From Candidatus Dojkabacteria bacterium (GTDB lineage Bacteria > Patescibacteriota > Dojkabacteria > SC72): DNA of 64,000 nucleotides. A program made the translations under genes and the position numbers. The stretch's first letter is position 1; each line of letters starts with the position of its first letter. Below are positions 1-64,000 of the stretch, in pieces. The notes under the pieces were generated by a model, which worked only from the letters and a program-made list of their open reading frames with translations, was not told the DNA's origin and did not search any database. The stretch is taken from assembly GCA_050950165.1 (NCBI GenBank), contig JBMNHC010000001.1:453744-517743 (forward strand), written 5' to 3'.

Positions 1-45
1 ACAGTACATTTCAATGCTATTATATCTCTTTTTACCTTAGCCATA
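1..45 (-). CDS. rpmG: ribosomal protein L33 (5' end only; gene runs off the window start)
   Basis: Reverse complement of 1..45 reads ATG GCT AAG GTA AAA AGA GAT ATA ATA GCA TTG AAA TGT ACT = MAKVKRDIIALKCT. This matches the L33 N-terminal pattern (MAKxxRxxIxLxCTxC). Only 15 codons are visible. Confidence 0.4.
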
Positions 46-163
46 TTCTTTGAGAACCGAATTAATAATTAAGATATTATGGGAAATACAAAGTATTATA
101 TGTAAATATTTACAGTAGGTCAAATGGCTTTAGGCATAAATGTTTACATAGGTTTCTTCTATC

Positions 164-1087
164 ATGTTTCTTTCTATGCTATTATTTAATATATTTAAAC
201 TTTTATCTGGTTTATGTATGGAGAAAGGAAGGGAGGGCTTAAGTATGGATGAAGCTGTGGAGGTGGTAAAGAATACTATGGATCGGGTACCTGAAATTGA
301 TAGGAGAGAGTTTTTGAAGGGGTCTGCTTTTGTAATTGGAGTGGCAGTCCTTTCAGCTTGTGGTATTAATTTAGAAGAGTTAGGGGAAGAAGGAGATGTA
401 AATACACAGCCTGAAATTGTTCCAGATATTCCAAAAGAAGATGTTAGTGAGCCTGTGCTAGAGGGAATAGAGGCAGAGTACGCAGAGTGGGGATATACCT
501 TGGTTAAAGAGCCTTTTAAGTTAGATACAAGTAAATTTGTATTAGGTGCTCCTAATTTTAATACAGCTCTTTCCGAAGGATTTAACTTTGGTCCAATTAA
601 TGAAGAGGGTAAGTCATATACATTGCAGTATGGTGATGAGAGTAGGGTGGTTACATATTTGCACTACACAGGGCAGAAGCCTCCAGTTGTTGGTGAGATA
701 TTGCCTTTGATATATAAATTGCCAGAGGGTGCTAAACAGAAGGGTTTAAAGGTTGCTCCTTATGCAATCTCTAATCCAGAGAATGTTTCTGAGAATGTAG
801 TATTTGATTCTGAATCAGAATACTACATTATTCCTATTATCACTTCAGGTTCTAATAGTGGGGTAGTTCCTGTAACTAGTAATGGAGAGATAGTGAATTC
901 ATATTATAAAGCTTTTGAGATAAAGGTAGATCCTGTATCTCAAAATCCTGAAGGTTATACTTCTTGGGCACTACTTAGACAGAACAATGAGAAGATCATT
1001 GTCGAGGGTGTTGTAAACAATACTGATGCAAAAATGTATGTTGATTTCAGAAATGCTCCTCAGGAGATTATAGATATATATTCTTAA
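164..1087 (+). CDS. putative secreted lipoprotein with a Tat-like signal (hypothetical)
   Basis: The ORF contains DRREFLKGSAFVIGVAVLSACG: a twin-arginine-like RRxFLK motif, a hydrophobic region, and a lipobox L-S-A-C. The true start is probably the internal Met at ~245 (MDEAVEV...). No recognisable catalytic family. Confidence 0.5.
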   Translation: MFLSMLLFNIFKLLSGLCMEKGREGLSMDEAVEVVKNTMDRVPEIDRREFLKGSAFVIGVAVLSACGINLEELGEEGDVNTQPEIVPDIPKEDVSEPVLEGIEAEYAEWGYTLVKEPFKLDTSKFVLGAPNFNTALSEGFNFGPINEEGKSYTLQYGDESRVVTYLHYTGQKPPVVGEILPLIYKLPEGAKQKGLKVAPYAISNPENVSENVVFDSESEYYIIPIITSGSNSGVVPVTSNGEIVNSYYKAFEIKVDPVSQNPEGYTSWALLRQNNEKIIVEGVVNNTDAKMYVDFRNAPQEIIDIYS

Positions 1088-1092
1088 AAGAG

Positions 1093-1166
1093 AGCTGGAT
1101 CTGAGAGTCGAACTCAGGACCTCATTCTTACCATGAATGTGCTCTAACCAACTGAGCTAATCCAGC
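1093..1166 (-). tRNA. tRNA-Thr (anticodon GGT)
   Basis: Manual cloverleaf on the reverse complement: GCTGGAT acceptor stem, TTCGACT T-loop, anticodon stem CATTC/GAATG with loop ATGGTAA giving anticodon GGT. Confidence 0.75.
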
Positions 1167-1216
1167 ATAGAAAGGATTATACTAACAAACTAAGTATTTA
1201 ACAATTTTAATCTCTT

Positions 1217-1951
1217 CTACTTCTCTTTAAGAGTTGCAGTTCTTTTTAGGAACAGAATCCAAAGAGGTATAGTTAATGCAACAAGAGCGAGTGCTAATGC
1301 TGGAGCTTCAGGTGTAGAGGAAAGAATTTCTTTATTAGTAGAGAGTATATAGTTGGTTAATTGGTATGTTGCAATTGGGATTGTGATTAATCCGATTACA
1401 CTATAAACGATTAATGATACAAAGAGATATACCTTGTTTAACCATAGGTATCTATCCTTACTCTTAATTCTAGAGAGTGCAAATTGATGCATAGCAAAGA
1501 GTATTACCATAGATACGAATACAGTTATTCCATTTATTAAATCAGTTTTCTGTATCTCTGTATCAAAGCAGTAAGTAGAACCTTTGTATACAACTGGTTC
1601 TCCTGTATGACATTCTTTAAACTCTTCTGGTTTTAGAGTAGGATCATACAGTTTTGCATCTTCAAAGACTTCTGCTTGATAGAGAGAGTATGAGAAGGGT
1701 ACATCAAATTTGTATGATAGAGCTGCTCTAATAGCGATTGTAGCACCAACAATTCCAATAATCATAGATAAAAAGAGTATTAGGTATAGATATGTTTGAA
1801 AGAGTAGTCTAGTTGTTACTTTGAATTCTCCTGCTTTACTACTTTCTTTTGCTTTTATAGATTGAACTATAATATACACAATAGCACCAACTACAGTAGC
1901 ACCCACAACTGTTGTAGTTATCATAATGATAAGTCCTAACATATCGCTCAT
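1217..1951 (-). CDS. polytopic membrane protein, hypothetical
   Basis: 244-aa ORF with about 6 hydrophobic helices. No conserved catalytic motif recognised. Confidence 0.5.
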   Translation of the reverse strand: MSDMLGLIIMITTTVVGATVVGAIVYIIVQSIKAKESSKAGEFKVTTRLLFQTYLYLILFLSMIIGIVGATIAIRAALSYKFDVPFSYSLYQAEVFEDAKLYDPTLKPEEFKECHTGEPVVYKGSTYCFDTEIQKTDLINGITVFVSMVILFAMHQFALSRIKSKDRYLWLNKVYLFVSLIVYSVIGLITIPIATYQLTNYILSTNKEILSSTPEAPALALALVALTIPLWILFLKRTATLKEK

Positions 1952-2021
1952 AGAGAGTTCTTTTTAATTTATATATTAAAAAGTATACACAAGAGGAAAA
2001 ATATTTTAACAGTATAGAGAG

Positions 2022-2104
2022 TGCAGGGAACTGGATTTGAACCAGTGAATCCCGAAGGAGTCGGTTTTACAGACCGATGCGTTTGACCGCTCCGCCATCC
2101 CTGC
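2022..2104 (-). tRNA. tRNA-Tyr (anticodon GTA), long variable arm
   Basis: Reverse complement: GCAGGGA acceptor stem, anticodon stem ATCGG/CCGAT with loop CTGTAAA (anticodon GTA), long variable arm, T-loop GGTTCAAATCC. Confidence 0.75.
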
Positions 2105-2108
2105 ACAT

Positions 2109-2185
2109 TGGAGCCGAAGGAGAGATTCGAACTCTCGACCTATTGTTTACAAAACAATTGCTCTGACCAACTGAGCTACTTCGGC
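2109..2185 (-). tRNA. tRNA-Thr (anticodon TGT), CCA encoded
   Basis: Reverse complement: GCCGAAG acceptor stem, anticodon stem ATTGT/ACAAT with loop TTTGTAA (anticodon TGT), T-arm GAGAG TTCGAAT CTCTC, 3' CTTCGGC-T-CCA. Only 4 nt separate it from tRNA-Tyr. Confidence 0.75.
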
Positions 2186-2435
2186 CTTTACAATCGCAAG
2201 TTTAATATATACTGAAAATATAGTCAATAAAAAAGCCCAGTCGGAGAGGGATCATAGAGCTCAAACCGATTAGGTGGATATCCTCAACTTAAACCCAAGG
2301 GTCTAAGCGATTTTGGAAATCCGAGCTCTTGCTTGTAGAGCTATGAAACCTCTTTACCCAACCAGGCCATTCATATTCTACAATATTTAGAAGAGGGTGT
2401 ACAGATTATATATTACTGCTTAACAACGATATTTC

Positions 2436-3101
2436 TTAAAACCCTAATATTTTTAGTAAAGTGGAGAGAGTATTACTGATGAAAGAGAAAAGAAGCTTAG
2501 AGATTGGTGAGAAAGGGAGAATAATAATCAGTATTAAAATTATGGAGTATCTCTCTAATAGCTCCCAGTAGTATCTAAGCTTAGGAGGAAGTATTGCTCT
2601 AACAATTTTATGACCATCTAAAGGAGGTATCGGTATTAAATTAAATACAGCGAGTGCGATATTAATAGTGGCAAATGAGTATAGTAAGAATACTATAAGA
2701 GGGCTTGTGTTGGATGGTAGTACCATATGTAGTAGACCTGTAAGTAATGCTAGTAAAAGGTTAGATAGTGGACCTGCAAGTGCTACGATTGCTGTGTGGA
2801 GTTCTCTTTTTGTAAAATTATACTCATTTATTGGAACAGGTTTGCTCCAACCAAATCTAAAAAGAATCATAAATATTGCCCCTATTGGATCTATATGCTT
2901 TAGAGGATTAAGTGTTAATCTACCTTCTGCCTTAGCTGTTGCATCTCCTAACTTGTAAGCAGTATATGCATGAGCATACTCATGTACTGTTGCAGCTACC
3001 AATATTGATGGTATCGCTACCATTATCCAATACATATATTCAGTTATCCAAGAAAAATCTATCATAATCTTGATAAAAAGGAATCTTTTTGATAATATCA
3101 C
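2436..3101 (-). CDS. M50-family site-2 protease-like zinc metalloprotease
   Basis: HEYAHAY (HExxH) inside a TM helix, a downstream LDG motif (IPIPPLDGHK), and multiple TM segments. Confidence 0.7.
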   Translation of the reverse strand: MILSKRFLFIKIMIDFSWITEYMYWIMVAIPSILVAATVHEYAHAYTAYKLGDATAKAEGRLTLNPLKHIDPIGAIFMILFRFGWSKPVPINEYNFTKRELHTAIVALAGPLSNLLLALLTGLLHMVLPSNTSPLIVFLLYSFATINIALAVFNLIPIPPLDGHKIVRAILPPKLRYYWELLERYSIILILIIILPFSPISKLLFSFISNTLSTLLKILGF

Positions 3102-3131
3102 TTAGGTTCTAATTCTTCAATTAAGAAAGAT

Positions 3132-3344
3132 ATGGCAAAAGTTTGTGAATTGTGTGGAAAATCTACAACTGCTGGAAAAAGTATTCAGCATCATCACGCT
3201 ATCAAGTGGCGATATCGAGCACCTAAGAGTACTCGTGCATTTAAACCTAATCTAAGAAAGATTAAGGTTGATTTGGATGGAAAAGTGCAGAGTATATATA
3301 CCTGTATGAAGTGCTACAAAAGGCTTCAGAAAGATTCAGAGTAG
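3132..3344 (+). CDS. rpmB: ribosomal protein L28
   Basis: MAKVCELCGK...H....R.....KPNL matches the L28 N-terminal pattern. 70 aa, basic. Confidence 0.7.
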   Translation: MAKVCELCGKSTTAGKSIQHHHAIKWRYRAPKSTRAFKPNLRKIKVDLDGKVQSIYTCMKCYKRLQKDSE

Positions 3345-3402
3345 GTATTGTAAAAATTTCCTCGTATTGAGTAAATATTAGTGATAGAATCATTTAAATA
3401 AA

Positions 3403-4473
3403 GTGACTTGTTTTTTTATGTCTATTTTTAACTCAATTTGGGAACTGTTTACATATGATTTAGGTATAGATTTGGGGACAGCCAATACCATGGTTTACCT
3501 AAGAGGAGAAGGTATTGTTGTTTCTGAACCATCAGTTGTTGCTGTCGAGAAAAAGAGTAAGATGGTACTTGCTGTAGGTCAAGAAGCAAGAGAGATGATA
3601 GGGAGAACGCCAGCTAATATTGTTGCAGTAAGACCACTGAAGGATGGAGTAGTTTCTGATTTTGATACTACACAGGCCATGATATATCATTTCATACGTA
3701 GTGCGCATAAAAACTACATTAAAGGTTTTAAGATTCCAAGACCAAGAGTTGTTGTAGGTGTCCCTTCTTCTGTATCAGAGGTAGAGAGACAAGCTGTAAT
3801 AGATGCAGCAAAAACTGCGGGAGCAAGAGACGTCTTCATTGTGGAAGAATCTATGGCAGCTGCAATTGGGGTAGGATTACCGATAGAGGATGCTTCAGGT
3901 AGTATGATAGTGGATATTGGAGGTGGTACTACTGGAATAGCGATTCTTTCATTAGGAGATATTGTTGTAGATAATACAGTTAGGATAGCTGGTGATGAGA
4001 TAACGCAGGATATCATTAACTATGTTAGAGATAAGTATAATATTTTGATAGGTGATAGGACTGCAGAAGATATTAAGATAGAGATAGGTTCTGCTTCTCC
4101 TCTTAAAGATGAGAAAGAGGTTGAATTACAAGGTAGAGATCTTTTAACTGGTCTTCCTAAGTCTATCAACTTTAGTAGTATTGAAGCTCGTGAAGCAATT
4201 ATGGTCTCACTAGGACAGATAACTGAGGCAGTAAAAGATGCAATAGAGGATACACCTCCAGAACTTCTTAAAGATATTTTTAATGATGGTGTGTATGTAG
4301 CAGGAGGTGGTGCACTCATTAAAGGATTAGATAAATATTGGGAGGAGGAGCTTAATATTCCAATTAAGATAGTTGATGATCCTCTCTCTGCAGTTGCTAG
4401 GGGAACTGCATCTATGTTAGATCATATAGATTTACTTCAGAAGGTACAGAAATCTTGGGAAGAACTTATTTAA
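3403..4473 (+). CDS. mreB: rod shape-determining actin homolog MreB
   Basis: DLGIDLGTANT phosphate-1 motif, VVSEPSVVA, DIGGGTTGIAILS phosphate-2, VAGGGALIKGLD. Start may be the internal Met at 3418. Confidence 0.9.
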   Translation: MTCFFMSIFNSIWELFTYDLGIDLGTANTMVYLRGEGIVVSEPSVVAVEKKSKMVLAVGQEAREMIGRTPANIVAVRPLKDGVVSDFDTTQAMIYHFIRSAHKNYIKGFKIPRPRVVVGVPSSVSEVERQAVIDAAKTAGARDVFIVEESMAAAIGVGLPIEDASGSMIVDIGGGTTGIAILSLGDIVVDNTVRIAGDEITQDIINYVRDKYNILIGDRTAEDIKIEIGSASPLKDEKEVELQGRDLLTGLPKSINFSSIEAREAIMVSLGQITEAVKDAIEDTPPELLKDIFNDGVYVAGGGALIKGLDKYWEEELNIPIKIVDDPLSAVARGTASMLDHIDLLQKVQKSWEELI

Positions 4474-4487
4474 CTCTCTATACCTAG

Positions 4488-5303
4488 ATGTTTAAAGAGA
4501 TATCTAAAAGAAAAATAGTACAACCTTTTCTGTTTCTCTTGTTAGGTTTTTTCTTTCTCTTTCTAAGTAAGTTTAGTTTACTTGATACTGTTCGTTTTGC
4601 ATTCTCATATATATTTGAACCATTTTCATCTGTAGCACATGAGTGGCAAGGGTCTGTTACTAATTGGGGCTCTCTTCTTCTAGATGCATCTTCATATATT
4701 GAGGAGAATAGGGAGCTTAAAGAGGAGATATTAGAGATAAGGAGTAGTCAGAGTAATATACTTAATGTAGAAGAGTATGAGATTTTAAAAAAACAGAAAG
4801 GAATTATACGAGGGGAAGATAGGTATGTTTTAGCCAAGGTATTGGGTCATTCAGATCATGGAGAGATATTTTTAAATGTTGGTATAGATGATGGTGTTAA
4901 AGAGGGAGATATTGTTTCTTTAGGGAATGTTTTTCTAGGTATTGTTTCTACTGCTGATAAAGAGGGGGCATTGGTAAAACTTCCGATTAGTAGAGATAGT
5001 AGTTTTGAAGTAGCAATTCTTCCTGCTACTGTAGAAAAAACAGTTGTTTTAGATGGATATATTAAATCTAAAGGTGTAATTACAGGTAATTTAGATGGAA
5101 TAAGGGTAGAGAATATAGGTATTAACTCTGAAGTAGTAGATGGTGATATTGTGATTTTAAGAGATGAGCGCGTAGGAGAGATTCTTGTAGTAGGTAGGGT
5201 AATTGGTCTTTCAAAAAATCCTGCTTCTACATCTAAAACAGGTTTTGTATCTCCTATATATGATTTTGTTAATTTAATATCTGTATTTGTTAAAGTAGAT
5301 TAA
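4488..5303 (+). CDS. mreC: rod shape-determining protein MreC (probable)
   Basis: Immediately follows mreB. N-terminal TM, coiled-coil region, then a beta-rich C-terminal domain with Gly/Val-rich motifs (GDIVSLGNVFLGIVS; GDIVIL). Called on synteny plus architecture. Confidence 0.55.
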   Translation: MFKEISKRKIVQPFLFLLLGFFFLFLSKFSLLDTVRFAFSYIFEPFSSVAHEWQGSVTNWGSLLLDASSYIEENRELKEEILEIRSSQSNILNVEEYEILKKQKGIIRGEDRYVLAKVLGHSDHGEIFLNVGIDDGVKEGDIVSLGNVFLGIVSTADKEGALVKLPISRDSSFEVAILPATVEKTVVLDGYIKSKGVITGNLDGIRVENIGINSEVVDGDIVILRDERVGEILVVGRVIGLSKNPASTSKTGFVSPIYDFVNLISVFVKVD

Positions 5304-5304
5304 T

Positions 5305-5802
5305 ATGATAGAGATATTGCTTGGTACAGTAGGTATATTTGGAGTAGTCTTTCTAGAACATTTCTTCTGGGGTATCTCTGGTCTCTCAATATTTTTTCTT
5401 TTAGCAGTAAATACATGGGGTAGAATAGATTCGAGAGTTTTTGCTGTCTTTGGAATTCTTACCTCTTTAGCACTAGATGTGGTAGCACATCAGCCTCTCG
5501 GTTTTCATCTTGTAATGTTAGGTATACTTCTGCTTCTTTACTCTGTAATTAGCAATTTTGCTCAACTGGAGGGTAGAGTTAGTAGATATGTAGGGCTTTT
5601 CTTACTGTTTCTTTCTCTCTACTTTTTAGATTTAATCGTGCTTTCTTTGGTAAGTAGTAGTACATTTCCTCTTTTTACCTCAAATATTGTATTAAAGATT
5701 TTACTTAATACAGTAATTTCTACAGTAATATGCTTTGTAATAGATTTACTGTTTTCTGGCTTTAGAGAAGGTAAAGGGTTTGAAAAGATTAGATTAAAGT
5801 AA
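5305..5802 (+). CDS. mreD: MreD-like small polytopic membrane protein (probable)
   Basis: 165-aa all-TM protein sitting between mreC and the PBP2 gene. Called on synteny. Confidence 0.45.
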   Translation: MIEILLGTVGIFGVVFLEHFFWGISGLSIFFLLAVNTWGRIDSRVFAVFGILTSLALDVVAHQPLGFHLVMLGILLLLYSVISNFAQLEGRVSRYVGLFLLFLSLYFLDLIVLSLVSSSTFPLFTSNIVLKILLNTVISTVICFVIDLLFSGFREGKGFEKIRLK

Positions 5803-5808
5803 AAATAT

Positions 5809-7824
5809 ATGGAGATAAAGGTAGATAAAAAATTAAAAGAGAAAAGACTTACTCCTTCATCATCTAAATGGAGTGGTAGTAAAGGTGTTCCTTCTTTAAA
5901 AGAGAGATTTAAGAGAGAGTTAAAGAGAGGGTCTAAGATTTTAGATGTTTCTCCTTGGAACTTAATTTATGCATTTTTACTCTTCTTTGTTTTCTTCGGA
6001 ATATTAATTAGTAGTATTGCTCAGTTGCAGATAATTGAGGGGAGTGAGATGGCTATGAGGTCTGAGAGAAATAAGGTGAGGATTAGTAAGGTAATGGCTC
6101 CTAGAGGAATTATCTTTGATGCAGATGGTACTAAATTGGTAGAAAACCTTCCCTCTATGAACCTTTACCTTTCGCTAGAGCCATATTTGGATAAGAAGGG
6201 GGAGCTAGATAGTGAGAAATTAGAAGAGTCGCTAGATACCCTCGGGGGTATACTTGGAGATAGCTGGAAGAAGAGCGGATCTAGTGAAAACGAGGTGTAT
6301 GATTCTCTTCTGGATAGAGTATATTCAATATATTCATCATCACCATACTTTAGAAAGATATTAATTGCTCAAGATTTGGATAATGAGATGGTTATTAAAA
6401 TTAAAGCTAGATTTACAGATATATTAGGTTTGGATATAGATAATGGGAATAAAAGAAGATATATATATGATGAATACTTTACTCATATCTTAGGGTATAC
6501 AGGAGAAGCATCTAAAGCAGATATTGAGAAGTTCGAGTCAGTAGAGAGTGGAGATATTGTAGGTAAAACAGGAGTAGAGAGATATTACAATGAGCAGTTT
6601 CAAGGTGAGCATGGACAATTAGCACAAGAGATAGATGTTTTTGGTAGATCTGTTTCTGAAAAACCTTACCTTCTTAAAGAGGTTGTTGCAGGTAAAAATC
6701 TCTACCTTACTGTTAAGAAGGATATGCAGACTAAATTGTATGACCTTCTTGCAGAAGCTGTAGGAAGAGTAGGTGCTGCGGGAGGAGCAGGAGTTATTGA
6801 AGATGTTAGAAATGGAGAGATATTAGCCATTGTTAGCTATCCTGGATATGATGGTAATCTCTTTGTAGGTGGAATATCTCAAAGTGATTACTCTAGTTTG
6901 TTAAACAACAAACTTAATCCACTACTTAATCGTGCTCTTGCTGCTCAGATACCTCCAGGTTCTACATTCAAAACATTAGTTGCTGTAGGTGGATTGGATG
7001 CTAAGGTGATAACAAGAAACACAATATATGTTAGTAGAGCAGGATATTCCTTTTCTAATGGAGCACCATTTCAAGAGTTTAGAAAAAGTGTATACGGTCC
7101 TTTAAATGTAGTAGATGCACTCTCTGTTTCATCTAATATATATTTCTGTGAGCTAATTAGAAAATGGGATATGAATGAGTTAGTCCCATATCTAGAGAAA
7201 TTTGGTATAGGGAAGTATACAGGTATAGATATTCCTGGAGAAGCTCCTGGTAGAATGCCCTCTCCAGAAAACAAAATTAAGTTAGCTAATACAAGTAGTC
7301 CGTGGTTAGAACCGATATGGTATCCGGAAGGAGACTCCTGTAATGCAGTAATTGGACAAGGTATTACTCTTGTAACTCCAATTCAAATGTCTAACTGGAT
7401 GGCAGCAATAGCTAACGGTGGTACTTTGTATACCCCTCATGTAGCAAAGAAATTTGTAGATGAGAAAGGCTTTGAATATCCAGTAGAACCTACAGTTCTT
7501 TCCAATACGGGCGTATCCAAAGAAGTATTAGATATCGTCAAAAGAGGTATGTGGGGTACAGTAAATAGCTCAAGAGGAATAGTGAGTTCTCTTTCAAATG
7601 TGGGTACCTCTGTTGCAGCAAAAACAGGAACTGCAGAGTTCGGTAAGGTTAACGAGAAAGGTGTGTATGAAGATACTCACGCTTGGGTTGCAGGTTTCTT
7701 CCCGTATGAAAATCCTAGATATTCATTCTCAATATTTTTAGAAGACGGAGGTATGAGCAGTAACGCTTCCAAAGTAATGAGAGAGATGATTATCTGGATG
7801 GTAAACAACGGATTTGTTGATTAA
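5809..7824 (+). CDS. mrdA: penicillin-binding protein 2 (peptidoglycan D,D-transpeptidase)
   Basis: N-terminal TM; SxxK (PGSTFKT), SxN (SVSSNIYF) and KTG (AAKTGTAEF) transpeptidase motifs; position after mreBCD. Confidence 0.85.
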   Translation: MEIKVDKKLKEKRLTPSSSKWSGSKGVPSLKERFKRELKRGSKILDVSPWNLIYAFLLFFVFFGILISSIAQLQIIEGSEMAMRSERNKVRISKVMAPRGIIFDADGTKLVENLPSMNLYLSLEPYLDKKGELDSEKLEESLDTLGGILGDSWKKSGSSENEVYDSLLDRVYSIYSSSPYFRKILIAQDLDNEMVIKIKARFTDILGLDIDNGNKRRYIYDEYFTHILGYTGEASKADIEKFESVESGDIVGKTGVERYYNEQFQGEHGQLAQEIDVFGRSVSEKPYLLKEVVAGKNLYLTVKKDMQTKLYDLLAEAVGRVGAAGGAGVIEDVRNGEILAIVSYPGYDGNLFVGGISQSDYSSLLNNKLNPLLNRALAAQIPPGSTFKTLVAVGGLDAKVITRNTIYVSRAGYSFSNGAPFQEFRKSVYGPLNVVDALSVSSNIYFCELIRKWDMNELVPYLEKFGIGKYTGIDIPGEAPGRMPSPENKIKLANTSSPWLEPIWYPEGDSCNAVIGQGITLVTPIQMSNWMAAIANGGTLYTPHVAKKFVDEKGFEYPVEPTVLSNTGVSKEVLDIVKRGMWGTVNSSRGIVSSLSNVGTSVAAKTGTAEFGKVNEKGVYEDTHAWVAGFFPYENPRYSFSIFLEDGGMSSNASKVMREMIIWMVNNGFVD

Positions 7825-7884
7825 GAAAAATGTAAGAAAAAGATAGTAGTATATATATGAGAGGGTTTGACATATATTTAAACA

Positions 7885-10005
7885 TTGTGTATTTTTAGCT
7901 TCTGTATGGCAAAAGTTAAAAACAATTACAAAAATTTACTGATAGTGGAGTCTCCTGCTAAGGCAAAGACCATTAGTAAATTCTTGGGAGATGATTACAA
8001 GGTGATGGCGACTGTAGGGCATGTAATTGATCTGCCTAAGAGTAAACTAGGTGTTGATGTAGAGAATGAATATGAGCCTCAGTTTGAAACTATCTACGGT
8101 AAAGGAAAGATATTGAAGGAGCTTAAGGCCGCACTTCCTAAAGATGGGCAGGTATATCTAGCTATGGACCCAGACAGAGAGGGAGAAGCTATTGCGTGGC
8201 ATGTTAAGAATTTTCTTAAAGTTCCTAATGTAAAGAGGGCTACCTTCCATGAGATTACCAAAGAAGCTGTTCAAGAAGCTCTAGAGTCTAGCTCTGTTGT
8301 AAATGAGAATTTAGTTGAAGCTCAGAAGGCAAGAAGGGTGTTGGATAGGTTGGTTGGATACAAGATATCTGAACTACTTTGGAAGAAGATCTGGTACGGT
8401 CTTTCAGCTGGTCGAGTACAGTCTACTGCTTTGCGATTAATTGTAGAGAGAGAAGAAGAGAGAGAGAGTTTTGTTCCAAAAGAGTACTGGGAGTTTTTTG
8501 TTGATGTAGTAAAAGATAGTGAGAAGTTAAGAATTAAACTAGTTAAAAAAGATTCTAAAAAATATATTCCTAAAACAGGTAAAGAAGTAAATACTCTAAA
8601 AGAACTGTTAGGAGAGAGTAGGTATGTAGTTGTGGATATTACTAAGAAGGAGCAGAAGAAGAATCCATATCCTCCATATACAACATCTACACTACAACAG
8701 TCAGCAAACAATGTACTAGGGTACTCTGCAAAAAGAACAATGGCATTAGCTCAAACCCTCTATCAAGCAGGATATATTACATATATGAGAACAGATTCTG
8801 TGTCGCTTTCTAAGAAAGCCATTGGTCAAATACGAGATGTGATATTAAAAAAATACGGTAGGGAGTATCTGCCAGAATCAGCTAGATATTACAGAACCAA
8901 AAGTAAGAATGCCCAAGAGGCTCATGAGGCCATTAGACCTACAGATTTCAATATCTCTAAGAGTGAAATAGAGAGAAAGTTTGGTACCTTTGAAGCAAAG
9001 ATATATGACTTGATATGGAAAAGAGCAATATCGTCTCAGATGAATGAAAAGAGAGTAGAGAGTCTAGTTGTATATTTTGAACCAGAGGAAAAATTAAAAA
9101 ATATATATACATTCTCAGTAACAGCACAGAAAGTTCTCTTTGATGGATACAGAGTTGTATATGGAAGTAGTAAAGAGGATGAGCTGTTGCAAGAGATTAG
9201 TGGTATTGCTAAAGGAGAGATATTTGATAGGGAAAGATTTGTTACAGAACAAAAATTTACACAACCTAGGGCTAGATATACTGAGGCTTCTCTTGTTAAG
9301 AAATTAGAGGAGTTGGGTATTGGAAGACCTTCTACATATGCCACTATCATCAGTACAATACAGGCTCGTGACTATGTTTCTAAAGATGGAAAATATCTCT
9401 TCCCTAATGATATCGGTAGGGTAGTTACACATTTCCTTAAAAGTAATTTTAAGGACTTGGTAGATTACAAATATACTGCCTCTGTAGAAGAGAGGTTGGA
9501 TAAAATAGCGAGTGGTACTGTTAAATATGTTCCTTTCATTGATAAGGAGTACAAGCCTTTAATGGCAAGTATAGAGAGTGCAGATAGTAATGTTAAAAAA
9601 GAAGATGTAGTGATATTAGAGAAATCTAATGAGAAATGTACTGAGTGTGGCTCAGACATGGTAGTAAAATTAGGAAGGTATGGGAAGTTTCTTAGCTGTA
9701 GTAAATTTCCAGAGTGCAAAGGTATGAAAGATCTAAGTGGAGGAGAGGAGAATTTAGATTTTAAGAAATATGCAAGACCTAAAGAGTGTCCTGAGTGTAG
9801 TTCAGCATTGGTACTCAAAAACAGTAAATACGGTAAGTTCTGGGCATGTGAGAGATATCCAGAGTGTAAGGGGACACTCCCTCTTCTTCTGAATGAAGTT
9901 TGTCCAGAGTGTGGTAAGAATCTTGTAGAGAGAAGAAGTAAATGGGGTAAGACTTTCGTGGGGTGTAGTGGATATCCAGGATGTAAATATATTAAAAAGA
10001 GGTAA
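7885..10005 (+). CDS. topA: DNA topoisomerase I with C-terminal zinc-ribbon repeats
   Basis: Toprim LLIVESPAKAKTI, active-site region ITYMRTDS, and three C-terminal CxxC...CxxC zinc ribbons (CTECGS..., CPECSS..., CPECGK...). Confidence 0.9.
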   Translation: MCIFSFCMAKVKNNYKNLLIVESPAKAKTISKFLGDDYKVMATVGHVIDLPKSKLGVDVENEYEPQFETIYGKGKILKELKAALPKDGQVYLAMDPDREGEAIAWHVKNFLKVPNVKRATFHEITKEAVQEALESSSVVNENLVEAQKARRVLDRLVGYKISELLWKKIWYGLSAGRVQSTALRLIVEREEERESFVPKEYWEFFVDVVKDSEKLRIKLVKKDSKKYIPKTGKEVNTLKELLGESRYVVVDITKKEQKKNPYPPYTTSTLQQSANNVLGYSAKRTMALAQTLYQAGYITYMRTDSVSLSKKAIGQIRDVILKKYGREYLPESARYYRTKSKNAQEAHEAIRPTDFNISKSEIERKFGTFEAKIYDLIWKRAISSQMNEKRVESLVVYFEPEEKLKNIYTFSVTAQKVLFDGYRVVYGSSKEDELLQEISGIAKGEIFDRERFVTEQKFTQPRARYTEASLVKKLEELGIGRPSTYATIISTIQARDYVSKDGKYLFPNDIGRVVTHFLKSNFKDLVDYKYTASVEERLDKIASGTVKYVPFIDKEYKPLMASIESADSNVKKEDVVILEKSNEKCTECGSDMVVKLGRYGKFLSCSKFPECKGMKDLSGGEENLDFKKYARPKECPECSSALVLKNSKYGKFWACERYPECKGTLPLLLNEVCPECGKNLVERRSKWGKTFVGCSGYPGCKYIKKR

Positions 10006-10039
10006 GAATTTTTTAATTCTTGCTCTGTACAATATATCT

Positions 10040-10681
10040 ATGCTACCAAGAGAAAAATTTTTGCTTAAGGGAGTAGATGCACTCTCAGATATTGAATTAA
10101 TTGAGATATTAGTAGGTAGTGGTGTTAAAGGAGAGAGTTTTCAAAAGATATCAAGAAGAATATTAAGTACAGTAAAGGGTGAATTTGAAAACGAAGAATC
10201 TAATCTATTCAAATCTCTACTTAATATTCGTGGTGTAGGCTCTGTTGTCGCTATGAGAATACTAAGTGGTATGGAGTTAGGTAGAAGAATATATGGGGTT
10301 TTTAATGATGAGGTAGTTAGAATTACAAATGCTTCTGAAGCGTATGAGATATTCAAAGATATGGCTAAACTGAAAAGAGAACGAGTGGATATACTCTGTC
10401 TTAATTCTAGATTTGAGAAGATATTAAGAGAGACTGTTGCTTTGGGAAGTGTTAATAGGGCGAATATTTTACCTAGAGATATTCTCTATCCAGCTCTCAT
10501 CTCCAATTCTTCTTTTGTACTAATGGCACACAATCATCCATCAGGAGAGTCTAGTCCTAGTAGAGAAGATATTGAGCTTACAAAAAGAATTAACGATTCT
10601 TTAGAGTTAGTAGGGATACAGTTGCTAGACCATATTGTAATTGGTAGTAATGATTGGCACTCGATAGATATATCTGGTTGA
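10040..10681 (+). CDS. radC: RadC-family JAMM protein
   Basis: MLPREKFLLKGVDALSDIELIEILVGSG (HhH-like N-terminus) and JAMM motif HNHPSGESSPSREDIELTKRI. The ORF track starts at 9968 and overlaps the topA end; the internal Met at 10040 fits the family N-terminus. Ends in a TGA stop. Confidence 0.85.
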   Translation: MLPREKFLLKGVDALSDIELIEILVGSGVKGESFQKISRRILSTVKGEFENEESNLFKSLLNIRGVGSVVAMRILSGMELGRRIYGVFNDEVVRITNASEAYEIFKDMAKLKRERVDILCLNSRFEKILRETVALGSVNRANILPRDILYPALISNSSFVLMAHNHPSGESSPSREDIELTKRINDSLELVGIQLLDHIVIGSNDWHSIDISG

Positions 10682-10778
10682 AAAATAACTAAGATGGATA
10701 TATAATCAGAGTCGTATTTAATATATCTCACATATCTTTGGTATTTCCTGGATGAGAATATTCTCTCCACAAAGATAG

Positions 10779-11948
10779 GTGTTAAAAGGAAAAAGTATGG
10801 AAAAAGAAAAGAAAGTCTCTAAAAAGGATACTACTCCTAAGGCAAAGACTAAAAAGAAAGACCTTAAAGTAGAAATTCCAGAACTATTAACATTCCTCCA
10901 AGCAGGAGCTCACTTTGGGCATAAAAAGAGCGCATGGAATCCAAAAATGAACAAGTTTATCTACGAAACTAGAAACGGTGTTCATATTATCGATCTTGTT
11001 AAATCAAGAAAACTTCTAACAACAGCCTTGGAGATTTTAAATGAAGAAGTAGACAAAGGTAATATCTTAATCATTGGAACTAAAGGACAAGCTGCTGGAT
11101 TAGTAGAGAAGATGTCTAAAGAATCGGGAACATTCTACATTACCAAGAGATGGCCAGGAGGGCTCTTTACTAACTTTGATTGTATTAAAAAGAGTATTCA
11201 ATCTCTAGTTAGAATGGAAGAAGAGTTAGCATCAGGTGGTCAAGATTTGGTTAAGAAAGAGATTCTTCAGATGCAAAATGATGTAGCAAGATTAAATAGT
11301 GTGTATGAAGGTCTAAAGTTTATGGATGAACTACCTAGGATTTTGATAGTGATAGATAGTAAGGTAGAGAAGAACGCTATTAAAGAAGCTCGTATAGTGG
11401 GAGTACCAATTGTAGCATTAATAGATACAAACTGTGATCCAGATTTAATAGATTATCCAATTCCAGCAAATGATGACTCTATTAAAAGTATCTCCCTCTT
11501 TATATCTCTTTTTGGTGAAATCATTAAATCAGGTAAAAAGTCAGAATCATTAAGAGCATTAAGAAAAAATCATGAAGCAAATCTTGCAAACCTTAGAGCA
11601 AAGTACTTGGAAGAGAAAGAGAGAGAAGAGAAGATGGAAGAGGAAGAGAGACTAAGAATGAAAGCCATGAGAGAAGGAAAGACATATGTACAAACTTCAG
11701 GTGTAGTAAGAGTTGTTAAGAAAGAGAAGAATATGGAAGAAGAGTATGCAGCTGCAGAGGCAGTTAAGGCGGAGATTAGTTCTAAAAAAATCGAAGAGTT
11801 AGGACTCTCTGCTAGAGTAGAGAAAGCATTAGTGGAAGGTGGTATTAGTAAAGTAGAAGATTTGCTTGGTAAAGATAAAGAAGAGCTGCTAAGTATTAAA
11901 GGTATCGGTCCTAAGGCTGCAGAAGAGATATTAAAAGCTATTAAATAA
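10779..11948 (+). CDS. rpsB: ribosomal protein S2 with Lys-rich N-terminal and ~130-aa C-terminal extensions
   Basis: AGAHFGHKKSAWNPKM and ALIDTNCDPDLIDYPIPANDDS S2 core motifs. The C-terminal tail is E/K-rich and ends in an HhH-like GIGPKAAEEILKAIK. Confidence 0.9.
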   Translation: MLKGKSMEKEKKVSKKDTTPKAKTKKKDLKVEIPELLTFLQAGAHFGHKKSAWNPKMNKFIYETRNGVHIIDLVKSRKLLTTALEILNEEVDKGNILIIGTKGQAAGLVEKMSKESGTFYITKRWPGGLFTNFDCIKKSIQSLVRMEEELASGGQDLVKKEILQMQNDVARLNSVYEGLKFMDELPRILIVIDSKVEKNAIKEARIVGVPIVALIDTNCDPDLIDYPIPANDDSIKSISLFISLFGEIIKSGKKSESLRALRKNHEANLANLRAKYLEEKEREEKMEEEERLRMKAMREGKTYVQTSGVVRVVKKEKNMEEEYAAAEAVKAEISSKKIEELGLSARVEKALVEGGISKVEDLLGKDKEELLSIKGIGPKAAEEILKAIK

Positions 11949-11967
11949 TTTTGAATATATTAGGAAT

Positions 11968-12684
11968 ATGAGTATATCAGTAGAGGATATTAAATTACTT
12001 AGAGCAAAAACATCTGCAGGGATGGTTCTTTGTAAAGAAGCATTAGAAAAGAGTAATGGAGATATGCAGAAAGCAGTGGAGTATATAAATAGTAAGAGTG
12101 ATGTAATTACAAGACTACATAACCTTACTGGAGCTAAAATAGGGCATTGCAAACTTGTACTGGAGGAAACGGGTAGTGATTTTGAGAAAGCAGTAGAGTT
12201 AATTAAAGAGAGGGGATGGGATGAGCCGATAGAGCCAGAGGGTGAGGAAAAGAAGGGAGAGGGAGTTATAGATGTATATCTGCATGGTAAAGAGCAAAAG
12301 TTGGTAGCATTGGTAGAGGTTTCCTGTAAGACAGATTTTGTAGCTAGAAATGAAGACTTTAGATCTTTTGTTCATGAGATTGTACTCCAGATTGCTGCTA
12401 TGAAGCCTCAATATATTTCAAAAGATGATATCTCTTCTAAGAAACTAGATGAGTTAAAAGATGTATTTGAGAAAGAGGCTAAATCTGATGGTAAGCCTTC
12501 TAATATGTTAGAGAAGATAGTAGAGGGTAAGATGAATAAGTATGTAGAGGAGAACTGTTTACTAGAGCAGAAATGGTTTAAGGATGAGAGTAAGAAGATT
12601 CAGAATCTACTTGAAGAAGCAATTACCAAATTAGGAGAGCCTATCGAAGTTAAAAGAATGCTAGTTTGGGAATTTGGGAAGTAA
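11968..12684 (+). CDS. tsf: elongation factor Ts
   Basis: N-terminal UBA-like LRAKTSAGMVLCKEALEKSNGDMQKAVEYI; follows rpsB as in the canonical rpsB-tsf operon. Confidence 0.85.
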   Translation: MSISVEDIKLLRAKTSAGMVLCKEALEKSNGDMQKAVEYINSKSDVITRLHNLTGAKIGHCKLVLEETGSDFEKAVELIKERGWDEPIEPEGEEKKGEGVIDVYLHGKEQKLVALVEVSCKTDFVARNEDFRSFVHEIVLQIAAMKPQYISKDDISSKKLDELKDVFEKEAKSDGKPSNMLEKIVEGKMNKYVEENCLLEQKWFKDESKKIQNLLEEAITKLGEPIEVKRMLVWEFGK

Positions 12685-12688
12685 ATTT

Positions 12689-13345
12689 CTAGCTGTTTGA
12701 TAGTACAAGTAAGATATTTTCACCTTGGGTGTTTTGGTAAGGGTATATAGTGTGATTACCCCAGTTTATCTTCTTCGTTCTTCTTTTTATCAACTCAATT
12801 CCTTCAGATGAGTATATATACGGTATCATAAATGTATACCTAGAATTAAATGATGTACGAGCTACTTTTACCTGTCCAGTCACCTTGTCTTCAACCCCTA
12901 TCCTTACTATTGGTATATCTTTTAATCGTTTTCTGTCATTTGGTAGATGTAGTACTTCTTCCATATCTTTAACTTTATTCGATACAGCTTTTAGAAGAGT
13001 TGAGGGGCATCTAAGTAGTTCTAAACTAGTAATGTTTCTGTTTCCGTCAAATGATGGATATATTAATATCCTACTTTCCTCATCTCTTGGATCAGGTAGA
13101 GAGTGCCTTGCAGCGTGTACAAAAGGCTCTGTTTTGTAGTAGTCTCCATATTCACCTATTAAATTTATAAGAGATTCATTATTTTTATCTCCCTCAGTTA
13201 CAATTATCTCTGGTTGAAGTTGTTCAAATATATGAGTGTAATCAATATAGGATATGTCTGTGTTCTCATACTCAGCATTTAGTCTTTTCGTTAACTCTCC
13301 TGCCTCTGCAGGAATCTCTGTTTCTCGTATGTTTGCCTCTAGCAT
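12689..13345 (-). CDS. hypothetical protein (occupies the position where pyrH normally sits)
   Basis: 218-aa ORF with no signal peptide or TM and no recognisable motif. It is antisense to the surrounding rpsB-tsf / frr genes. Confidence 0.4.
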   Translation of the reverse strand: MLEANIRETEIPAEAGELTKRLNAEYENTDISYIDYTHIFEQLQPEIIVTEGDKNNESLINLIGEYGDYYKTEPFVHAARHSLPDPRDEESRILIYPSFDGNRNITSLELLRCPSTLLKAVSNKVKDMEEVLHLPNDRKRLKDIPIVRIGVEDKVTGQVKVARTSFNSRYTFMIPYIYSSEGIELIKRRTKKINWGNHTIYPYQNTQGENILLVLSNS

Positions 13346-13463
13346 ATATATTTCCTCTATAAGTTATCCCTGTATTATCCTTCTTTAGTAGGTTGTAAGT
13401 CAAGCATATTGAGATTTTAGTCTTTTTAGAATATTATGTATCATAATTTGAATAGTAAAAAAT

Positions 13464-14009
13464 ATGGATATTAATATATTTAAAACAAATATTCAGAAGT
13501 GTATAGATAACCTAGTAGAAGACCTCTCTCAGATTAGAACAGGGCGAGCTACTCCAGAGTTAATTCAAGATATTAATGTTAAAGCATACGGAACAGAAGC
13601 CCCTTTGAAAAACTATGCCACTATTAATATCTCAGATACTCGTTCTCTTCTTGTAACACCTTGGGACAAAGGTATAGTAGATAGTATTGTTAGTGGTATA
13701 TCTACTTCTAACTTAGGTTTTAGTGCATCAGTAGAGGGTGATCATATTAGAGTTAGTATTCCAGAGTTAACCGAAGAGAGAAGAAAAGAATATGTAAAGG
13801 TAATGAAGGATAGAATAGAGGATGCTAGAATTGCTGTTAGACAGGTTAGACAGAAATTTATGAAAGATATTGATGATTCTTTAGGTTCTGGATTTTCAGA
13901 AGATGATGCAGATAGATTAAGAGAAGAAGGAGAGAAGGTTGTTAAGGATGCAAATGGTAAAATAGAGGAGATAAAGGATAATAAAGAGAAAGACCTTATG
14001 TCATTTTAA
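13464..14009 (+). CDS. frr: ribosome recycling factor
   Basis: IRTGRATPELIQDINVKAYGTEAPLKNYATI...LTEERRKEYVK matches the RRF family along its full length. Confidence 0.9.
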   Translation: MDINIFKTNIQKCIDNLVEDLSQIRTGRATPELIQDINVKAYGTEAPLKNYATINISDTRSLLVTPWDKGIVDSIVSGISTSNLGFSASVEGDHIRVSIPELTEERRKEYVKVMKDRIEDARIAVRQVRQKFMKDIDDSLGSGFSEDDADRLREEGEKVVKDANGKIEEIKDNKEKDLMSF

Positions 14010-14020
14010 CCATTTTTACT

Positions 14021-15163
14021 ATGACCATATTAGTAAACATACTTCTTCTTCTTTTAGTAATTAGTCTTCTTACCTTCATACATGAGTTAGGTCATTTCTT
14101 AGCTGCTAAGATAGTAGGTGCTAAGGTCTTTGACTTCTCTGTGGGTTTCGGTCCTAAAATATTCTCAAAGAGAATAGGGGATACTACATACAACTTAAGA
14201 GTTTTACCATTCGGTGGTTTTGTAAAGATATTAGGAGATGGAGATCCTACTGAAAAGAAAGAGGATTTAAAGGATAAAGGTAATCTTAAAAACAAGAGTA
14301 AGCTATCTCAGATATTTGTAATGCTTGCAGGAGTATCTATGAATATGCTCTTGGCAGTAGTTTTGTATACCGTCTTTCTCTCTTCTTCTGCTTGGAGACT
14401 AAATATTACTAGTGAGTACAAAGATTTTGATGCTACAGGAGCAGATGTCAAAATAGAGAGAGTTTCAGATCTACCATATGAACTACTAAAAGAGGGAGGT
14501 GCTGTAGAGTCAGGTATGTATGAAAAAGGATATATCAAGAGTGTTAATGGAGAGAGTATAGATGGGTTTGTAGAGTTTAAAGAGTATCTTTCTAACTTTA
14601 AAGAGAAGGTTGTTGATTTAGAGGTGTGTAGTGAAGATTTAGCAAGATGTGAGATATTCCCTACATCTGTAGATAAAGATGGTAGGGTAGGTATGTATAT
14701 TGGAGAGAATTATTCTGTGTTTATAGATTATTCAAACAACAAGATATTTTCTGGTTTTGCACATAGTGTAAATGTACTTAGGTTAACAGGTAAGGTATTA
14801 GGTACTCTTCTTTCACAAGCAAGGCAGAGTGGTGACTATTCTACTCTTTCAAATACAGTTAGTGGTCCTGTGGGTATATATTTTGTAGTAGACTATTTTA
14901 AAACGTTAGGTATATTTGTATTTTTAGGAATAATTGCAGATCTTTCTCTTTCATTAGCAATAATTAATCTTTTCCCTATACCTGCATTAGATGGGGGTAG
15001 GGCTATGATATTGTTAATAGAGAGTATTGTTAGGAGGGATTTAAATGAGAAGGTAGAGAGTATAATTATTAATATTAGTTTTGTTTTCTTAATTCTTCTA
15101 ATTATCGCTATTATGTTTAAAGATATTTTTAATATAAAAGAATTGCAGAGTTGGTTTAGATAG
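14021..15163 (+). CDS. rseP: RseP-like M50 site-2 protease with PDZ-like insert
   Basis: HELGHFLAAK (HExxH) in TM1, FPIPALDGG (LDG motif), and a central soluble insert. Confidence 0.8.
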   Translation: MTILVNILLLLLVISLLTFIHELGHFLAAKIVGAKVFDFSVGFGPKIFSKRIGDTTYNLRVLPFGGFVKILGDGDPTEKKEDLKDKGNLKNKSKLSQIFVMLAGVSMNMLLAVVLYTVFLSSSAWRLNITSEYKDFDATGADVKIERVSDLPYELLKEGGAVESGMYEKGYIKSVNGESIDGFVEFKEYLSNFKEKVVDLEVCSEDLARCEIFPTSVDKDGRVGMYIGENYSVFIDYSNNKIFSGFAHSVNVLRLTGKVLGTLLSQARQSGDYSTLSNTVSGPVGIYFVVDYFKTLGIFVFLGIIADLSLSLAIINLFPIPALDGGRAMILLIESIVRRDLNEKVESIIINISFVFLILLIIAIMFKDIFNIKELQSWFR

Positions 15164-15333
15164 TATATCTTTTAAGTAAGAATATTTATTTACTGCTCTA
15201 ATGGCTATAAGATTAAATAAAACAACAAAGATAATACTTGCAATAGTAATATTAATTCTTTCTGTTGCTCTAGGTTATTTAATATGGAGAATTAATCAAC
15301 CAGAGAGATTAGATCCTACAGATAGTGATGCGG
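15143..15333 (+). repeat. 5' conserved unit of the tandem surface-protein cassette (copy 1). It overlaps the last 7 codons of rseP, the leader, and the signal-anchor coding region.
   Basis: 191 nt with a single mismatch to 17002..17192. Confidence 0.85.
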
Positions 15334-16985
15334 CATATCCTACTTGTCCAGGGGGGTGTAATTGGAATGTTGGGTTACAGGAGTGTATTGGAGGAAGGGG
15401 ATGTGTAAGTGTTTCAAGCACTGGATGTCCTAGTGGATTGGTTCTTAAGGGACATGTGTGTTGTGAAGAATGTACATCAAATGAACCTCCTGGTGAATGT
15501 GTGTACTACCCTGAAAGAAAAGTTCCTAATTGTCCAAATTGTGCTAAGGGATACTATAGTTGTTCTAAAGGGGTTTGTCAGCCCTGCCAACCTGATGCGG
15601 AGGGGCTAACTCTTGATGTTTGTAGATCCAGAGCCGATAGTAGGAATGGTGTGACAGTACCAGAATTGTGTAAAAAATCTCTTTCCTATTGGGGTTGTAG
15701 TCAGAGAAAAGATAATCCAGAACTATACGATTTAATTCAGATTCCTTGTAAAGATGAACCCCCTTCTGAACCAGACTGTGGAGAAGATTTGGAACCTAAG
15801 TCATTTGCGTTTAATAAGGCTAATACTGATGCTAGTAAGATAGGACCGTTTCCTGAAGATGGTAAAGTAGTATTCTTTTTTAAGAGTTTGTTGCCTGATG
15901 TAGCAGGAGGTGGTCCATATAGACCTAAAATATCATTTAAGGTAGTAAGTACTGATAGTACGAGGAATGGACAAACATATGTATACACACCCTCTGCTGA
16001 TGAAGAGAGGAAGGAGACAATCTTCGCTATTAAAGAAGGAGAGTATTTACTCTTAACAGACTCGGATGACAACAATAATCAGGGAAGTCCTGAGTGCGCT
16101 CCTACTGAGAATAATCCTAAATACAAATCTTTTGGATGGATAGCACCTAGTGGTGGTTTGTGTGGTTCAGGTCTGTTAGGTCCTCCTACTGAGGGTAATA
16201 GAGTGCCATATGACAAACCAAGTATTGCTGCGTTTAGAAGCAAGTCTGTGAGTCAAGGGTATAAAGAACTTCCTAAGGGAGAGCAGTGTTGGGCAGACTG
16301 GAGAGAGTGGCCTGGAGACTACGACTTTAATGATTACTTCTTAATGGTCTCATATGTTACAGAACCTAAATCTCTTCTAACTGCAGATATATCTGTAGAA
16401 AAAAGTGCAATTGAGTCATGTATAAATGAAGAAACAGAAAATCCAGAAGCAGAGTTAGCATATTCAATAACCATTACAAACAAAGGAGGAGTAGCAGGTA
16501 CTGTATCGAAAGTGGTGGATACATTAGATAGTAAGGTTGTAGCAGGGTCTGTATCTTCAATATCTGATTCAGGTTCTTACTCTGAAGGAAAAATTACTTG
16601 GAACTTTACTCCTGCTTTGAGTCTTGATGCCAATGGGGGTAAAAAGGTATTAACGTACAAAGTAAAAGTTGCAAAAGAAAATTTTGGTGAATACAAAAAT
16701 GTTGTGGTAGTGACAACCTCTACGGGAGAAGTGACTGCAGAGTACAGTATTGTTGCAGATTGTATAATTACAACACCAGATACACCAGATAAACCTGGAG
16801 AGAAAGTACCTCAAACAGGTCTCTTTGATCTAGTTCTTTCTAGAATAGCTGCAGGTGTAATATTAGTAATATTCGGTGTCTTTGTATACAACATACCTAA
16901 TACAGTATTTACTTTTCATTATCGTAAGAAGAAAATATCATATAAATATAGAGAAAAGTTTGAAAAGAGAATGACAGGTAATTAG
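15201..16985 (+). CDS. Cys-rich cell-surface protein, paralog A (signal-anchor, Cys-rich ectodomain, DUF11-like repeat domain, VPQTG sortase-like C-terminal sorting signal)
   Basis: N-terminal MAIRLNKTTKIILAIVILILSVALGYLIW. 40+ Cys in the first ~350 aa. AELAYSITITNKGGVAGTVSKVVDTLDSKV resembles the DUF11/conserved-repeat domain. C-terminus KVPQTGLFD, hydrophobic helix, then basic tail HYRKKK. Confidence 0.7.
   Translation: MAIRLNKTTKIILAIVILILSVALGYLIWRINQPERLDPTDSDAAYPTCPGGCNWNVGLQECIGGRGCVSVSSTGCPSGLVLKGHVCCEECTSNEPPGECVYYPERKVPNCPNCAKGYYSCSKGVCQPCQPDAEGLTLDVCRSRADSRNGVTVPELCKKSLSYWGCSQRKDNPELYDLIQIPCKDEPPSEPDCGEDLEPKSFAFNKANTDASKIGPFPEDGKVVFFFKSLLPDVAGGGPYRPKISFKVVSTDSTRNGQTYVYTPSADEERKETIFAIKEGEYLLLTDSDDNNNQGSPECAPTENNPKYKSFGWIAPSGGLCGSGLLGPPTEGNRVPYDKPSIAAFRSKSVSQGYKELPKGEQCWADWREWPGDYDFNDYFLMVSYVTEPKSLLTADISVEKSAIESCINEETENPEAELAYSITITNKGGVAGTVSKVVDTLDSKVVAGSVSSISDSGSYSEGKITWNFTPALSLDANGGKKVLTYKVKVAKENFGEYKNVVVVTTSTGEVTAEYSIVADCIITTPDTPDKPGEKVPQTGLFDLVLSRIAAGVILVIFGVFVYNIPNTVFTFHYRKKKISYKYREKFEKRMTGN
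16748..16904 (+). repeat. 3' conserved unit of the tandem surface-protein cassette (copy 1). Encodes IVADCIITTPDTPDKPGEKVPQTGLFD...VILVIFGVFVYNIPNT.
   Basis: 157 nt with 2 mismatches to 18448..18604. Confidence 0.85.
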
Positions 16986-17001
16986 GGTTTTAGATATTAA
17001 G

Positions 17002-17192
17002 TTGCAGAGTTAGTTTAGATAGTATATCTTTTAAGTAAGAATATTTATTTACTGCTCTAATGGCTATAAGATTAAATAAAACAACAAAGATAATACTTGC
17101 GATAGTAATATTAATTCTTTCTGTTGCTCTAGGTTATTTAATATGGAGAATTAATCAACCAGAGAGATTAGATCCTACAGATAGTGATGCGG
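17002..17192 (+). repeat. 5' conserved unit of the tandem surface-protein cassette (copy 2)
   Basis: Near-identical to 15143..15333, including the TTGCAGAGTT boundary. Confidence 0.85.
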
Positions 17193-18673
17193 GAGGTGGT
17201 TTTTCTAATGAACGGTGCAGAAAGAACAGCTGTAGTTGTAAAGATAAAAACGGGAATAGTATAACCTGTGAAAAGTATAATGAGGGGAATCCTGAGAATA
17301 AATGTTATCACCACATATGTAAAGATAGTAATGGCAATACTCTAGGAGGGGTTTTCTCGACAAACTCTGATTCAGATTCCGCGTGTCGCGATTGTGGATT
17401 TGATACAAAACCAAAAGAGGAAGGAGGAGAGTGTAATTTTGGGTCAGAATGTGCTGCTTGTCCTTGGCCAAAGGTAGCAAACTGTTCTAATCACAAATGT
17501 GGATGTATCCTTCCAGATCAAATACCTGCAGATCAATTACAATGTGGTTCTATAACACCATGTAATCCTCCAGCATGTCCTCAAGGAATGGTAGATTGTG
17601 GTACTTCTGCAGATAGTGAGGATAAAACAGGTTGTTCTGCTCAGGGATCGTGTATTGCTGAGTGTACAATATGTAAGAATAAATCTATAATATTTAGACA
17701 TTGTAAAGCTGCACCTACAAATGTTTGTGATGGAGGTAGTTGGATAGATAAACCTAGTGGTAATATTGACTATGGTAAGAGTATAACCTTTAGTGCTAAA
17801 GCTAAAGATTCAGATGGTATTAAGAGAGACAGTATTGTAGTTAAAAAAGGAACAGAAACATTATCCGAATGTAGTGGTGTAGAGAGTGTAAATTGTATTA
17901 AGTTAACAGAAGCAGCTACAGAGACAACTATTAGTGGAACATTAAGTACCCCTTCTAAGCAGTTAGCACCAGGTAACTATACTATCTCTATGAGCTGGAA
18001 AGACAAGAAAGATGTTGGTGGAGAAGCATGTGCATTAACTACATCTTTTGTAGTACTTGAAAAGCAAACTAATCCTGATTGGGAGATCTCTAAGTCTGTG
18101 GTAGAGCAATGTATTGATGATAGTACAGAAGATCCCAAAGCAGAGTTAACGTATACCATTGCTATTAAAAATACAGGAGATGGAGCGGGTCAGATATCCA
18201 AGATAGAGGATGTATTGGATGATAAGGTTCAAAGTAGCTTTGTTCAATCATCTTCTATTACCCCTCCAGGTAAATATGAGGGTGGAAAGATTATCTGGGA
18301 TTACATATCTTCCCCTCTCTCACTAGCAGCTGGAGAAAGTAAGGTATATACGTATAAGATACTTTTGGATAAAGAAAATTTTGAAACATATAGTAACACT
18401 GCAACATTGACTCCTGTAGGTTCTCCTTCTCTTTCTTCTTCTGCAAATATTGTTGCAGATTGTATAATTACAACACCAGATACACCAGATAAACCTGGAG
18501 AGAAAGTACCTCAAACAGGTCTCTTTGATTCAGTTCTTTCTAGAATAGCTGCAGGTGTAATATTAGTAATATTCGGTGTCTTTGTATACAACATACCTAA
18601 TACAATGTTTGCTAGTAAAGAACCATCCTACAAGTATAGAGATAGATTTGAAAGAAAAGTAGCAAACAGGTAA
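17060..18673 (+). CDS. Cys-rich cell-surface protein, paralog B (same architecture, different ectodomain)
   Basis: The first 44 aa and last ~52 aa are identical to paralog A. The middle has a different Cys pattern (CRKNSCSCKDKNGNSITC...). DUF11-like AELTYTIAIKNTGDGAGQISKIEDVLDDKV. C-terminus KVPQTGLFD + TM + basic tail. Confidence 0.7.
   Translation: MAIRLNKTTKIILAIVILILSVALGYLIWRINQPERLDPTDSDAGGGFSNERCRKNSCSCKDKNGNSITCEKYNEGNPENKCYHHICKDSNGNTLGGVFSTNSDSDSACRDCGFDTKPKEEGGECNFGSECAACPWPKVANCSNHKCGCILPDQIPADQLQCGSITPCNPPACPQGMVDCGTSADSEDKTGCSAQGSCIAECTICKNKSIIFRHCKAAPTNVCDGGSWIDKPSGNIDYGKSITFSAKAKDSDGIKRDSIVVKKGTETLSECSGVESVNCIKLTEAATETTISGTLSTPSKQLAPGNYTISMSWKDKKDVGGEACALTTSFVVLEKQTNPDWEISKSVVEQCIDDSTEDPKAELTYTIAIKNTGDGAGQISKIEDVLDDKVQSSFVQSSSITPPGKYEGGKIIWDYISSPLSLAAGESKVYTYKILLDKENFETYSNTATLTPVGSPSLSSSANIVADCIITTPDTPDKPGEKVPQTGLFDSVLSRIAAGVILVIFGVFVYNIPNTMFASKEPSYKYRDRFERKVANR
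18448..18604 (+). repeat. 3' conserved unit of the tandem surface-protein cassette (copy 2)
   Basis: Matches 16748..16904. Confidence 0.85.
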
Positions 18674-18721
18674 AATTGTATGATATAATCCAAACGCTTT
18701 AATTTGAAGGAGGTAAACCCC

Positions 18722-18922
18722 ATGGCAGTAATAGTTCATGCCAATGAAAATATAGATAGTGCTCTTAAAAGACTTCACAGAGAAGTAATGAGAGAGAAGA
18801 TTTTAGAAACATACAGAGAGAAAGCTTACAGAAGTAAGAAAGCTGACTTAGCTATCCAAAAGAGAAGAGAGTGGGCTAAAATGAAAAGAAGAAGAAGAAC
18901 TGCTGCAAGAAGGGCTAGGTAA
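18722..18922 (+). CDS. rpsU: ribosomal protein S21
   Basis: MAVIVHANENIDSALKRLHREV...RRRTAARRAR. A GGAGGT Shine-Dalgarno sits 8 nt upstream of the ATG at 18722. Confidence 0.85.
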   Translation: MAVIVHANENIDSALKRLHREVMREKILETYREKAYRSKKADLAIQKRREWAKMKRRRRTAARRAR

Positions 18923-18939
18923 ATTTTTACTTTTAATAT

Positions 18940-19383
18940 ATGTCCCTTTTAGAAGATATTCGCAAAGATATGTTTAGTGCTAGTAAGCAGGGTATATCTG
19001 CTGAAGTAGATATACTTAAGATGGCTCTTGCAGAGATTAAAAATGAGGAGATTAAAAAAGGTGAAAGTCTTTCTGATGATGAAGTCATTAAAGTCTTAAG
19101 AAGAGAGAGTAAAAAGATTGAAGATTCCATTGTTGAATTTACTAAAGCAGGAAGAGAAGATCTTGTTGTAAAAGAAAAAGCTCAATTTGATATCTTACAA
19201 AAATATCTACCAGCACTTTTGGATGAATCTAAGATAGAGGCTGTAGTTAAAGATGTAATATCTAAAATTGGTGCAGAAGGAATGAGAGATATGGGTAGAG
19301 TAATGGGTACTGTAATGAAAGAGTTAGAAGGTCAAGCAGATGGTAGAGTTGTTAAAGAAATTGTTCAGAAGCATCTTTCATAA
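18940..19383 (+). CDS. yqeY: GatB/YqeY-domain protein
   Basis: Full-length similarity to YqeY (MSLLE..DM....K...........V.................LSD.E.......E.KK..DS..EF...........K.......YLP). Confidence 0.8.
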   Translation: MSLLEDIRKDMFSASKQGISAEVDILKMALAEIKNEEIKKGESLSDDEVIKVLRRESKKIEDSIVEFTKAGREDLVVKEKAQFDILQKYLPALLDESKIEAVVKDVISKIGAEGMRDMGRVMGTVMKELEGQADGRVVKEIVQKHLS

Positions 19384-19826
19384 TGGAAGATATTTCAGTA
19401 GAGATATTTAATAGTGAATTGGTTTTAGAAATAGAGCCTACATTTAGTATCCCTTTTAGTGAGATAGAGAGAGCATACAAGAAAATATTTTCTAAATATG
19501 CTCTTAAGGATATTAATATTGTCTTTGTTAAATCTGAATATATTCAAGAGTTGAATAGACAGTACAGAGGAATAGATGCACCTACAGACGTTCTCTCATT
19601 TGAGATGGAGAGTAAGGTTAGTGGAGAGATATATATCTGTCCTGAATATATATATCTTACATTTCAAGAAACTCTCTTTGAAGAAGAGATACTCAGATTG
19701 ATAATTCATGGTACACTACATATATTAGGATATGACCATTTAGAGAGTATGAATGACTCTGTAGATGAACAGATGTTTAAAATACAGGAAGAATTACTTT
19801 TAAAGTTTAAACAGTTATGTTTTTAA
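19383..19826 (+). CDS. ybeY: rRNA maturation endoribonuclease YbeY
   Basis: HGTLHILGYDH zinc-binding motif; ~147 aa. Confidence 0.8.
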   Translation: MEDISVEIFNSELVLEIEPTFSIPFSEIERAYKKIFSKYALKDINIVFVKSEYIQELNRQYRGIDAPTDVLSFEMESKVSGEIYICPEYIYLTFQETLFEEEILRLIIHGTLHILGYDHLESMNDSVDEQMFKIQEELLLKFKQLCF

Positions 19827-20371
19827 TAGTAGGTTTAGGAAATGTTGGTAAGGAGTATATAGATACACCACACAACAGTGGATTTCTCTTTTTGGATATC
19901 TTAAGAGAAAGACTCTTGGATATATCTTCGTTACAGGTATCTGAGTGGATTAATGAAAAAAAACTTTTTCAATCTGAAATATGTAAGATTAAAAGAGATG
20001 GAGAAGTAATATTTTTACTTCAAAAACCTCTTACATATATGAATAGGTCTGGAGATGCAGTAAGAATGATAGTTGAGAAATTTGCTCCTAAAAGTATCAT
20101 ACTAGCTCATGATGATTTAGATATCCTACTAGGTAGATACAAGATAGGGGTAGAAAAGTCTCCTAAGGGTCACAGAGGCGTATTAAGTGTAGAAGAGGGT
20201 ATAGGGAGGAAGGATTTCTTAAGGGTGAGAATAGGGGTAGATAACAGAGGAGAGAGAGAGATCCCTGGTGAAGAGTATGTACTACAGAGATGTTCAGATG
20301 CAGAGCTTTCTGCTCTAACAGTTAGTGTTAAAAATGCAGTAGAAGAGTTACTCTCTACTTTTGAACTTTAA
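19817..20371 (+). CDS. pth: peptidyl-tRNA hydrolase
   Basis: LIVGLGNVGKEYIDTPHNSGF matches the Pth N-terminal signature (GLGNPG..Y..TRHN.GF). Confidence 0.8.
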   Translation: MFLIVGLGNVGKEYIDTPHNSGFLFLDILRERLLDISSLQVSEWINEKKLFQSEICKIKRDGEVIFLLQKPLTYMNRSGDAVRMIVEKFAPKSIILAHDDLDILLGRYKIGVEKSPKGHRGVLSVEEGIGRKDFLRVRIGVDNRGEREIPGEEYVLQRCSDAELSALTVSVKNAVEELLSTFEL

Positions 20372-21560
20372 TCTTACAATCTGTGTAATATTTAGATATC
20401 TCTTCTAAGGTATGTATTCTTACTCTCTTGTCTTCTTTCATTACAATTCCTACCTCTTCACTGTTTAAGAATATTCCAATATTTACAATCTCATCTTCTT
20501 TTAGAACAAAGAATAGAGAACCTGATGTAGTATTGTTGTTTAACTCATCTAGTAGGTTTTCCTTTGCAAGATATTCATAGAGTAGTCTGTCATATTTAAT
20601 ATCTACTCTGTATCCTTCAATGTTATACTCTTTGTGTGCAAAATCCTTTAGTACTGGCTCTATCACCATATTCTGATTTAAATATGCTTGGGATATTAAT
20701 CTGTATGAGTTTGTTGCTCCATATCTGTATTTAATCTCTTCCCAAAGATTTTCTCTGTTTGTTGTAAGACTTTTTGTATTTAAGATTTCATAGATATCTT
20801 CTACTAGTTTCTGTTTATTTGCATTTAAGATATTTCCTCTACCGTTATTTTTTGTATCGTAGTCCTTGTAATCGATAACGGTATCAAAATCACTATCATA
20901 TATTGTATGACCATCTTCTTTGTAAAGTATCTTGTTGTAAGTATTTTTGTTCATATACATGGTAAATGGAAGGATTAAAAGAGAGAGAGCTATGAGAGAG
21001 AGTAGGCAATATTTAAAGAATTTACTCTTTTTAAAAAAATATTTATACAGTAAAAAGAGAAAAAAAGAAATTATTACTATCTCTACAGCAAAAGATGGAG
21101 TAGAGAAATATTGGGCGAAGTAGTTCTGTCCAAAAATATTTCCTAAAAGAGTAATCTCTAGTCTAAGAGGTTGAAATATTTGAGAGGAGGAGAAGATAAT
21201 ATCTCCTAGAAGGTGTGAGAGTGTACCAATTAAGAATGAATTAATTAATATTGTAATGACTTTTCTGTTTAAGAGGAGTCTAAAATCTTTGTTAGCAAGC
21301 CTTTTTAGTAAAGCTAAGAGTAATTTTAGAAATACCCAGAGAGATACCCATAGGGGTATAGAGTGTGTGATTACTTGGTGATGAAGAAAAGTAGGTATAT
21401 TACTCATCGTGAGTACGAAGATATCAAAGTCTGGTAATATACCGAAAAAGAAAGAGAGAAGAATTACTGCAGTATGTTCTGCCTTAGTTAATTTCGATAT
21501 CTCTTTTTTCTGTACTACTTCATTTAGTAGTACACTTAAAGGTCCATGAGCTATATACAT
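20355..21560 (-). CDS. YdjM/DUF457-like membrane-bound metal-dependent hydrolase fused to a ~200-aa C-terminal soluble domain
   Basis: The N-terminal half has the YdjM-type pattern (PDFD; HHQVITHSIPLW; HLLGDIIF) across about 7 TM helices. The C-terminal half is hydrophilic and unassigned. Confidence 0.45.
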   Translation of the reverse strand: MYIAHGPLSVLLNEVVQKKEISKLTKAEHTAVILLSFFFGILPDFDIFVLTMSNIPTFLHHQVITHSIPLWVSLWVFLKLLLALLKRLANKDFRLLLNRKVITILINSFLIGTLSHLLGDIIFSSSQIFQPLRLEITLLGNIFGQNYFAQYFSTPSFAVEIVIISFFLFLLYKYFFKKSKFFKYCLLSLIALSLLILPFTMYMNKNTYNKILYKEDGHTIYDSDFDTVIDYKDYDTKNNGRGNILNANKQKLVEDIYEILNTKSLTTNRENLWEEIKYRYGATNSYRLISQAYLNQNMVIEPVLKDFAHKEYNIEGYRVDIKYDRLLYEYLAKENLLDELNNNTTSGSLFFVLKEDEIVNIGIFLNSEEVGIVMKEDKRVRIHTLEEISKYYTDCKIKVQK

Positions 21561-21621
21561 TCTTGTTTAATGTACAATATTATCTTTAGTATTCAATACT
21601 TACTTGGTAGAATAGCTTTGT

Positions 21622-24006
21622 ATGATTAAATCATTTTTAGAAGAATTTGGAAAGAAATTTTCTTCTATACAACTAATTGATGGACAGAATGTTGTAATCC
21701 CTAAAGGTTGTGAGGAGTTGGTAGCTGAGCTTCTTGGTAGAAAAAGTAAGAAAGCCATATGTATATTACCAGAAGATACAGATATATTACCTAAATATAT
21801 CTCAATTGATGTAGGGCAGAGATGGGAGAAGTCTCTTTTGTTAGATTTAGGATATACCTTTGTAGAGAGAGTATGGGGTAGTGGAGAGGTTGCTGTTCTT
21901 GGTGAGAGTATAGTTTTGTGGCCATTTAGTTCTAAGAATCTGTACAGGATTGTACTCTTTGGTGATGAGATAGAGAGTATTGAAAGATTAGAACCTGAAA
22001 GTAGAAAGAGAATTGAGCTGTTAGAGAGTGTTAATATCTTCTCTAATTTCTCTCCCTCATATATATCTAATGAGAATAGAGGGGATATTTTGACATTAAG
22101 GAGGGTAGAGAGCTCACTTCTGGATAGTCAGAGTATAGAATTGGGTATTAGAAAATTACCAGATTTAAGTAGGTATATTAATTTAAAAGCTACAATTAAC
22201 ATCCTAAGAGATTACAAGAAGAGAGGATATGTTGTTTGGTATTTAACTAAAGATCTTTTTAAATTTGATTCTTCATCAGAGATTCAGAAGCTTGTGGATA
22301 GGGTGTTTGAGGTTAACAATGTTGTAGAGAAGTCTTTGGAGAGAGGTTTTCTGTATGAGAAAGAGAAGATATTGGTTTTAACAGATATGGAGGTACTTGG
22401 AGAGCTAGATCTAGGTATATCTAAGTCTAGTAAGAAGATAGATAGGGCATCTGTGGAGCTTTTAAGAAAGATTAGGTTAGGAGATTTTGTAGTACATGAA
22501 GATCACGGTATTGGAAAGTTTGTAGGTACAGTTTCTAAAGAGGAGGGTGAATATATTGAGATTGCATATGCTGGTAGTGATAGATTGTTCGTTCCCCTCT
22601 ATTCATCTTCAAAGGTAATGAGGTATGTAGCTAGTGGTAAGTACCAGCCTAAGCTTACAGGTTTAAACAGTGGTTTTTGGAAAAGGACTTCTAAGAAGGC
22701 AAAAGAGGATGTTAGAAATATTGCTAAAGAACTTTTACAGATATATGCACTTAGAGAGGTTAGTAGGTGTAGTGCTGTGTTACAAAGTGAGAGAGAAAGA
22801 GATGAATATTGGAAGTTTGCAAATGAGTTTGAATTTGTAGATACAGAGGATCAATATATTGCAACTAAGCATATTGAAGAAGATTTTAAGAAAACAAGAC
22901 CGATGGATCGTCTACTTGTTGGAGATGTAGGTTTTGGTAAAACAGAGATAGCGATGAGAGCAGCTTTTGCTGTAGTAAATAGTGGTATGCAGGTTGTTGT
23001 ACTTGCTCCTACTACAGTTTTAGTAAATCAGCATCTTAGGGTATTTAGACAGAGATTTAAGAAATATCCGTTTAGGATAGAGGGGTTTTCTAGATTACAA
23101 AGTGATCAAGAGAGAGAAGATATATTGAAAGATTTAAGTAGTGGGAAGATAGATATATTGATAGGGACACATGCTCTTCTTTCTGAATCTGTTAAGTTTA
23201 AGAAATTAGGTTTGTTGGTAGTAGATGAAGAACAGAAATTTGGTGTAACACAGAAGGAGAAGTTGAAAGCAAAGAGAGTAGATACGCATGTTCTTTCAAT
23301 GACAGCTACCCCTATACCTAGAACTTTAAATATGTCTCTTCTTGGTATTAGAGATATCTCTGTACTAGCTATTGCTCCTCTTGGTAGGGTTGCCATTAAG
23401 AATGAATTTAATACTTTCTCATATGATGAGATAGAGAAAGCGATTCGAAGAGAGCTGGATAGGGATGGGCAAGTTTACTACCTGCACAACAGTATTGCAG
23501 ATATTGGGCTTGTAGAGCAGGAAATTAAAAGAAGGATTCCTAGTATGAAGGTAGAGGTAGCACATGGTAGACTCTCTGGAGAGAGATTGATAAAAGTAAT
23601 GGATGGATTTCAGGGAGGCAAGATAGATGTACTTTTGTGTACAACCATTATTGAAAACGGTTTAGATATATCTAATGCTAATACTTTGATAGTTGATGAT
23701 GTAAACAGGTTAGGTCTTTCTCAGCTTTACCAGATTAGAGGTAGGGTAGGTAGAGGTTCGAAAGAGGCGTATGCTTGTTTCTTCTATGATTCTCTAAAGG
23801 GAGATGCTCTACTTAGGCTTGAGGCAATTAAAGAATCTCAAGCGTTAGGTTCAGGTTTTCTACTTTCAAACAGAGATTTAGAAATTAGAGGTGCGGGAGA
23901 TATACTCGGTAGGAAACAGAGTGGCACTATTAACTCAATTGGTTACGGTTTGTATACACAGCTATTATCTGAAGCAGTAGAGGAGATAAAAGGGGGGAGT
24001 GTATAA
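21622..24006 (+). CDS. mfd: transcription-repair coupling factor Mfd (short form lacking the N-terminal UvrB-homology domains)
   Basis: CarD/TRCF RNAP-interaction domain (RLGDFVVHEDHGIGKFVG). SF2 helicase motifs: GDVGFGKTE (Walker A), VVDEEQKFG, SMTATPIPRT, QIRGRVGRG. C-terminal LEIRGAGDILGRKQSG. Only 794 aa. Confidence 0.7.
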   Translation: MIKSFLEEFGKKFSSIQLIDGQNVVIPKGCEELVAELLGRKSKKAICILPEDTDILPKYISIDVGQRWEKSLLLDLGYTFVERVWGSGEVAVLGESIVLWPFSSKNLYRIVLFGDEIESIERLEPESRKRIELLESVNIFSNFSPSYISNENRGDILTLRRVESSLLDSQSIELGIRKLPDLSRYINLKATINILRDYKKRGYVVWYLTKDLFKFDSSSEIQKLVDRVFEVNNVVEKSLERGFLYEKEKILVLTDMEVLGELDLGISKSSKKIDRASVELLRKIRLGDFVVHEDHGIGKFVGTVSKEEGEYIEIAYAGSDRLFVPLYSSSKVMRYVASGKYQPKLTGLNSGFWKRTSKKAKEDVRNIAKELLQIYALREVSRCSAVLQSERERDEYWKFANEFEFVDTEDQYIATKHIEEDFKKTRPMDRLLVGDVGFGKTEIAMRAAFAVVNSGMQVVVLAPTTVLVNQHLRVFRQRFKKYPFRIEGFSRLQSDQEREDILKDLSSGKIDILIGTHALLSESVKFKKLGLLVVDEEQKFGVTQKEKLKAKRVDTHVLSMTATPIPRTLNMSLLGIRDISVLAIAPLGRVAIKNEFNTFSYDEIEKAIRRELDRDGQVYYLHNSIADIGLVEQEIKRRIPSMKVEVAHGRLSGERLIKVMDGFQGGKIDVLLCTTIIENGLDISNANTLIVDDVNRLGLSQLYQIRGRVGRGSKEAYACFFYDSLKGDALLRLEAIKESQALGSGFLLSNRDLEIRGAGDILGRKQSGTINSIGYGLYTQLLSEAVEEIKGGSV

Positions 24007-24073
24007 AGGTTTTTAAATGTGTAAATATTTTTCACTTGTTAGTAAACGATATCTAGTCTAAGATGTACTCGCT

Positions 24074-25591
24074 ATGTCCACAGTCTTGTACAGAAAATAT
24101 AGAGCACAGAATTTTGATGAACTTTTAGGTCAAGATCACATAACTAAAATTCTAAAGAATGCAATTAAGAGTAATCAGCTCTCTCATGCATATCTTTTTG
24201 TAGGCTCTAGAGGAACAGGTAAGACTAGTACTGCTAGAATACTAGCTAAGGCTGTAAACTGTCTTGCACCTCTTTCAGATGGTAATCCTTGTAACAAGTG
24301 TGAGGTATGCAAAGGGATATCGGAGGGAACGTTTCTAGACTTGATAGAGATAGATGCTGCATCAAACAGGGGTATAGATCAGATTAGAGATCTTAAGGAG
24401 CGAATAGAGTTTTCTCCTTCACTTGGTAAGTACAAGGTATACATAATTGATGAGGTACATATGTTAACCAATGAGGCGTTTAATGCTCTCCTTAAGACCT
24501 TAGAGGAGCCTCCTGAACATATTATCTTCATACTGGCTACTACAGAGGGTTACAGGTTACCTGCTACGGTTCTTTCAAGATGCCAAAGATATGACTTTAA
24601 GCTTGGTAGTGATAACGAGGTAATGGAGATGCTTAAGTCTGTTGCAAAAAAAGAGAAGCTTAAGGTAGAGAAAGGAGCTCTAGAAGTATTAGTTAAAAAT
24701 GCAAGAGGAAGTTTTAGAGATGCTCTCTCTTTACTAGATGTTGTATATCATGGACAACCTACAGATGGTAGTAAGAGTGAGATTACTGAAAAAGAGGTAA
24801 GACAGGTATTAGGTATTCCAGAGATATATTTAGTGGAGGATCTACTAAGTGCACTTCTGCAAGGGAGTGCAATAGAGGCTTTAGAAAGTATTAAAAAACT
24901 AGAGGTTAGCGGGATGGGGTATTCACAATTTATTTCATACACATTAGAGATACTTAGGGAGGTATTGGTTGCTAAGCTTTCAGATTCTAAGGTTGAATAT
25001 TCTTTTGTAAAAGATATTACTCAGAGAGATTTAATAGAATTGATTAATGCTTTCATTAAAGTAGAGAGAGATCTTAAAGGTAGCTCTAACCATATTTTAA
25101 TATTACAGATGTTGATACCGACTTTTTGTCATGAAGAAAAAAAGAGAGGAACAATCTTAGAGAAAGAGAGTGAGAAGGTAGAGGTAGTAAATAGTGATGC
25201 AAATATTCTTAACCTAGAAGAGTTACGAAGTGGTTGGAAAGATATTGTGGAGAGGATAAAAATGCAGAATACTGCCCTTTCTGTATTTTTATCTTCATCT
25301 CGTGTAGCTGGTGTTAGTGGAGATACTGTTAGTATTGAAGTACCTTTTAAATTCTACAAAGAGAGAATAGAGGAGTATTCAAGTAAACAGGTAATTACAA
25401 ATTCCATTAATGAATTACTTGGTGTTAATTGTAGAATTAGTTGTACAGTTAATGCCTTGGTTAAGCCTAAGATAAAGTCTAGTGCTGATGTAGTATTAAA
25501 AAATGTACCAGTTTTTAAAAAGCAAGAGGAGAGAGCTAGTAAGAAGAAAGAGTTGAGTACAGAGGTTGAAGCAATATTTGCTGGTATGTAA
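24074..25591 (+). CDS. dnaX: DNA polymerase III subunit gamma/tau
   Basis: YRKYRAQNFDELLGQDHI...HAYLFVGSRGTGKTSTARILAKAVNC...CNKCEVC zinc module...IDEVHML. Confidence 0.9.
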   Translation: MSTVLYRKYRAQNFDELLGQDHITKILKNAIKSNQLSHAYLFVGSRGTGKTSTARILAKAVNCLAPLSDGNPCNKCEVCKGISEGTFLDLIEIDAASNRGIDQIRDLKERIEFSPSLGKYKVYIIDEVHMLTNEAFNALLKTLEEPPEHIIFILATTEGYRLPATVLSRCQRYDFKLGSDNEVMEMLKSVAKKEKLKVEKGALEVLVKNARGSFRDALSLLDVVYHGQPTDGSKSEITEKEVRQVLGIPEIYLVEDLLSALLQGSAIEALESIKKLEVSGMGYSQFISYTLEILREVLVAKLSDSKVEYSFVKDITQRDLIELINAFIKVERDLKGSSNHILILQMLIPTFCHEEKKRGTILEKESEKVEVVNSDANILNLEELRSGWKDIVERIKMQNTALSVFLSSSRVAGVSGDTVSIEVPFKFYKERIEEYSSKQVITNSINELLGVNCRISCTVNALVKPKIKSSADVVLKNVPVFKKQEERASKKKELSTEVEAIFAGM

Positions 25592-25648
25592 TCTCCCTTT
25601 TAAGGTATAATTCTGTAGAGAAGAATTTAAATTTATTCATACATTGGT

Positions 25649-25939
25649 ATGTTAAACCCCATTGAATTAATTAAGATGCAACAAGAGGCTAAAAAGATGC
25701 AGAACAAGATGAGAGAGAAGAAGATTAGTGGTGAGTCTAAAGATGGTATGGTTAAGATTTTCATGAATGGAGCTCAGGAGTTTGAGGATATATGGGTAGA
25801 TGATGATTTAATGGATAGTGAGATGATGGATAGGTTTAAGAAGGATATGAAAGAGGCTTTTAAAGACTATCAAAAGAATTTACAGAAGGAGATGGCTAAG
25901 GATATGGATATAGATCAGCTTAGAAATATACTTGGTTAA
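25649..25939 (+). CDS. ybaB: YbaB/EbfC nucleoid-associated protein
   Basis: Size and position between dnaX and recR (conserved dnaX-ybaB-recR arrangement); MQ..AKKMQ..M N-terminus. Confidence 0.75.
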   Translation: MLNPIELIKMQQEAKKMQNKMREKKISGESKDGMVKIFMNGAQEFEDIWVDDDLMDSEMMDRFKKDMKEAFKDYQKNLQKEMAKDMDIDQLRNILG

Positions 25940-26564
25940 TATGTCAGTATTACCTCTCTCCGTTGAAAATGTCATTAATGAACTTAGTAAGCTACCTGGA
26001 GTAGGTCCTAAATCTGCTGCAAGGATGGCTTACCACTATCTTAGATCACCAAACAGGGATGCATCTAAGTTAGGTCAGGCTTTGTTAGATATGGATAAGA
26101 ATACTCTCTTTTGTAAGAAGTGTTTTAATGTATCAGATAGTGAAGTGTGTAATATCTGCGGTAGTCCTAAAAGAGATAAGGGGAAACTTTGTATAGTGGA
26201 GGAACCACTAGATGTTGTAGCTTTTGAGAACTCATCCATTTTTGATGGTCTCTACTTTGTATTGGGAGGAGTAATATCTCCTGCAGAGGGAGTAGGAGCA
26301 GAGGAGTTAAGATTTAAAGAGTTAAAGAGGAGAGTATTAGAACTTCTAGAGGAGCAGGAGGAATTAGAGATAATTGTGGCAACAAATCCTAGTTTAGAAG
26401 GAGAGGCTACTGCTAGCTACATTCTAGACTTGTTTAATAGTGAGATGAAAGGTAGTAAAATTAAGATTACTAGATTAGCGATGGGTCTTCCTACCGGTGC
26501 AGATTTAGAGTATGCAGATAGGTTGACTCTTAAAAGAGCACTAGAGGGAAGGAGAGGGATTTAA
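25932..26564 (+). CDS. recR: recombination protein RecR
   Basis: HhH LSKLPGVGPKSAARMAYH, C4 zinc finger (CKKC...CNIC), Toprim LCIVEEPLDV. Confidence 0.9.
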   Translation: MVNMSVLPLSVENVINELSKLPGVGPKSAARMAYHYLRSPNRDASKLGQALLDMDKNTLFCKKCFNVSDSEVCNICGSPKRDKGKLCIVEEPLDVVAFENSSIFDGLYFVLGGVISPAEGVGAEELRFKELKRRVLELLEEQEELEIIVATNPSLEGEATASYILDLFNSEMKGSKIKITRLAMGLPTGADLEYADRLTLKRALEGRRGI

Positions 26565-26581
26565 AATATATACGAATATAT

Positions 26582-28024
26582 ATGAGATTGTATTCTACAT
26601 TGGATAGAAAAGTTGTTGAGATAGAGCCAATAGTTGAGGGAGAGATATCTATGTATAACTGTGGTCCTACAGTTTACAGTAGAATGCATGTTGGAAATAT
26701 TCGAGCATATGTTAGCTGGGATATTCTCCATAGAGCTTTTCTCTATCTAGGCTTTAAAGTAAAGAGAGTTATGAATTTTACTGATGTAGGGCATATGGTT
26801 GATGATGATGATTTTGGAGAAGACAAGGTAGAAAGAGCTGCATCTTTGTCAGGGCAAGATCCACTAGAGCTTTCTAATGGATATATAAGGACGGTATTAG
26901 AGGATTTCCATAGCTTACATATTCTTACTCCAAGTGGTGAGGTTGTTGATGTAGATATGGATCTTTCTAGACTAGAACAGTACGGTTGGGTAAGAGCTAC
27001 TTCATATATTGACTTGATGATAGAGAGAATTAAAGAGATGGAGCAAAGAGGGTATACATATGAGACAGATTTAGCAGTATATTTCGATGTTACAAAGATA
27101 GATGACTATACAATATTTACTGGTCAACAGTTAGAAGAGAAGAGTATTGCATCTAGAGAAGGGATTGAGGTAGATGCTCAGAAGAGAAATCCTGCAGATT
27201 TTGTTCTCTGGATGAAAAGGGTTGGTAAGTATGCAAACCATTTAATGCATTGGTCTTCTCCTTGGGGAGATGGTTTTCCTGGTTGGCATATTGAGTGTTC
27301 TGTAATGGGGGTAGAGAAGCTTGGTGAGCACTTTGATATTCACACAGGAGGGGTAGACCATATGTCTGTTCATCATCCAAATGAGAGGGCTCAAAATATC
27401 GGTTTTTGTGGTCATCCTGTTGTTAAATATTGGATTCACAATGAGTTCATAGTGGACAGTGATGATGGTAAACTTTCTAAAAGCAAAGGTGATGCTCCTA
27501 CACTTCCAGAGTTAGTTGAGCTAGGATATGATCCTTTAGATGTAAGGTATCTGTTGGCATCTGTAAACTACAGAGTACAGCTAAGATTTTCTAAAGAGTC
27601 TTTGGATGGAGCTAGGAGTGCTAGATTAAAGATGTTTAAGAGAGTACTAGCTTTAAAAGAGGTAAGTAAGGGTAGTGGTAATATTTTGGTTGAGTACAAA
27701 GAGAGATTTAAGAAAGCGTTAAATGATAATCTAAATATGTCTGAGGTATTTGCAATATTAAATGATTTACTAAAGTCTCAAAACAGCACGGAAGATATTC
27801 TTGCTACTGTATATGACTTTGATAGAGTATTAGGTTTCGATTTAGAAAATATTAAAGATGAACAGGAGAGATTACCAGAGGATGTAGAGGAGCTAGTTAA
27901 TCAGAGAGAGGTAGCAAGAGAGAGTAAGGATTTTGAGGAGTCGGATAGACTACGAGATTTAATTTTAGAGAAGGGCTACAGAGTACTGGATACTTCAGAC
28001 GGTCAGGTAGTGGAAAAGATTTAG
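26582..28024 (+). CDS. cysS: cysteinyl-tRNA synthetase
   Basis: MYNCGPTVYSRMHVGNIRAYVSWD (HIGH-region), WHIECS zinc site, KLSKSKGD (KMSKS). Confidence 0.9.
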   Translation: MRLYSTLDRKVVEIEPIVEGEISMYNCGPTVYSRMHVGNIRAYVSWDILHRAFLYLGFKVKRVMNFTDVGHMVDDDDFGEDKVERAASLSGQDPLELSNGYIRTVLEDFHSLHILTPSGEVVDVDMDLSRLEQYGWVRATSYIDLMIERIKEMEQRGYTYETDLAVYFDVTKIDDYTIFTGQQLEEKSIASREGIEVDAQKRNPADFVLWMKRVGKYANHLMHWSSPWGDGFPGWHIECSVMGVEKLGEHFDIHTGGVDHMSVHHPNERAQNIGFCGHPVVKYWIHNEFIVDSDDGKLSKSKGDAPTLPELVELGYDPLDVRYLLASVNYRVQLRFSKESLDGARSARLKMFKRVLALKEVSKGSGNILVEYKERFKKALNDNLNMSEVFAILNDLLKSQNSTEDILATVYDFDRVLGFDLENIKDEQERLPEDVEELVNQREVARESKDFEESDRLRDLILEKGYRVLDTSDGQVVEKI

Positions 28025-28027
28025 GAT

Positions 28028-28927
28028 ATGAATACACAGTCTACATCTACAATATCAATAGAGAGGGATGAAGAGCAGAGAGTAGGTAAGGTACTTCTTT
28101 CTAATGGTTGGTCTGAAGAGGTAGATAGAAATGAGTATGTAAAAGCAAGGTACAGGAGTCCTTTAGGTTCTGTTGCAATACTGTATAGTAGTGGTAAGTT
28201 GGTATTTCAGGGTAAGCAAGATTTTAATTCTTTAATATTAGATATTAAACAGGAATCTTCAGAAGAGAGTTCTTCTTTTGTAGACCATATTGGAGTAGAT
28301 GAGGTAGGTAAAGGAGATTACTTTGGTCCTCTAGTTGTAGTTAGTTGTTTTGTAGATAGAGAGTTTGAAAAAAGAATCTCTCTTTTAGGGTTTGGAGATT
28401 CTAAGAGGTTTTCGGATAGGAAGATATTAGAACTTTTTAAAGAGATAGAGGAGTATCCTTACTACTTTAGCTCTGTAGTTGTACCTGCTGAGTACAACAG
28501 ATTAGTACTGGAGTATGGTAATGTTGCTGTACTACTTGCAAAGCAGCATAGTATTGTAATAGAGAAGGGGCTTTCTAAATTAAAATTAGATGGAGTGGAG
28601 TGTAAGCGAGTGGTAATAGATCAGTTTTCTTCGTCAAAAGATAGGGTAAGAAAAGAGTTAGGAGAGTTGGGTAGTAGGGTAGAGTTAATTCAATTTCACA
28701 AAGGTGAGTCAGATCTAGCTGTAGCTGCAGCTTCTATAATAGCGAGAGCCATATTTTTAAAAGAGTGGGAGAAGATGAATGAGAGATATGATTTAGTATT
28801 TCCTAAGGGTGCAACTAGTGTAGTAGAGTTTGGTAAGGAGTTTGTATCTAAGTATGGTGAAGATGAGCTTAGGAATGTAGCAAAGATTGGATTTAGAACA
28901 ACAGATGAGATATTAAAACTCTTTTAG
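28028..28927 (+). CDS. rnhC: ribonuclease HIII-like (RNase HII-family catalytic domain with N-terminal extra domain)
   Basis: HIGVDEVGKGDYFGPLVVV catalytic DEVG(R/K)G motif preceded by an ~85-aa N-domain containing ...SGKLVFQGK, typical of RNase HIII. Confidence 0.7.
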   Translation: MNTQSTSTISIERDEEQRVGKVLLSNGWSEEVDRNEYVKARYRSPLGSVAILYSSGKLVFQGKQDFNSLILDIKQESSEESSSFVDHIGVDEVGKGDYFGPLVVVSCFVDREFEKRISLLGFGDSKRFSDRKILELFKEIEEYPYYFSSVVVPAEYNRLVLEYGNVAVLLAKQHSIVIEKGLSKLKLDGVECKRVVIDQFSSSKDRVRKELGELGSRVELIQFHKGESDLAVAAASIIARAIFLKEWEKMNERYDLVFPKGATSVVEFGKEFVSKYGEDELRNVAKIGFRTTDEILKLF

Positions 28928-29805
28928 TTTTTCTTCTTATCTTCTTTCAAGGATTTAATAAGTAGTACTGTAGTTATGGATATTGATAGTAGGATTATTA
29001 ATTCTACTGTATAGCTATTTATTGTTGTTTCTGTATTTATACTTGTACTATCTAGTCCACTAGAGAAGTTACCGATAGCTACTCTCTTGTAGAGTATGTC
29101 TGAAATATGCCACTGTTTTACAGTTAATTCTTCTTGTAAGCTATCTTTAGGGTAAAGTTTTTTAGAGTCTCTGTTTATAAAAAGGTATTTAGGTTTGTAG
29201 TTTCCCTTACTATTAAACACTTCTATTCTTCCAATAGGGGCTAATACATAGTTAGAGTTATTCTGTATGGTATATTTAATTTTTAGTGGAGAGATGAACG
29301 GTATCCCTTTCTGAACGACATCTATCTTTGCTGTAAAGTCTGATGTAGTAATACCTTTAACTTGGTCATCTCTATCTACAATGTGTAGTACTACTAGTTG
29401 TGATACAGCCTTATTTATATACACGCTATCCTTCTCTGTTACCTCAGAGAGCACTAATATATTGAAGTAGGTTCCTTTTTCTAAGTTCTCAACAGGATAT
29501 ATTTCATAAGGTATTTCTTTTTTACTGTTTGCTTTAACAACAAATGTATCTGTATCTACCTTTAGAAAGATATTTTTACTATCTTTAATAATTTCATCAT
29601 CTTTATAGTTATAGTCATTTGTACTTAAGAGTATCTCAATATCTTTATCTTGAGTATTTTCGATAATAACGGAGCTTAGTTTTCTCTCTCCTTGTGATAG
29701 AGAGAGTTCATTTACTGCAGGAAAGAGAGTAGTAGCATGTACAGAAGATATACCCAGAAGGGTATAAAGGAATATTGATATACCGATTGTTTTGATTAGT
29801 TTCAT
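28924..29805 (-). CDS. surface-cluster protein 4: signal peptide + Ig-like ectodomain + C-terminal TM anchor (hypothetical)
   Basis: Signal peptide MKLIKTIGISIFLYTLLGISSVHA. C-terminal LIILLSISITTVLLIKSLKEDKKKN. Last gene of the 4-gene minus-strand operon. Confidence 0.5.
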   Translation of the reverse strand: MKLIKTIGISIFLYTLLGISSVHATTLFPAVNELSLSQGERKLSSVIIENTQDKDIEILLSTNDYNYKDDEIIKDSKNIFLKVDTDTFVVKANSKKEIPYEIYPVENLEKGTYFNILVLSEVTEKDSVYINKAVSQLVVLHIVDRDDQVKGITTSDFTAKIDVVQKGIPFISPLKIKYTIQNNSNYVLAPIGRIEVFNSKGNYKPKYLFINRDSKKLYPKDSLQEELTVKQWHISDILYKRVAIGNFSSGLDSTSINTETTINSYTVELIILLSISITTVLLIKSLKEDKKKN

Positions 29806-30764
29806 TTCTTTCTCATTCTCCTCTTACTAGTTCTTACTATTATAGCAGTAAGAAGTATGAGAAGAATAGCAAGGATAAGTTTCCATGGTATTATCCAGAA
29901 TGTGGTTTCTTCTGTTAATACAGCAAACCCAGGTTGGAAACTTCTGTATGTGACAAAGAGTTTAGCTTTAAGAGGACCCAATGCTATCTTCTTTGATGGG
30001 GAAAGATATCCTTGTTGACTCCAGTTGTCTATGTAATTACCGAGGTTATCTCTTAGTAAGCTCTGTCTATTTCTATTAAAGGGAACTCTAGCTACTTCCT
30101 GCTTGAAGATGTTTTCTATAACTATCTCACCTGCAGGGGTAATATGTGTATCTCCTAAGTTTTTAATCTGTGTTATGAGGTCTACATCTACTTTCTCATA
30201 TGTCTTTTTATCTGTAACAAATCTTAGTAGCTCTGCACTCTCTACAAACTCATCTCCTACTTGTAAGAGGATAGGGGTTCCTGCTGCTAAGTTTGTATAG
30301 GTTACAGTTCCCTGTTGTTGTGGTGCTGATTGTGATATTAAAAATATCTGAGTATTGTACTCTCCATTTGTAATATCTAGCGGTACATTAATAGTATATT
30401 TTAACTTTGTATTTTTATTCGGTTCTAAAAATAGAGATTCTTTATCAATTGTAACCCACTTTGAAGCAGAGTAGAGAGCTTTACTATCTTCCTCTTCAGT
30501 TAATATTACTGCTGTTCCTGGTTGATTCTCTATCTGTTTAAATGATCTAACATATATGTTGTATGTATCTGCACTCTGAGATAGGTTCCAAAAGACTAGT
30601 TCTTCTGAATATGTTCCTCCTGGTTTTACTTTTAGTACTTTGTAAGTAGGAGAGACACCGATAGAAAGAGGACTCTGTGCAAAAGTAGGCGTTAGGCCTA
30701 AACAGAGTAAAAGTATGGGCAGTATTAATATTTTATTATATTCCTTTAAGCGTTTTAGTATCAT
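29802..30764 (-). CDS. surface-cluster protein 3: signal peptide + PapD/Ig-like N-domain + C-terminal TM anchor with poly-basic tail (hypothetical)
   Basis: Signal peptide ...LLCLGLTPTFAQS. SIGVSPTYKVLKVKPGGTYSEELVFWNLS resembles a chaperone/Ig-fold first strand. C-terminal WKLILAILLILLTAIIVRTSKRRMRKK. Confidence 0.5.
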   Translation of the reverse strand: MILKRLKEYNKILILPILLLCLGLTPTFAQSPLSIGVSPTYKVLKVKPGGTYSEELVFWNLSQSADTYNIYVRSFKQIENQPGTAVILTEEEDSKALYSASKWVTIDKESLFLEPNKNTKLKYTINVPLDITNGEYNTQIFLISQSAPQQQGTVTYTNLAAGTPILLQVGDEFVESAELLRFVTDKKTYEKVDVDLITQIKNLGDTHITPAGEIVIENIFKQEVARVPFNRNRQSLLRDNLGNYIDNWSQQGYLSPSKKIALGPLKAKLFVTYRSFQPGFAVLTEETTFWIIPWKLILAILLILLTAIIVRTSKRRMRKK

Positions 30765-30774
30765 TATTTAACTA

Positions 30775-31857
30775 TTAGTAGTAACCACCACATATGAAGG
30801 TGATTGTTTCTTGGTATGAACCTGCAACAGCTGATGCCCCAGCTCTTGCTCCGTATGTTATTGTTGCACTCTCAGCAGAAGCCTGAGCTCCATTTTGAGA
30901 AAGTATTAACTTTGCAGCAGAAGAGGTTCTATCTATTGTTCCAAATGTTCCAAGTGTACTGTCAGAGAAAGATGCAGGTACTACTGCACCAGTAGGTTGA
31001 GAAACTGTAATTCCAAATCCTTCACTTCCAGCAACAGTCAAGTCTATTGTATCGTTAGGGCCAGAGGGTATTAAATATGTAGTAGCAGAACTTTTCCAAA
31101 GACCTGCATCTCCAGATGTTCCATTCCCTGTACCGTAGACAGCCCAGTAGTATCCACTAGTGGCTGTAGTTGAGATTGAGTTTGTTGCTGTTGCGTAGTT
31201 ACCACCAGGATAGAGGGTACCTAGATTAACAGCATTTCCTGTTATTGAACATCCTACACTAGGAGCCGAAGATACTATAGCAGATACTACTACTTGATCA
31301 CTTGTTAGCAATTGGATCTTAAATGTCATTGAATCTGCTGTAGTTCCTTGGAATGCTGTGACGATAACATCATGAACACCAGCTGCACTGTTTGTACCAA
31401 GAACTCCTAAATTACCTGCAATCTTTACGCCGTATGTAGTTCCTCCAGTTAAAGCAGTCAAACCAGTAATCGTTATTGTATCAGATGTTCCAGTTGAACC
31501 TTGGCTACATGTAGCAGAGAGAGTTCCAGGAAGAGCTGCATCTATTGCCCATCCTGTAGAAGCTAAATCAACTTCAGAAGATGAAACACCTGTAGCTGTT
31601 AAGGATCCTGCAGTTCTACACCATGTGGTATCTCCTGCATCTGGAAATTCGATAGTTATTGTTCCTCCTGTTGGAATAGTGGTAGTGGTGTTGATAGCTA
31701 GAACATATTCGATACCTGTTGCAATATTTGTTTGTATCCTATTCATGTATAGGTATACATTTGCTAATGTTGCAGCGTGCGAAGAGTAATGGAGAAGAAG
31801 TGCTGATACAACAGCAATAAAGATGGTAGGTATTACAACTCTAATTATATTCTTCAC
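30775..31857 (-). CDS. surface-cluster protein 2: secreted Thr/Gly/Ser/Ala-rich beta-rich protein (hypothetical)
   Basis: Signal peptide ...LLHYSSHAATLA. About 45% T+G+S+A. No TM. Ends ...ICGGYY. Confidence 0.5.
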   Translation of the reverse strand: MKNIIRVVIPTIFIAVVSALLLHYSSHAATLANVYLYMNRIQTNIATGIEYVLAINTTTTIPTGGTITIEFPDAGDTTWCRTAGSLTATGVSSSEVDLASTGWAIDAALPGTLSATCSQGSTGTSDTITITGLTALTGGTTYGVKIAGNLGVLGTNSAAGVHDVIVTAFQGTTADSMTFKIQLLTSDQVVVSAIVSSAPSVGCSITGNAVNLGTLYPGGNYATATNSISTTATSGYYWAVYGTGNGTSGDAGLWKSSATTYLIPSGPNDTIDLTVAGSEGFGITVSQPTGAVVPASFSDSTLGTFGTIDRTSSAAKLILSQNGAQASAESATITYGARAGASAVAGSYQETITFICGGYY

Positions 31858-31943
31858 TTTTTAGGCAGATTAAATTTATGATTAAAATAGAAATTCTATC
31901 TACAGCTTATATACAGAATTTTATAATGTCAAGGGGTTTCAAT

Positions 31944-33143
31944 CTAATATCTAGGTACCAAAACTAAGGTTATGGATTCTTGATAATCTGAAGCAGGTGT
32001 GTATGAAGTTCCTGGTTTTGCAATAACCTTTAAAGCCATTCTACCTGAGACTATGGGAGCACTACCATCATATATTTTTTTAGGAGATGTACTTATTTCT
32101 CCTACTGAGTTAATAGTACCTGAGTAGTTTGTAGTGGCAGATATTACACCGAAGAGTGGAGAACTGTTGTCATATGCAATATATTCACTTTGAAGACCGA
32201 AGCCAGATTGTACTTGATCTAAGTTAGCAGTAGCAGACACAATCTTTTCTAAAGTAGTAGGGCTGTACAATCCTCCGTACAATCCTTTTCCCATTATCGC
32301 AAATCCTCCTTCTGAACTTGTTTCAGCGTCCATCCATATTCTGTCTCCAGCTGTAATAGCTGCAGATCCTCCTATCAATTCATATGCTCCTGTGAATGAA
32401 ATATTGTAAGGGGGAGAACTTTCTGCTGTTTGTCCACTACTTCCTGCAATATCAATATCGAAAAAGAGAGAACCTACAGCTGTAGTAGCAGAGCTTACTG
32501 GTCCTGCCTCTGTTTGAGTAAAATCTCCTTTAAGAGCAAATATCTTAATGTAGTAAGTTTTACTTGCTTCTAATCCTTGAATATTGAATACCTCTGTTTC
32601 CCAGTCTTCCTTTGTCATGAAATCAGAGATGTTGTGTGTACTTGCACTCTCTGGCATAAAGGTAGATGCATCAATATATCTAATATCTGATACAAAATTG
32701 TCCAAAGAAATCATTAACGCATAAAGGGTGTCTGTGGGGTTTCCTTGAGTATTAATTTCAAATCTTGCCTTGTTGTAGCATCCTCCTGTACCACATATTG
32801 CTACCATACCACCACTACTTAACTCAGTAGGTCCAGTGGTACAACTAGAAGATCCTGAAGTGGTAGTTTCAAAACATGATGCTATTGGAACAGCAGGTAA
32901 GAATGCTACCTCAGGGCTTGTTCCTAGTTTGTAAGATGTAGAATATGTTCTTGGATTACTAGATATCATTCCTACACCAAGTAGGGCAGAGTAGTTTCCA
33001 CTAGCACTCTCTACAATTCCTCCTCCTTGGGTTGTAGCTCCCACTATCTTAAAGTTTGTAGAGTCTAGCTCTTCAGCAACGACCTTCATAGGCAAGATTA
33101 AAAGAAGGAGTAGTGGAAGGAGTTTGAGGTTCTTAATATTCAT
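31944..33143 (-). CDS. surface-cluster protein 1: secreted Ser/Thr/Gly-rich protein (hypothetical)
   Basis: Signal peptide MNIKNLKLLPLLLLLILPMKVVA. No TM. Ends ...LVLVPRY. First gene of the operon. Confidence 0.5.
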   Translation of the reverse strand: MNIKNLKLLPLLLLLILPMKVVAEELDSTNFKIVGATTQGGGIVESASGNYSALLGVGMISSNPRTYSTSYKLGTSPEVAFLPAVPIASCFETTTSGSSSCTTGPTELSSGGMVAICGTGGCYNKARFEINTQGNPTDTLYALMISLDNFVSDIRYIDASTFMPESASTHNISDFMTKEDWETEVFNIQGLEASKTYYIKIFALKGDFTQTEAGPVSSATTAVGSLFFDIDIAGSSGQTAESSPPYNISFTGAYELIGGSAAITAGDRIWMDAETSSEGGFAIMGKGLYGGLYSPTTLEKIVSATANLDQVQSGFGLQSEYIAYDNSSPLFGVISATTNYSGTINSVGEISTSPKKIYDGSAPIVSGRMALKVIAKPGTSYTPASDYQESITLVLVPRY

Positions 33144-33224
33144 ATTAAAATGATATTGGAGATATTACTGGTAGTCAAATGAGAGAAAAAAGGTATAAGG
33201 CGTGATATAATTGGGGACTTTGTT

Positions 33225-33311
33225 GGAGAGATGACAGAGTGGTCGAATGTGACGGTCTTGAAAACCGTTGTACGAGTCTTCGTACCGTGGGTTCGAATCC
33301 CACTCTCTCCG
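33225..33311 (+). tRNA. tRNA-Ser (anticodon TGA), long variable arm
   Basis: GGAGAGA acceptor stem, anticodon stem ACGGT/ACCGT with loop CTTGAAA (anticodon TGA), long variable arm, GGGTTCGAATCCC T-arm. Confidence 0.8.
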
Positions 33312-33339
33312 TTTTAATAACTTTTGTATCTCTCTAGAT

Positions 33340-34179
33340 ATGTCTCAGAAGGGTAGGGATAAAGAACAGAGTATGTTTAATGGATTAAACATACCTGATA
33401 GAGTTAGTATTGATGAATTTGTTGAGAAGTTAGTATCAAGATTAAGTGGATCGTTTGAGAAAGAGATTAAGAGACAGATCGCTAGATTAACAGTGGAGTA
33501 CAAGAGGGATAAGCAGGATACAGTAAATACAGGTATTACAGCTAGGGCAGAAGAGAGAGCAAAAGAGTGGATATGTCCTAGAATTCCTAGTTGGGTTAAC
33601 TCTGACCATCTAACAGTACTGGGTCTTGTTGCTGCATTTATCATAGTAGCTGGTTTCATCTTAGGGTTTAATAACAGAATATATCTTCTTCTAGTTGTAT
33701 TAGGTTTGTTTCTTAATTGGTTTGGAGATTCATTTGATGGTAGTTTAGCTAGATACAGAAAAAAGACTAGACCTAACTACGGCTACTATATAGATCATAT
33801 GATAGATGCAATTGTAGTAATGATTCTTGCAATAGGGTTGGGTATATCAGGTTTTGCTAGAATAGATGTTGCACTACTGTTTGCTCTTGTATATTTGGGA
33901 TTAATGATACATGTAGAGCTAGTAACATATGTACAGAATACTTTTAAGTACTCTTTCGGTGTAGTAGGACCTACTGAGATGAGAATAGTAGGGGTTTTCA
34001 TTACAATATATATGTACTTTGCACCTATAAAGTACTACTTTGTACAAGGTTATCAAATCTCTCAATATGATATTGCAATATTGGCTCTTTCCATCGCTAT
34101 GTTTGTTGTTCTCATTATTAATATCCTAAAAAAAGGTATTGAGCTTGATAGGATGGATAGGAAAAGGTGGAAGAGTTAA
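33340..34179 (+). CDS. CDP-alcohol phosphatidyltransferase family protein
   Basis: DSFDGSLARYRKKTRPNYGYYIDHMIDAI matches D-G-x2-A-R-x8-G-x3-D-x3-D. Multiple TM helices. The ORF-track start (33268) lies inside tRNA-Ser, so it is trimmed to the Met at 33340. Confidence 0.75.
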   Translation: MSQKGRDKEQSMFNGLNIPDRVSIDEFVEKLVSRLSGSFEKEIKRQIARLTVEYKRDKQDTVNTGITARAEERAKEWICPRIPSWVNSDHLTVLGLVAAFIIVAGFILGFNNRIYLLLVVLGLFLNWFGDSFDGSLARYRKKTRPNYGYYIDHMIDAIVVMILAIGLGISGFARIDVALLFALVYLGLMIHVELVTYVQNTFKYSFGVVGPTEMRIVGVFITIYMYFAPIKYYFVQGYQISQYDIAILALSIAMFVVLIINILKKGIELDRMDRKRWKS

Positions 34180-34238
34180 GTACTTTGTAATCTCTAATAT
34201 ATATCCTTGTTAGTATCTAAAATTAGTTAGGTACTTAA

Positions 34239-35384
34239 ATGAGGTATATACTTTTTCTCTTTTTACTACTTCTGTTTCCATCTTTTACTTACGCTGATGA
34301 TTTCCATGAGAGTGGAGATTCCTTTGTAAATGATTTCAGAGATGCACTAGGGTATGGGTATCGAACTTTACCTTTGCAAGGCAAATGCCCTATGTGTGTA
34401 GAGTTTAATCTAGAAGATGTTAAGGGTAGTAGTGTTGAATACATATTAAACAATGTAGGGCTTTTTGATATTACAAGTAGAGATCCAAAGTTTGGATTAA
34501 TACGTAATCCTCAGAGATATACATCGTTAGATCTTCCACCTTTTGCAAATGCTTCTTTCATATATTGGTATCTAAATGAAGCAGATCATAGTGTACAGAT
34601 AGAAAAGATTAAGGTATTTCTTTCTAGATATGATAGTAGTTTAGGAGATTTAAGAAATGTTTTGTTTGTAAATGGTCATTTTGAAGAGATACCCACAAGG
34701 GTATTGTTCGATATATACCCAAGAGCAGGAATTGTTAAAGAGTACGAAGGTTTAGGGATAGTGGGGCAAGGAAAAGGAGGATCTTTAATTCTAGATTCTC
34801 TGTTTGTTAAACCAACTGTATATTTTAGTCATTGGGAGCTATCTGTATCTAACAAGAAAGGATATATTCGTGTATATGTAAAGAACAGCTCTGATTACTT
34901 AGAGAGAAAAATTACATATTCTCACCAAGAATATTCTTCTACTAGAGATTTTCTTCCTAATGAGACATATGTATATGAGTATGAGGTTGATATTGAAGAG
35001 AATAGTTCTGTAGGTTTTGCATCTATTCATAATCCGAATAGCAGAAAAGAGTGTATTGGTTTTGGAGAACATCTAGAATCCAACTTTATTGGAGAATCTG
35101 CAGTTGTTGTGGGAGTTAGAAAAGAGGGAGAGATTCTTTATCCATATGTGTCTTCACGACTTAAACCTTGGGGAGAGGCATTTTGTATTAACAGATTAGC
35201 TCATACAGTTCACTCTATGGTAATTAGATATGCAGAAGAGGAAGAGGTTAAGGGTGTAGAGAGTACAGAGAGTATAGATATTGTATCATTGCCTAAAACA
35301 GCAAAATTATCAATTTTACTATCTACACTACCTTTACTTGTTGTAGTTAGTGGAGTTTGGTACTATCTAAAAAGGGAAATATAA
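34239..35384 (+). CDS. secreted, C-terminally anchored hypothetical protein
   Basis: Signal peptide MRYILFLFLLLLFPSFTYA. C-terminal ...SLPKTAKLSILLSTLPLLVVVSGVWYYLKREI (LPKTA followed by TM and a basic tail). Confidence 0.45.
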   Translation: MRYILFLFLLLLFPSFTYADDFHESGDSFVNDFRDALGYGYRTLPLQGKCPMCVEFNLEDVKGSSVEYILNNVGLFDITSRDPKFGLIRNPQRYTSLDLPPFANASFIYWYLNEADHSVQIEKIKVFLSRYDSSLGDLRNVLFVNGHFEEIPTRVLFDIYPRAGIVKEYEGLGIVGQGKGGSLILDSLFVKPTVYFSHWELSVSNKKGYIRVYVKNSSDYLERKITYSHQEYSSTRDFLPNETYVYEYEVDIEENSSVGFASIHNPNSRKECIGFGEHLESNFIGESAVVVGVRKEGEILYPYVSSRLKPWGEAFCINRLAHTVHSMVIRYAEEEEVKGVESTESIDIVSLPKTAKLSILLSTLPLLVVVSGVWYYLKREI

Positions 35385-35386
35385 TT

Positions 35387-36790
35387 ATGAAGATACATTT
35401 TAAAATCCCTTCCTATGTTCAAAAAGTAGGAAGGATATTAACAAAAGAGGGATATGATGTATATCTTGTTGGTGGAGCATTAAGAGATATTGTGATGGGT
35501 AAGACTCCTCATGACTATGATTTAGCAACTAATGCTCTTCCAGATGAGATGTTGGAGATATTTCCTAAGTCTGTTTCTACTGGAGCTAAGTTCGGTACAA
35601 TCTTAGTTCTTGTTAATGATGAGAGTGGAGAGAGTCAACAAGTAGAAGTCACTACATTTAGAAGTGAGTCTGACTATATAGATGGTAGGTGGCCAAGTAA
35701 GGTTGAGTTTGTAAATGATATTGATTTGGATTTAGGTAGGAGAGATTTCACTATCAATGCAATGGCTTTAGATTTAAGTACAAATTTAGAAGATGAGTCT
35801 GCAAGTGAGTGGAATATCCATGATCCTTTTGGTGGTATAACGGATATTAATTTAAAGTTAGTTAGAGCAGTAGGTACTCCGATAGAGAGGTTTAAAGAGG
35901 ATGGTTTAAGAACTTTTAAGGCTTGTAGATTGGCTTCTCAACTGGAATTTGAGATTGAAAAAGAAACATTTGATGCAATTAAAGAGGCTCTTCCTGTTGC
36001 TAAACAGGTCTCTATGGAGAGAATACGAGATGAATTTATGAAATTACTTCTTAATTCACCTAAGCCCTCTGTAGGGATAGAGTTGATGAGAGAGAGTGGG
36101 CTACTTAGTATCTTCTTACCAGAGTTAGTAGAAGGGTATGGAGTAGAGCAGAAGCTGTATCATGTACACGATGTATATTGGCATAGCTTAAATACTTGTG
36201 ATAAGGCAGAGGATAGTGTGAAGTTAGCTGCTCTTCTTCATGATATTGCAAAGCCTAGAACAGATATGGGTAATGGTCATTTCTATGGTCACGATACAGT
36301 GGGTGCAGAGATGGTAGAGGATATAATGAAGAGAATGAGGTTTCCTAAATCAGAGATAGAGAGAGTAAAGTCTTTAGTTAGAAACCATATGTTCTACTAT
36401 CCTCACCTAGATGAGAGAAGAGGTAAAGATATTCCTCTTACACAGTGGAGTGATTCAGCAGTTAGAAGATTTTTAAAGAGAGTGGGTCAGGAGAATGTAG
36501 AAGATCTCTTTAAATTAAGGATTGCAGATGCTTCATCTAATCCTAGTACTCTTTTTAAGCCCGAAGAGATTGAAGAGCTACAGAAGCATATTTCAAAGGT
36601 AAGACAAGAGGATATGGCATTAAAGATTACAGATTTAGATATTAATGGAGAGGATTTAAAGAGAATAGGTATTAAACCTGGTAAGAGAATGGGTGAGATA
36701 TTAAATATATTACTAGATATGGTAATAGAGGATCCATTGCTTAATACAAAAGAGAAGCTATTAGAACTAGCTAAGGGTATACCTAAGTAA
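35387..36790 (+). CDS. cca: CCA-adding tRNA nucleotidyltransferase (pol-beta head + HD domain)
   Basis: GGALRDIVMGKTPHDYDLAT nucleotidyltransferase head; RDFTINAMA; HD domain HSLNTCDK...LLHDIAKP. Start taken at MKIHFK to avoid overlap with the upstream gene. Confidence 0.8.
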   Translation: MKIHFKIPSYVQKVGRILTKEGYDVYLVGGALRDIVMGKTPHDYDLATNALPDEMLEIFPKSVSTGAKFGTILVLVNDESGESQQVEVTTFRSESDYIDGRWPSKVEFVNDIDLDLGRRDFTINAMALDLSTNLEDESASEWNIHDPFGGITDINLKLVRAVGTPIERFKEDGLRTFKACRLASQLEFEIEKETFDAIKEALPVAKQVSMERIRDEFMKLLLNSPKPSVGIELMRESGLLSIFLPELVEGYGVEQKLYHVHDVYWHSLNTCDKAEDSVKLAALLHDIAKPRTDMGNGHFYGHDTVGAEMVEDIMKRMRFPKSEIERVKSLVRNHMFYYPHLDERRGKDIPLTQWSDSAVRRFLKRVGQENVEDLFKLRIADASSNPSTLFKPEEIEELQKHISKVRQEDMALKITDLDINGEDLKRIGIKPGKRMGEILNILLDMVIEDPLLNTKEKLLELAKGIPK

Positions 36791-36794
36791 TCGA

Positions 36795-36845
36795 CAGAAC
36801 ACCCCATAGTTATGTATGTTTAAGGTTCCCCTTTATTCTTTTTAA
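36795..36845 (+). repeat. short intergenic repeat, copy 1 (CAGAACACCCCATAGT ... ATGTATGTTTAAGGTTCCCCTTTAtTCTTTTT)
   Basis: Shares two blocks (16 nt and ~33 nt) with 62725..62830. Sits 4 nt after the cca stop codon. Confidence 0.7.
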
Positions 36846-36924
36846 AGTATCTATTACCCTAGACCAGAGCATCTCCTTGTTGTATTATTTATATATACTA
36901 ATTTAAACTGCTTACTGCTCAACA

Positions 36925-38352
36925 ATGAAGATACAATTCCTAGGTGCTACAAGAACAGTAACGGGTTCTTGCTATTATATAGATACTGGAACCTTTAAAT
37001 TTTTGGTTGATTGTGGTGCTTTCCAAGGTAAAGATGAATTAGAGAAATTAAACTATGAACCATTTCCTTTTGATCCTGCCTCTATAGATGCAATATTTCT
37101 TACTCACGCTCACTATGACCACTGTGGAAGAATCCCCATATTAGTTAAGCAAGGTTTTAAAGGTAGAATATTCTCTACACAACCAACTAGAGATTTAGCT
37201 AGAATTGTTCTACTTGATGCTGCTAATTTGCAAAGGGAGTCATATGAGAAATGGACTGTTAGAAGTAGAGAGGAGAGTGAGCAGAAGGAGCTTTCTGAGG
37301 AAGGTTCTTTGTATGAACAGAGGAAACCTCTCTTTTCAGAAAGTGATGTAGAAAGTATGATGCAGTTGTTTGAGGTATATCCCTACGGTGCTTCTGTTAA
37401 CTTACACAATGGTGTTGAGTTTAGATTTAGAGATGCTGGGCATATTTTAGGCTCCGCTATTATGGAGTTTTGGGTAAAAACAGATGCAGGTAGAGAGAGA
37501 AAGATTGTATTTTCTGGAGACTTAGGTCAGCCTGGAGCAAGAATTGTAAGAGATCCAGACTTAATTAGAGAAGCAGACTATGTAATATGTGAGTCTACAT
37601 ATGGTAATAGGTTGCACAAAAACAAAGATGAGACTGTACTAGAACTTCTCTCTATACTAAAACAGGCACAAGAAGAGGGTGGTAATGTATTAATTCCATC
37701 TTTTGCAATTGAGAGAACACAAGAAGTTTTGTATGAGATTAATCTGTTTGTAGAAAACAAATTACTAGATCCAATGCCTGTATATTTAGATAGCCCTATG
37801 GCTTCTAGGGCTACTGCTATTTTCAGGCAGTATCCTACCTTCTATGATGAAGATGCTAGAAGATTACTTGATAAGGGAGATGATCCTTTTAATTTCCCTG
37901 GATTAGAAAAGATAGAGTCTGTTGAAGATTCTAAAAGATTAGTATCTAAAAATGGTGTTGTAATTATTGCTGGTAGTGGGATGTGTACTGGTGGGAGAAT
38001 AGTTCACCACATTAAGAATCATATATATAAGCCTAGTACTCATATGATTTTTGTTGGGTATCAGGTGGAGGGAACACTTGGTAGGAAGTTAGTGGATGGT
38101 GAAAAGGATATTAAAGTTATGGGTAAACCTGTTGAAGTTCATGCAAAGATACATACATTGGGAGGTTTCTCTGCTCATGCTGACCAGAGAGACCTAAGAT
38201 ATTGGTTAAGAAGCTTCGGTCATACCCCTAAGAAGATATTCATTACACACGGTGATGAAGAGATTGCCATCGGTTTTGCTACAAATATTAAGAGTGAATT
38301 AAATATTGAAACAGATGTTCCTAAATTAAATGAGGTATTTGAATTAAAGTAA
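36925..38352 (+). CDS. metallo-beta-lactamase / beta-CASP family ribonuclease (RNase J / CPSF-like)
   Basis: MKIQFLGATRTVTGSCYY N-terminus and HAHYDHCGRIP (HxHxDH). beta-CASP-type downstream His/Asp motifs. 475 aa. Confidence 0.7.
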   Translation: MKIQFLGATRTVTGSCYYIDTGTFKFLVDCGAFQGKDELEKLNYEPFPFDPASIDAIFLTHAHYDHCGRIPILVKQGFKGRIFSTQPTRDLARIVLLDAANLQRESYEKWTVRSREESEQKELSEEGSLYEQRKPLFSESDVESMMQLFEVYPYGASVNLHNGVEFRFRDAGHILGSAIMEFWVKTDAGRERKIVFSGDLGQPGARIVRDPDLIREADYVICESTYGNRLHKNKDETVLELLSILKQAQEEGGNVLIPSFAIERTQEVLYEINLFVENKLLDPMPVYLDSPMASRATAIFRQYPTFYDEDARRLLDKGDDPFNFPGLEKIESVEDSKRLVSKNGVVIIAGSGMCTGGRIVHHIKNHIYKPSTHMIFVGYQVEGTLGRKLVDGEKDIKVMGKPVEVHAKIHTLGGFSAHADQRDLRYWLRSFGHTPKKIFITHGDEEIAIGFATNIKSELNIETDVPKLNEVFELK

Positions 38353-39296
38353 TGGATATACAGAAGATTTTAGGTATTGAAAAAGATATTAAAGATTTGA
38401 ACATTCAAGGAGCAACCAATGTTGCCATTGCTACCTTGGAAGGTATGAAGATATATATCTATGAATCTGAACAGAGTGATCCAGATCTGTTTTACAAAGA
38501 GCTAATGGAGGTTGGACAGAGATTGGCTAATGCAAGAGAGAATGAGCCTTTAGCTAGAAATGGTGTAGGGTATATTAAATATATGTACAAACAGAAGAAT
38601 ATTGATTTACATGATATTAAAAGTATGAAACAAGCTCTTGATGGGTTCTGTGAGCAGTTTCTTACAATGATTGCGGACAGTAAAAGATCTATCATTGAAC
38701 AGTGTGTTCCTAGATTGAAGTTTTTTGAGAATGTTCTTACTCACTGTCACTCTTCTACAGCTCTTGCAGTGATAAAGGGTATAGGGGAGGGGAAGGATTC
38801 TTTTGATGTAGTATGTACTGAATCTAGACCTAGATACCAGGGTAGAAAGACTGCTAGAAGTCTTTTGAATGAAGGCATTTCTACTACTATGATTGTTGAT
38901 AGTGCAGTTGAATCTTTTATCATTGGAAGAGGATCTGTTCCTATCGATACTATCTTTATCGGTAGTGATCAGATAACAATGAGTGGATATTGTATAAATA
39001 AGATAGGGAGTTGGGGAATAGCTATGAGTGCATACCATGCTAGTAAGCCTGTATATGTTGTTTCACCACTTTTAAAGGTAGACCCTAGTATTGGAGTAAA
39101 TGATTTAGTAATTGAAGTGAGGGAAGATAGAGAGCTATGGCCTGATGCACCCAAAGACCTTATGATTTACAATCCTGCTTTTGAGGTTGTTGATAGGGAT
39201 TTAGTTACTGGTTTTTTGACCGAATTTGGTATAGTAAAGCCTAGGGAGATAGCTGATATTATTCGTGCTAAATATGCATGGCTTTTTGAAACTTAA
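38352..39296 (+). CDS. eIF-2B alpha/beta/delta-family isomerase, probable ribose-1,5-bisphosphate isomerase
   Basis: eIF2B-family fold length (314 aa), with a conserved ...CTESRP..QG...A..L...GI..T. core. It is immediately followed by an AMP-phosphorylase-type gene. MtnA-type methylthioribose-1-P isomerase cannot be excluded from sequence alone. Confidence 0.6.
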   Translation: MDIQKILGIEKDIKDLNIQGATNVAIATLEGMKIYIYESEQSDPDLFYKELMEVGQRLANARENEPLARNGVGYIKYMYKQKNIDLHDIKSMKQALDGFCEQFLTMIADSKRSIIEQCVPRLKFFENVLTHCHSSTALAVIKGIGEGKDSFDVVCTESRPRYQGRKTARSLLNEGISTTMIVDSAVESFIIGRGSVPIDTIFIGSDQITMSGYCINKIGSWGIAMSAYHASKPVYVVSPLLKVDPSIGVNDLVIEVREDRELWPDAPKDLMIYNPAFEVVDRDLVTGFLTEFGIVKPREIADIIRAKYAWLFET

Positions 39297-39314
39297 TTTA
39301 AAATTTTAACTAGA

Positions 39315-40823
39315 ATGTCACTTTATCTAAAGAGCAAAAAGATTGATCTAGGAGCAGGTAAGGACCTGTTCGTTGTAGTGCATCAAAGTGATGCAGATGA
39401 CCTTGGGATCACTGAGGGAGAGGTAGTATTGTTAGGCTACAGGGACGTAGAACTTTACGTAAAAGTTATAATTACAGATAGTGAGGTAGGTGTAGGAGAA
39501 GTAGGTCTCTATGAGGAAATAACGGAGGAATATCACATACCAGAGAGTGCTAAGGTGATGATAGATATCCCTAACGCTAGTAAATCTCTAGAAGCTATTA
39601 AGAAAAAGATATCGGGTCTTAGACTTAATGAAGAGGAAGTACTCTCAATTATGGAAGATATTGGTTCTAGGAAGCTAAAGGAAACAGAAGTTGCGTTTTT
39701 TGTCTCTACTTTCTTTAACCCTGGTTTTAACAATGATGAGATTAAATGGATGGCTAAGGGTATGGCCGAATCAGGAGAGATATTGGACTTCAAATATATT
39801 AAGAATAACAAGGAGTTGGTAGTAGACAAACACTCCATAGGAGGAACTGCGGGTAAGGGTATTACCCCAACTCTAGTACCTATGCTTGCTGCTACTGGCT
39901 TGGTAGTTCCTAACAGTTCCACGCGAGCCATTACATCTCCTGCAGGCACGACAGATATTTTAGAGTGTGTAATGCCTGTTGCTCTTGACAAGAAAAAGGT
40001 ATACGAGGTTGTTGGTAAGGTAGGTGCATGTATGGTATGGGGAGGGTCACTGTATTTAGCTCCAGCTGATGATGAAATCATTAATGTAGAAAGGTCTCTT
40101 AAGATTCAAGAGTTTCAGAAGGTTCTAGTTAGTATTGTTGCTAAGAAAATCGCTATGGGTGTCACATCAGTTCTGATTGATCTGCCATATGGCAAAGGAA
40201 CCAAGTTAGAGAGACCTGACGACTTAGAATTTCTCGAAAGAGAGTTTGAGAAACTATTCAAAGAATTTAATATTAAATGTGTAACATTCAGAAGAGTAGT
40301 TAAAGGTCCTGATGGTAATGGAATCGGTCCAACTTTGGAGATGAGAGACTGTTTGAGGATATTAGAAAGAGATGAGAAACGCCCATTAGAGATGGAAGAG
40401 GTCGTGATAGGGATGGCAGGGGAGATATTTGAGCACAACGGTAAGGCTAAGAAAGGGGAGGGTAAGAAACTTGCACAAGAATTGTTAGATTCAGGTAAAG
40501 CATTAAAGAAGTTCTGGGAGATTGCAAAAGCTCAAGGTGCTAAAAAGGTGGTTAAGGCCAACGAATTAGAAGGTGGTAAACTAACACACGAGGTATTAGC
40601 TCCAAAGGACTTTGATATTAAATATATATGTACTAGAGAGATTGTAGAGATAGCAAGAGCTCTGGGTACACCTAAAATTAAAGATGCAGGTATATATCTA
40701 GAGAAGATGCCAGGAGAGAGCATTAAGAAAGGAGAGGTGTTAATGACCCTATTTGCAACTACACAGGACAGGTTAGATGATGGAATTAAGGCTGTTGATT
40801 TGAGTAAACTTTACGAGATTTAG
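39315..40823 (+). CDS. AMP phosphorylase / thymidine-phosphorylase-family protein (archaeal-type, ~500 aa)
   Basis: KHSIGGTAGKGITPTLVPMLAATGLVVPNSSTRAITSPAGTTDILE matches the pyrimidine-nucleoside phosphorylase core (KHSTGGVGD...). The N-terminal ~80-aa extension and ~500-aa length are typical of AMP phosphorylases. Confidence 0.7.
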   Translation: MSLYLKSKKIDLGAGKDLFVVVHQSDADDLGITEGEVVLLGYRDVELYVKVIITDSEVGVGEVGLYEEITEEYHIPESAKVMIDIPNASKSLEAIKKKISGLRLNEEEVLSIMEDIGSRKLKETEVAFFVSTFFNPGFNNDEIKWMAKGMAESGEILDFKYIKNNKELVVDKHSIGGTAGKGITPTLVPMLAATGLVVPNSSTRAITSPAGTTDILECVMPVALDKKKVYEVVGKVGACMVWGGSLYLAPADDEIINVERSLKIQEFQKVLVSIVAKKIAMGVTSVLIDLPYGKGTKLERPDDLEFLEREFEKLFKEFNIKCVTFRRVVKGPDGNGIGPTLEMRDCLRILERDEKRPLEMEEVVIGMAGEIFEHNGKAKKGEGKKLAQELLDSGKALKKFWEIAKAQGAKKVVKANELEGGKLTHEVLAPKDFDIKYICTREIVEIARALGTPKIKDAGIYLEKMPGESIKKGEVLMTLFATTQDRLDDGIKAVDLSKLYEI

Positions 40824-42639
40824 TTCTCTTAGCTAGTTTAGTAATTACATTCAAAAGTAATATTAATAGTCCTAATACTAGTAGTATGGGAAGGAGTATT
40901 ATTATTGATTTCCCTATCACTGTAGTTTTGATAAAAGTATTTATTCCATCTATTGCACTACTACTATCTCCTTCCTCTACCGATGTAATGTCTGAGTACT
41001 CTAAAAGAGTCTCTTGGTTAGGTACAGACTCTACTGCATATATTGAGACAGAGTAGTTAGAAAAATCCTCATTATTTGCATTATCAGCAGAATATATCTT
41101 TATATTAGTAATCTTTTCATCAAAGAAAGTCTCCCAAAGTACTTTCTCAATATTCTGTCCAATTAACATATTCTCTCCCTCTACAGTAGGATCTACACTC
41201 AACCAACCGTACTCTGGAATCCATATATGTACCCATTGATGTCTACTGTTTCCTTCAGTATCACTCTTCTCTTTTGTTACTAAATTAGAATATCCTAGTG
41301 CTGCTCTCGCAGGAACACCCTGTGCTCTTAGTATTGCAATCATAGAGTCTGCATACTCCATACATACAGATGCTTCTCCTTGTAATGCAGCCCTAGCTCC
41401 CATTCTCTCATTCTTGCTATTTGCCTTCTGCTCATCATACTCTAATTTACTATTAATATATCTATAATCATTTTTGATTAACTCCATAATGGTACTACTT
41501 TGATCAAGAAGCTTTTTAGCTTCACTTGCAATGTAGATATCTGTACTCTCCCAGTATTTAGTAGGAGTTGTATATTTTTTTAATTCATTTTTCTCCTTAA
41601 TCTTACTGAAATATTCACCCAAGCTATACTCAGGTATCGCTCTTCTGTTCTCATAGCTGTCTTGCTTTAGCCATATATATCCTGTTACTAATATCTCACT
41701 ACTTTTGTTTGCTGCAACCTCAAACCTTGCCACCATATTCCCCTCACTATCCTTAGTTAACTTAACTGGAGTAGGATATATTCTCTCTATCTTTACTCTC
41801 TGATTAACCTCTCCAAAATCTCTAGGTAAAGAAAACTCATATATATTTGTTGAGAGAGCACCAATTAGGGAAGAATATTTGTCTGGAACAATACTGTCTG
41901 TTTTAGGTGTTTTGTACTTTAGCTCAAACCTATATATCTGCTCTGTACCAAACTCTAGTGTAGGAGAGTGCTCAATCCTATCCTTTGCAGAAAATGAATA
42001 TATATTGTTAGTAAGTGTTTGTTCTAGTTTGAACTCTTTAGGAAATACTCTTACTAAAGGTTGTATATCTTTCTCTGTGATAATCTTTAAGTCATATGAG
42101 AGAGATGTTTTTGTTCCACTCTTTTCATCTTTCTGAACAAACGGAGTGTCTTTGTAGAGTGCAGGAGCAAAAAGTATTGTATGATTGTAATTCCTTTTTA
42201 CCAAATCATGAGTCTTGTACTCTACAAATATTTTGTATGGAGAACTTAGTGTAGTTTCTTTGTAGTTAGGAACTTTTAAATACATACCCTCTCCATCTTT
42301 TAGTTGCTCTAAGGTGTAGGTAAGGTTTCTCTTTGATGTAGGATCTATTACCTTCAACGAATCTTTCTTGTACTGTCTCTCTAGCTGTATCTCATGTGCT
42401 TTACTAGTAGGTAGATCAGGGATATGGAATATCTTCTCTCCCTCCATTGAGTAAAAATATTTACTGTTTCTTACCTCTCTAATATATGTAGTTTGTACTA
42501 GTACAAAATCTTGCCCCGTTTGATACCTAATGGTCGTATTGTTTTGTATATTAAAATCATATGTTTGAGCATATATAGAGGTAGGGATAGTAAAGAGCAG
42601 AACTATTAGGAATAAATATTTTAAAAATTTTTCTTGCAT
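40786..42639 (-). CDS. transglutaminase-like cysteine-protease superfamily protein, secreted with C-terminal TM anchor
   Basis: Signal peptide ...IPTSIYAQT. Cys-His-Asp core: CMEYADSMIAILRAQGVPARAALGY ... HQWVHIWIPEYGWLSVDPT. C-terminal IIILLPILLVLGLLILLLNVITKLAKRTKSRK. Confidence 0.65.
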   Translation of the reverse strand: MQEKFLKYLFLIVLLFTIPTSIYAQTYDFNIQNNTTIRYQTGQDFVLVQTTYIREVRNSKYFYSMEGEKIFHIPDLPTSKAHEIQLERQYKKDSLKVIDPTSKRNLTYTLEQLKDGEGMYLKVPNYKETTLSSPYKIFVEYKTHDLVKRNYNHTILFAPALYKDTPFVQKDEKSGTKTSLSYDLKIITEKDIQPLVRVFPKEFKLEQTLTNNIYSFSAKDRIEHSPTLEFGTEQIYRFELKYKTPKTDSIVPDKYSSLIGALSTNIYEFSLPRDFGEVNQRVKIERIYPTPVKLTKDSEGNMVARFEVAANKSSEILVTGYIWLKQDSYENRRAIPEYSLGEYFSKIKEKNELKKYTTPTKYWESTDIYIASEAKKLLDQSSTIMELIKNDYRYINSKLEYDEQKANSKNERMGARAALQGEASVCMEYADSMIAILRAQGVPARAALGYSNLVTKEKSDTEGNSRHQWVHIWIPEYGWLSVDPTVEGENMLIGQNIEKVLWETFFDEKITNIKIYSADNANNEDFSNYSVSIYAVESVPNQETLLEYSDITSVEEGDSSSAIDGINTFIKTTVIGKSIIILLPILLVLGLLILLLNVITKLAKRTKSRKVYSNQQP

Positions 42640-42715
42640 GTAGATATATTACTTTAGATTTCTTTAAAAGAGTAGTGGGTGATATAATGCGAAGATTAAT
42701 ATATTTAATATATAT

Positions 42716-43840
42716 ATGAGTAAAGTTGTTAGATCACATACACTTTCACTAGGGATAGTGGGATTGCCTAATGCAGGAAAATCTTCTCTTTTTAATGCAC
42801 TAACGAAAAAGGCTGTACCTGCAGAAAACTTTCCATTCTGCACTATAGATAAAAATATTGGGGTAGTAGAGATACCAGATGAGAGATTAGGTAAGCTTGC
42901 TAAGTTTTACGATGCTTTAAAAGTAGTTCCTTCTACAATGACTTTTGTAGATATTGCAGGATTAGTAAAAGGAGCTTCTAAGGGGGAAGGATTGGGTAAT
43001 CAGTTCCTCTCTCATATTAGGGAGGTAGATGTCATAGTGTATCTTCTTAGAGCATTTCGAAGTGATGAGATTGTACATGTATATAGTAGTGTGGATCCAG
43101 TTAGGGATTTTGAGATAGTGCAATCAGAGTTAATCCTTAAGGATTTAGAAGTAGTAGAGAAGAGATTAGCTCTAGCCAGAAAAGAGAGTAGGTCTAGTAG
43201 TGAGCAGTTAACTAAACAAGAAGTAGAGGTGTTAGAGAAGGTAGTTAAATCTCTAAATGAGGGTGTCCCAGTTATAGAGATGAAATTAGAGGAAGAAGAG
43301 ATAGAGAGGATAGATTCTCTTTTCTTACTTACAGCTAAAGAGAGGGTATTTGTTCTCAACTGTAAGGAGGGATTGGATAGTGAGAGAATTTTAGAGTGGG
43401 AGAGAGAATTAGCAAAGATATCAGGAGATAGTGAAATGAGATATATATTAAGAGTAGATGTTAATCTACTCTCAGATTTGGCAGATATGAAAGAGGATGA
43501 GTTTAAGGAGTATGTAGATCTTCTTGGTAGTAGACCTGCTACTGTAGAGGATGTAATTATGTGTGCATACAGGAGGCTTAATCTAATTACCTTCTATACT
43601 GGTTCAAAAAAAGAGTGCAACTCATGGAGTATAGAGGGAGGTGCTTCTGTAAAAAATGCAGCAGGAGTAATACATACTGACTTAGCAAAGAACTTCATAA
43701 CTGCAGATGTAGTTAATGTAGATGAGATGATAGAGGTAGGGGGATTTAATAAGGCAAAAGAGTCTGGGTTAGTCAAAAATCACGGTAAAGAATATATCGT
43801 TAGAGATGGTGATTATATAGTAGTACTAGCAAATAGTTAA
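42716..43840 (+). CDS. ychF: ribosome-binding ATPase YchF (Obg family, TGS C-terminal domain)
   Basis: LSLGIVGLPNAGKSSLFNALT (G1), DIAGLVKGAS (G3), C-terminal TGS domain. Confidence 0.9.
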   Translation: MSKVVRSHTLSLGIVGLPNAGKSSLFNALTKKAVPAENFPFCTIDKNIGVVEIPDERLGKLAKFYDALKVVPSTMTFVDIAGLVKGASKGEGLGNQFLSHIREVDVIVYLLRAFRSDEIVHVYSSVDPVRDFEIVQSELILKDLEVVEKRLALARKESRSSSEQLTKQEVEVLEKVVKSLNEGVPVIEMKLEEEEIERIDSLFLLTAKERVFVLNCKEGLDSERILEWERELAKISGDSEMRYILRVDVNLLSDLADMKEDEFKEYVDLLGSRPATVEDVIMCAYRRLNLITFYTGSKKECNSWSIEGGASVKNAAGVIHTDLAKNFITADVVNVDEMIEVGGFNKAKESGLVKNHGKEYIVRDGDYIVVLANS

Positions 43841-43910
43841 TAGAATTGTCTTTCTCTCTTTTTTCTGCTAAAATTCCACTCGCATTGATATTAATTTAAT
43901 AGTTTGTTTT

Positions 43911-44270
43911 TTGATGTCTACAGATAGAGTAAAAAAGGTAAAGAATTATGAAATGATGATAGTACTTAAACCATTATTACCAGATGATTTGAGGAAAAGT
44001 ATTCATAAGGAGTTTGTTTCAATGATTGAGAAAGAAGGTGGAGAGGTATTAGATGTAGATGTATGGGGTAAGAGATACCTAGCATACAAGATAGACGGTC
44101 ATAGTGAGGGGTACTACATAGTTTACAATTTCAAATCTAGTCCTAGTTTAATCAATGAGATGAAGAGAGTATTGCATTTAAGGCAAGAGATATTACGCTT
44201 TATGATTGTAGAAGAGGATCATCCTGAGCAGATAGGGACTAGAATCAAGAAAAAAGAGATTGAGGTTTAG
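43911..44270 (+). CDS. rpsF: ribosomal protein S6
   Basis: NYEMMIVLKP...WGKRYLAYKIDGHSEGYY pattern; precedes ssb-rpsR as in the canonical operon. Confidence 0.8.
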   Translation: MMSTDRVKKVKNYEMMIVLKPLLPDDLRKSIHKEFVSMIEKEGGEVLDVDVWGKRYLAYKIDGHSEGYYIVYNFKSSPSLINEMKRVLHLRQEILRFMIVEEDHPEQIGTRIKKKEIEV

Positions 44271-44333
44271 TTCAGTATTTTTTAAAAATTAGTTGGTAAT
44301 ATTTAAATAAGTTAAATTTATAATATATATACA

Positions 44334-44801
44334 ATGTCAGCAAGGTCTTTAAATAAAGTTCAGTTGATAGGGAACTTAACAAGGGAACCAGAGTTAAGGT
44401 ATACAACCTCTGGAACACCTGTAGCAACCTTCGGTTTAGCTACAAACAAATCTTGGAAGGATCAAGATGGTAATATGAAAGAGGTTGCAGAATTTCACAA
44501 TATTGTAGCTTGGAATAAGATGGCAGAGATTTGCCAACAGCTTTTAGCAAAGGGAATGAAGGTATACATTGAAGGATCTCTAACAACTAGGTCATGGGAA
44601 GCAGAAGATGGTTCAACTAGATACAAGACAGAGATTAGAGTAAATGATATGATTCTTCTTGATAGCAAAGGAAAGACTGCAGCAGGAGCATCTGAGCAGT
44701 CAGAACCTGCAGTAGAGGAAGAGGTTGCTCAAGAGGAGGAAGTAGATGAGGAGCCTGTTGCTAATGAAGATCCTCTTGAGGATACTGATTTACCATTTTA
44801 A
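44334..44801 (+). CDS. ssb: single-stranded DNA-binding protein
   Basis: OB-fold N-terminus (LNKVQLIGNLTREPELRYT.SG..VA.F.LATN), acidic tail ending in DLPF. Confidence 0.85.
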   Translation: MSARSLNKVQLIGNLTREPELRYTTSGTPVATFGLATNKSWKDQDGNMKEVAEFHNIVAWNKMAEICQQLLAKGMKVYIEGSLTTRSWEAEDGSTRYKTEIRVNDMILLDSKGKTAAGASEQSEPAVEEEVAQEEEVDEEPVANEDPLEDTDLPF

Positions 44802-44820
44802 TTTATAGCTTACAGAGTAG

Positions 44821-45165
44821 ATGAGTGATATTGATGAGAAAAAAGTAGAAGCCCCAACACTAGAAGATGTCTTTGATGATCGTAGTGTTGTAGAAGAGGA
44901 GGGAGATGAGTCTTACGGAGGTAAGAAAAAAGCAAGGAGAAGGAGAAAGATAGTGCAGAATCTAACCTGTTCTCTCTGTGACTCTGGAGTTAAGAATATC
45001 TCTTACAAAGATGTATATCAGCTTAAAAAGTTTACATCTGTTAGAGGTAAAATCATCGCAACAGAAAAATCAGGTGCTTGTCACAAGCATCAGAAGCAAT
45101 TAACAAGAGCTATCAAGAGAGCAAGATATATGGCTCTTCTACCATATGTAGCTAAAGAGAGCTAG
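44821..45165 (+). CDS. rpsR: ribosomal protein S18 with N-terminal acidic/basic extension
   Basis: ...YKDVYQLKKFTSVRGKIIATEKSGACHKHQKQLTRAIKRARYMALLPY matches the S18 core. Confidence 0.8.
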   Translation: MSDIDEKKVEAPTLEDVFDDRSVVEEEGDESYGGKKKARRRRKIVQNLTCSLCDSGVKNISYKDVYQLKKFTSVRGKIIATEKSGACHKHQKQLTRAIKRARYMALLPYVAKES

Positions 45166-45186
45166 AATATTGTATTGAGTTTGTAA

Positions 45187-45214
45187 AGAGGCTAGAGATA
45201 GCCTCTTTTTTTTC
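45187..45214 (+). terminator. rho-independent terminator after rpsR
   Basis: AGAGGCTA-GAGA-TAGCCTCT hairpin (8-bp stem) followed by TTTTTTTT. Confidence 0.7.
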
Positions 45215-45260
45215 TCCCTTTGTTTTCAAAATATCCTTTTACTGGTAAACTGAATACATA

Positions 45261-46631
45261 ATGAGTACTACACAGATACTACAAAAGAATGCATATTTAG
45301 TGGTATTAATTAAAGACAACCATATGTTTGCTAATTTAGCATATACAGATTTTTCTTCACAGAAGACATATCTACTCTCAGATATTACAGATCTTTCAGC
45401 TCTTAAGTTTAGAATGGATGATGTTGTATTTAGTAAAAATTTCTGGTTTGAATATTTTGATGCACTAGAGAAAGAATTTGGATGGAATATTGTTGATAGA
45501 AGATGGGGAGAAGTATTTAAGATTGTGGATTTTGAAGATGAAGGAGAAGGAGTTAGTGGTATTAAGATATTGGTAGATGATGACCAACCTTTTTTTAATA
45601 ATATCTTTACCTCTTTGAAAGAGTTTTCTAAAGATATTGTACTTAGAGTAGCAGACGAGAGATATATACAGGTGTTAATGGAGGAACTAAGAGTAAGGCT
45701 TGGATATGATGACCTGTTATGGGTAGATATGGACTTAGCTCATTTCTCTGTTTTTAGAACTTACGAAAGAGAGAGTCCCTTAGGTATCTTTTCTAAAGAT
45801 GCAAAAAAGGAGAGAGGTTTCTTTAAATCTAAAATCTCTTGGAGTAGTGAAATAGGGTTGATTGATTCAATAAAGAATTCTAAATTAAGAGCCTTTCTTT
45901 CATCTGAGTATAACTTTGAGGATTTAGTAGATAAATGGGCTAACTTTGTAGCTAATACTCCTGATTTAATAGTGGACCCTGTACTAGATGACCTTCTTCG
46001 TTCTTTTGCTACAATACAGAATCTCTCTATGAAGGAAGAAAACAGAGAAAAGTTTGATGCTTTCGGAAGAGGTAAGAGTGCAGTTATACTAACAGGTAAG
46101 CTAGCTAAGCTATTAAGAAAGAGAGATCTGTTTTTGTCATTAATAGATGGTTTTGAGCTAGAGGGTATCTTTGATCTCTACTTAGATGTAGAGAATAGGA
46201 TACTTTCATACGGTAAGGATTTAGTAGAGGGTTCTGAAGCAGAAAATATAATGGTAATTAAAGGAGATATCTTGCCTGGTGCATACAAAGTTGTTATTCC
46301 TGAAGTTAATGTTAGTAAGGGTAAGAACAGGGTTCTCTTTTCTGCAAAAATATCTTCTCAAGATTTTGAAGAACGAGATATATATGCACTTAATCCTAGT
46401 TTAGAGATATTTACAATACCTAATGTTGTTAACAAAGTAGTAGTAGAAGGAGCTCTTAAAAATGGTGCTGTACTTACTCATTTTAGTACAACAGATGTAT
46501 CCTTTGTATCTACAAGAGGTGGAGTAAGATATGATGGTTTAGTAGTAGACTGTAGAATCAGACCCATTATTTACGGTCCTAGTGCTAAGGAGAACAAGAT
46601 AAAATTACAAAGTTGGGGAGATGGAAATTAG
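45261..46631 (+). CDS. hypothetical cytoplasmic protein (456 aa), no recognisable family
   Basis: Long uninterrupted ORF with no TM or signal peptide and acidic patches (DFEDEGEG). Overlaps the next ORF by 11 nt, which suggests translational coupling. Confidence 0.45.
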   Translation: MSTTQILQKNAYLVVLIKDNHMFANLAYTDFSSQKTYLLSDITDLSALKFRMDDVVFSKNFWFEYFDALEKEFGWNIVDRRWGEVFKIVDFEDEGEGVSGIKILVDDDQPFFNNIFTSLKEFSKDIVLRVADERYIQVLMEELRVRLGYDDLLWVDMDLAHFSVFRTYERESPLGIFSKDAKKERGFFKSKISWSSEIGLIDSIKNSKLRAFLSSEYNFEDLVDKWANFVANTPDLIVDPVLDDLLRSFATIQNLSMKEENREKFDAFGRGKSAVILTGKLAKLLRKRDLFLSLIDGFELEGIFDLYLDVENRILSYGKDLVEGSEAENIMVIKGDILPGAYKVVIPEVNVSKGKNRVLFSAKISSQDFEERDIYALNPSLEIFTIPNVVNKVVVEGALKNGAVLTHFSTTDVSFVSTRGGVRYDGLVVDCRIRPIIYGPSAKENKIKLQSWGDGN

Positions 46632-47631
46632 AAGTAGAATGTTAGAACCGTACAAAGACTATCAATTTAGTATTCCTCTAGATGGAAGAGAGAGAGTATA
46701 TGTTAAGGCTGGAAGTACAATATCTAGTGGAGATAAATTATTTGAGAGTTTGAGTAGCGGTAGTAAAAAATCTCTCTATTTACCTAAGATATTAGAGTGT
46801 AAAGTTGAAAATATACCAAGCTGTATGAGTAGGATAGATGGAGAGTATGTAGAAGAGGGTGAAGTTATTGCAAGAAGAGTAAGAAGAGGAGGTCTTAGTA
46901 TATTAGAGGTTCTTGCTCCAGTTTCAGGGATATTAGATTTTAGAAAAATTAGCAAAGGATATATTGATATATTAGGAGAGGAGAGTAGTAATATATTTGT
47001 TAGTGATTTTAATGGATATATTACTGCTGTGAATCCTAATGATGGTATTGTTGTTAAAGCAGATGCCCTCTCTATTGATGTTGTTGCTACTACAAAAGAG
47101 CAAGAGAAATATTTTGGTAAACTAGAGATAATTGAAGATGGAAACAGTATTATCACAGAAGGTGTGTTAGCTGATGATTACTCTGGTAAGATTGTATGGG
47201 TAGGTCCTTATCTTTATGACAGAGTTGCTTATGAACTATTCGAAAGAGGAGCTACAGCTATTCTTACATACGCTATCTCTTACTTACAATTTAGGGAGAT
47301 GGGATTACCCATTGCAGTAGTAGGTGGCTTTGGTTCTGTACACTGCGATACTAGATTTATTAACAACCTAGTTACCTTGCGTAATCGTTTGGTCATATTA
47401 GATGGTTATGAGAATCAACTCTTTGTAATTGCTAAATCAGATAAAAAGAGTAGAGAGTGGTTTGTAAAAGACTATATCAATCAACTAGTTATATCCAGAG
47501 CTCCCTCTACTTATGGATATATAGGGAAGGTGGTAGATATCCAAGGTAATTCTGGGTATCTCTATGTTGATTTTGATAAAAAAGGTCAATCTTTACTACA
47601 TATCGGTGTATTAGATTTTATAGATTTGTAA
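46621..47631 (+). CDS. hypothetical cytoplasmic protein (336 aa), possible barrel-sandwich / lipoyl-like hybrid motifs
   Basis: RERVYVKAGSTISSGDKLFE ... GEVIARRVRRGGLSILEVLAPVSGILD resemble the two half-sites of a biotinyl/lipoyl-like barrel-sandwich hybrid. Otherwise unassigned. Confidence 0.4.
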   Translation: MEIRSRMLEPYKDYQFSIPLDGRERVYVKAGSTISSGDKLFESLSSGSKKSLYLPKILECKVENIPSCMSRIDGEYVEEGEVIARRVRRGGLSILEVLAPVSGILDFRKISKGYIDILGEESSNIFVSDFNGYITAVNPNDGIVVKADALSIDVVATTKEQEKYFGKLEIIEDGNSIITEGVLADDYSGKIVWVGPYLYDRVAYELFERGATAILTYAISYLQFREMGLPIAVVGGFGSVHCDTRFINNLVTLRNRLVILDGYENQLFVIAKSDKKSREWFVKDYINQLVISRAPSTYGYIGKVVDIQGNSGYLYVDFDKKGQSLLHIGVLDFIDL

Positions 47632-47655
47632 TCGTAGGTTAGGGGTAATATAATT

Positions 47656-48906
47656 TTGGGAGCCTATTTTATTTTTCATCTTTCTACCACTGTGAGTAAA
47701 AGTACACAAGGAAAAAGAAATATATGGATAGTTGTTTTAATAGTAATATCATTTTCTTTAGGGATATTTTTTGGAAGACAGGTTGATGCACCTTCACTAG
47801 ATACTCTGCTTACTGCCAAATCTAAAGTAGATCTAGATCTCTTTTGGGAAGTATGGCGAGTTATGGATAGTAAGTATGTAGAGAAGGATAAAGTTACAGA
47901 CGAAGAGAAGATGTATGGTGCCATTAAAGGAATGGTAGATTCATATGGAGATCCTGCAACTGTTTTTCTAACTCCTAAAGAGACTGAAGAGTTTGAAGAT
48001 ATGAGTAGTGGTAAGTATTTTGAAGGTATAGGAGCAGAGCTTGGGTATAGAGATGGTGCAATTGTAGTTGTCTCTCCCTTAGATGGCTCTCCTGCAAAAG
48101 CTGCAGGAGTTAAAGCAGGTGACTACATTCTTGCTGTAGATGACTATGAAGTTAAGAGTGGAGATAATATATATAGTATTGTGGACAAAATTAGAGGAGA
48201 GGCAGGTACCGTTGTATTACTTAAGGTATTGCATTTAAATGAATTAAAGCCAGTTGAGATAGAGATTGTAAGAGGAGAGATTACTGTTCCAAGTATGACT
48301 CTCTCCTTTATTGGTCCTAACAAATCCATTGCTTTAATAGATATTGCAAGATTTACTGAGGCTTCATATCTAATATGGAGTGAGAATTGGAATAATGTAG
48401 TAGATGAGGTAGTTCAAAGTGGAGTAAAGAAGATAATTATTGATCTAAGAAGTAATCCTGGAGGTTTTTTTGATGCAGCAGTATATGCAGCTGAAGACTT
48501 TTTAGCATCAGATACATTAATAGCACAGCAACAAGATGGTAAAGGTAAAGTTCAAGATTTCCTTTCTAAGAAAGACGGTAGACTAAAAGGCAAAGAAGTA
48601 GTTGTTCTTGTAGATATGGGTAGTGCTTCTGCTTCAGAGATATTTGCAGGTGCACTACAGCAAAACAAAGTAGCAAAGATATTAGGAACAGAGACCTATG
48701 GTAAGGGTACAGCTCAGAATATTTTAGAGTTGTATGGTGGGTCTAGTTTGCATATTACCACTCTAAAATGGCTTCTTCCTGATGGTAAATGGTTAAACAG
48801 GGAAAATCCCGTTGTTCCTGATATTGAAGTAGAAAACAGTAATGAGGATTTCTTAAAAGGTTTTGATAGGCAACTAGATGAAGCAATTAAATTGCTAAGT
48901 AAATAA
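47656..48906 (+). CDS. ctpA: S41 C-terminal processing (tail-specific) peptidase with PDZ domain
   Basis: N-terminal TM anchor; PDZ region; VVLVDMGSASASEIFAGALQ (catalytic Ser) and TYGKGTAQ (catalytic Lys). Confidence 0.75.
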   Translation: MGAYFIFHLSTTVSKSTQGKRNIWIVVLIVISFSLGIFFGRQVDAPSLDTLLTAKSKVDLDLFWEVWRVMDSKYVEKDKVTDEEKMYGAIKGMVDSYGDPATVFLTPKETEEFEDMSSGKYFEGIGAELGYRDGAIVVVSPLDGSPAKAAGVKAGDYILAVDDYEVKSGDNIYSIVDKIRGEAGTVVLLKVLHLNELKPVEIEIVRGEITVPSMTLSFIGPNKSIALIDIARFTEASYLIWSENWNNVVDEVVQSGVKKIIIDLRSNPGGFFDAAVYAAEDFLASDTLIAQQQDGKGKVQDFLSKKDGRLKGKEVVVLVDMGSASASEIFAGALQQNKVAKILGTETYGKGTAQNILELYGGSSLHITTLKWLLPDGKWLNRENPVVPDIEVENSNEDFLKGFDRQLDEAIKLLSK

Positions 48907-48927
48907 ATTCAGTTTAAATAACTAAAT

Positions 48928-50088
48928 ATGAATAAAGTAGTAGGAGAGAAAAAGAAAGCTTTTGGGAAGCTATCCAAGTATAAACATTTGAGAGTAATGG
49001 GGGTATCTCTAGTAATTGTTACAATGTTTCTTCTTCTTGCAGTATCTATAATTTTAATACTAAGAGTGTCTCCTGAATTGCAACGAATATTTTTAAATCA
49101 AAATATATCTCAAGATGACAAAGAGAGACCAGTTATCAATATTACTGAGAGAGAAAATGTAATTGTAGATGTAGTAAAACAATCTAGTGAGTCTGTGGTC
49201 AGTATTGCAATTACAACACTATCTCTTAAACAAGGAGAGGGGATAGTAGATACGGTAAATAATATAGGTACAGGTTTTGTTGTAGATAGTAGTGGAATTA
49301 TTATCACTAATCAGCATGTAGTTTCAGATAATGATGCAGTATATACAGTCATTACTAATAGTGGTAAGGAGTATACAGTTGTAGAGATAGTAAGAGATGA
49401 TAGTAATGATATTGCTGTACTTAAAATAGATGCTAAGGATTTGAAAGCTTTAGAATTGGGAGATTCAGATAACCTTTTAGTAGGTCAAACAGTAATAGCG
49501 ATAGGTACACCACTAGGTGAATATGCAGGTAGTGTCACCACTGGAGTAATTAGCGGTTTAAAGAGGTCTGTAAAGACCTCTTCTGGATGGTTTGGTGCAA
49601 CTAGTAAGGTATATGAGAATGTAATTCAAACAGATGCAGCAGTTAATCCTGGGAACTCTGGAGGTCCACTCATTAGTACAGAGGGCAAGGTGGTTGGTAT
49701 TAACTTTGCTACTAGCTCTGGTGCAGATAATATCTCTTTTGCACTACCTGTAAATACAGTAAAGCAGAGACTTGAGGAGTACAGAACATATGGTAAATTT
49801 ATCAAACCGTATGTAGGTATTTCATATCAGATGATATCTGAGTATGAAGCTCTTTACTACAAAGATGTAGTAGCAGGAGCATTGGTTATCAATGTTGATC
49901 CAAAAGGCCCTGCTGCTAAAGCTGGTATTGAAAGAGGAGATATAGTTGTAAAGATTAACAAACAAAAAGTAGAGGGTTCTTTTGCTTCTTTAGTACAATC
50001 TTTTAAGGTAGGGCAAGAGGTAGAGATAGAGCTATGGCAGAGTGGAAAGAGTAGGGTAGTAAAGGTAACCTTAGAAGAAGCTAAATAG
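48928..50088 (+). CDS. htrA: HtrA/DegP-family trypsin-like serine protease with a C-terminal PDZ domain
   Basis: N-terminal TM; His region ITNQHVV; Asp DIAVLKI; NPGNSGGPL catalytic Ser; C-terminal PDZ (GALVINVDPKGPAAKAGIERGDIVVKIN). Confidence 0.8.
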   Translation: MNKVVGEKKKAFGKLSKYKHLRVMGVSLVIVTMFLLLAVSIILILRVSPELQRIFLNQNISQDDKERPVINITERENVIVDVVKQSSESVVSIAITTLSLKQGEGIVDTVNNIGTGFVVDSSGIIITNQHVVSDNDAVYTVITNSGKEYTVVEIVRDDSNDIAVLKIDAKDLKALELGDSDNLLVGQTVIAIGTPLGEYAGSVTTGVISGLKRSVKTSSGWFGATSKVYENVIQTDAAVNPGNSGGPLISTEGKVVGINFATSSGADNISFALPVNTVKQRLEEYRTYGKFIKPYVGISYQMISEYEALYYKDVVAGALVINVDPKGPAAKAGIERGDIVVKINKQKVEGSFASLVQSFKVGQEVEIELWQSGKSRVVKVTLEEAK

Positions 50089-50887
50089 AGAGTATAAATC
50101 TCTCTTTGTTAAAGCAATCTGTTTCAACAGTATACTTCAAATCAGGTAGATACTTTTTAAAAAGAGTAAGAGTCTCTTCTACTATCGTCTCTTCCGTTTC
50201 TATATATAAAATAAAGTCTTTTATACATTTTTTCTTAATCTGTTCAAGTAGTCTCTCATATATCTCTAGACCACTACTTCCACCATCTAGTGCAAGCTTA
50301 GGTTCAAAATCTAATACACTTTTATCTAATTTTTTGTAAACAGATGTTGGAATATATGGTAAGTTTGCAATTAACAGAGTAGTTCCTTTTAGTATAGGCA
50401 GATCTTCTATCAGATCTGTTTTAATCCACTCTATACTTTCATTAGTTAAGAGTTTTTCATTTTCTTTTGCTATTTTTAATGCATTAGAAGATATCTCTGT
50501 AGCAAAGATGTTAGGAAATATACTCTCTCTGTTTAAAAGTTTCTTTAATGATATTGCTATACAACCACTACCTGTACCTATATCTACAATATTTTCAATA
50601 TTATATCTCTTAATTAACTCTATCGAGTTGTAAACTAACTGCTCTGTTTCAATCCTAGGAATTAATGTATCTTCTGTGACAAGAAACTTACTATTACAAA
50701 ACTGAGCATACCCTCTTATATACTCCCAAGGCTCTCCATCTTGTAGCCTTCTTAAAACACTCTCTTTATCTGTACTGTTCTCTTCCAGATATTCAACTAT
50801 CTCTATAGCTATACGTTTAGAATCAGGGTATTTAATCTGATCTAGAAATTCTTTAATATTAAATATCTGAGAGAGTTTATTTTGCAT
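50081..50887 (-). CDS. prmC: release-factor glutamine N5-methyltransferase PrmC/HemK
   Basis: SAM-binding DIGTGSGCIA, substrate motif NLPYIP (NPPY variant), position immediately downstream of prfA. Confidence 0.75.
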   Translation of the reverse strand: MQNKLSQIFNIKEFLDQIKYPDSKRIAIEIVEYLEENSTDKESVLRRLQDGEPWEYIRGYAQFCNSKFLVTEDTLIPRIETEQLVYNSIELIKRYNIENIVDIGTGSGCIAISLKKLLNRESIFPNIFATEISSNALKIAKENEKLLTNESIEWIKTDLIEDLPILKGTTLLIANLPYIPTSVYKKLDKSVLDFEPKLALDGGSSGLEIYERLLEQIKKKCIKDFILYIETEETIVEETLTLFKKYLPDLKYTVETDCFNKERFILSI

Positions 50888-51986
50888 TATTTAATATCTC
50901 TAACTGTATTCCTTCTCGTATATCATTAATCATCTCCTCTAACTCTCCACTTAAAACCGCCTCAATATTGTGCCAAGATTTTTTTATTCTATGATCAGTA
51001 ATTCTGTTTTGTGGAAAGTTGTAAGTTCTAATCTTTTCAGCTCTCATAGCACTACCTATCTGAGAAGATCTAAGAGAAGACCTTTTTTCTTGTTCCTCCT
51101 GTCTTTTCTTTTCATAGAGTCTAGATCTAAGAAGAGCCATAGCTTTCTCTTTGTTCTGACTCTGATGCTTTGTCTCTTGGCAACTAACTACGATGTTAGA
51201 AGGGTAGTGAGTAATTCTAACAGCTGAATCTGTTCTGTTTACACACTGACCACCTGCACCAGATGCTCTCATTACATCGATTCTAATATCTTCTGGATTA
51301 ATCTCAATATCTATCTCTTTTGCTTCAGGAAGTATTGCTACAGATGCAGTTGATGTATGTATTCTTCCTGATGCTTCTGTTGTAGGTACTCTTTGGACTC
51401 TGTGTACACCACTTTCGTATTTTAATTTTTTATACACATTCTTCCCATTTATCTGTGCTACTACCTCTTTGTACCCACCACTTTCAGTAATATTACTCTC
51501 AATTATCTGTATATCCCATCCATTTCTTTCTGAGTAGTTCTTATACATCCTAAAAAGGTCTGCAGCAAACAAACTAGCCTCATCGCCACCAGCACCTGCT
51601 CTAATCTCTAATATTGCCGATCTACTATCATCTTCATCTTGAAACTCTCTCTCTATCTGTATCTTCTTTATCTCTTCTTCAATGGAATTAATCTTTTCCT
51701 CAATATCTACCAATTCAACCTTTGCCATCTCTAGTAGCTCTTTGTCATCTTCTTGCTTTAATATCTCCTGTGTATCTTCATACTTCTTAATTTCGGCAAG
51801 GATATTATCGATATGCATAGAGAGTAGGGAGTAGTAGTTTAAATCAATACTCAACTTAGAGATATTCTCTCCTGTTGTATGAGCAAGACTCATCTTTCTC
51901 TCTAAGTCTTCTTTCTCTTGTTTAGCATTGCTTTTAAGATATTTTTCTTTCAGTGCTGTAATCTCCATCTTTATGGATAATATCAT
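50877..51986 (-). CDS. prfA: peptide chain release factor 1
   Basis: GGQ motif (SGAGGQCVNRTDSAVRITH) and a PxT-type tripeptide region (RVPTTE) rather than SPF, which indicates RF1. Confidence 0.85.
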   Translation of the reverse strand: MILSIKMEITALKEKYLKSNAKQEKEDLERKMSLAHTTGENISKLSIDLNYYSLLSMHIDNILAEIKKYEDTQEILKQEDDKELLEMAKVELVDIEEKINSIEEEIKKIQIEREFQDEDDSRSAILEIRAGAGGDEASLFAADLFRMYKNYSERNGWDIQIIESNITESGGYKEVVAQINGKNVYKKLKYESGVHRVQRVPTTEASGRIHTSTASVAILPEAKEIDIEINPEDIRIDVMRASGAGGQCVNRTDSAVRITHYPSNIVVSCQETKHQSQNKEKAMALLRSRLYEKKRQEEQEKRSSLRSSQIGSAMRAEKIRTYNFPQNRITDHRIKKSWHNIEAVLSGELEEMINDIREGIQLEILNNAK

Positions 51987-52010
51987 GTTAAAAAATATTT
52001 TTGGAGTGTT

Positions 52011-52346
52011 TTACTTAGAGATATTTGCGTTGGCAAGCATATCTTTGAGTGTAAGAGTAGATGAAGATTTAATAGAGGTATCTCTTTTAGCTTTTCTCTC
52101 TTGCATCTTCTCTCTTTTGCTCTTAAAAGACATCTTAGATGCTTTCTGTGCTCTCTCTTCAAATTTCTTTACAACATTGTCAGTATCAACGATTTTTTGT
52201 TCTCCAGTATAGAAGGGGTGACACTTTGAACAGAGTTCTATGTTTAGAGTATCTACCTCTAATGTAGAACCTGTTTCAATGGTATTGCCACATGAGCAAA
52301 CAATCTTTAAATTCTTATTGTATTTAGGATGAATATCTCTTTTCAT
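52011..52346 (-). CDS. rpmE: ribosomal protein L31 with C-terminal Lys/Glu-rich extension
   Basis: MKRDIHPKY...CSCG...CSKCHPFYTG matches L31. Sits upstream of prfA, as commonly found. Confidence 0.8.
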   Translation of the reverse strand: MKRDIHPKYNKNLKIVCSCGNTIETGSTLEVDTLNIELCSKCHPFYTGEQKIVDTDNVVKKFEERAQKASKMSFKSKREKMQERKAKRDTSIKSSSTLTLKDMLANANISK

Positions 52347-52418
52347 AACGGGTAGAATTATAACAGATGAGGATATGTGTGTCTAGGGTTATTAGATTAC
52401 TAAACCCTGTTTGATAGC

Positions 52419-53540
52419 TTAATCAGAGAAAGCCTTACTCAGAAGATCTAGCTCTTTGCCTAATCTCCAGTAAGATACTCCTAAAAGATTACTCTCTTTT
52501 GCTAGTTTTATTCTCTCTAATACACCCTCTTCTGTTTGGTAGAATAGGGTACATGTAGCTCCATCTGAACATTTGTACTGTGCATATCCTTCTGCAATAT
52601 CTTTTTTGTACTCTCTTTGAATATTGCTATTCTTTAATATATTAGCAACAGAAGTTTCTGTTAATGCAGATGCTTTTGTATCTTTCCAAAGATATGCATA
52701 GAGATGTACTCCTAAAGATATTTTTTTAGAATCTATTCTCTCCTTTGCATACTCTATGACATCTTCCATCCAGTTAATGGGAGCAATTGGACCAGCTGTA
52801 GTAGAAGTTTGTAGTGTAAAATCATATGTCATTATCTTTATCCTATCCGCTATCTTATCGATTCTTTCCCAATCTTGTACAGCAAGAGTATCCTGAGTAC
52901 CATCTCTTATTTTTGCAACTACTGTTACAGAGAGTATTTTCTCTTTAGCATGTAGAGCTGTTTTCAGATCTGTTAAGAATTTAAAATATCCTTCTTTCTC
53001 AGAAGAGTATATCTTTTCATAGTCTATATCTACTCCATCAAAGTTGTACTTCTCTACCTCTTTTAATATCTCACTTATATGTTTTTCAATATATGCCTCT
53101 GACTGTAGTAGGGATCTCATCACTTTAAAATCGTAAGAGCCAACAGTAGGTATTACCTCTATATATTTTTTTGTTGCAAAAGAGAGTAGCTTCTGTACAG
53201 ATTGTTCAGAAGGTTTTCTATTTAGTAAAGTACCATCACTATTTACTCCGTAAAATACAGGATTAATCTCCCCTATATCTCCTTTATACTTTTCTAAACT
53301 AGAATATCCATTCTCAAAATCCCAAGCAGGAATCCATGCAGAGTGTAAAAAAGATGGAACATTTTCTACTACTTGAGGAGGGTCTTTCTTCTCTTCTTTT
53401 ACCTGTTCTATATTTGTGTCTTTTTTTATCTCAGGAATATCTTCTTTAATCTTGTTTTTGTTTGAAAGAAAGAACGAAAGAAGTAGTATTGATACTGAGA
53501 GTATTGCACTAATTAAAAGAAGTGTATTTTCTTTTTTCAT
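52419..53540 (-). CDS. glycoside hydrolase family 18-like protein, N-terminally membrane anchored
   Basis: N-terminal TM. FDGVDIDYE matches the GH18 DxxDxDxE catalytic motif. A conserved YWR... sits near the C-terminus. Confidence 0.6.
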   Translation of the reverse strand: MKKENTLLLISAILSVSILLLSFFLSNKNKIKEDIPEIKKDTNIEQVKEEKKDPPQVVENVPSFLHSAWIPAWDFENGYSSLEKYKGDIGEINPVFYGVNSDGTLLNRKPSEQSVQKLLSFATKKYIEVIPTVGSYDFKVMRSLLQSEAYIEKHISEILKEVEKYNFDGVDIDYEKIYSSEKEGYFKFLTDLKTALHAKEKILSVTVVAKIRDGTQDTLAVQDWERIDKIADRIKIMTYDFTLQTSTTAGPIAPINWMEDVIEYAKERIDSKKISLGVHLYAYLWKDTKASALTETSVANILKNSNIQREYKKDIAEGYAQYKCSDGATCTLFYQTEEGVLERIKLAKESNLLGVSYWRLGKELDLLSKAFSD

Positions 53541-53657
53541 CTTAATAAATTATACTACACTAAAGAAAAAAGAGGAGATTGAAATCTCTGAATACCCAAC
53601 TACTCTAGGTTAGCGGGATTGATTTTTTCTGAGTAAGAAAATATACTAATATTACTT

Positions 53658-53879
53658 ATGAAATATCCAAAGAGAATACAAAACAGGGTGAGTAGGATAG
53701 AGGGACAGATAGGTGGGATTAAAAGGATGATTAATACGGAGGTCTCTGAAGAGAAAGTAATGATTCAGCTACAAGCTGTAATATCTTCGTTGGAGAGTTT
53801 AAAGTTAGAACTACTTAAGAAGCAGATGAAGGATAGTTTTATAGAAAATATTAAAAAATCCTTATCTGTATCTGAGTAG
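53658..53879 (+). CDS. CsoR/RcnR/FrmR-family metal-sensing transcriptional repressor (DUF156)
   Basis: RVSRIEGQIGGIKRMIN ... QLQAVISSLESLKLELL matches the RIEGQ.RGI.RM...D..C.....Q..A...AL pattern, but this protein lacks the usual sensing Cys. Confidence 0.55.
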   Translation: MKYPKRIQNRVSRIEGQIGGIKRMINTEVSEEKVMIQLQAVISSLESLKLELLKKQMKDSFIENIKKSLSVSE

Positions 53880-53934
53880 TAATCTGATATACTTAGGTGT
53901 GTACTGTCCAATAATATGAATATATACTTAAGAG

Positions 53935-54582
53935 ATGAAAATAAAGAGTTTAGGTTGGTCTACCTTTCAATTAACAGTTGGTGATACTACATTAGTAACA
54001 GATCCTCTTTCATTAAAAGATAGTGGGTTTAGTTTTAATAAGATGAAATGTGATGTAGTTATATTCTCAGAGAAGGAGCTCTTTGGTAAAGAGGATATAT
54101 TAAAAGAGAAAGGGTTAGAAAAGAAGGTAGAGCCTGATCACAGAGATACTATTATTGAAATATCGTCTCCTGGAGAGTTTGAAGTAGGTGGTCTTATGAT
54201 TAGAAGGGATGTAGATTCTCCTTTCTATATTATAGATGAGGGGAAGCTTAGGGTTGTGTATATGGGGTTGGTTGATAACAGTTTGGATGTTGGTACTACT
54301 AAGGATTTGGGAGATGTAGATGTTCTTATCCTCCCTATAGGGAATGGGTCTCTTTTTCCTGATTACGATAGAATAGAGAAGGTTATTAGAAATGTAGATC
54401 CTACAATATTGCTACCTTCTGCTTACAAAAAGAATGGTTTAAAAATTGGTAGTGATATGAAGAGTAGGGAGGATTTTATCAAATTCTTCGGTTTTACAAA
54501 TGTTAGAGACGAGTCATATCTTAATGTTGTTCCTGTTGCAGAGAGTGAGAACAAAAATATGGAGGTAATATTTCTTAATTAA
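53935..54582 (+). CDS. hypothetical protein (215 aa)
   Basis: ORF with no TM; MKIKSLGWSTFQLTVGDTTLVTDP resembles the first strand of an MBL-like fold, but no HxHxDH motif is present. Confidence 0.35.
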   Translation: MKIKSLGWSTFQLTVGDTTLVTDPLSLKDSGFSFNKMKCDVVIFSEKELFGKEDILKEKGLEKKVEPDHRDTIIEISSPGEFEVGGLMIRRDVDSPFYIIDEGKLRVVYMGLVDNSLDVGTTKDLGDVDVLILPIGNGSLFPDYDRIEKVIRNVDPTILLPSAYKKNGLKIGSDMKSREDFIKFFGFTNVRDESYLNVVPVAESENKNMEVIFLN

Positions 54583-54588
54583 AAATAT

Positions 54589-55905
54589 ATGGAGAGAGTA
54601 CCACCACAAAATTTAGAAGCAGAGAAGTCTGTATTAGGTTCTGTACTTCTGGACAAAGATGCTTTAATTAATGTCTCTGGTTGGTTACTTCCTGAACATT
54701 TCTATGACGAGAGACACTCCATCATATATCAAAATATATTAGAACTTTTTGAGAGTGGTTTACCTATTGATTTAGTAACGGTCTCTGATAGGTTAAAGAA
54801 GAAAAAGGTTTTAACTAAGGTAGGTGGTAGAGCATATCTAACAGAGCTAGCTTCTTTTGTTCCTACATCTGCTCATGCACAAGAGTATGGCAATATTGTT
54901 AAAGAGAATGCAACTAGAAGAGGGTTAATATCTTCTGCAGCTGAAATTACTAAGCTTTCAATGGATGAGAGTGTAGATATTGCAGAGGTTGTAGATAGGT
55001 CTGAGACTTTGCTTTTTAGTGTTGCTCAAGAGGGTATTAGGAATAACTTTGTTCATGTAAAAGAACTTCTTAAAGATGCATATGAGAGGGCTGCTCATGC
55101 AACTAGTTCTGATGATTACTCTGGTATCTCTACTGGTTTTAAAGAGATTGATATTTTACTTGGGGGTTTTCAAAAATCAGACCTAATTATTCTTGCTGCT
55201 AGACCTTCTGTTGGTAAAACGTCACTTGCACTAGATATGATGAGACATGCGTCTTTAGTAGAGAAGAAGAATGTAGCATTTTTCTCATTGGAGATGTCCA
55301 ATATGCAGATTATGGATCGTTTACTAGGTATGCAATCTGGTATTCCTTTCTGGGAGATTAGAACTAACAAATTAGATGATGAGAAGATTGTTAAGTTAGC
55401 AAATACAATGGGTGAGTTAGGAGATGCCAATCTCTTTGTTGATGATAGTGCTGGACAGCATATTAATCAGGTAAGAACGAAAGCGAGAAGGTTAGCTTTA
55501 GAGCACGGTGTCGATATTATCTTTGTTGACTATCTTCAACTTATGAGAGGAAGTAGTAAAGAGAGTAGAACATTGGAGGTTTCAGAGGTGTCTCAAGGTT
55601 TAAAGAATCTTGCTAAGGAGCTAAATATTCCTGTAGTTGCTCTTTCTCAACTATCTCGTGCAATTGAGCAGAGGCAGAGCAGAAGACCTCAGCTATCTGA
55701 CTTGAGAGAGTCTGGCTCTATTGAGCAGGATGCTGATGTTGTAATATTTTTGGATAGGGAAGAGACTTGGAATCCTGATACAGAAAAGAAGGGTGTTGCA
55801 GATGTCTTTATTGCTAAGCATAGGAATGGTCCTACTGGTTTGATAGAGTTGGCCTTTGTTAAGGATATTGCTAGTTTTAGAAATTTGTATAAAGGGACTA
55901 AATAG
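54589..55905 (+). CDS. dnaB: replicative DNA helicase DnaB
   Basis: N-terminal PPQNLEAEKSVLGSVL, Walker A AARPSVGKTSLALDM, Walker B IIFVDYLQLM, SQLSRAIEQR arginine-finger region. Confidence 0.9.
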   Translation: MERVPPQNLEAEKSVLGSVLLDKDALINVSGWLLPEHFYDERHSIIYQNILELFESGLPIDLVTVSDRLKKKKVLTKVGGRAYLTELASFVPTSAHAQEYGNIVKENATRRGLISSAAEITKLSMDESVDIAEVVDRSETLLFSVAQEGIRNNFVHVKELLKDAYERAAHATSSDDYSGISTGFKEIDILLGGFQKSDLIILAARPSVGKTSLALDMMRHASLVEKKNVAFFSLEMSNMQIMDRLLGMQSGIPFWEIRTNKLDDEKIVKLANTMGELGDANLFVDDSAGQHINQVRTKARRLALEHGVDIIFVDYLQLMRGSSKESRTLEVSEVSQGLKNLAKELNIPVVALSQLSRAIEQRQSRRPQLSDLRESGSIEQDADVVIFLDREETWNPDTEKKGVADVFIAKHRNGPTGLIELAFVKDIASFRNLYKGTK

Positions 55906-55946
55906 TGTGTACATAGTTGGGTTTGTTGGGATATAATACGGGGTAG

Positions 55947-56030
55947 GGTCGAGTGGTGGAACTGGCAGACACGCGGGACTCAAAATCCCGTACTAGCAAT
56001 AGTATGAGGGTTCAACTCCCTCCTCGACCA
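55947..56030 (+). tRNA. tRNA-Leu (anticodon CAA), long variable arm
   Basis: GGTCGAG/CTCGACC acceptor stem, anticodon stem CGGGA/TCCCG with loop CTCAAAA (anticodon CAA), long variable arm, GAGGGTTCAACTCCCTC T-arm. Confidence 0.8.
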
Positions 56031-56057
56031 TATATTTAAATATTTAATTAAAAAGAG

Positions 56058-56792
56058 ATGAACTTAGAAAATATAATTCTAGATTTCTTTAATTTTGTTG
56101 GTAATGTTAACTTCAATCTGTTTGGTATTGTTTTAGCACTATTAATACTTGTATTTTGGATAGTTTTAATTGGATGGGTATGGATAGATTCTGCAGAGAG
56201 GACATCTAACAAGCAGTGGAGATTAGCTTATCTCTTCTTAGTTATATTCTTTAATATACCTGGATTAATAATATATTTCATAATTAGACCTTCTGAGACA
56301 ATTGAACAGGTATATTGGGAAGATTTAGAGAGAAGATATCTTAAGTATGAGACAGCAGAGTTAGGAGATTGTTCTAAGTGTGGTAGTCAATTACTTCCAG
56401 GATATGTATTCTGCGTAAATTGTGGTAATGAGATTAAAAGAAAGTGTCCTAATTGTCAGATTTTAATTATAAAGGGAGTAAAGTTTTGTCCTCATTGTGG
56501 TACTCAAGTTGCTGAGAAAGCTACTCAACAAGAGCAACCTAGTGTGGAGGTAATGGAGCAACAGATACTTGCTAACAAGGAGCATATGGTAGATACAGTT
56601 GAGTCAGATAAACTTAGATACAAACAGAGAGGGGACTTCATTGTAAAGCTAGGTGATGTTGTAATTGGGGGATGGAAGAAGCTAACAGGGGCTGAAAAGA
56701 AAGAAGATGAACAGAAGAGTGAGCAAGATGTTGTTAAGAGTGAGAGAGTAGATAAAAAGAAGAGAAAGAAGAAGAAGAGAAGAAAAAAGTAA
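56058..56792 (+). CDS. membrane protein with cytoplasmic double zinc-ribbon and poly-Lys/Arg tail (hypothetical)
   Basis: Two N-terminal TM helices, then CSKCGSQ...CVNCGNE...CPNCQ...CPHCGTQ (two CxxC pairs x2). C-terminal KKKRKKKKRRKK. Confidence 0.45.
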   Translation: MNLENIILDFFNFVGNVNFNLFGIVLALLILVFWIVLIGWVWIDSAERTSNKQWRLAYLFLVIFFNIPGLIIYFIIRPSETIEQVYWEDLERRYLKYETAELGDCSKCGSQLLPGYVFCVNCGNEIKRKCPNCQILIIKGVKFCPHCGTQVAEKATQQEQPSVEVMEQQILANKEHMVDTVESDKLRYKQRGDFIVKLGDVVIGGWKKLTGAEKKEDEQKSEQDVVKSERVDKKKRKKKKRRKK

Positions 56793-56834
56793 TTTTTGAT
56801 AAAATGGTAGTATTAATGTATTAGGAGTACTGCT

Positions 56835-57641
56835 GTGTTAGGTTGGTTTTCTACTATTAAGAGTTTTATCATGGGAATTAACCCACTGTTTGTTCTTCTG
56901 TTTGTATTTTTTGTTGGTCTTTATGTATTCTGGAGGGGTAGTGCTGAGTCTAGAAAGAATAGGTCTTCTGTATTTGATATGTTTTTTATATCCGGTTTTC
57001 TAAGTTCAGTAGTTGGTAGAGTAGTTTATATCATTGTGGAGTGGGCTAAGTTCTCATCTTTCATATGGTATTGGATCCCTTATGAAAAATATGGAGAGAA
57101 GATATTCCTCTTTAGATTACTTCCGTGGAGATTTTTTGCTATCTGGGATGGTGGACTAGTCATACTTGCTATGTTTGTATCTATGATTATTTTTATGACT
57201 ATCTATGCATTAGTAATTAAAAAATGGAAATGGAAACATATGTTCTTCCCTATATATTTCTCATCTTCTATGATGTTGGGTCTAACATTTGTTTTAACAG
57301 GTGTTGCAGATGAGTTTACAGATTGGATATATAAGGGGGTGATATTAATTTCATTCTTAGTAGTATTTTTTGTTCTATACAAGGTTATATATATAATAGT
57401 GAAGAAACCTTTAAGAGAGAAACTCCTTATTGGATATCTAGGTCTTTTAATAACATGGATATCTTCAGCATATATTGCGTATATATATATAGTAGATGAT
57501 CTCTCAGTGTATGAGGATGTACTTCTTCTGATATTTGTACTTTGGTCATTGGTAATGGGAATATTCTTCTTAATTGATTTAAGAAGGCCTAATTTAAAAA
57601 TAGAGACAAGATCCACGATTAGATCAGTCAGTATTTCTTAG
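56835..57641 (+). CDS. lgt: prolipoprotein diacylglyceryl transferase (divergent)
   Basis: SGFLSSVVGRVVYIIV and AIWDGGLVILAM align to the E. coli Lgt motifs GFLGVFLGGRIGYVLF and RVWDGGMSFHGG. ~7 TM helices. Adjacent to lspA. Confidence 0.5.
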   Translation: MLGWFSTIKSFIMGINPLFVLLFVFFVGLYVFWRGSAESRKNRSSVFDMFFISGFLSSVVGRVVYIIVEWAKFSSFIWYWIPYEKYGEKIFLFRLLPWRFFAIWDGGLVILAMFVSMIIFMTIYALVIKKWKWKHMFFPIYFSSSMMLGLTFVLTGVADEFTDWIYKGVILISFLVVFFVLYKVIYIIVKKPLREKLLIGYLGLLITWISSAYIAYIYIVDDLSVYEDVLLLIFVLWSLVMGIFFLIDLRRPNLKIETRSTIRSVSIS

Positions 57642-57642
57642 T

Positions 57643-58041
57643 ATGAGAGTAGGTAGATATATATTAGTAATTTCTCTTTTAATATCTTTTATTAATTTTT
57701 GCTTACCGTATGTTTTAGATATCGAATGTATTGAGAATAGGGGTGTTGCTTTTGGTTTAGTTATTGAAAAGGTTTGGATATTTATTCTAATTGTTCTTCT
57801 TTTACTTCTCTTTCTTAGTTTTATCACAAGAGGAATTCTTAGGTATCTATTTTTCAGTATTGTTGTACTAGGTATGACTAATCTAGTAGAGAGATTAATT
57901 AATGGATATATCTGTGATTACATTACTTTCTTTAATCTTTCTATTAACTTAGTGGATATATCCCTTACTATCTTGGTAATATTTACTATTCTAATTCTTT
58001 TAAAAGGAGGCTATGGAGATACAGATAGAGAGAGAAAGTGA
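57643..58041 (+). CDS. lspA: lipoprotein signal peptidase II
   Basis: ENRGVAFGL (N.GAAFG motif) and NLVERLINGYICDYITF...NLVDISLTI (GN..DR...G.VVDF....FNvAD). 4 TM helices. Confidence 0.6.
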   Translation: MRVGRYILVISLLISFINFCLPYVLDIECIENRGVAFGLVIEKVWIFILIVLLLLLFLSFITRGILRYLFFSIVVLGMTNLVERLINGYICDYITFFNLSINLVDISLTILVIFTILILLKGGYGDTDRERK

Positions 58042-58978
58042 TGGTAAGAGGGTAGATATATATCTTTTTGAGCTTTTAAACAGAGAGGGTATATATATTA
58101 CGAGAAATATTGTACAGAATTTCTTGTCTAAGGGGTGCAAAGTAAATGGTAAAGGTTGTAAAAAGTCTTACAAGTTGAAAGAAGGAGATCTATTCTCTGT
58201 AGATATTGCATATTGGAAAGAGTTAATATCCAATTTGGATTTGAGTGAGAAGATATTACCACAGAAAGGTAATTTAGATATTAGGTATGAGGATAGTGAT
58301 TTAATTGTTCTGTACAAACCTAAGGGTTTAATTGTACATCCTGGTGTAGGGAATGTGGATGGTACATTAGCCAATCATATCCGCCACTATTTAGAGTTTA
58401 AAGGTGAGTATGACAAACTAGTCGAGAGAGGAGGGATTGTTCATAGATTGGATAAGGGGGTTAGTGGTTTAATGGTTGTTGCTAAGAACAAAAGGATACA
58501 GGAATATTTAAAAAGTCTTTTCAAAAATCGAGAGGTAATTAAGATATATAGGGCTAGGGTGGAGGTAGTAGGTAATGGTTCTAAGTATACAGAATTTGAA
58601 CAGAATATTGATATCAAAAAATATCTTTTAGAGATGAATATATCTTTTGAACCTTGGAAAGAGTGGACTAATGTGAGAGGATATATCGGTAGATCAAGAA
58701 AAAACAGGTATAAGATGGAGTTTAGACCGTATGAGTTTGTTGGTTCTAAGTATGCTCTAAGCTATATCCTAAAGTCTACAGATGAGGTGTTGATAAAGAT
58801 AGAGACAGGAAGAATGCATCAAATTAGAGCTACACTGGAGTATTTTAATCTGCATATTCTAGGAGACTCTCTATACGGTACAACAAAAGAAGATGAAAAA
58901 AGAGATGGTATGGAATTGGAGTCAGTTCTCTTAAGTTTTAAGAGTGTAGATGGTAATAGATTAACTTTTAGAGTTTAG
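58013..58978 (+). CDS. rluD: RluA-family 23S rRNA pseudouridine synthase (RluD-like, N-terminal S4 domain)
   Basis: HRLDKGVSGLMVVAKN catalytic Asp motif; N-terminal S4-like RVDIYLFELL. Confidence 0.8.
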   Translation: MEIQIERESDGKRVDIYLFELLNREGIYITRNIVQNFLSKGCKVNGKGCKKSYKLKEGDLFSVDIAYWKELISNLDLSEKILPQKGNLDIRYEDSDLIVLYKPKGLIVHPGVGNVDGTLANHIRHYLEFKGEYDKLVERGGIVHRLDKGVSGLMVVAKNKRIQEYLKSLFKNREVIKIYRARVEVVGNGSKYTEFEQNIDIKKYLLEMNISFEPWKEWTNVRGYIGRSRKNRYKMEFRPYEFVGSKYALSYILKSTDEVLIKIETGRMHQIRATLEYFNLHILGDSLYGTTKEDEKRDGMELESVLLSFKSVDGNRLTFRV

Positions 58979-58980
58979 TA

Positions 58981-60189
58981 ATGGTAAAAAGAGCAAAAAG
59001 ATATAAAGGGACTAAAAGTAAGTTTGTTTTTAATTTCAATTTTAACTGGAAAAGGTTCTCTGTTATTCTTCTGTTTGTTTTAATATCTGCATTTACTATT
59101 TATAGATATTTTGAGTTTGTTAACATTCAACTTAAAGATCCCGTTAAGGAGTATGAAACAGTACAATATCTTTTGAGAAGATATCCAGACTCTTTTAAAA
59201 GGACTCTTGTAGTGTTTGAAGATGAAGAGGAGGGAGAGGAAAAGGTAAAGCATGTGTATCTTTATGCGCATAACTCTGTAAAGAATATGTCTGTTTTAAT
59301 ATATATTCCTAATTGGGTTCTCTATACAGGAATGGAGGGTGACTTTGGTAGTGCTGTAGCGATTGCAGGTTTTAGATATGCAGGAGAGTTTAAACAACAG
59401 GGTAGGGGTGTAGAGTATGCTATTTGGCAGTTAGAGGAGCTTTTGGGTATGAAGATAGATGAGTATATCTGGTTTGATTCTAGTTCTTTCTTAGCTTTTA
59501 AAGAGGGTTTAGGAGATATCTCTCCTAATACTTCTTTTGCACAATATTACAAAAATGGAGGTGAGATATCAGATAGTGTGTTTTTCTTTAATAGCTTTGT
59601 GTCTAAATTAAATTGGTTTAACCTGTTATTTTCAGATAGTAGGTTTAGTAATTTTAATCCTACAATATATTCTTCCTACTTTACCTTTCCTCAAGTTATT
59701 GCAGAACTAAGAAAGATTAATACTAGTATTTTAAATATAAAGCCTTATGTAATTGATTTAGGTCTTTCACAATATCTTCTTCAAAAGGAGTACGAGGAAG
59801 AAGGTGGTATTAAAAACTATCTTCTACCTCAGGCATTTGATACTGTTTGGAGAGAGAAAACAGAGAGAATGTATGAGAAAGAGATGGAGAGAGAGAGAGT
59901 TAGAATCGAGGTTTACAATGGAAGTAATATCTCGGGTAAAGCGTATTCATTTGGTAGAAAGATTTCTAATTCAGGAGCAGAGGTAGTTAGGTTTGATAAT
60001 GCACCGTCTGTAGAGGATAGTACAAAATTCTATGTTCCTAATATGCAAGATTTTGATTACTCATTTAAAGTAGTAGAGGATCTGTTTCCTGGTAAGTATG
60101 AACTTATTGAAGGTAGACCTTCTTTTATGACAACAGGAGATATTGTCATTATCTTAGGTAAAGATATATCTACGATGTTTTCATTCTAG
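58981..60189 (+). CDS. LytR-CpsA-Psr (LCP) family protein with LytR_C domain
   Basis: N-terminal TM. Central LCP-like region (VLIYIPNW...GFRYAGEF). C-terminal RIEVYNGSNISGKAYSFGRKISNSGAEVVRFDNAP matches the LytR C-terminal domain pattern. Confidence 0.5.
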   Translation: MVKRAKRYKGTKSKFVFNFNFNWKRFSVILLFVLISAFTIYRYFEFVNIQLKDPVKEYETVQYLLRRYPDSFKRTLVVFEDEEEGEEKVKHVYLYAHNSVKNMSVLIYIPNWVLYTGMEGDFGSAVAIAGFRYAGEFKQQGRGVEYAIWQLEELLGMKIDEYIWFDSSSFLAFKEGLGDISPNTSFAQYYKNGGEISDSVFFFNSFVSKLNWFNLLFSDSRFSNFNPTIYSSYFTFPQVIAELRKINTSILNIKPYVIDLGLSQYLLQKEYEEEGGIKNYLLPQAFDTVWREKTERMYEKEMERERVRIEVYNGSNISGKAYSFGRKISNSGAEVVRFDNAPSVEDSTKFYVPNMQDFDYSFKVVEDLFPGKYELIEGRPSFMTTGDIVIILGKDISTMFSF

Positions 60190-60224
60190 GGTTATTTAAA
60201 ATATCTCATTTCTAATGTAGAATA

Positions 60225-62714
60225 TTGATTACTATGTTAACTGTTTTAGGAATTTTACTTTTACTTTCTCTAATCTTTGTTCTTTTTGTACTTTTTGTTG
60301 TAAACAGGAAGAAAGAAGAGGAGATAGATATGTTAGAAGAGATACGAAATCCTCTAGTTATGCAGATACTTGTTCCTAGAGAGAATGATAAGACACCTCT
60401 TGCAGCAGAGCAGATGTTTGCCTCTATTCATGGTATTTTAGGTGATTCTATTAAATCTTTTGATCTGATTAGTTTTGAGATCTCATCTAGTGGAGATGAG
60501 GGTATTAAATTCTATGTTGTAATTCCTCAGCATCTTGCTAAGTTTGTAGAGGGTCAGATATATGCTCAGTATCCTAACGCAGATATTACATATACCACGG
60601 ATTACTGTGAGAGGAAGAATTCAGAGATGAAACTTTTTGTAACTACTGGGGAGGTAGAGCTAGAGAAGGATTTTATCTTTCCAATTAAAACGTTTAGAAA
60701 CTTTGAAGTTGATCCTTTGGCAGCAATTACAGGAGCGGTTTCAGACTTAAAGCTAGGAGAGCATGCTTGGATTCAGATTATTGTTAGACCTGTTTCTAAC
60801 TATTGGCAGGGTAGTTCTAAAAAATATATTATGGCAATTAGAGAGGGTAAGAATCCTTACGGAGAGAGTTTCTGGGACAAAATATCTTTACTTTTACAGA
60901 GTATAGGGAAGAGTCTTTCTGAAAGTAGTAGTAGTGAGCCACAAAGAAAAGAGGTTGTAAAATTAGAGCCTGGGCAGGAGGAAGAGCTTTCGGAGATTGA
61001 AAACAAGATGTTAAAGTTAGGTTTTGAGTTTTGTATTAGGGTTGTTACAAAGGCACCTACACAGATAGAGTCGGAGCAGATATTGAGAGATATTGTAGCT
61101 AGTTTTAAACAGTTTACTACAGCACATTTGAATAGTTTTGTACACTCTGTTCCTACTAAGGATGGAGTGGAGATGTATGCTGACTTTATCAAAAGATATC
61201 TCTCTAGGGAGACGGTAGATATATTGAATATTGAGGAGTTAGCTTCTCTTTACCATATGCCTAATATTTCAGTAGAGACTCCCAATATTGCATGGAGTAG
61301 GTCTAAGAAGTTAGAGCCTCCTATGAATCTTCCTAAGGCAGTTGATGATGGTGTTACTGTTTTTGCGGAAACAGATTACAGAGGAGCAAAGGAAGAGTTT
61401 GGTATTAAGAGAGAGGATAGGAGGAAGCATTTTTACATTTTAGGAAAAACAGGTGTAGGTAAGTCTACTGTATTTAAGAACATGTTTATCTCTGACATAC
61501 TCAGAGGTGAGGGAGCATGTATTGTAGATCCTCACGGTGAGCTAGTAGAAGAGTTGTTAGACTTTATTCCTCCTGAGAGAGTAGAGGATGTAATATATTT
61601 TAATCCTACAGATACACAATATCCAATAGGTTTTAACCTTTTAGAGTTAGAGGATAAGTCTCAGAGAGATTTAATAGCGGATGGTGTTGTAGAGGTGTTT
61701 AAGAAGCAGTTTGGAGATTCCTGGGGTCCTAGATTGCAATATATTTTGACTAATACTGTAGCTACTGCACTGGAGGCACAAAATACTACACTTCTTTCTG
61801 TGCCTCGTCTGCTTACAGATAAAAACTACCGTAAATTTATCCTAAAGCATGTAGATGATCCGATATTAATAAAGTTCTGGGAGGATGAGTTTGCTCAGAT
61901 GAGTCAGAATCAGAAACTTTTAGCAGAGGCTATCTCTCCGATACAAAACAAGGTGGGTCGTTTTATCTCTTCTGCTGTAACAAGGAATATAATAGGGCAG
62001 GTTAAGTCTACGATAGATTTGAGAGAGATAATGGATAGTAAAAAGATTTTGCTTGTTAATCTTGCACAGGGTAGGCTTGGTGAGGAGACAGCGTCTCTTC
62101 TTGGGGGTATGATAATTACTAGGTTACAATCTACAGCTCTTGAGAGAGTGGATATGCCTGCGGATGAGAGAAATGACTTTTTCTTGTTTGTAGATGAGTT
62201 TCAGAATTTTGCAACAGATTCTTTTGCTAAGATTCTTTCAGAGGCAAGAAAGTTTAGGTTAGATCTTTGTATGACTAATCAATATATTGATCAGCTTCCT
62301 TTAACTGTTAGACAAGCGATATTTGGTAATGTTGGTACTTTGGGTTCTTTTGTAGTTAGTCAGTCGGATGCAGCTGTACTTGAGAAGGAGTTTGCTCCTA
62401 ATGTGTCTTCTGCTGATTTAGTTTCTTTAGATGCTCACTCCATGTACATTAAGTTATGTATTGATGGTATGACATCAAATACTTTTAGTGCTAGGTCTTT
62501 GCCTCCTAGGTTTGAGCCTTTTGGCCTTAGAGAGAGGGTAGTTGCTCACTCTAGAGAGATGTATGGTGTTCCTAAGGAGGTAATTGAAGAGAAGATTGTT
62601 AGGTGGAGTAATCAGGCATATAGTGAGAAGGGTAATAGGTCGGTTGCAAAGAAAGAGAAGGTGTCTGTTAAAAAGCAGGATGATGGTCAGTATGAGATAG
62701 AGATTAAGGAGTAA
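60225..62714 (+). CDS. membrane-anchored P-loop NTPase of the TraG/VirD4/HerA (DUF87-like) superfamily
   Basis: N-terminal TM (MITMLTVLGILLLLSLIFVLFVLFVV). Walker A HFYILGKTGVGKST followed by IVDPHGE. Walker B FFLFVDEFQNF. 829 aa. Confidence 0.55.
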   Translation: MITMLTVLGILLLLSLIFVLFVLFVVNRKKEEEIDMLEEIRNPLVMQILVPRENDKTPLAAEQMFASIHGILGDSIKSFDLISFEISSSGDEGIKFYVVIPQHLAKFVEGQIYAQYPNADITYTTDYCERKNSEMKLFVTTGEVELEKDFIFPIKTFRNFEVDPLAAITGAVSDLKLGEHAWIQIIVRPVSNYWQGSSKKYIMAIREGKNPYGESFWDKISLLLQSIGKSLSESSSSEPQRKEVVKLEPGQEEELSEIENKMLKLGFEFCIRVVTKAPTQIESEQILRDIVASFKQFTTAHLNSFVHSVPTKDGVEMYADFIKRYLSRETVDILNIEELASLYHMPNISVETPNIAWSRSKKLEPPMNLPKAVDDGVTVFAETDYRGAKEEFGIKREDRRKHFYILGKTGVGKSTVFKNMFISDILRGEGACIVDPHGELVEELLDFIPPERVEDVIYFNPTDTQYPIGFNLLELEDKSQRDLIADGVVEVFKKQFGDSWGPRLQYILTNTVATALEAQNTTLLSVPRLLTDKNYRKFILKHVDDPILIKFWEDEFAQMSQNQKLLAEAISPIQNKVGRFISSAVTRNIIGQVKSTIDLREIMDSKKILLVNLAQGRLGEETASLLGGMIITRLQSTALERVDMPADERNDFFLFVDEFQNFATDSFAKILSEARKFRLDLCMTNQYIDQLPLTVRQAIFGNVGTLGSFVVSQSDAAVLEKEFAPNVSSADLVSLDAHSMYIKLCIDGMTSNTFSARSLPPRFEPFGLRERVVAHSREMYGVPKEVIEEKIVRWSNQAYSEKGNRSVAKKEKVSVKKQDDGQYEIEIKE

Positions 62715-62724
62715 TATAGAATTG

Positions 62725-62830
62725 CAGAACACCCCATAGTATGATATAATGCCATATATTCAATATCTTAGTATGTTCAATAGGGGAACTTTTTACATAT
62801 GTATGTTTAAGGTTCCCCTTTAGTCTTTTA
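62725..62830 (+). repeat. short intergenic repeat, copy 2 (longer form, with an internal AGGGGAAC...GTTCCCCT hairpin and a TATAAT-like box)
   Basis: Shares CAGAACACCCCATAGT and ATGTATGTTTAAGGTTCCCCTTTA blocks with 36795..36845. An extra ~65-nt insert contains GATATAAT and the first hairpin arm (62782..62789), pairing with 62812..62819. Confidence 0.7.
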
Positions 62831-62881
62831 AGATATATATCCTTTGTGATAGAATAGTGTGTTAATATTGTATTTCTGTAT

Positions 62882-63661
62882 ATGTCAGGACATTCTAAGT
62901 GGTCTACGATTAGACATAAAAAAGCAATTAATGATGCTAAAAAAGGCAAGATTTTTTCTAAACTCTCTACACAGATAACTCATGCAGCTAGACAAGGTGG
63001 AGCTGATCCACAGATGAATCCTAGTTTAAGATTGTATGTTGATAAAGCTAAAAGTGTGGGATTTCCTGTTGATAGTATAGAGAGGGCAATTGCTAAAGGA
63101 GTAGGTGAAGGAGGAGGTCTTTCTTTTGAAGAAGTAGTGTATGAAGGTTTCGGTCCTCATGGAGTACAACTTCTAATTGATACTTTGACGGATAATAAGA
63201 ATAGGACTGTTTCAGATTTAAGAAAACTACTTGAAGAAGTAGGTGGTACTCTTAGTGCTGAAGGTTCAGTTTCTTGGAATTTTGATACAAAGGGATTAGT
63301 AATACTTAAAGCTGGTCGTATGCAAGAGGCAGAAAAATATGGTCAGGAGGATACATATATTGCAGAGGATAGGGAGAAAGTGATGTTAGATGTAATGGAT
63401 ATTGAGGGTGTTGAAGATATTAAGGAGATAGATATTGATGGTGTAGAAGGGTTAGAAGTATATACCTCTTACAATGCACTAGCTAAAGTTAGAGATGCAA
63501 TCTCTGATTTAGGGTATGTTGTAGAAGAGGCAGAGATAGTTAAAGAGTCAAAGACTAAAAAGAGATTAGAAGGTAAAGAGCTAGAAGATGTGAAGAGTGC
63601 ATTAGAGAGAATAGAGGACAGTGATGATGTACAGAGTGTGTGGAGTGATTTAGAAGAGTAG
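62882..63661 (+). CDS. yebC: YebC/PmpR-family transcriptional regulatory protein
   Basis: MSGHSKWSTIRHKKAINDAKKGKIFSKL N-terminus is diagnostic of YebC. Confidence 0.85.
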   Translation: MSGHSKWSTIRHKKAINDAKKGKIFSKLSTQITHAARQGGADPQMNPSLRLYVDKAKSVGFPVDSIERAIAKGVGEGGGLSFEEVVYEGFGPHGVQLLIDTLTDNKNRTVSDLRKLLEEVGGTLSAEGSVSWNFDTKGLVILKAGRMQEAEKYGQEDTYIAEDREKVMLDVMDIEGVEDIKEIDIDGVEGLEVYTSYNALAKVRDAISDLGYVVEEAEIVKESKTKKRLEGKELEDVKSALERIEDSDDVQSVWSDLEE

Positions 63662-63678
63662 AAAGTGTAAAATATACT

Positions 63679-64000
63679 ATGAGAATATTAGGGATAGATC
63701 CAGGGCTCGCTATTGTAGGTTGGTCTGTTGTTGATTTTGATAAAAAGGGAAATCACAGTGCAGTAGATTTTGGTGCTATTCTTACAAAGAAGGATATGAG
63801 TGTTGGAGAGAGATTACAAGAGATATATGATGATCTTAATCATATTGTTGATAAATTTAAGCCAGATTGTTGTGGGTTAGAGACTCTCCTCTTTTATAAC
63901 AATGCTAGAACAGCTATGGTTGTAGGAGAGGCAAGGGGTATAGTGAGACTTGTTTTGCAGAGAGCTAATATCCCTGTTTATGAGTTTACTCCTTTGCAGG
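63679..64000 (+). CDS. ruvC: Holliday-junction resolvase RuvC (3' end outside the window)
   Basis: MRILGIDPGLAIVGWSVVDF catalytic Asp region. Follows yebC, as commonly found. Confidence 0.8.
   Translation, partial: MRILGIDPGLAIVGWSVVDFDKKGNHSAVDFGAILTKKDMSVGERLQEIYDDLNHIVDKFKPDCCGLETLLFYNNARTAMVVGEARGIVRLVLQRANIPVYEFTPLQ

What the first reader, a model, noticed from the sequence alone, without database searches (positions are those of the whole stretch)
15143..18673. Tandem cassette of two Cys-rich surface-protein genes with near-identical flanks and divergent ectodomain-coding middles
A ~1.86-kb unit is tandemly duplicated. Its first 191 nt (15143-15333 vs 17002-17192) differ at one position. 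This stretch contains the last 7 codons of rseP, the leader, and the 44-aa signal-anchor coding region. Its last 157 nt (16748-16904 vs 18448-18604) differ at two positions; they encode IVADCIITTPDTPDKPGEKVPQTGLFD plus the TM anchor. Between the flanks, the ~1.3-1.4 kb encoding the Cys-rich ectodomain and DUF11-like domain is strongly diverged at both nucleotide and protein level, with different Cys spacing and different lengths (594 vs 537 aa). Flanks under near-perfect homogenisation around a hypervariable middle are the signature of a recombining variable surface antigen or adhesin cassette: gene conversion or unequal crossover can swap ectodomains while keeping export and anchoring signals. 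The duplication boundary (TTGCAGAGTT) lies inside the rseP stop region, so the duplication is recent or maintained. This could be a host- or phage-facing variable adhesin system in a putative episymbiont (inference).
Basis: seen in the sequence. Interest (0 to 1): 0.85.

Follow-up and report, generated by a model that had tools for sequence, protein, structure and literature searches.

The report
Swappable surface-adhesin gene slot in Dojkabacteria
Two neighbouring genes for cell-surface, adhesin-like proteins in an uncultured ultra-small bacterium (Candidatus Dojkabacteria) share near-identical export and anchoring ends but have unrelated outer "heads", and related strains carry one head, the other, or both at the same chromosomal spot, so the shared ends most likely act as handles for swapping heads by ordinary recombination.

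Summary
Window 15143-15333 and 17002-17192 match at 189 of 191 nt. Window 16748-16904 and 18448-18604 match at 155 of 157 nt. These are the only long repeats in the 64 kb.

The genes (A, 594 aa; B, 537 aa) lie between rseP and rpsU in a Candidatus Dojkabacteria genome. Each has an N-terminal signal/anchor, a Cys-rich head, one CLIPPER (DUF11) stalk domain, a Pro-rich linker and a VPQTG + TM + basic-tail signal that looks like a sortase sorting signal.

The heads are not hypervariable. A and B are two old head families, each with full-length orthologues (33-61% identity) in other Dojkabacteria.

The rseP-[gene(s)]-rpsU slot was occupied in all 52 distinct complete slots surveyed: 42 with one gene, 8 with two, 2 that my motif parser did not resolve.

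Strains with 98-99.8% identical flanks carry A only, B only, or both. The breakpoints fall at the same two places as the window's repeats. One single-gene form is exactly the tandem minus one unit, deleted through the 5' repeat.

A programmed antigen-switching system is not supported. Adhesin function and sortase anchoring remain inferences. I rate it a new variant of a known kind.

The parts
14021..15163 (+). rseP (M50 site-2 protease). This is the conserved upstream border of the slot. Its last 21 nt lie inside the 5' repeat.
   Evidence: Pfam Peptidase_M50, 3.7e-51. It is syntenic in nearly all related loci.
15143..15333 (+). 5' repeat, copy 1. It holds the last 7 codons of rseP, the 37-nt leader and codons 1-44 of gene A.
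   Evidence: It differs from copy 2 at two positions.
15164..15200 (+). Leader between the rseP stop and the gene A start codon. It is nearly invariant across species and has no Shine-Dalgarno sequence.
   Evidence: Alignments. There is no Rfam hit and no significant promoter or terminator call.
15201..16985 (+). Gene A (594 aa), surface protein with an A-type head.
   Evidence: It is identical to P0001, a hypothetical protein of a Candidatus Dojkabacteria MAG.
15201..15332 (+). Gene A codons 1-44: N-terminal signal/anchor (MAIRLNKTTK..LIWRINQPERLDPTDSDA).
   Evidence: The AF2 model has a helix at residues 7-31. The motif is conserved across the family.
15333..15767 (+). Gene A aa 45-189: Cys-rich, poorly conserved N-terminal part of the head.
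   Evidence: Alignment A2. Much of this stretch has low pLDDT; block means of 39-50 at residues 91-130.
15768..16376 (+). Gene A aa 190-392: conserved A-head core domain (..QCWADWREWPGDYDFNDYF..). It has no Pfam family and is rare.
   Evidence: Invariant columns. No Pfam hit in any of 20 members. Only 50 clusters match in 1.84 billion representatives. The domain also occurs in differently built proteins such as P0040.
16386..16760 (+). Gene A aa 396-520: CLIPPER (DUF11, PF01345) stalk domain.
16748..16913 (+). 3' repeat, copy 1. It covers the end of CLIPPER (IVADC), the Pro-rich linker, VPQTG and the hydrophobic segment.
16806..16820 (+). VPQTG motif of gene A (aa 536-540).
   Evidence: Read from the sequence. 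P537, T539 and G540 are invariant.
17002..17192 (+). 5' repeat, copy 2. It holds the relic of the rseP tail with its stop at 17020-17022, the leader at 17023-17059, and codons 1-44 of gene B.
17060..18673 (+). Gene B (537 aa), surface protein with a B-type head.
   Evidence: The closest cluster, P0026, is 98% identical and comes from an independent assembly.
17192..18079 (+). Gene B aa 45-340: B-type head, with about 27 of the gene's 29 Cys (C351 and C468 lie in the CLIPPER domain) and an Ig-like domain at about aa 225-335.
   Evidence: Alignment A3 shows conserved Cys. Weak Big_7 / Big_3_5 hits. The AF2 model has pLDDT mostly 79-98 from about aa 130 (one 10-residue block at 73).
17272..17299 (+). 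Patch that differs between two near-identical strains: 13 of the 38 differences in 4.36 kb, changing B aa 71-80.
   Evidence: Comparison of the window with L001.
18080..18454 (+). Gene B aa 341-465: CLIPPER stalk domain.
18448..18613 (+). 3' repeat, copy 2.
18506..18520 (+). VPQTG motif of gene B (aa 483-487).
   Evidence: Read from the sequence. P484, T486 and G487 are invariant in 44 sequences.
18704..18922 (+). rpsU (ribosomal protein S21), the conserved downstream border of the slot.
   Evidence: Pfam Ribosomal_S21. Synteny.

Best explanation
What it is. The region is a conserved 'slot' between rseP and rpsU. Across the class Candidatus Dojkabacteria (Patescibacteria/CPR) this slot holds one, sometimes two, genes of a single modular surface-protein family.

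Protein architecture. Each protein has, in order:
- an N-terminal signal/anchor (about 44 aa, ending ..P.DS[DE]A);
- a Cys-rich head of one of several unrelated types (A, B and others);
- one CLIPPER (DUF11, CnaA-like) stalk domain;
- a short Pro/Thr/Glu-rich linker;
- a C-terminal signal made of [VI]PxTG[IL]FD, a hydrophobic helix, and a basic tail that usually ends ..RFEKKVANR.

How the protein probably works (inferred). It is exported, its head is disulfide-bonded, a sortase-type transpeptidase processes it at VPQTG, and it is displayed on the cell as an adhesin or host-recognition protein.

How the locus evolves. The shared 5' module (rseP tail, leader, signal codons) and 3' module (linker, sorting signal) serve as homology arms. 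RecA-type homologous recombination between them homogenises the ends of tandem copies (gene conversion). It also deletes or duplicates a unit (unequal crossover) and replaces the head-plus-stalk cassette with one from another strain or even another species.

The window strain. It carries the two-gene state (A then B), with recently homogenised ends.

Shown versus inferred. Shown here: the repeats, the architecture, the class-wide slot, the same-species A/B/A+B polymorphism with coincident breakpoints, and the mosaicism. Inferred: sortase processing, surface display, adhesin function, the selective agent (host range or phage/predator pressure), and the rate of rearrangement.
For: Repeats and sharp boundaries.

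Flank identity against background. The window pair is 99.2% identical in the first 132 nt. The family background is 68% at the median and 81% at the 95th percentile. The identity includes a synonymous site and non-coding DNA.

Patchiness. The cytoplasmic-tail codons that follow the 3' repeat are only about 53-67% identical. This argues for conversion patches, not a recent duplication of the whole unit.

Tandem confirmed. An independent assembly, L001, spans the junction.

Old head families. A and B each have their own full-length orthologues.

The slot. It was occupied in all 52 distinct complete slots: 42 with one gene, 8 with two, and 2 that my motif parser did not resolve.

Same-species swaps.
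- L012 (B only) vs L084 (A only): 99.8% identity over 4131 nt upstream and 98.9% over 4244 nt downstream. Identity breaks at gene nt 131 and 246 nt before the stop.
- L002-L005 (A only, four assemblies) vs L006 (B only): flanks 98-99% identical, with breaks at nt 132 and 231 nt before the stop.
- The window's own repeats end at nt 133 and start 238 nt before the stop.

Deletion through a repeat. L059 equals the tandem L058 minus the first unit, with the join inside the 99-nt 5' repeat.

Mosaics. Head and stalk types reassort (L008 vs L033). L057/L060 carry a roughly 2.6-kb segment that is about 100% identical to a lineage whose backbone is only about 70-75% identical, and this is seen in contigs from two samples. 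L007 shares 95.5% of its first 132 nt with L002 although their backbones are about 78% identical.

Ends track the genome. Identity of the termini follows rseP identity whatever the head type (Spearman about 0.6).

Literature. CLIPPER is an isopeptide-bonded stalk domain of fibrillar adhesins (bioRxiv 10.1101/2025.04.25.650565). Sortase occurs in more than half of CPR genomes, and MdbA-like disulfide oxidoreductases are enriched in CPR (PMC6744442).
Against: - No sortase gene was found. The 20 unannotated window proteins I scanned have none, and nothing sortase-like turned up in the roughly 900 kb held. Only 64 kb of a roughly 725-kb genome was visible.
- No curated NCBIfam C-terminal sorting-domain model, including LPXTG models, matches the C-terminus.
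- The long, conserved cytoplasmic tail is not typical of LPXTG signals.
- Cleavage of the N-terminal signal was not tested.
- Some single-gene contigs could in principle be assemblies that skipped a repeat unit. This is unlikely for contigs that run unbroken through both repeats in four independent assemblies, but it was not checked with reads.
- Flank homogenisation is not general. L025 shows little and L015 shows it only in the first ~100 nt, so conversion is episodic.
- No expression, localisation or binding data exist.
- Part of the 5' identity is also explained by strong selection on the leader, which is nearly invariant across species.
Confidence: 0.65

Rival explanations
1. Two ancient paralogues sit side by side. 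Their ends look alike only because the signal peptide and anchor are under strong purifying selection. Recombination plays no part.
For: The N- and C-terminal modules are conserved at protein level across the whole family. The leader is nearly invariant across species. The heads are old, separate families.
Against: Selection on the protein cannot produce 189/191 nt identity that includes a synonymous site. The family background for the same codons is 68% at the median and 81% at the 95th percentile. Other tandem pairs (L025, L015) show ordinary divergence in the same modules. Same-species A/B replacement with coincident breakpoints needs recombination.
Confidence: 0.08
2. The locus is a dedicated, high-frequency antigenic or phase-variation system: programmed gene conversion from silent cassettes, invertible DNA, or a diversity-generating retroelement.
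For: The ends are conserved around differing middles. The locus is polymorphic between close strains. A 28-nt patch in the B head carries 13 of the 38 differences between two near-identical strains.
Against: There are only two copies, and both are complete genes with the same leader. The 64 kb holds no further copies and no inverted repeats. No recombinase, invertase or reverse transcriptase was found among the neighbouring genes scanned. Head types are discrete and conserved across species. Two independent assemblies of the window strain show the same arrangement.
Confidence: 0.05
3. The tandem and/or the single-gene variants are metagenome assembly artefacts: chimeric or collapsed contigs joined through the conserved ends.
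For: Many contigs of this family break exactly at the slot (for example L007, L011, L019, L035, L048, L100). The near-identical ends are close in length to typical k-mers or reads. The L057 mosaic could be a chimera.
Against: The window's A-to-B junction is reproduced in an independent ENA assembly. The longest exact runs in the 5' repeat are about 86-90 nt, broken by two mismatches. The A-only state occurs in at least four independent assemblies, on contigs up to 88 kb that run through both modules without a break, and B-only occurs in a fifth. The L058/L015 tandem and the L057/L060 mosaic are each seen in two samples.
Confidence: 0.07
4. The proteins are not sortase substrates. They stay in the membrane through the C-terminal helix (and perhaps the N-terminal one), or another enzyme processes them. 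That enzyme could be the adjacent RseP-type intramembrane protease, or an unknown partner that recognises the conserved FEKKV tail.
For: No sortase was found in the sequence available. No LPXTG or other C-terminal sorting model matches. The extreme C-terminus (..RFEKKV..) is conserved even where the tail is long, which ordinary LPXTG signals do not show. rseP is the invariable upstream neighbour.
Against: The [VI]PxTG motif has invariant P, T and G. It sits a fixed few residues before a hydrophobic helix and a basic tail, downstream of a Pro-rich linker and an isopeptide-type stalk domain. This is the canonical layout of sortase substrates. The closest structural neighbours are sortase-anchored pilins and adhesins. 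Sortases are common in CPR (PMC6744442). The rseP neighbourhood is a block of housekeeping genes (frr, rseP, rpsU, yqeY, ybeY, pth), so adjacency alone is weak evidence.
Confidence: 0.15

Closest known systems
emm / emm-like genes (mrp-emm-enn) of the Streptococcus pyogenes mga regulon (from my own knowledge of the literature; not checked here)
   Same: One to three tandem paralogues sit at a fixed chromosomal locus. Signal-peptide and cell-wall-anchor coding ends are highly conserved, while the surface-exposed parts are dissimilar. Strains differ in gene number and type, and recombination between neighbours gives chimeras.
   Different: M proteins are coiled coils with a hypervariable tip. 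Here the heads are discrete Cys-rich globular or Ig-like domains on a CLIPPER stalk. The organism is an uncultured CPR bacterium, the slot lies between housekeeping genes with no regulator, and the sorting signal is a variant (VPQTG with a conserved FEKKV-type tail).
Sortase-anchored MSCRAMM adhesins and pilins of Gram-positive bacteria (ClfA, SdrD, Cnm, RrgB, BcpA, SpaC, PitA, EbpB)
   Different: No sequence-level membership: only the CLIPPER domain hits a Pfam model. The heads belong to no Pfam family. No sortase or pilus gene cluster lies nearby, and no pilin motif was tested.
CLIPPER (DUF11, PF01345) fibrillar adhesins (Costa et al., bioRxiv 10.1101/2025.04.25.650565; PDB 9IFR)
   Same: There is a Pfam hit above the cut-off and a fold match to 9IFR. 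The family has an invariant Lys, Asp and Asn at a spacing compatible with the isopeptide triad.
   Different: The proteins hold a single CLIPPER domain (two in L020/L063), not long tandem arrays. They are short (about 450-650 aa). The isopeptide bond was not verified.
Programmed surface-antigen variation by gene conversion (Neisseria pilE/pilS, Borrelia vlsE/vls cassettes, Mycoplasma vsa/vlp) (own knowledge)
   Same: Conserved ends flank variable, surface-exposed middles. Homologous recombination moves the middles.
   Different: There are no silent donor cassettes and no array. Both copies are complete genes, and the head types are few and evolutionarily old. The variation is seen between strains, not shown within a clone.

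Membership tests
CLIPPER / DUF11 domain (PF01345) | Match to the Pfam model above the gathering score | tested here: met
   Gene A scores 33.1 bits and gene B 30.6 bits against a cut-off of 24.6. The model is hit in 19 of 20 A-type and 33 of 33 B-type relatives.
CLIPPER / DUF11 domain (PF01345) | CnaA-like Ig fold matching the solved CLIPPER structure | tested here: met
CLIPPER / DUF11 domain (PF01345) | Lys-Asp/Glu-Asn triad that forms the intramolecular isopeptide bond | tested here: inconclusive
   In B numbering, K345, D384/D387 and N446 are invariant in 44 sequences. The spacing is similar to K715/D748/N806 of 9IFR. No residue-level alignment to 9IFR could be obtained, and model coordinates could not be inspected.
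Sortase substrate (LPXTG-type cell-wall sorting signal) | xPxTG pentapeptide near the C-terminus | tested here: met
   VPQTG is present in both genes. P, T and G are invariant, and position 1 is V/I (rarely T, Q, A, L or P) across 83 distinct C-termini.
Sortase substrate (LPXTG-type cell-wall sorting signal) | Hydrophobic segment followed by a positively charged tail | tested here: met
   The sequence reads ..SRIAAGVILVIFGVFVY.. and then a K/R-rich tail. AF2 models a helix at residues 545-592 (A) and 492-516 (B). The tail is unusually long and ends in a conserved RFEKKV-type motif.
Sortase substrate (LPXTG-type cell-wall sorting signal) | N-terminal Sec signal peptide | tested here: inconclusive
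   The N-terminus has a basic n-region and a 19-residue hydrophobic helix. No signal-peptide predictor was available, and the cleavage site is unknown.
Sortase substrate (LPXTG-type cell-wall sorting signal) | Match to a curated LPXTG-anchor or other C-terminal sorting-domain model | tested here: not met
   NCBIfam gives no hit for the full proteins. For the isolated C-termini the only hit is E = 0.059, far below cut-off.
Sortase substrate (LPXTG-type cell-wall sorting signal) | A sortase gene in the same genome | not testable with these tools
   Only 64 kb of a 724,554-bp contig is visible. None was found among the 20 window proteins scanned or in the ~900 kb of held loci. Sortase is reported in more than half of CPR genomes (PMC6744442).
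Programmed antigenic variation by silent-cassette gene conversion | Array of promoterless or truncated donor cassettes plus one expression site | tested here: not met
   There are two complete ORFs with identical leaders, and no further copies in 64 kb.
Invertible-DNA phase variation (shufflon / invertase) | Inverted repeats flanking the switch, and a site-specific recombinase | tested here: not met
   There are no inverted repeats of 45 nt or more in the window. The short, weak ones in 14000-20000 are at chance level. No recombinase was found among the neighbours.
Diversity-generating retroelement | Template/variable repeat pair and a reverse transcriptase | tested here: not met
   The only repeats are the two flank pairs. 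No RT was found among the scanned neighbours.

The most novel reading that the evidence does not exclude
The rseP-rpsU slot is the main host-recognition (or phage/predator-facing) determinant of Dojkabacteria. It works as a natural plug-and-play display system. A nearly invariant leader, a signal module and a new sortase-like C-terminal signal (VPxTG..FEKKV) are kept constant and double as recombination handles. Head-plus-stalk cassettes, built from domain families found almost nowhere else, are exchanged within and between species and so re-target the cell to new partners.
Probability: 0.3. Interest if true: 0.75.

Novelty: new variant of a known kind. Interest (0 to 1): 0.58.

Why it matters
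How ultra-small CPR/Patescibacteria recognise and attach to their partners is largely unknown. According to the abstract of PMC12206443, all cultivated members are episymbionts and the molecular basis of host binding remains largely unknown.

This locus offers a concrete, class-wide candidate. It is a core-genome slot that was occupied in every complete locus surveyed. The protein it encodes has an adhesin-like build. Its outward-facing head differs between strains that are otherwise 98-99.8% identical around the slot.

That makes several hypotheses testable. Head type should correlate with partner organism or with phage pressure. Head swaps should follow the conserved modules.

The locus also defines three things that current curated libraries do not hold: a probable new C-terminal sorting-signal variant, and two or more new head-domain families.

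If the function turns out to be mundane, for example a structural wall protein, the locus is still a clean natural example of concerted evolution of the ends with replacement of the middle.

Tried and rejected
- An exact 35-mer of the window's 5' module was searched in metagenome contigs to find strain variants of this species. It gave no matches.
- A profile of the 60-90-aa C-terminal signal was searched against the 5.8-billion-protein set to find other substrates. Nothing reached E <= 0.001, because the profile is too short.
- The afdb50 fold library was unavailable.
- Foldseek against PDB for model A returned only generic beta-sandwich matches with low TM-scores, which say nothing about the A head.
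- PDB sequence searches with the B-type profile and with a CLIPPER-only profile found no relevant relative, so the isopeptide triad could not be aligned to 9IFR.
- An Rfam scan of 14800-19100 found no family.
- The promoter/terminator consensus scan gave no more sites than shuffled sequence.
- Sortase hunt. Pfam scans of 20 unannotated window proteins found none. A regex search and a phmmer search over all ORFs of the ~900 kb held also found nothing.
- The supplements of the Meheust 2019 paper did not give the sortase status of Dojkabacteria.
- A DUF4114-like identity for the GDYDFND motif, a lead from memory, was not supported by any Pfam hit.
- The DGR, invertase and silent-cassette readings were rejected for lack of their defining parts.

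Full report
**1.

A repeat search of 14000-20000 finds two long direct repeats. One is 15143-15333 vs 17002-17192 (191 nt, 99%). The other is 16748-16913 vs 18448-18613 (166 nt, 97%). Over the full 64 kb these are the only direct repeats of at least 45 nt, and there are no inverted repeats.

The 5' pair differs at two positions, not one. These are 15153 G/A, in the duplicated rseP tail, and 15242 A/G, a synonymous Ala codon change.

Between the repeats, a global alignment in 60-column blocks shows about 20-50% identity over the head region. That means no real homology. Identity is about 60-67% over the last ~400 nt before the 3' repeat.

The ORFs are 15201-16985 (594 aa, gene A) and 17060-18673 (537 aa, gene B). 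Upstream is an M50 protease, rseP. Downstream is ribosomal protein S21, rpsU. The repeat starts 21 nt before the rseP stop, so the last 7 rseP codons and the 37-nt leader are duplicated in front of gene B.

BLASTP of A against B gives 44/45 identities at the N-terminus, 51% over the last ~230 residues, and nothing significant in between.

An independent ENA contig (L001) is 99.1% identical to window 16087-20445. It carries the 3' part of A, then B, then rpsU. The tandem junction is therefore not a one-off assembly error.

**2. What the genes encode**

Gene A is identical to a hypothetical protein of a Candidatus Dojkabacteria MAG on a 724,554-bp contig. Window G+C is 35%.

Both proteins hit Pfam DUF11 (PF01345) above the gathering score. 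Costa et al. renamed this domain CLIPPER and showed it to be a CnaA-like, isopeptide-bonded stalk domain of fibrillar adhesins (bioRxiv 10.1101/2025.04.25.650565).

AlphaFold2 models built from family alignments are confident over the head core and the CLIPPER domain. Model A has mean pLDDT 72.7, and most 10-residue blocks from residue 200 to 520 are above 80. Model B has mean pLDDT 79.1, and its block means from about residue 130 are mostly 79-98 (one block at 73).

The C-terminus reads ..TPDTPDKPGEK-VPQTG-LFD.. This is followed by a hydrophobic stretch and a K/R-rich tail. In an alignment of 44 family members, P, T and G of the motif are invariant. Across 83 distinct C-termini the pattern is [VI]PxTG[IL]FD, a helix, and a basic tail that nearly always ends ..[RK]FE[KR]K[VI]...

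This is the layout of a sortase sorting signal, and I read it as one. Four caveats apply:
- no curated NCBIfam sorting-domain model matches;
- the conserved end of the tail is atypical;
- I found no sortase in the sequence I could see;
- only 64 kb of the genome was visible.

Sortases are reported in more than half of CPR genomes. MdbA-like disulfide oxidoreductases, which would suit Cys-rich secreted heads, are CPR-enriched (PMC6744442).

The N-terminal 44 residues (basic stretch, 19-residue hydrophobic helix, then ..WR[VI]NQ....P.DS[DE]A) are also conserved family-wide.

The heads have no Pfam family.
- The A-head core (aa 190-392, with an invariant QCWADWREWPGDYDFND motif) matches only 50 clusters among 1.84 billion representative proteins. 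It also occurs in differently built proteins.
- The B head has 27-31 Cys in most orthologues, several of them conserved, and an Ig-like domain.

**3. The heads are old families, not hypervariable sequence**

Gene A has full-length relatives at 36-61% identity. Gene B has its own set at 33-61%, plus a 98% cluster. Hits of one type match the other gene only over the shared CLIPPER domain and termini.

It does not dispose of the recombination idea.

**4. The slot is class-wide**

A scan of one genome per species gave 43 loci and a scan of metagenome contigs gave 53. Nearly all show frr-rseP-[family gene(s)]-rpsU-yqeY-ybeY-pth.

Of 52 distinct complete slots:
- 42 hold one family gene; in 7 of these an additional ~1000-1100-aa Cys-rich protein follows;
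- 8 hold two family genes;
- 2 were not parsed by my motif rule but still show head and CLIPPER homology.

Head types include A, B and several others with 35-45 Cys.

**5. Close strains differ in what fills the slot, and the breakpoints coincide with the window's repeats**

| Comparison | Flank identity | Where identity breaks |
|---|---|---|
| L012 (B only) vs L084 (A only) | 99.8% over 4131 nt upstream; 98.9% over 4244 nt downstream | gene nt 131; 246 nt before the stop |
| L002-L005 (A only) vs L006 (B only) | 98-99% | gene nt 132; 231 nt before the stop |
| Window repeats | - | 5' repeat ends at gene nt 133; 3' repeat starts 238 nt before the stop |

L002-L005 come from four independent assemblies, on contigs up to 88 kb.

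In a third lineage, L015/L058 carry a tandem (an A-like gene, then B). L059 has B only and L085/L088 have the A-like gene only. Flank identities among these contigs are 94-99%. L059 is exactly L058 minus the first unit, with the join inside the 99-nt 5' repeat. This is the product expected from crossover between direct repeats.

Modules also reassort. L008 combines an A head with a B-like CLIPPER. L033, whose flanks are 95-97% identical to L008's, has an A head with an A-type CLIPPER. L007, again with 95-97% identical flanks, has a B cassette.

L057/L060 come from two samples. Their backbone is ~100% identical to the L058 lineage, but a ~2.6-kb segment (the 3' part of rseP plus the cassette) is ~100% identical to the L056 lineage. 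The L056 backbone is only ~70-75% identical to theirs. L007 shares 95.5% of its first 132 nt with L002, although their backbones are ~78% identical.

Across all locus pairs, identity of the N- and C-terminal modules tracks rseP identity even when the head types differ (Spearman about 0.6).

**6. Gene conversion in the window**

The family background for the first 132 nt is 68% at the median and 81% at the 95th percentile. For the 3' 165 nt it is 60% and 70%. The window pair stands at 99.2% in the first 132 nt and 155/157 in the 3' core.

Two mismatches break the 5' repeat into exact runs of about 86-90 nt. My own arithmetic gives the chance of such a run as about 1e-8 per start position at 81% identity.

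The tail codons just after the 3' repeat are only ~53-67% identical, and the two stop-proximal regions differ in length. The identity is therefore patchy. That fits conversion or crossover tracts, not a recent duplication of the whole unit.

Homogenisation is episodic. In L015 only the first ~100 nt of the genes are (near-)identical. In L025 neither end is homogenised.

Part of the 5' identity has a second cause. The leader between the rseP stop and the ATG (TATATCTTTTAAGTAAGAA.ATTTATTTACTGCTCTA) is nearly invariant among species whose coding DNA is ~75% identical. It lacks a Shine-Dalgarno sequence and has no Rfam match. The consensus scan flags no promoter there.

**7. Small-scale variation**

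The window and L001 differ at 38 positions in 4.36 kb. Thirteen of these lie in 17272-17299, which encodes B residues 71-80. All 11 amino-acid differences in gene B lie in its head. This hints at a variable exposed loop, but it rests on two strains only.

**8. Mechanism and rivals**

My best reading is a modular, probably sortase-anchored adhesin-like family at a fixed core-genome slot. The constant ends act as homology arms for conversion, deletion or duplication, and cassette replacement.

The rivals, each weaker than the best reading:
- Pure purifying selection fails on synonymous and non-coding identity, and on the same-species swaps.
- A programmed switching system lacks silent cassettes, inverted repeats, a recombinase and DGR parts.
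- Assembly artefact is countered by independent assemblies of the tandem, of the single-gene states and of the mosaic. It still deserves a read-level check, because many contigs break at this slot.
- A non-sortase fate of the C-terminus is the most serious open rival (about 0.15), for the four reasons listed in section 2.

**9. Comparison with known systems**

Functionally and evolutionarily, the closest analogue I know is the emm/emm-like locus of Streptococcus pyogenes. This comparison rests on my own knowledge and was not checked here. That locus has one to three tandem paralogues with conserved leader and anchor ends and dissimilar exposed parts, and strains differ in gene content.

Architecturally the proteins resemble MSCRAMM adhesins and pilins with a CLIPPER stalk. 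Membership is established only for the CLIPPER domain.

The heads, the sorting-signal variant, the invariant leader and the class-wide slot next to rseP are not described in the libraries or papers I could search.

**10. Verdict**

The feature is real. It is wrong on 'hypervariable' and incomplete on the anchor.

I rate it a new variant of a known kind, with moderate-to-good interest. The locus is a concrete candidate for host or phage interaction in an uncultured CPR class, and it gives clear, cheap next tests.

Noticed in passing
window 15164-15200 and 17023-17059; also L002, L008, L012, L014, L021, L027 and others, upstream of the family gene: The 37-nt leader, together with the last rseP codons, is nearly invariant across species whose coding DNA is about 75% identical. 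It has no Shine-Dalgarno sequence, whereas rpsU next door has AAGGAGG. It may be a promoter, a translation element or another cis element.
   Followed up: partly
L034 7393-10686, L036 7408-10734, L037 7488-~10400, L039 4036-6957; also L086, L089, L092-L094, L096: In some clades an extra protein of about 1000-1100 aa lies between the family gene and rpsU. It has 46-59 Cys and an N-terminal TM helix (..LWQFFQNKKISxGLxGVY..) but no VPxTG signal.
   Followed up: partly
L057 and L060 (about 3100-5700) compared with L056 and L058: The contig is a mosaic. The backbone is ~100% identical to one lineage, while the 3' part of rseP plus the cassette is ~100% identical to another lineage whose backbone is only ~70-75% identical. 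It is seen in two samples. It is either inter-species recombination or a recurrent chimera.
   Followed up: partly
window 17272-17299 (gene B aa 71-80): Thirteen of the 38 differences between the window and a 99.1%-identical strain (L001) cluster here. Nearly all change the protein, and one is a 1-codon deletion.
   Followed up: partly
window 28924-33143 (- strand): Four consecutive genes encode secreted proteins (293, 320, 360 and 399 aa) with no Pfam family. One has a weak WxL-interacting-protein peptidoglycan-binding hit (E = 0.0045). They may form another surface-protein cluster.
   Followed up: no
window 2436-3101 (- strand): A second, short (221 aa) M50-type peptidase gene lies in the same 64 kb as rseP.
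   Followed up: no
window 40786-42639 (- strand): A 617-aa protein with a signal peptide and a transglutaminase-like core domain.
   Followed up: no
L040 4862-5962: rseP is split into three ORFs in this MAG. This could be frameshifts, a pseudogene or sequencing errors. The sister genome L041 has it intact.
   Followed up: no
L020/L063/L064 (652-aa gene) and L016 (375-aa gene): Two architectural variants of the B type exist. One has two CLIPPER domains. The other lacks the Cys-rich N-terminal part of the head (5 Cys).
   Followed up: no
L050 3275-4702 (UBA5749); also L044, L051, L052: Some genomes carry further family members away from the rseP-rpsU slot, or contigs without rseP/rpsU next to them. 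The family is therefore not strictly confined to the slot.
   Followed up: no
window 16914-16985 vs 18614-18673: The internal copy (A) has a tail that departs from the family consensus (..FEKRMTGN, where the consensus is ..FEKKVANR). The copy next to rpsU (B) keeps the consensus. L015 shows the same asymmetry.
   Followed up: no

Follow-up and report, generated by a model that had tools for sequence, protein, structure and literature searches.

Bacteria of the candidate phyla radiation (CPR, or Patescibacteria) are mostly obligate episymbionts, and their surface proteins decide host attachment. A sortase family (fam000526) is found in more than half of CPR genomes, and the CPR envelope has been described as Gram-positive-like (Meheust et al., 2019, PMC6744442). 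Sortases and predicted sorted proteins have also been reported in WWE3 and TM7 (Kantor et al., 2013, PMC3812714). Both studies used the plain LPXTG pattern. Literature searches on sortase in Dojkabacteria or WS6 yielded general statements about CPR only.

Sequences other than LPXTG have been discussed as sortase sorting signals in streptococcal pilins. These include IPQTG (RrgB) and VPDTG (RrgC) in pneumococcal pilins, and VPPTG (Cpa) and EVPTG (Spy0128) in Streptococcus pyogenes pilins (PMC5640630, PMC3019223). A further feature of surface adhesins is the CLIPPER domain (Pfam accession PF01345), a CnaA-like isopeptide stalk domain (PMC12617251).

We analysed a 64-kb stretch of Dojkabacteria DNA (hereafter, the window) that encodes two tandem paralogs, proteins A and B, both ending in a VPQTG module (Table 1). 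Judged from their sequences, A and B are probable sortase substrates that carry an atypical variant of a known signal.

Two tandem paralogs share both ends

Protein A is identical to ACOX0X_02350 (P0034), an NCBI protein from a metagenome-assembled genome of Candidatus Dojkabacteria bacterium. It runs from an N-terminal module (MAIRLNKTTKIILAIVILILSVALGYLIWRINQPERLDPTDSDA, encoded in the 5' repeat) through a Cys-rich head, a CLIPPER stalk and a linker to the VPQTG module. Protein B shares both end modules with A and has a different head. An earlier note on this DNA had each paralog finish with KVPQTG, then a membrane helix and then a basic tail, and this can be read directly in the translations (...PGEKVPQTGLFDLVLSRIAAGVILVIFGVFVYNIPNTVFTFHYRKKKISYKYREKFEKRMTGN in A, ...PGEKVPQTGLFDSVLSRIAAGVILVIFGVFVYNIPNTMFASKEPSYKYRDRFERKVANR in B). 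Its figure of about 22 residues for the hydrophobic stretch is close. The uninterrupted core, IAAGVILVIFGVFVY, begins 8 residues past the motif G and is 15 residues long, or about 24 when NIPNTVFTF is included.

The copies of the 5' repeat are 191 nt long and 99% identical, and 44 of 45 residues agree between the N-termini of A and B. The 3' tracts are identical at 155 of 157 nt, with two mismatches. The whole sorting module had been placed inside this tract. The linker, motif and helix do lie within it, but the cytoplasmic tail lies outside and has diverged between A and B. Because both copies of the motif fall inside the tract, they are not independent observations. The near-identical gene ends reflect tandem duplication and gene conversion, and gene conversion would preserve both sorting modules while the heads diverge.

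Table 1. Positions in the window of the two paralogs, their modules and related features.
Feature	Position (nt)	Strand	Remarks
rseP-type site-2 protease (Peptidase_M50 with PDZ)	14021..15163	+	Immediately upstream of family gene
5' homogenised repeat, copy 1	15143..15333	+	Last 21 nt of rseP, intergenic region, codons 1-44 of A
Protein A gene	15201..16985	+	594 aa; ORF and translation
CLIPPER/DUF11 (PF01345) CnaA-like stalk domain of A	16410..16727	+	Residues 404-509; Pfam 33.1 bits, cut-off 24.6
3' homogenised tract in A	16748..16904	+	Encodes IVADCIITTPDTPDKPGEKVPQTGLFDLVLSRIAAGVILVIFGVFVYNIPNT (linker, motif, helix)
V-P-Q-T-G-L-F-D of A	16806..16829	+	Putative sortase cleavage motif (T|G) and conserved [LI]FD; VPQTG at residues 536-540, nt 16806-16820
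C-terminal membrane helix core of A	16845..16889	+	I549-Y563; conserved G-x2-L-x3-G face
Predicted cytoplasmic tail of A, HYRKKKISYKYREKFEKRMTGN	16917..16982	+	Net +7 over 22 residues, counted from translation; family motif KYRxxFEK inside
5' homogenised repeat, copy 2	17002..17192	+	B upstream region and B N-terminal module
Protein B gene	17060..18673	+	537 aa; tandem paralog of A
CLIPPER/DUF11 (PF01345) stalk domain of B	18101..18412	+	Residues 348-451; Pfam 30.6 bits, cut-off 24.6
3' homogenised tract in B	18448..18604	+	Counterpart of 16748-16904
V-P-Q-T-G-L-F-D of B	18506..18529	+	Residues 483-490; disordered segment, pLDDT <50; VPQTG at residues 483-487, nt 18506-18520
C-terminal membrane helix core of B	18545..18589	+	I496-Y510; AlphaFold2 helix 492-510
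Predicted cytoplasmic tail of B, ASKEPSYKYRDRFERKVANR	18611..18670	+	Net +4 over 20 residues, counted from translation; short helix predicted at residues 525-535
Second candidate sortase substrate	34239..35384	+	Ends ...SLPKTA-K-LSILLSTLPLLVVVSGVWYYL-KREI; more canonical than A/B

Domain layout and predicted structure

The overall layout is that of a sortase-anchored adhesin, with a variable Cys-rich head, a CLIPPER/DUF11 stalk, a Pro/Glu-rich linker and the signal. The family alignment shows no variation at K345, D384, D387 and N446, which might supply the Lys-Asn pair and the catalytic acid of a CLIPPER isopeptide bond; the last strand reads ...AEYSIVADC in A and ...SSANIVADC in B. The AlphaFold2 model of B has a mean pLDDT of 80, which rises to approximately 97 over residues 341-465. 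Foldseek matches include the sortase-anchored adhesins Cna, Cnm, ClfA, BspA and PrgB. Linkers are Pro/Glu-rich and vary in length among members. In the model of B, the motif falls in the disordered linker, about 5 residues ahead of the predicted C-terminal helix. This position, just ahead of a C-terminal helix and behind a CnaA-like stalk, is as expected of a sortase signal.

At the N-terminus, a basic region leads into a hydrophobic segment some 19 residues long, and AlphaFold2 predicts a single helix at residues 7-31. Small residues (SVA|LG) form a possible cleavage site, and the segment is also long enough for an anchor. The long helix in the model may be an uncleaved anchor. In the alignment, W29, R30, N32 and A44 never vary (consensus WRVNQ..APTDSEA), and conservation of the N-terminal module continues well past the extent of a generic signal peptide.

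Conservation of the C-terminal module across Dojkabacteria

We picked 110 relatives of A and B by an independent N-terminal criterion. All 110 have P-x-T-[G/A/S] ahead of a C-terminal helix; 103 have PxTG-hydrophobic-hydrophobic-[DEN], and the remaining 7 have close variants. Relatives range down to approximately 30% identity. In a 50-sequence full-length alignment, the P, T and G are invariant, as is a D three residues past the G. The residue preceding the P is most often V (69 members), I (36) or L (19; n = 152). At the DNA level, 26 distinct versions use four synonymous codons for each of P, T and G. A scan of species-representative genomes confirmed 23 loci, all from Dojkabacteria or 'Patescibacteria', and the motif is present in every one; the 724,554-bp source contig of the window lies outside the 23.

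Conservation extends beyond the motif itself. A near-invariant [LI]-F-D directly follows the motif G, and the helix has a G-x2-L-x3-G face in which the G, L and G are invariant or almost so in family alignments. A YNxPN motif is conserved in the core subfamily. Tails are about 20-58 residues long in the 45 of 152 members with a script-placed membrane core. They have a conserved end, [KR]FE[KR][KR]V (FEKKV), which is kept at the protein level with codons varying synonymously. The tails of A and B are not of the short, mostly basic type: they are 20-22 residues long, start neutral (NIPNT...) and end in FE[KR][KR]V. About 95% of full-length members have the N-terminal module together with the C-terminal one, and the same two modules flank unrelated passenger domains.

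Among the 57 window proteins, [LIV]PxTG occurs 3 times against 0.54 expected from shuffles, and two of the three are the C-terminal sites of A and B. We regard conservation across the family as a stronger argument against chance than this count. On the evidence of the alignments, the motif, helix and basic tail are under amino-acid-level selection across the whole Dojkabacteria family.

Comparison with described sorting signals

The earlier note had assigned the module to the Gram-positive LPXTG architecture, represented by S. aureus protein A and MSCRAMMs (TIGR01167 and PF00746). The likeness holds for the hydrophobic-P-x-T-G in a Pro-rich linker (Pro/Glu-rich here), the membrane helix within a few residues, the conserved net-basic cytoplasmic end and the preceding CnaA/CnaB-type stalk domains. 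It breaks down at the curated models and at the features that the Dojkabacteria module has in addition. TIGR01167 and PF00746 have no match in A, B or three other subfamily representatives. Of the representatives scored alongside an S. aureus protein A control, four had no hit and one reached 13.8 bits, the best in the family but short of the 15.9 cut-off; the control passes with 26 and 38.6 bits. At position 1, V and I are commoner than L. The [LI]-F-D after the G and the G and L positions in the helix are conserved, and the long tails with their FE[KR][KR]V end replace the roughly 5-10 arbitrary basic residues of LPXTG signals. A cognate sortase was not found in the window or fetched loci. 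A plain sorting signal needs no [LI]FD after the G, conserved helix face or long FEKKV tail, and to our knowledge classical sortase signals conserve neither helix positions nor tail. These unusual conserved additions are the sole part of the signal that could lead to novelty.

The reading of [VI]PxTG as an LPXTG variant agrees with the pilin literature, in which RrgB, RrgC and Cpa make it an established sortase motif. Like the class C/B sortase signals of RrgB, RrgC, Cpa and Spy0128, the Dojkabacteria module has V or I at position 1, and it shares Q at position 3 with RrgB. Pilin substrates also hold isopeptide-type Ig-like domains, and A weakly matches the NCBIfam model RrgB_K2N_iso_D2 (E 0.087). 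In contrast to pilins, no pilin motif and no adjacent pilus sortase gene were seen for A and B; they occupy a housekeeping slot rather than a pilus islet, and show no sign of polymerisation.

YSIRK/G-S signal peptides of staphylococci and streptococci resemble the Dojkabacteria system in that a family-specific N-terminal signal is paired with a C-terminal signal (LPXTG) on unrelated passengers. The Dojkabacteria N-terminal module differs in lacking YSIRK and in being conserved for about 15 residues beyond the hydrophobic segment (WRVNQ...APTDSEA).

The CTERM signals of exosortases, archaeosortases, rhombosortases and myxosortases (PEP-, PGF-, GlyGly- and MYXO-) similarly consist of a short signature motif with a helix and a basic end behind it, and stand at the very C-terminus of many different surface proteins within one lineage. 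Conservation within the helix is a further likeness, and hints at recognition within the membrane. The Dojkabacteria module differs in its sortase-type PxTG, its much longer tail, its failure to match NCBIfam CTERM models and the absence of a polytopic candidate enzyme nearby.

The predicted sorted proteins of WWE3 and TM7 (PMC3812714) and the CPR sortase family fam000526 (PMC6744442) belong to the same superphylum as A and B, presumably with the same monoderm envelope and anchoring route. The Dojkabacteria module, its fixed slot and its extended conserved features are not described in either study. Wall anchoring had been put forward as bearing on the envelope type of this lineage. This implication is not new because Gram-positive-like envelopes and sortases have already been published for CPR bacteria, and the view of the CPR envelope is unchanged.

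Search for a processing enzyme

The window had been reported to contain no sortase ORF, and our searches agree. No TLxTC-like motif lies inside a plausible ORF of the 64-kb window, and PF04203 has no match among the scanned unassigned window ORFs. Exosortase-like and CPBP-like genes are likewise absent from the window. The described NCBIfam CTERM models gave no significant match, the nearest being PID-CTERM on one sequence (E 0.5, far under cut-off).

We also searched for sortases in the window and 39 fetched loci using a regular expression (H...[TS]C...R) and Pfam labels, and found none. The loci included the neighbourhoods of distant members (P0026, P0057, P0069, P0088, P0143, P0155 and P0184) and of two members of a second family (P0206 and P0221). 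Orthologous genes in syntenic contigs carry no sortase label from Pfam, and no sortase was found in approximately 0.5 Mb of related Dojkabacteria loci. This absence is weak counter-evidence because the loci are mostly from the same syntenic region.

Genomic slot

The family gene lies between rseP and rpsU, and rseP is directly upstream in every locus with enough upstream sequence. The two genes are on the same strand and are separated by anything from an overlap to 115 nt, and this holds for a distant GC-richer member too. At least two members, both on short contigs, are in other contexts: P0069 follows mfd and P0155 follows a phosphoglycerate mutase gene. Adjacency to rseP carries little information because the neighbouring housekeeping genes (tsf, frr, rseP, rpsU, yqeY, ybeY and pth) are equally conserved in synteny.

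Three loci (L022, L028 and L033) have additional slot genes. These do not encode sortases; their products are surface proteins that are large and rich in Cys, or a small unknown protein. We also considered the FEKKV codons as a -35 element of an rpsU promoter and rejected this idea: they are spaced about 30 nt from the conserved TGATATAAT, upstream tandem copies retain FEK without this promoter, and synonymous variation is seen in the codons. Scanning positions 13300-19500 for promoters and terminators gave counts not above shuffles.

Proposed sorting route and alternatives

We lean towards the reading that A and B represent Dojkabacteria-wide variable surface adhesins, C-terminally sorted by a sortase-type transpeptidase encoded elsewhere in the genome. 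Such a protein would be exported via the conserved N-terminal signal or anchor. Its extracellular part would comprise a fast-evolving disulfide-rich head, an Ig-like domain and the CLIPPER (CnaA-like) stalk domain, followed by the Pro/Glu-rich linker, [V/I/L]-P-x-T-G-[L/I]-F-D, the membrane helix and the basic cytoplasmic tail. Helix and tail most likely keep the protein membrane-bound until a sortase-type cysteine transpeptidase cuts T|G and joins the Thr to peptidoglycan or another acceptor, and the G-LFD-helix-tail remnant would stay behind in the membrane. What the sequences show is the module, how conserved it is, where it lies and which domains accompany it; the cleavage, enzyme and acceptor are inferred.

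Together, these features point to one fixed locus per Dojkabacteria genome that carries one or two rapidly diversifying disulfide-rich adhesins on conserved sorting modules. The locus offers a handle for predicting host-contact proteins, for finding the lineage sortase and its specificity, and for metaproteomic tests.

A permanent, uncleaved C-terminal anchor is the strongest rival, though we consider it unlikely. PxTG-[LI]FD would then be a juxtamembrane hinge or docking motif with a superficial likeness to LPXTG, the helix face and FEKKV tail would be contact sites for a partner in the membrane or cytoplasm, and the protein would be tethered by one or both ends. This arrangement is consistent with the conserved G-x2-L-x3-G positions, the long tail with its synonymously encoded FE[KR][KR]V end and the unmatched LPXTG HMMs. 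A sortase was not seen in any sequence examined (window and fetched loci), and the roughly 95% co-occurrence of the end modules would fit paired helices. However, the exact hydrophobic-P-x-T-G spacing, as sortases read it, is invariant over deep divergence, and what surrounds the motif is a disordered Pro/Glu-rich linker, not a folded element. A membrane-bound adhesin of about 500 residues must also cross the wall to reach the host, and wall linkage is the usual solution in monoderms. Sortases are, moreover, common in CPR (PMC6744442).

It is less probable again that the N- and C-terminal modules form a Dojkabacteria-specific two-ended sorting cassette, which would present interchangeable adhesin heads from one fixed locus and involve maturation beyond a classical sortase. 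Such maturation would include, for example, RseP-dependent removal of the N-terminal anchor, in-membrane recognition of the helix and a partner for the tail. If true, the module would be a new class of sorting signal and not an LPXTG variant.

A still more doubtful reading is that the two conserved ends serve a dedicated, undescribed sorting system whose reader is other than, or additional to, a classical sortase. For example, once a site-1 cut had been made near xAPxDSxA, the RseP encoded upstream could cleave the type II N-terminal anchor. Alternatively, the C-terminal helix could be the target of an intramembrane 'sortase' that has escaped recognition and is of the exosortase, rhombosortase or CPBP kind. 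Several observations are consistent with such a system: the gene directly follows rseP in every sufficiently flanked locus, N-terminal conservation (W29, R30, N32 and A44) exceeds that of a generic signal peptide, the helix face and core-subfamily YNxPN suggest in-membrane recognition, and unrelated passengers carry the same two ends. However, the rseP adjacency is indistinguishable from the general synteny of the region, P0069 and P0155 are in other contexts, and nearly all bacteria have rseP. A type I C-terminal helix is also not a substrate for site-2 proteases, which cut type II helices. The unmatched CTERM models and the lack of exosortase-like or CPBP-like genes in the window also count against this system.

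Finally, a coincidental motif within a plain C-terminal anchor, whose identity between A and B is owed to gene conversion alone, would account for the near-identical 157-nt tracts (155/157) but has almost no chance of being correct, being refuted by family-wide conservation of the motif, with synonymous changes, in 110 of 110 N-terminally picked relatives and in 23 of 23 scanned loci.

A second candidate substrate family

The window encodes another candidate substrate (Table 1), which has a cleavable-looking signal peptide. Among its orthologs, LP[KQ]T[NAGS] is conserved together with a helix and a short tail, KRK. The window protein scores 14.6 bits against TIGR01167 and its ortholog P0216 scores 22.1 bits (cut-off 15.9). 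In 4 of 18 orthologs, ELPKT is kept and the helix is wholly absent, and a clade without the helix ends at ELPKTSV; a conserved LPxT therefore does not always come with a membrane-retention signal.

C-terminal signals of A and B

The tandem surface-protein genes A and B encode paralogs whose translations end in ...PDTPDKPGEKVPQTGLFD[L/S]VLSRIAAGVILVIFGVFVYNIPNT..., followed by a basic tail (HYRKKKISYKYREKFEKRMTGN in A and ASKEPSYKYRDRFERKVANR in B). Protein A is identical to a hypothetical protein from a MAG (ACOX0X_02350, Candidatus Dojkabacteria bacterium). The two proteins share 44 of 45 N-terminal residues and 51% of their final 233 aligned positions, and their Cys-rich heads are unrelated to each other (BLASTP). 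An earlier note had described a sortase-like C-terminal signal on both paralogs and a 3' repeat; translation and DNA comparison bear out the description and its coordinates, because the ends of A and B and the homogenised tracts match. The 3' tract takes in the linker, VPQTG and the hydrophobic helix but leaves out the tail, and the 5' repeat begins within the end of rseP. Both tracts have sharp edges (compared at 16650-16747 versus 18347-18447 and at 16905-16985 versus 18605-18673). Such boundaries, set beside adjoining protein identity of about 50%, indicate that A and B have recently undergone gene conversion or exchanged cassettes through their conserved ends.

The domain before the linker, CLIPPER (formerly DUF11), is an isopeptide domain of the CnaA-like kind that forms stalks in surface adhesins (PMC12617251). 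AlphaFold2 modelled B (mean pLDDT 80) with an N-terminal helix (7-31), a disordered stretch, beta-rich domains including CLIPPER (pLDDT about 97) and, after these, a disordered linker holding VPQTG (pLDDT below 50), a helix at 492-510 and a short terminal helix at 525-535. Foldseek returned generic tandem Ig-like matches, among them the sortase-anchored adhesins Cna, Cnm, ClfA, BspA and PrgB. This domain context fits a wall-anchored adhesin.

Features of the window
Feature	Position	Strand	Details
rseP-rpsU slot	14021-18922; also loci L002-L029, L033	+ in window	1-2 family genes
A	15201-16985	+	594 aa
B	17060-18673	+	537 aa
5' repeat	15143-15333 and 17002-17192	+	191 nt, 99% identical
N-terminal module of A, B	15201-15335 and 17060-17194	+	MAIRL.K..K, about 19 hydrophobic, LGYLIWRINQ, ..DPTDSDA
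PF01345 (DUF11, now CLIPPER)	directly before linker, A and B	+	above gathering score
3' tract	16748-16904 and 18448-18604	+	157 nt, 155/157 identical
Four consecutive secreted-protein genes	28924-33143	-	399, 360, 320, 293 aa
Second family ORF	34239-35384	+	cleavable-looking signal peptide; end SLPKTA-K-helix-KREI
Ribose-1,5-bisphosphate isomerase (IF-2B family), AMP phosphorylase	38352-40823	+	adjacent genes
Transglutaminase-core surface protein	40786-42639	-	617 aa, signal peptide, C-terminal helix and basic tail
DUF8128, TrwB/VirD4-like ATPase protein	60225-62714	+	829 aa; labels from ortholog at related locus L030

Family-wide conservation

We identified 67 relatives with B as the query, and 344 matches (E up to 0.001) in an exhaustive HMMER search with the last 200 residues of A. 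The motif P-x-T-G-[LIVMF]-[hydrophobic]-[DEN] occurs within the final 110 residues of 152 of 203 retrieved sequences; the others are mostly unrelated multi-CLIPPER proteins or fragments. Among motif-bearing sequences, the position before P is V in 69, I in 36 and L in 19, and the x of PxTG is Q in 72 and E in 40. The preceding linkers are Pro/Glu-rich and variable in length.

Recruitment by an independent criterion, the N-terminal module, yielded 110 proteins. The strict motif is present in 103, and the remaining seven carry PQTS-IFD, PxTA-[IL][FL]D, PDTA-LPT, PETG-LFG or PDTG-ITD, so that all 110 contain P-x-T-[G/A/S]. A full-length alignment of 50 family sequences (identity down to about 31%) has P484, T486, G487, D490, G499, G506 and E531 invariant and F489, L502 and F530 conserved in at least 90%. 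Among 26 distinct DNA versions, four synonymous codons occur at each of P, T and G, so selection acts at the protein level. By these comparisons the C-terminal signal is a conserved family feature rather than a product of chance.

The N-terminal module, which may act as a cleaved signal peptide or as an anchor, is common to nearly all full-length members. It opens with basic residues and continues through a hydrophobic stretch of about 18-20 residues into G-[YF]-L-[IL]-W-R-V-N-Q and then ..A-P-T-D-S-E-A, with W, R, N and A invariant. N- and C-terminal modules occur together in about 95% of full-length members. In the related locus L006 (8522-9982), both flank a quite different passenger with Flg_new repeats.

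Every locus with sufficient flank has one or two family copies (X) between rseP (Peptidase_M50) and rpsU, in the order tsf-frr-rseP-[X]-rpsU-yqeY-ybeY-pth. The survey took in the window, contigs located through protein look-ups and 23 loci that a search of species-representative genomes returned, and the slot is conserved even in a distant, GC-richer member. Five genomes have two tandem copies. Exceptions lie on short contigs, where the relatives P0069 and P0155 follow mfd and a phosphoglycerate mutase gene, respectively. In a few genomes the slot holds additional genes for Cys-rich surface proteins; in L022 (10162-13314) and L028 (4036-6957) the extra protein is about 1000 aa long and has an HxH (M23-like) motif. 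The stretch straight after the B stop codon (18674-18722) contains an extended -10 promoter-like element, T[AG]TGATATAATCC, with TG at 18681-18682 and TATAAT at 18684-18689, followed by an RBS and the rpsU start at about 18722. The element is strongly conserved and is kept in nearly all related loci; a simple promoter scan chose another hexamer.

Relationship to sortase signals

V or I at the first position also occurs in IPQTG, VPDTG (pneumococcal pilins) and VPPTG/EVPTG (Streptococcus pyogenes pilins), which are treated as sortase signals. The family module goes beyond what a plain sorting signal requires: G is followed by a near-invariant [LI]-F-D, one helix face is conserved as G-x2-L-x3-G, core-subfamily members have YNxPN at the helix's inner end, and the cytoplasmic tail is long (about 20-58 residues past the helix core in the 45 members with a placeable core) and ends in a conserved [KR]FE[KR][KR]V with synonymously variable codons. 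The LPXTG models TIGR01167 and PF00746 gave no match for four family representatives and a score of 13.8 bits, below the TIGR01167 cut-off, for one; the positive control, the C-terminus of Staphylococcus aureus protein A, scored 26 bits (cut-off 15.9) and 38.6 bits (cut-off 20), respectively. Other NCBIfam CTERM sorting-domain models matched none of the family module sequences scanned.

We lean towards sortase-type anchoring in which the C-terminal signal is an LPXTG variant specific to the lineage. That these differences mark an uncleaved membrane anchor with a look-alike motif is possible but doubtful. A dedicated sorting route with other enzymes, such as RseP, seems improbable. Adjacency to rseP is by itself weak evidence of a functional link, because every neighbouring housekeeping gene is equally syntenic. 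A chance motif is excluded by the family-wide conservation.

The enzyme for sortase-type anchoring would be encoded elsewhere: motif, pattern and profile scans of the window ORFs agree with the earlier note that no sortase gene lies in the window. TLxTC-like strings there are confined to the CCA-adding enzyme, one small ORF and antisense ORFs, no plausible ORF matches His...[TS]C...Arg, and PF04203 had no match in a Pfam or NCBIfam scan of all ORFs not nameable by eye. Pfam labels of orthologous genes on syntenic contigs likewise include no sortase. Just past the right end of the window, a same-species contig (L030, 9814-10638) encodes a 274-aa polytopic membrane protein (about eight helices) that has no cysteine and no Pfam match and is not a candidate for a sortase or an exosortase.

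Sortases and predicted sorted proteins were reported from SR1, WWE3 and TM7 genomes in 2013 (PMC3812714). Over half of CPR genomes have a sortase family, and a Gram-positive-like envelope has been inferred for CPR (PMC6744442); this paper was the only literature we found that mentions Dojkabacteria together with sortase, and it says nothing specific to the lineage. The A/B signal would be a variant of a kind of signal already reported from CPR.

A second candidate substrate family

The protein encoded at 34239-35384, a more canonical candidate than A and B, has a domain without a Pfam match and an acidic linker before its motif. The motif (E)VLG(I)xxLP[KQ]T[NAGS] is shared by its 18 orthologs from Dojkabacteria, at 39-99% identity, and in most of them a helix and a KRK(IQR) tail come next. 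A clade of four (54-66% mutual identity) ends in ELPKT[AS]V or ELPRTRVD with no helix. With TIGR01167, the window protein scored 14.6 bits and its ortholog P0216 scored 22.1 bits, above the cut-off (15.9). The conserved motif, helix and tail, together with the P0216 score, support a putative sortase-type system in the lineage.

Other features of the window

Gene content is consistent with CPR (low G+C, AMP phosphorylase, ribose-1,5-bisphosphate isomerase and compact same-strand genes). These two enzymes are a pair for nucleotide salvage that CPR genomes typically have; the window contains no RuBisCO gene. The transglutaminase-core protein has no PxTG motif.

The four secreted-protein genes, syntenic in relatives, look like a candidate 'pam' donor-strand-exchange pilus operon. 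The 399-aa gene has a weak NCBIfam match to CPR_pilus_PamT (E 9.5e-5), and the last two products end in a membrane helix and basic tail, like the membrane-anchored PamC/PamD chaperones. Pam is found mainly in Saccharimonadia and Microgenomatia (bioRxiv 10.64898/2026.03.03.709456), and a Dojkabacteria example would widen the published range if the cluster is pam.

GC skew is strongly positive nearly window-wide (cumulative skew rising from 0.19 to 7.68), with the main dips at minus-strand gene clusters (about 30-32 kb, 40-42 kb and 50-54 kb), and the majority of genes are on the plus strand. The window is probably leading-strand sequence from a single replichore.

Follow-up and report, generated by a model that had tools for sequence, protein, structure and literature searches.

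A four-gene locus of Dojkabacteria probably encodes a minimal, divergent Pam-type pilus

The locus is located on the minus strand of a 64,000-nucleotide stretch of DNA from Candidatus Dojkabacteria bacterium (the window) and comprises four open reading frames; its neighbours are genes for tRNA-Ser, an RNase H-like protein and CysS:

28924-29805, minus strand: ORF4, 293 aa
29802-30764, minus strand: ORF3, 320 aa
30775-31857, minus strand: ORF2, 360 aa, GTG start
31944-33143, minus strand: ORF1, 399 aa

ORF4 and ORF3 overlap by 4 nt, ORF3 and ORF2 are separated by 10 nt, and a gap of 86 nt lies between ORF2 and ORF1. In the NCBI annotation all four proteins are "hypothetical", and all of them stay below the curated thresholds of NCBIfam and Pfam. 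Each has a single hydrophobic segment at the N-terminus, with an A-x-A-like site behind it. Ser, Thr, Gly and Ala together make up a fraction of 0.41 of ORF1 and 0.51 of ORF2, compared with 0.25 +/- 0.06 in a set of 47 long ORFs from the window, and both proteins end in aromatic residues (...VPRY and ...GGYY, respectively). A motif scan of ORF1 and ORF2 revealed no W-x-L, LPXTG or prepilin motif, and PapD, usher or fimbrial Pfam matches were not found for any of the four proteins. An earlier note on this DNA had described the same coordinates and spacing, signal peptides on all four proteins, the biased composition, and the absence of WxL motif, usher and prepilin motif; all of this agrees with the present analysis. 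That note had proposed synteny across related genomes as a check, and the order of the four genes proved constant: every Dojkabacteria-type locus that was recovered from species-representative genomes shows it. Across these syntenic loci, identities are 44-80% for ORF1, 41-71% for ORF2, 42-79% for ORF3 and 24-64% for ORF4. Since the gene order recurs in this way, the cluster is no chance arrangement.

Promoter-like sites are situated upstream of ORF1 and in the gap between ORF1 and ORF2:

33150..33178, minus strand: P1 promoter-like site upstream of ORF1 (TTGACT, 17 nt, TATCAT), found by consensus scan
31906..31932, minus strand: P2 promoter-like site in the ORF1-ORF2 gap (TTGACA at 31932-31927, 15 nt, TATAAG at 31911-31906)
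31864..31868, minus strand: conserved box CTGCC, located 7 nt ahead of the GTG start codon of ORF2

The -10 box of P1 ends 6 nt ahead of the ORF1 ATG, suggesting a leaderless or very short-leader transcript. Among 55 sequences (the window and 54 Dojkabacteria loci), the TTGAC of P1 is found at equal distance in 50, and TTGAC[ATC] of P2 is present in 54, with a -10-like hexamer 15-18 nt downstream in 52. Due to its spacer of 15 nt, P2 was missed by the consensus scan. CTGC occurs at most 16 nt from the ORF2 start in 49 of the 55 sequences; a similar box, ACTGC(T/C), is found ahead of four further genes in the window. P1 and P2 are putative promoters, and because of the second conserved site in the 86-nt gap, the cluster probably consists of two nested transcription units and not of the single four-gene operon assumed earlier.

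ORF2 has homologues among the pilins of the Pam pilus, a structure described recently in ultra-small CPR bacteria and known from Candidatus Mycosynbacter amalyticus (bioRxiv 10.64898/2026.03.03.709456). The Pam pilus is composed of the pilins PamA, PamB and PamE, the tip protein PamT, the chaperones PamC and PamD and the anchor PamR (bioRxiv 10.64898/2026.03.03.709456; NCBIfam NF058581, NF058579). PamA and PamB fold into a nine-strand N-domain, a linker and a C-domain, conservation among Pam pilins is highest in the linker and the last strand, and the pilins have been solved as filaments by cryo-EM, while an anchoring role is given to PamR, an RbmA-like transmembrane (TM) protein (bioRxiv 10.64898/2026.03.03.709456). 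ORF2 shows the following features:

31774..31857, minus strand: signal peptide, residues 1-28, ...SHA/ATL (model helix 2-20; Kyte-Doolittle segment 1-26)
31303..31773, minus strand: N-domain, nine strands between residues 33 and 184 in the AF2 model, with invariant columns
31249..31302, minus strand: inter-domain linker TSDQVVVSAIVSSAPSVG, residues 186-203, proposed donor strand
30778..31248, minus strand: C-terminal pilin domain, residues 204-360, with invariant C203 and C356 and the final strand AGSYQETITFICGGYY

The AlphaFold2 (AF2) monomer model (pLDDT 81.7) consists of the nine-strand N-domain, a disordered linker (pLDDT <50 for residues 189-199) and a C-terminal β-domain. Invariant residues include A28 at the end of the signal peptide and D187, V189, A193, V195 and V201 in the linker. 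Across 67 superfamily members, conservation in 12-residue windows peaks at the linker (0.654 versus a mean of 0.431); linker and last strand rank as the two best-conserved windows. A search of 1.84 billion proteins with the ORF2 family profile yielded only 190 matches (cluster representatives), among them the Pam pilin P0285 (E=2e-34). With 143.1 bits, P0285 is far above the cut-off of 55 bits for NF058581 (CPR_Pam_pilin_C, 'Pam pilus system pilin subunit'), and ORF2 itself matches it over the full length with 33% identity (BLASTP, E=5e-28). Moreover, 31 of the 43 distant full-length relatives match NF058581 (best 143 bits), and hhalign aligns ORF2 with these 43 distant matches at 100% probability (E=3e-61). 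Foldseek returned generic tandem-Ig proteins only, with TM scores of 0.27 or less. ORF2 is homologous to Pam pilins and, judged from its sequence, is a Pam-type two-domain shaft pilin which would polymerise; by analogy with the Pam cryo-EM structures, its linker may insert into the neighbouring subunit.

A related C-terminal domain is present in ORF1:

33075..33143, minus strand: ORF1 signal peptide, residues 1-23, ...VVA/EELD (Kyte-Doolittle segment 3-26; site judged by eye)
31947..32504, minus strand: pilin domain at the C-terminus of ORF1, residues 214-399, which would accept the donor strand of ORF2

The profile of this domain matches Pam-type pilin C-domains with E=4.6e-21 and 7e-14 (best shuffled control 0.019), and a profile of non-Dojkabacteria Pam pilins matches ORF1 (E=1.6e-11) in the C-domain region only, skipping the linker. 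Unlike the hydrophobic linker of ORF2, that of ORF1 is polar. The repeat S-x-N-[FY] occurs three times in the N-terminal half, which also has four invariant Cys and an FN3-like domain, with weak fn3 matches in 26 of 44 orthologs; in some orthologs ConA-like lectin or pentaxin inserts are found within this half. In other CPR loci, the operon position of ORF1 is occupied by PamT-like proteins or by giant adhesins with a C-terminal pilin domain. Similarity of the N-terminal half to PamT-like proteins did not reach significance. The sole direct Pam match, of PamT to ORF1 with 22 bits, was lost upon removal of the signal peptide, and none of the 44 orthologs matches. ORF1 is a probable tip adhesin subunit: with an acceptor C-domain, a polar, non-donating linker and an FN3-like half, it would start the fibre and form the adhesin at its distal tip.

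ORF3 and ORF4 both end in a membrane-spanning segment with a basic tail, as the earlier note had described:

29808..29885, minus strand: ORF3 C-terminal TM helix, helix 294-319 (Kyte-Doolittle segment 286-315), followed by RTSKRRMRKK
28942..29016, minus strand: ORF4 C-terminal TM segment, Kyte-Doolittle segment 264-288, followed by KEDKKKN

In the AF2 model of ORF3 (pLDDT 80.8), helices 2-22 and 294-319 enclose two β-sandwich domains (residues 35-144 and 162-291) with a low-confidence loop between them (148-159). The top Foldseek match is the Enterococcus WxLIP (DUF916/DUF3324 + TM; 9i25_C, E=2.6e-12, TM score 0.50), followed by the chaperone-usher chaperones CfaA, CsuC and DraB (TM score about 0.5); RbmA is also among the best matches (4kkp, E=4e-9). 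ORF3 is best regarded as a membrane-anchored, presumably chaperone-like protein. ORF4 is a more divergent paralog: hhalign relates the two families with 94% probability (E=1.1e-7, 216 columns); a profile search of ORF4 found neither a consistent Pfam signal nor a chaperone-family signal, and the protein may be either a second membrane-anchored chaperone or an anchor/terminator. An ORF3-like gene follows the P0285 pilin gene (E=1e-16), and in all CPR loci examined the pilins occur together with one to three such genes. That the four products are unrelated, ordinary exported proteins (S-layer proteins, solute-binding proteins or enzymes) which are merely neighbours would fit the lack of any curated family match, but is highly improbable: synteny of the four genes is strict throughout the class, both ORF2 and the C-domain of ORF1 have Pam pilins as homologues, ORF3 is a paralog of ORF4, and neither Pfam/NCBIfam profiles of the four proteins nor Foldseek searches of ORF2 and ORF3 gave enzyme or solute-binding-protein matches.

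The structural matches of ORF3 raise the question of a non-filamentous complex, in which ORF3 and ORF4 hold ORF1 and ORF2 non-covalently as single adhesins. WxL clusters of Firmicutes combine small and long WxL proteins with WxLIP (DUF916 + DUF3324 + TM) (PMC10599100; PDB 9i25, 9i1y), and two secreted proteins next to a TM-anchored two-Ig protein resemble this arrangement (PMC10599100). WxLIP of E. faecium, including its complex with a long WxL protein (9i25_C), is the closest structure to ORF3, and PF06030 (DUF916, WxLIP_PGBD) gives weak but consistent, sub-threshold matches in 44 of 45 ORF3 orthologs. However, ORF1 and ORF2 possess neither WxL domain nor W-x-L motif, the cluster shows no DUF3324 sequence matches (ORF3 orthologs searched) and contains no small LPXTG protein. 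In addition, ORF2 is a full-length homologue of pilins with relatives solved as filaments, and the linker, its most conserved segment, would hardly be so conserved if it had no intermolecular role. Such a complex is therefore considered very unlikely.

A fibre that self-assembles by donor strands, like TasA or archaeal cannulae, with ORF3 and ORF4 as anchors, adhesins or RbmA/PamR-type matrix linkers in place of chaperones, is unlikely as well. Donor-strand fibres without chaperones exist, RbmA is found among the matches of ORF3, the RbmA-like PamR is the Pam anchor, and ORF4 gives no chaperone-family signal. Yet by target-normalised TM score WxLIP and the chaperone-usher chaperones fit ORF3 better (about 0.5) than RbmA does (0.34), and ORF3-like genes consistently occur with pilins. 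Moreover, as known from chaperone-usher systems, exported subunits with an open hydrophobic groove normally need capping.

The Pam pilin homology of ORF2 and of the C-domain of ORF1, the architecture of the domains, the constant gene order and the pattern of conserved segments indicate that the locus probably encodes a minimal, divergent Pam-type pilus, a donor-strand-exchange system specific to CPR. The cell-surface assembly module proposed in the earlier note is thus supported, and the resemblance it saw to WxL/DUF916/DUF3324 clusters and chaperone-usher systems is real. However, the structure is not an undescribed one: the Pam-type locus of Dojkabacteria was previously unannotated, but its kind was already described in 2026. 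Furthermore, ORF1 and ORF2 are two-domain Ig-like β-sandwich subunits and not β-solenoids.

In the proposed Pam-type mechanism, Sec would export all four proteins. The hydrophobic linker of ORF2 would serve as donor strand in the incomplete Ig-like C-domain of the preceding subunit, giving rise to a linear fibre. ORF3 and ORF4, two-domain proteins that resemble PapD and WxLIP and are anchored in the cytoplasmic membrane through their C-terminal helix, would shield the open groove of subunits that have just been exported, pass them on at the membrane surface by exchanging strands, with neither usher nor ATP, and also tether the fibre base. Transcription from P1 before ORF1 and P2 before ORF2 would supply shaft pilin in excess over tip. 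The product would be a thin attachment fibre, probably built without a secretion pore.

The cluster differs from Gram-negative chaperone-usher pili (archaic Csu, class 5 CFA/I) in lacking usher and outer membrane, in its membrane-anchored putative chaperone, and in the position of the proposed donor strand, which follows an extra N-domain as an internal linker instead of extending the N-terminus. TLP-1a/b fibrils, found in pond water by CryoSeek (PMC11494351; PDB 9ikj, 9ikk), are tubular fibres of a single-domain protomer with its N-terminal strand donated to protomer n+4 (PMC11494351); a sequence relationship to the cluster proteins is not detectable. WxLIP is predicted to insert a β-hairpin strand into its secreted partner (PMC10599100), the same kind of strand complementation as proposed here. 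The Pam system, in which filaments have been seen, comprises at least seven genes including three shaft pilins (PamA, PamB, PamE) and a single-domain tip of about 240 aa. The proposed Dojkabacteria system comprises four genes with one shaft pilin and a probable 399-aa tip with an FN3-like half and, in some species, a lectin; no filament has been seen in any Dojkabacteria. No PamR-like gene or terminator, PamE or ATP synthase neighbourhood was found among the window ORFs and Dojkabacteria loci, the Pam ATP synthase neighbourhood being replaced by the flanking genes named above, and the cluster proteins are too divergent for the curated Pam models. WxL proteins, to our knowledge, are not known to polymerise. 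The Pam pilus and the cluster are alike in being restricted to CPR, in carrying Sec signals on all components, in having neither usher nor ATPase, in chaperone-like proteins with a C-terminal TM helix, and in a pilin with paired Cys whose nine-strand N-domain is joined to an Ig-like C-domain by a conserved linker.

Re-calling of the open reading frames recovered four co-oriented genes at the positions and with the spacing claimed in an earlier note: an 86-nt gap between ORF1 and ORF2, a 10-nt gap between ORF2 and ORF3, and a 4-nt overlap of ORF3 and ORF4. The cluster and the genes upstream of it are:

31944–33143, minus strand: ORF1, 399 aa, probable tip adhesin
30775–31857, minus strand: ORF2, 360 aa, predicted shaft pilin
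29802–30764, minus strand: ORF3, 320 aa, putative membrane-anchored chaperone-like protein
28924–29805, minus strand: ORF4, 293 aa, putative membrane-anchored paralog of ORF3
33224–33312, plus strand: tRNA-Ser (anticodon UGA), 81 nt upstream of ORF1 on the opposite strand, bounding the locus
33268–34179, plus strand: CDP-alcohol phosphatidyltransferase, 303-aa mechanical ORF starting inside tRNA-Ser (N-terminus RGFESHSLR)
34239–35384, plus strand: secreted 381-aa protein with the C-terminus SLPKTAKLS, a hydrophobic stretch and KREI

Because the 303-aa ORF begins inside the tRNA gene, the true gene start is located further downstream. The 381-aa protein carries an LPXTG-like (LPKTA) sortase sorting signal and has no Pfam match; its gene is syntenic, most Dojkabacteria loci having it close to the pilus cluster.

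Each of the four proteins displays an N-terminal hydrophobic segment followed by an A-x-A-like cleavage site, in agreement with the signal peptides previously assigned to all of them, and in ORF3 and ORF4 a C-terminal hydrophobic segment precedes a basic tail. The Ser/Thr/Gly/Ala richness noticed in ORF1 and ORF2 also holds (41% and 51%, respectively, versus a window mean of 25 ± 6%). Both proteins terminate in aromatic residues, and neither contains a W-x-L, LPXTG or prepilin motif. A fifth gene is absent from the cluster, and the rest of the window yielded neither paralogs nor additional components. In the Candidatus Dojkabacteria (WS6) MAG, of which a 724-kb contig contains the window, all four genes are annotated by NCBI as hypothetical (MGI6423442-45), and none of the proteins reaches a curated Pfam or NCBIfam threshold.

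Homologs of ORF2 and ORF3 number in the hundreds and occur in CPR bacteria, mainly Dojkabacteria; the named ones are confined to Dojkabacteria/WS6, Woykebacteria, Parcubacteria, Moraniibacteriota or 'Patescibacteria'. A few record titles read Gammaproteobacteria or Nanoarchaeia, probably from mislabelled bins. Several fetched loci (L003–L005, L072, L075–L078 and others) likewise show CPR/Dojkabacteria-like synteny yet are titled 'uncultured Candidatus Saccharibacteria', 'Gammaproteobacteria' or 'Nanoarchaeia archaeon', and these contig titles are probably automated taxonomic mislabels of MAGs. Scanning species-representative genomes with an ORF3 profile gave 366 relatives, from which 80 loci were taken for comparison. 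The synteny check proposed in the earlier note turned out positive: all Dojkabacteria-type loci recovered among the 80 share the order ORF1-ORF2-ORF3-ORF4, followed by convergent RNase-H-like and CysS genes, with tRNA-Ser and the CDP-alcohol transferase flanking the cluster on the other side. Across these loci, ortholog identities range from 44 to 80% for ORF1, 41 to 71% for ORF2, 42 to 79% for ORF3 and 24 to 64% for ORF4.

A first pointer to the relevant literature was a weak match of ORF1 to the NCBIfam model PamT (E = 9e-5). This match covers mostly the signal peptide, and none of 44 orthologs matches once the signal peptide is removed; it is therefore not counted as evidence. The Pam pilus, described only in 2026 and in one cultivated Saccharimonadia parasite, is thought to make the first host contact (bioRxiv 10.64898/2026.03.03.709456). 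Cryo-EM structures have been reported for two pilins of Ca. Mycosynbacter amalyticus, PamA and PamB; in a Pam pilin an N-domain of nine strands is joined to a truncated Ig-like C-domain by a linker strand, which is donated. PamT forms the tip, PamC and PamD are PapD/FimC-like chaperones with a C-terminal TM helix, and PamR is an RbmA-like TM anchor with two FnIII domains; the system operates without an usher (bioRxiv 10.64898/2026.03.03.709456).

Profile comparisons indicate that ORF2 is a Pam-type pilin, homologous to pilins which pass the curated threshold. The family model itself, NF058581 (CPR_Pam_pilin_C, cut-off 55 bits), matches neither ORF2 nor ORF1 at E ≤ 1. An exhaustive search of 1.84 billion representatives with the ORF2-family profile yielded only 190 matches. 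The profile matches P0285, a Pam pilin scoring 143.1 bits on NF058581 against the cut-off of 55, at E = 2e-34, and in BLASTP this protein aligns with ORF2 end to end at 33% identity (E = 5e-28). Among 43 distant full-length matches, 31 match NF058581, the model named 'Pam pilus system pilin subunit', and the PamT model is matched by 8; hhalign relates the ORF2 family to these 43 proteins with 100% probability (E = 3e-61) and to the pilins of distant loci with 99.2% probability. In the reverse direction, a profile of non-Dojkabacteria pilins finds ORF2 at E = 9e-73. The proposal of an undescribed surface structure is consequently not upheld, given this homology of ORF2 to pilins described in 2026. 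Sequence searches of the PDB with single sequences and profiles (ORF1, ORF2, ORF3, distant pilins, PamT-like proteins) gave no match, the PDB copy evidently lacking PamA and PamB, and in a homolog search starting from P0285 all proteins found were unnamed or belonged to other CPR bacteria, the M. amalyticus operon not being among them.

The AlphaFold2 monomer model of ORF2 (pLDDT 81.7) comprises nine strands between residues 33 and 184 and a β-rich C-domain (residues 203–358), connected by a linker whose residues 189–199 have a pLDDT below 50. The predicted layout thus corresponds to the N-domain, linker and C-domain of Pam pilins. There, conservation peaks in the donated linker and at the site that binds it, and the corresponding segments rank highest in the ORF2 superfamily (67 sequences), with conservation values of 0.654 for residues 184–195 and 0.637 for residues 345–356 compared to a mean of 0.431. 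By analogy with Pam, ORF2 could form filaments by donor-strand exchange. One Dojkabacteria genome possesses two tandem shaft pilin genes (L050:5559–6674 and 6803–7930), 54–55% identical to ORF2, which recall the PamA/PamB pair. Four other matches, P0258 (2159 aa), P0251 (732 aa), P0253 (727 aa) and P0243 (689 aa), combine a full N-terminal pilin with a long C-terminal extension and could be fusions or products of gene-calling read-through.

The relation of ORF1 to the pilins is restricted to its C-terminal 186 residues, which match Pam-type pilin C-domains at E = 5e-21 and 7e-14 (best shuffled control 0.02) and, judged from these alignments, are homologous to them. The non-Dojkabacteria pilin profile also finds the ORF1 C-domain, skipping the linker region, and at the position of the hydrophobic linker of ORF2 the alignment places a Gly/Ser-rich polar segment. 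Significance is obtained only with the search confined to the C-domain; whole-length hhalign comparisons are weak (9% versus ORF2, 11% versus distant pilins, 3% versus PamT-like proteins). The N-terminal half contains three S-x-N-[FY] repeats and four invariant cysteines, and its only matches are weak ones to fn3, in 26 of 44 orthologs. A probable role as tip adhesin follows from the position of ORF1, its domain logic and the absence of a donor strand. PamT consists of a single truncated Ig-like domain without donor linker; ORF1 has the pilin C-domain, with the polar segment in place of the linker, and also a large additional N-half.

Six loci harbor a longer ORF1 of about 590–615 aa (L005:4959–6770, L036:210–1991, L053:4841–6661, L056:4800–6647, L060:1283–3043, and L070). 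In these orthologs a concanavalin-A-like lectin, Laminin_G_3 or pentaxin domain is inserted (E down to 7e-28, above Pfam thresholds), which suggests glycan-binding pilus tips that vary between species. Outside the Dojkabacteria-type loci, the position upstream of the pilin genes is taken in CPR bacteria by one of two protein types: PamT-like proteins of 228–256 aa, which share the N-terminal repeats of ORF1 (PamT E = 1e-10 to 1e-12), or giant adhesins whose length runs from about 1,000 to over 2,500 aa and which terminate in the pilin domain.

The model of ORF3 (pLDDT 80.8) displays two β-sandwich domains, a low-confidence loop (residues 148–159) and a TM helix (residues 294–319). Its best structural match is WxLIP of E. 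faecium, a DUF916/DUF3324 protein with a TM segment, including its complex with a long WxL protein (E = 2.6e-12, TM 0.50), followed by the chaperone-usher chaperones CfaA, CsuC and DraB (TM about 0.5); the match to RbmA is lower (TM 0.34). Of 45 ORF3 orthologs, 44 match PF06030 (DUF916/WxLIP_PGBD), all short of the gathering score (best E = 3.6e-6). Together with the structural matches, this bears out the resemblance to WxL/DUF916 clusters and chaperone-usher logic seen in the earlier note. An ORF3 profile found no match among PDB sequences. The ORF4 family, which has no consistent Pfam signal of its own, aligns with ORF3 in hhalign (94% probability, E = 1e-7) and represents a more divergent paralog with a C-terminal TM segment; PF11797 (DUF3324) is matched by a single ORF4 ortholog (E = 0.04). 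Each CPR locus examined has one to three ORF3-like genes 3' of the pilins, the neighbour of P0285 among them. From fold and context we infer that ORF3 and ORF4 act as chaperones and anchors. The fold of ORF3 and the paralogy of ORF4 fit PamC and PamD, as compared by description. ORF4 could also fill a PamR-like terminator or anchor role, yet it aligns with the chaperone-like ORF3. In three Woykebacteria-type loci (L073:8957–9562, L075:9014–9664, L079:2748–3356) the ORF3-like gene is followed by a gene for a protein of about 200 aa that combines an Ig-like domain with a TM helix at the C-terminus and may be a PamR-like anchor.

Three short conserved elements precede ORF1 or ORF2:

Promoter-like site P1, before ORF1: TTGACT, 17 nt, TATCAT; 6 nt between its end and the ATG of ORF1; retained in 50 of 55 sequences
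Promoter-like site P2, within the 86-nt ORF1-ORF2 gap: TTGACA, 15 nt, TATAAG; conserved in 54 of 55
31864–31868, minus strand: CTGC(C) box, present in 49 of 55 loci at 4–9 nt before the start of ORF2

Hits of a consensus promoter and terminator scan did not exceed those in shuffled sequence, and no terminator turned up at the operon end; the case for the promoters comes from conservation across species instead. The location of P1 suggests a leaderless transcript, and P2 would allow surplus synthesis of the shaft pilin. A lineage-specific motif for translation initiation or for 5' ends is one possible reading of the CTGC(C) box. Upstream of the window genes starting near 15201, 17060, 36925 and 56835 (plus strand) there is a similar ACTGC(T/C) box, and Shine-Dalgarno-like GGAGG is rare in the window (1 of 47).

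These results propose a function for four genes whose listed homologs bear no functional name, and extend the Pam-type system to a further CPR class, Dojkabacteria/WS6, in a strictly conserved and much smaller version. This small version narrows the essential parts to a tip protein, a single shaft pilin and a pair of anchored chaperone-like proteins. Lectin-bearing tips, present in some species, suggest that the receptors are host glycans.

With regard to other surface structures, type IV pilins carry a class III prepilin signal (G|F/M-T-L-I-E) and retain a hydrophobic helix, whereas ORF2 and ORF3 are modelled as all-β after a cleavable signal peptide. In sortase-assembled Gram-positive pili the pilins bear LPXTG and the gene cluster includes a pilus sortase; LP.T[GASN] occurs in none of ORF1–ORF4. 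Chaperone-usher systems employ an outer-membrane usher, for which the cluster has neither gene nor match, and soluble PapD-family chaperones, whereas ORF3 and ORF4 are membrane-anchored, the resemblance being structural only (ORF3) and the PapD-family models PF00345 and PF02753 unmatched. Motif and Pfam searches thus confirm that WxL motif, prepilin motif and usher are missing, as had been noted.

The WxLIP protein of WxL clusters, built of DUF916, DUF3324 and a TM helix, is the best structural match of ORF3, and the DUF916 sequence matches are sub-threshold. Their secreted partners carry a WxL domain with two W-x-L motifs, of which ORF1 and ORF2 have neither; the WxL domain (PF13731) had no Pfam match in ORF1, ORF2 or the 43 relatives, and membership of the pilins in the WxL or SCPU families was rejected on negative Pfam results. 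The modelled likeness of ORF3 to Firmicute WxLIP, a link absent from the Pam paper, suggests that the pili of CPR bacteria and the surface complexes of Gram-positive bacteria are connected in evolution. The Pam paper names neither Dojkabacteria nor WxL (bioRxiv 10.64898/2026.03.03.709456), and the literature searched contained no link of WxLIP to donor-strand assembly or to Pam. A further-reaching and rather doubtful reading is that Pam chaperones and WxLIP are true homologs. CPR Pam pili and WxL complexes would then be separate branches of a single ancient system by which bacteria with one membrane achieve strand complementation without an usher, and the strictly conserved four-gene Dojkabacteria cluster would be its minimal self-sufficient core. 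If true, this core would comprise a tip, a shaft and a pair of anchored chaperones but lack a terminator of its own.

The closest relative is the Pam system, to which the Dojkabacteria cluster appears homologous on sequence grounds and like which it is predicted, by analogy, to work. Compared to Pam, it is smaller, with four genes, one shaft pilin, a larger tip subunit and neither PamE nor a separate gene for PamR, and its proteins fall below every curated threshold. F1 ATP synthase genes are adjacent to the Woykebacteria-type loci L073 and L079, matching the neighbourhood given in the Pam paper (bioRxiv 10.64898/2026.03.03.709456), whereas the Dojkabacteria loci lie outside such a neighbourhood. 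The Pam-type pilus as such was already known; its divergent, minimal Dojkabacteria version is new.
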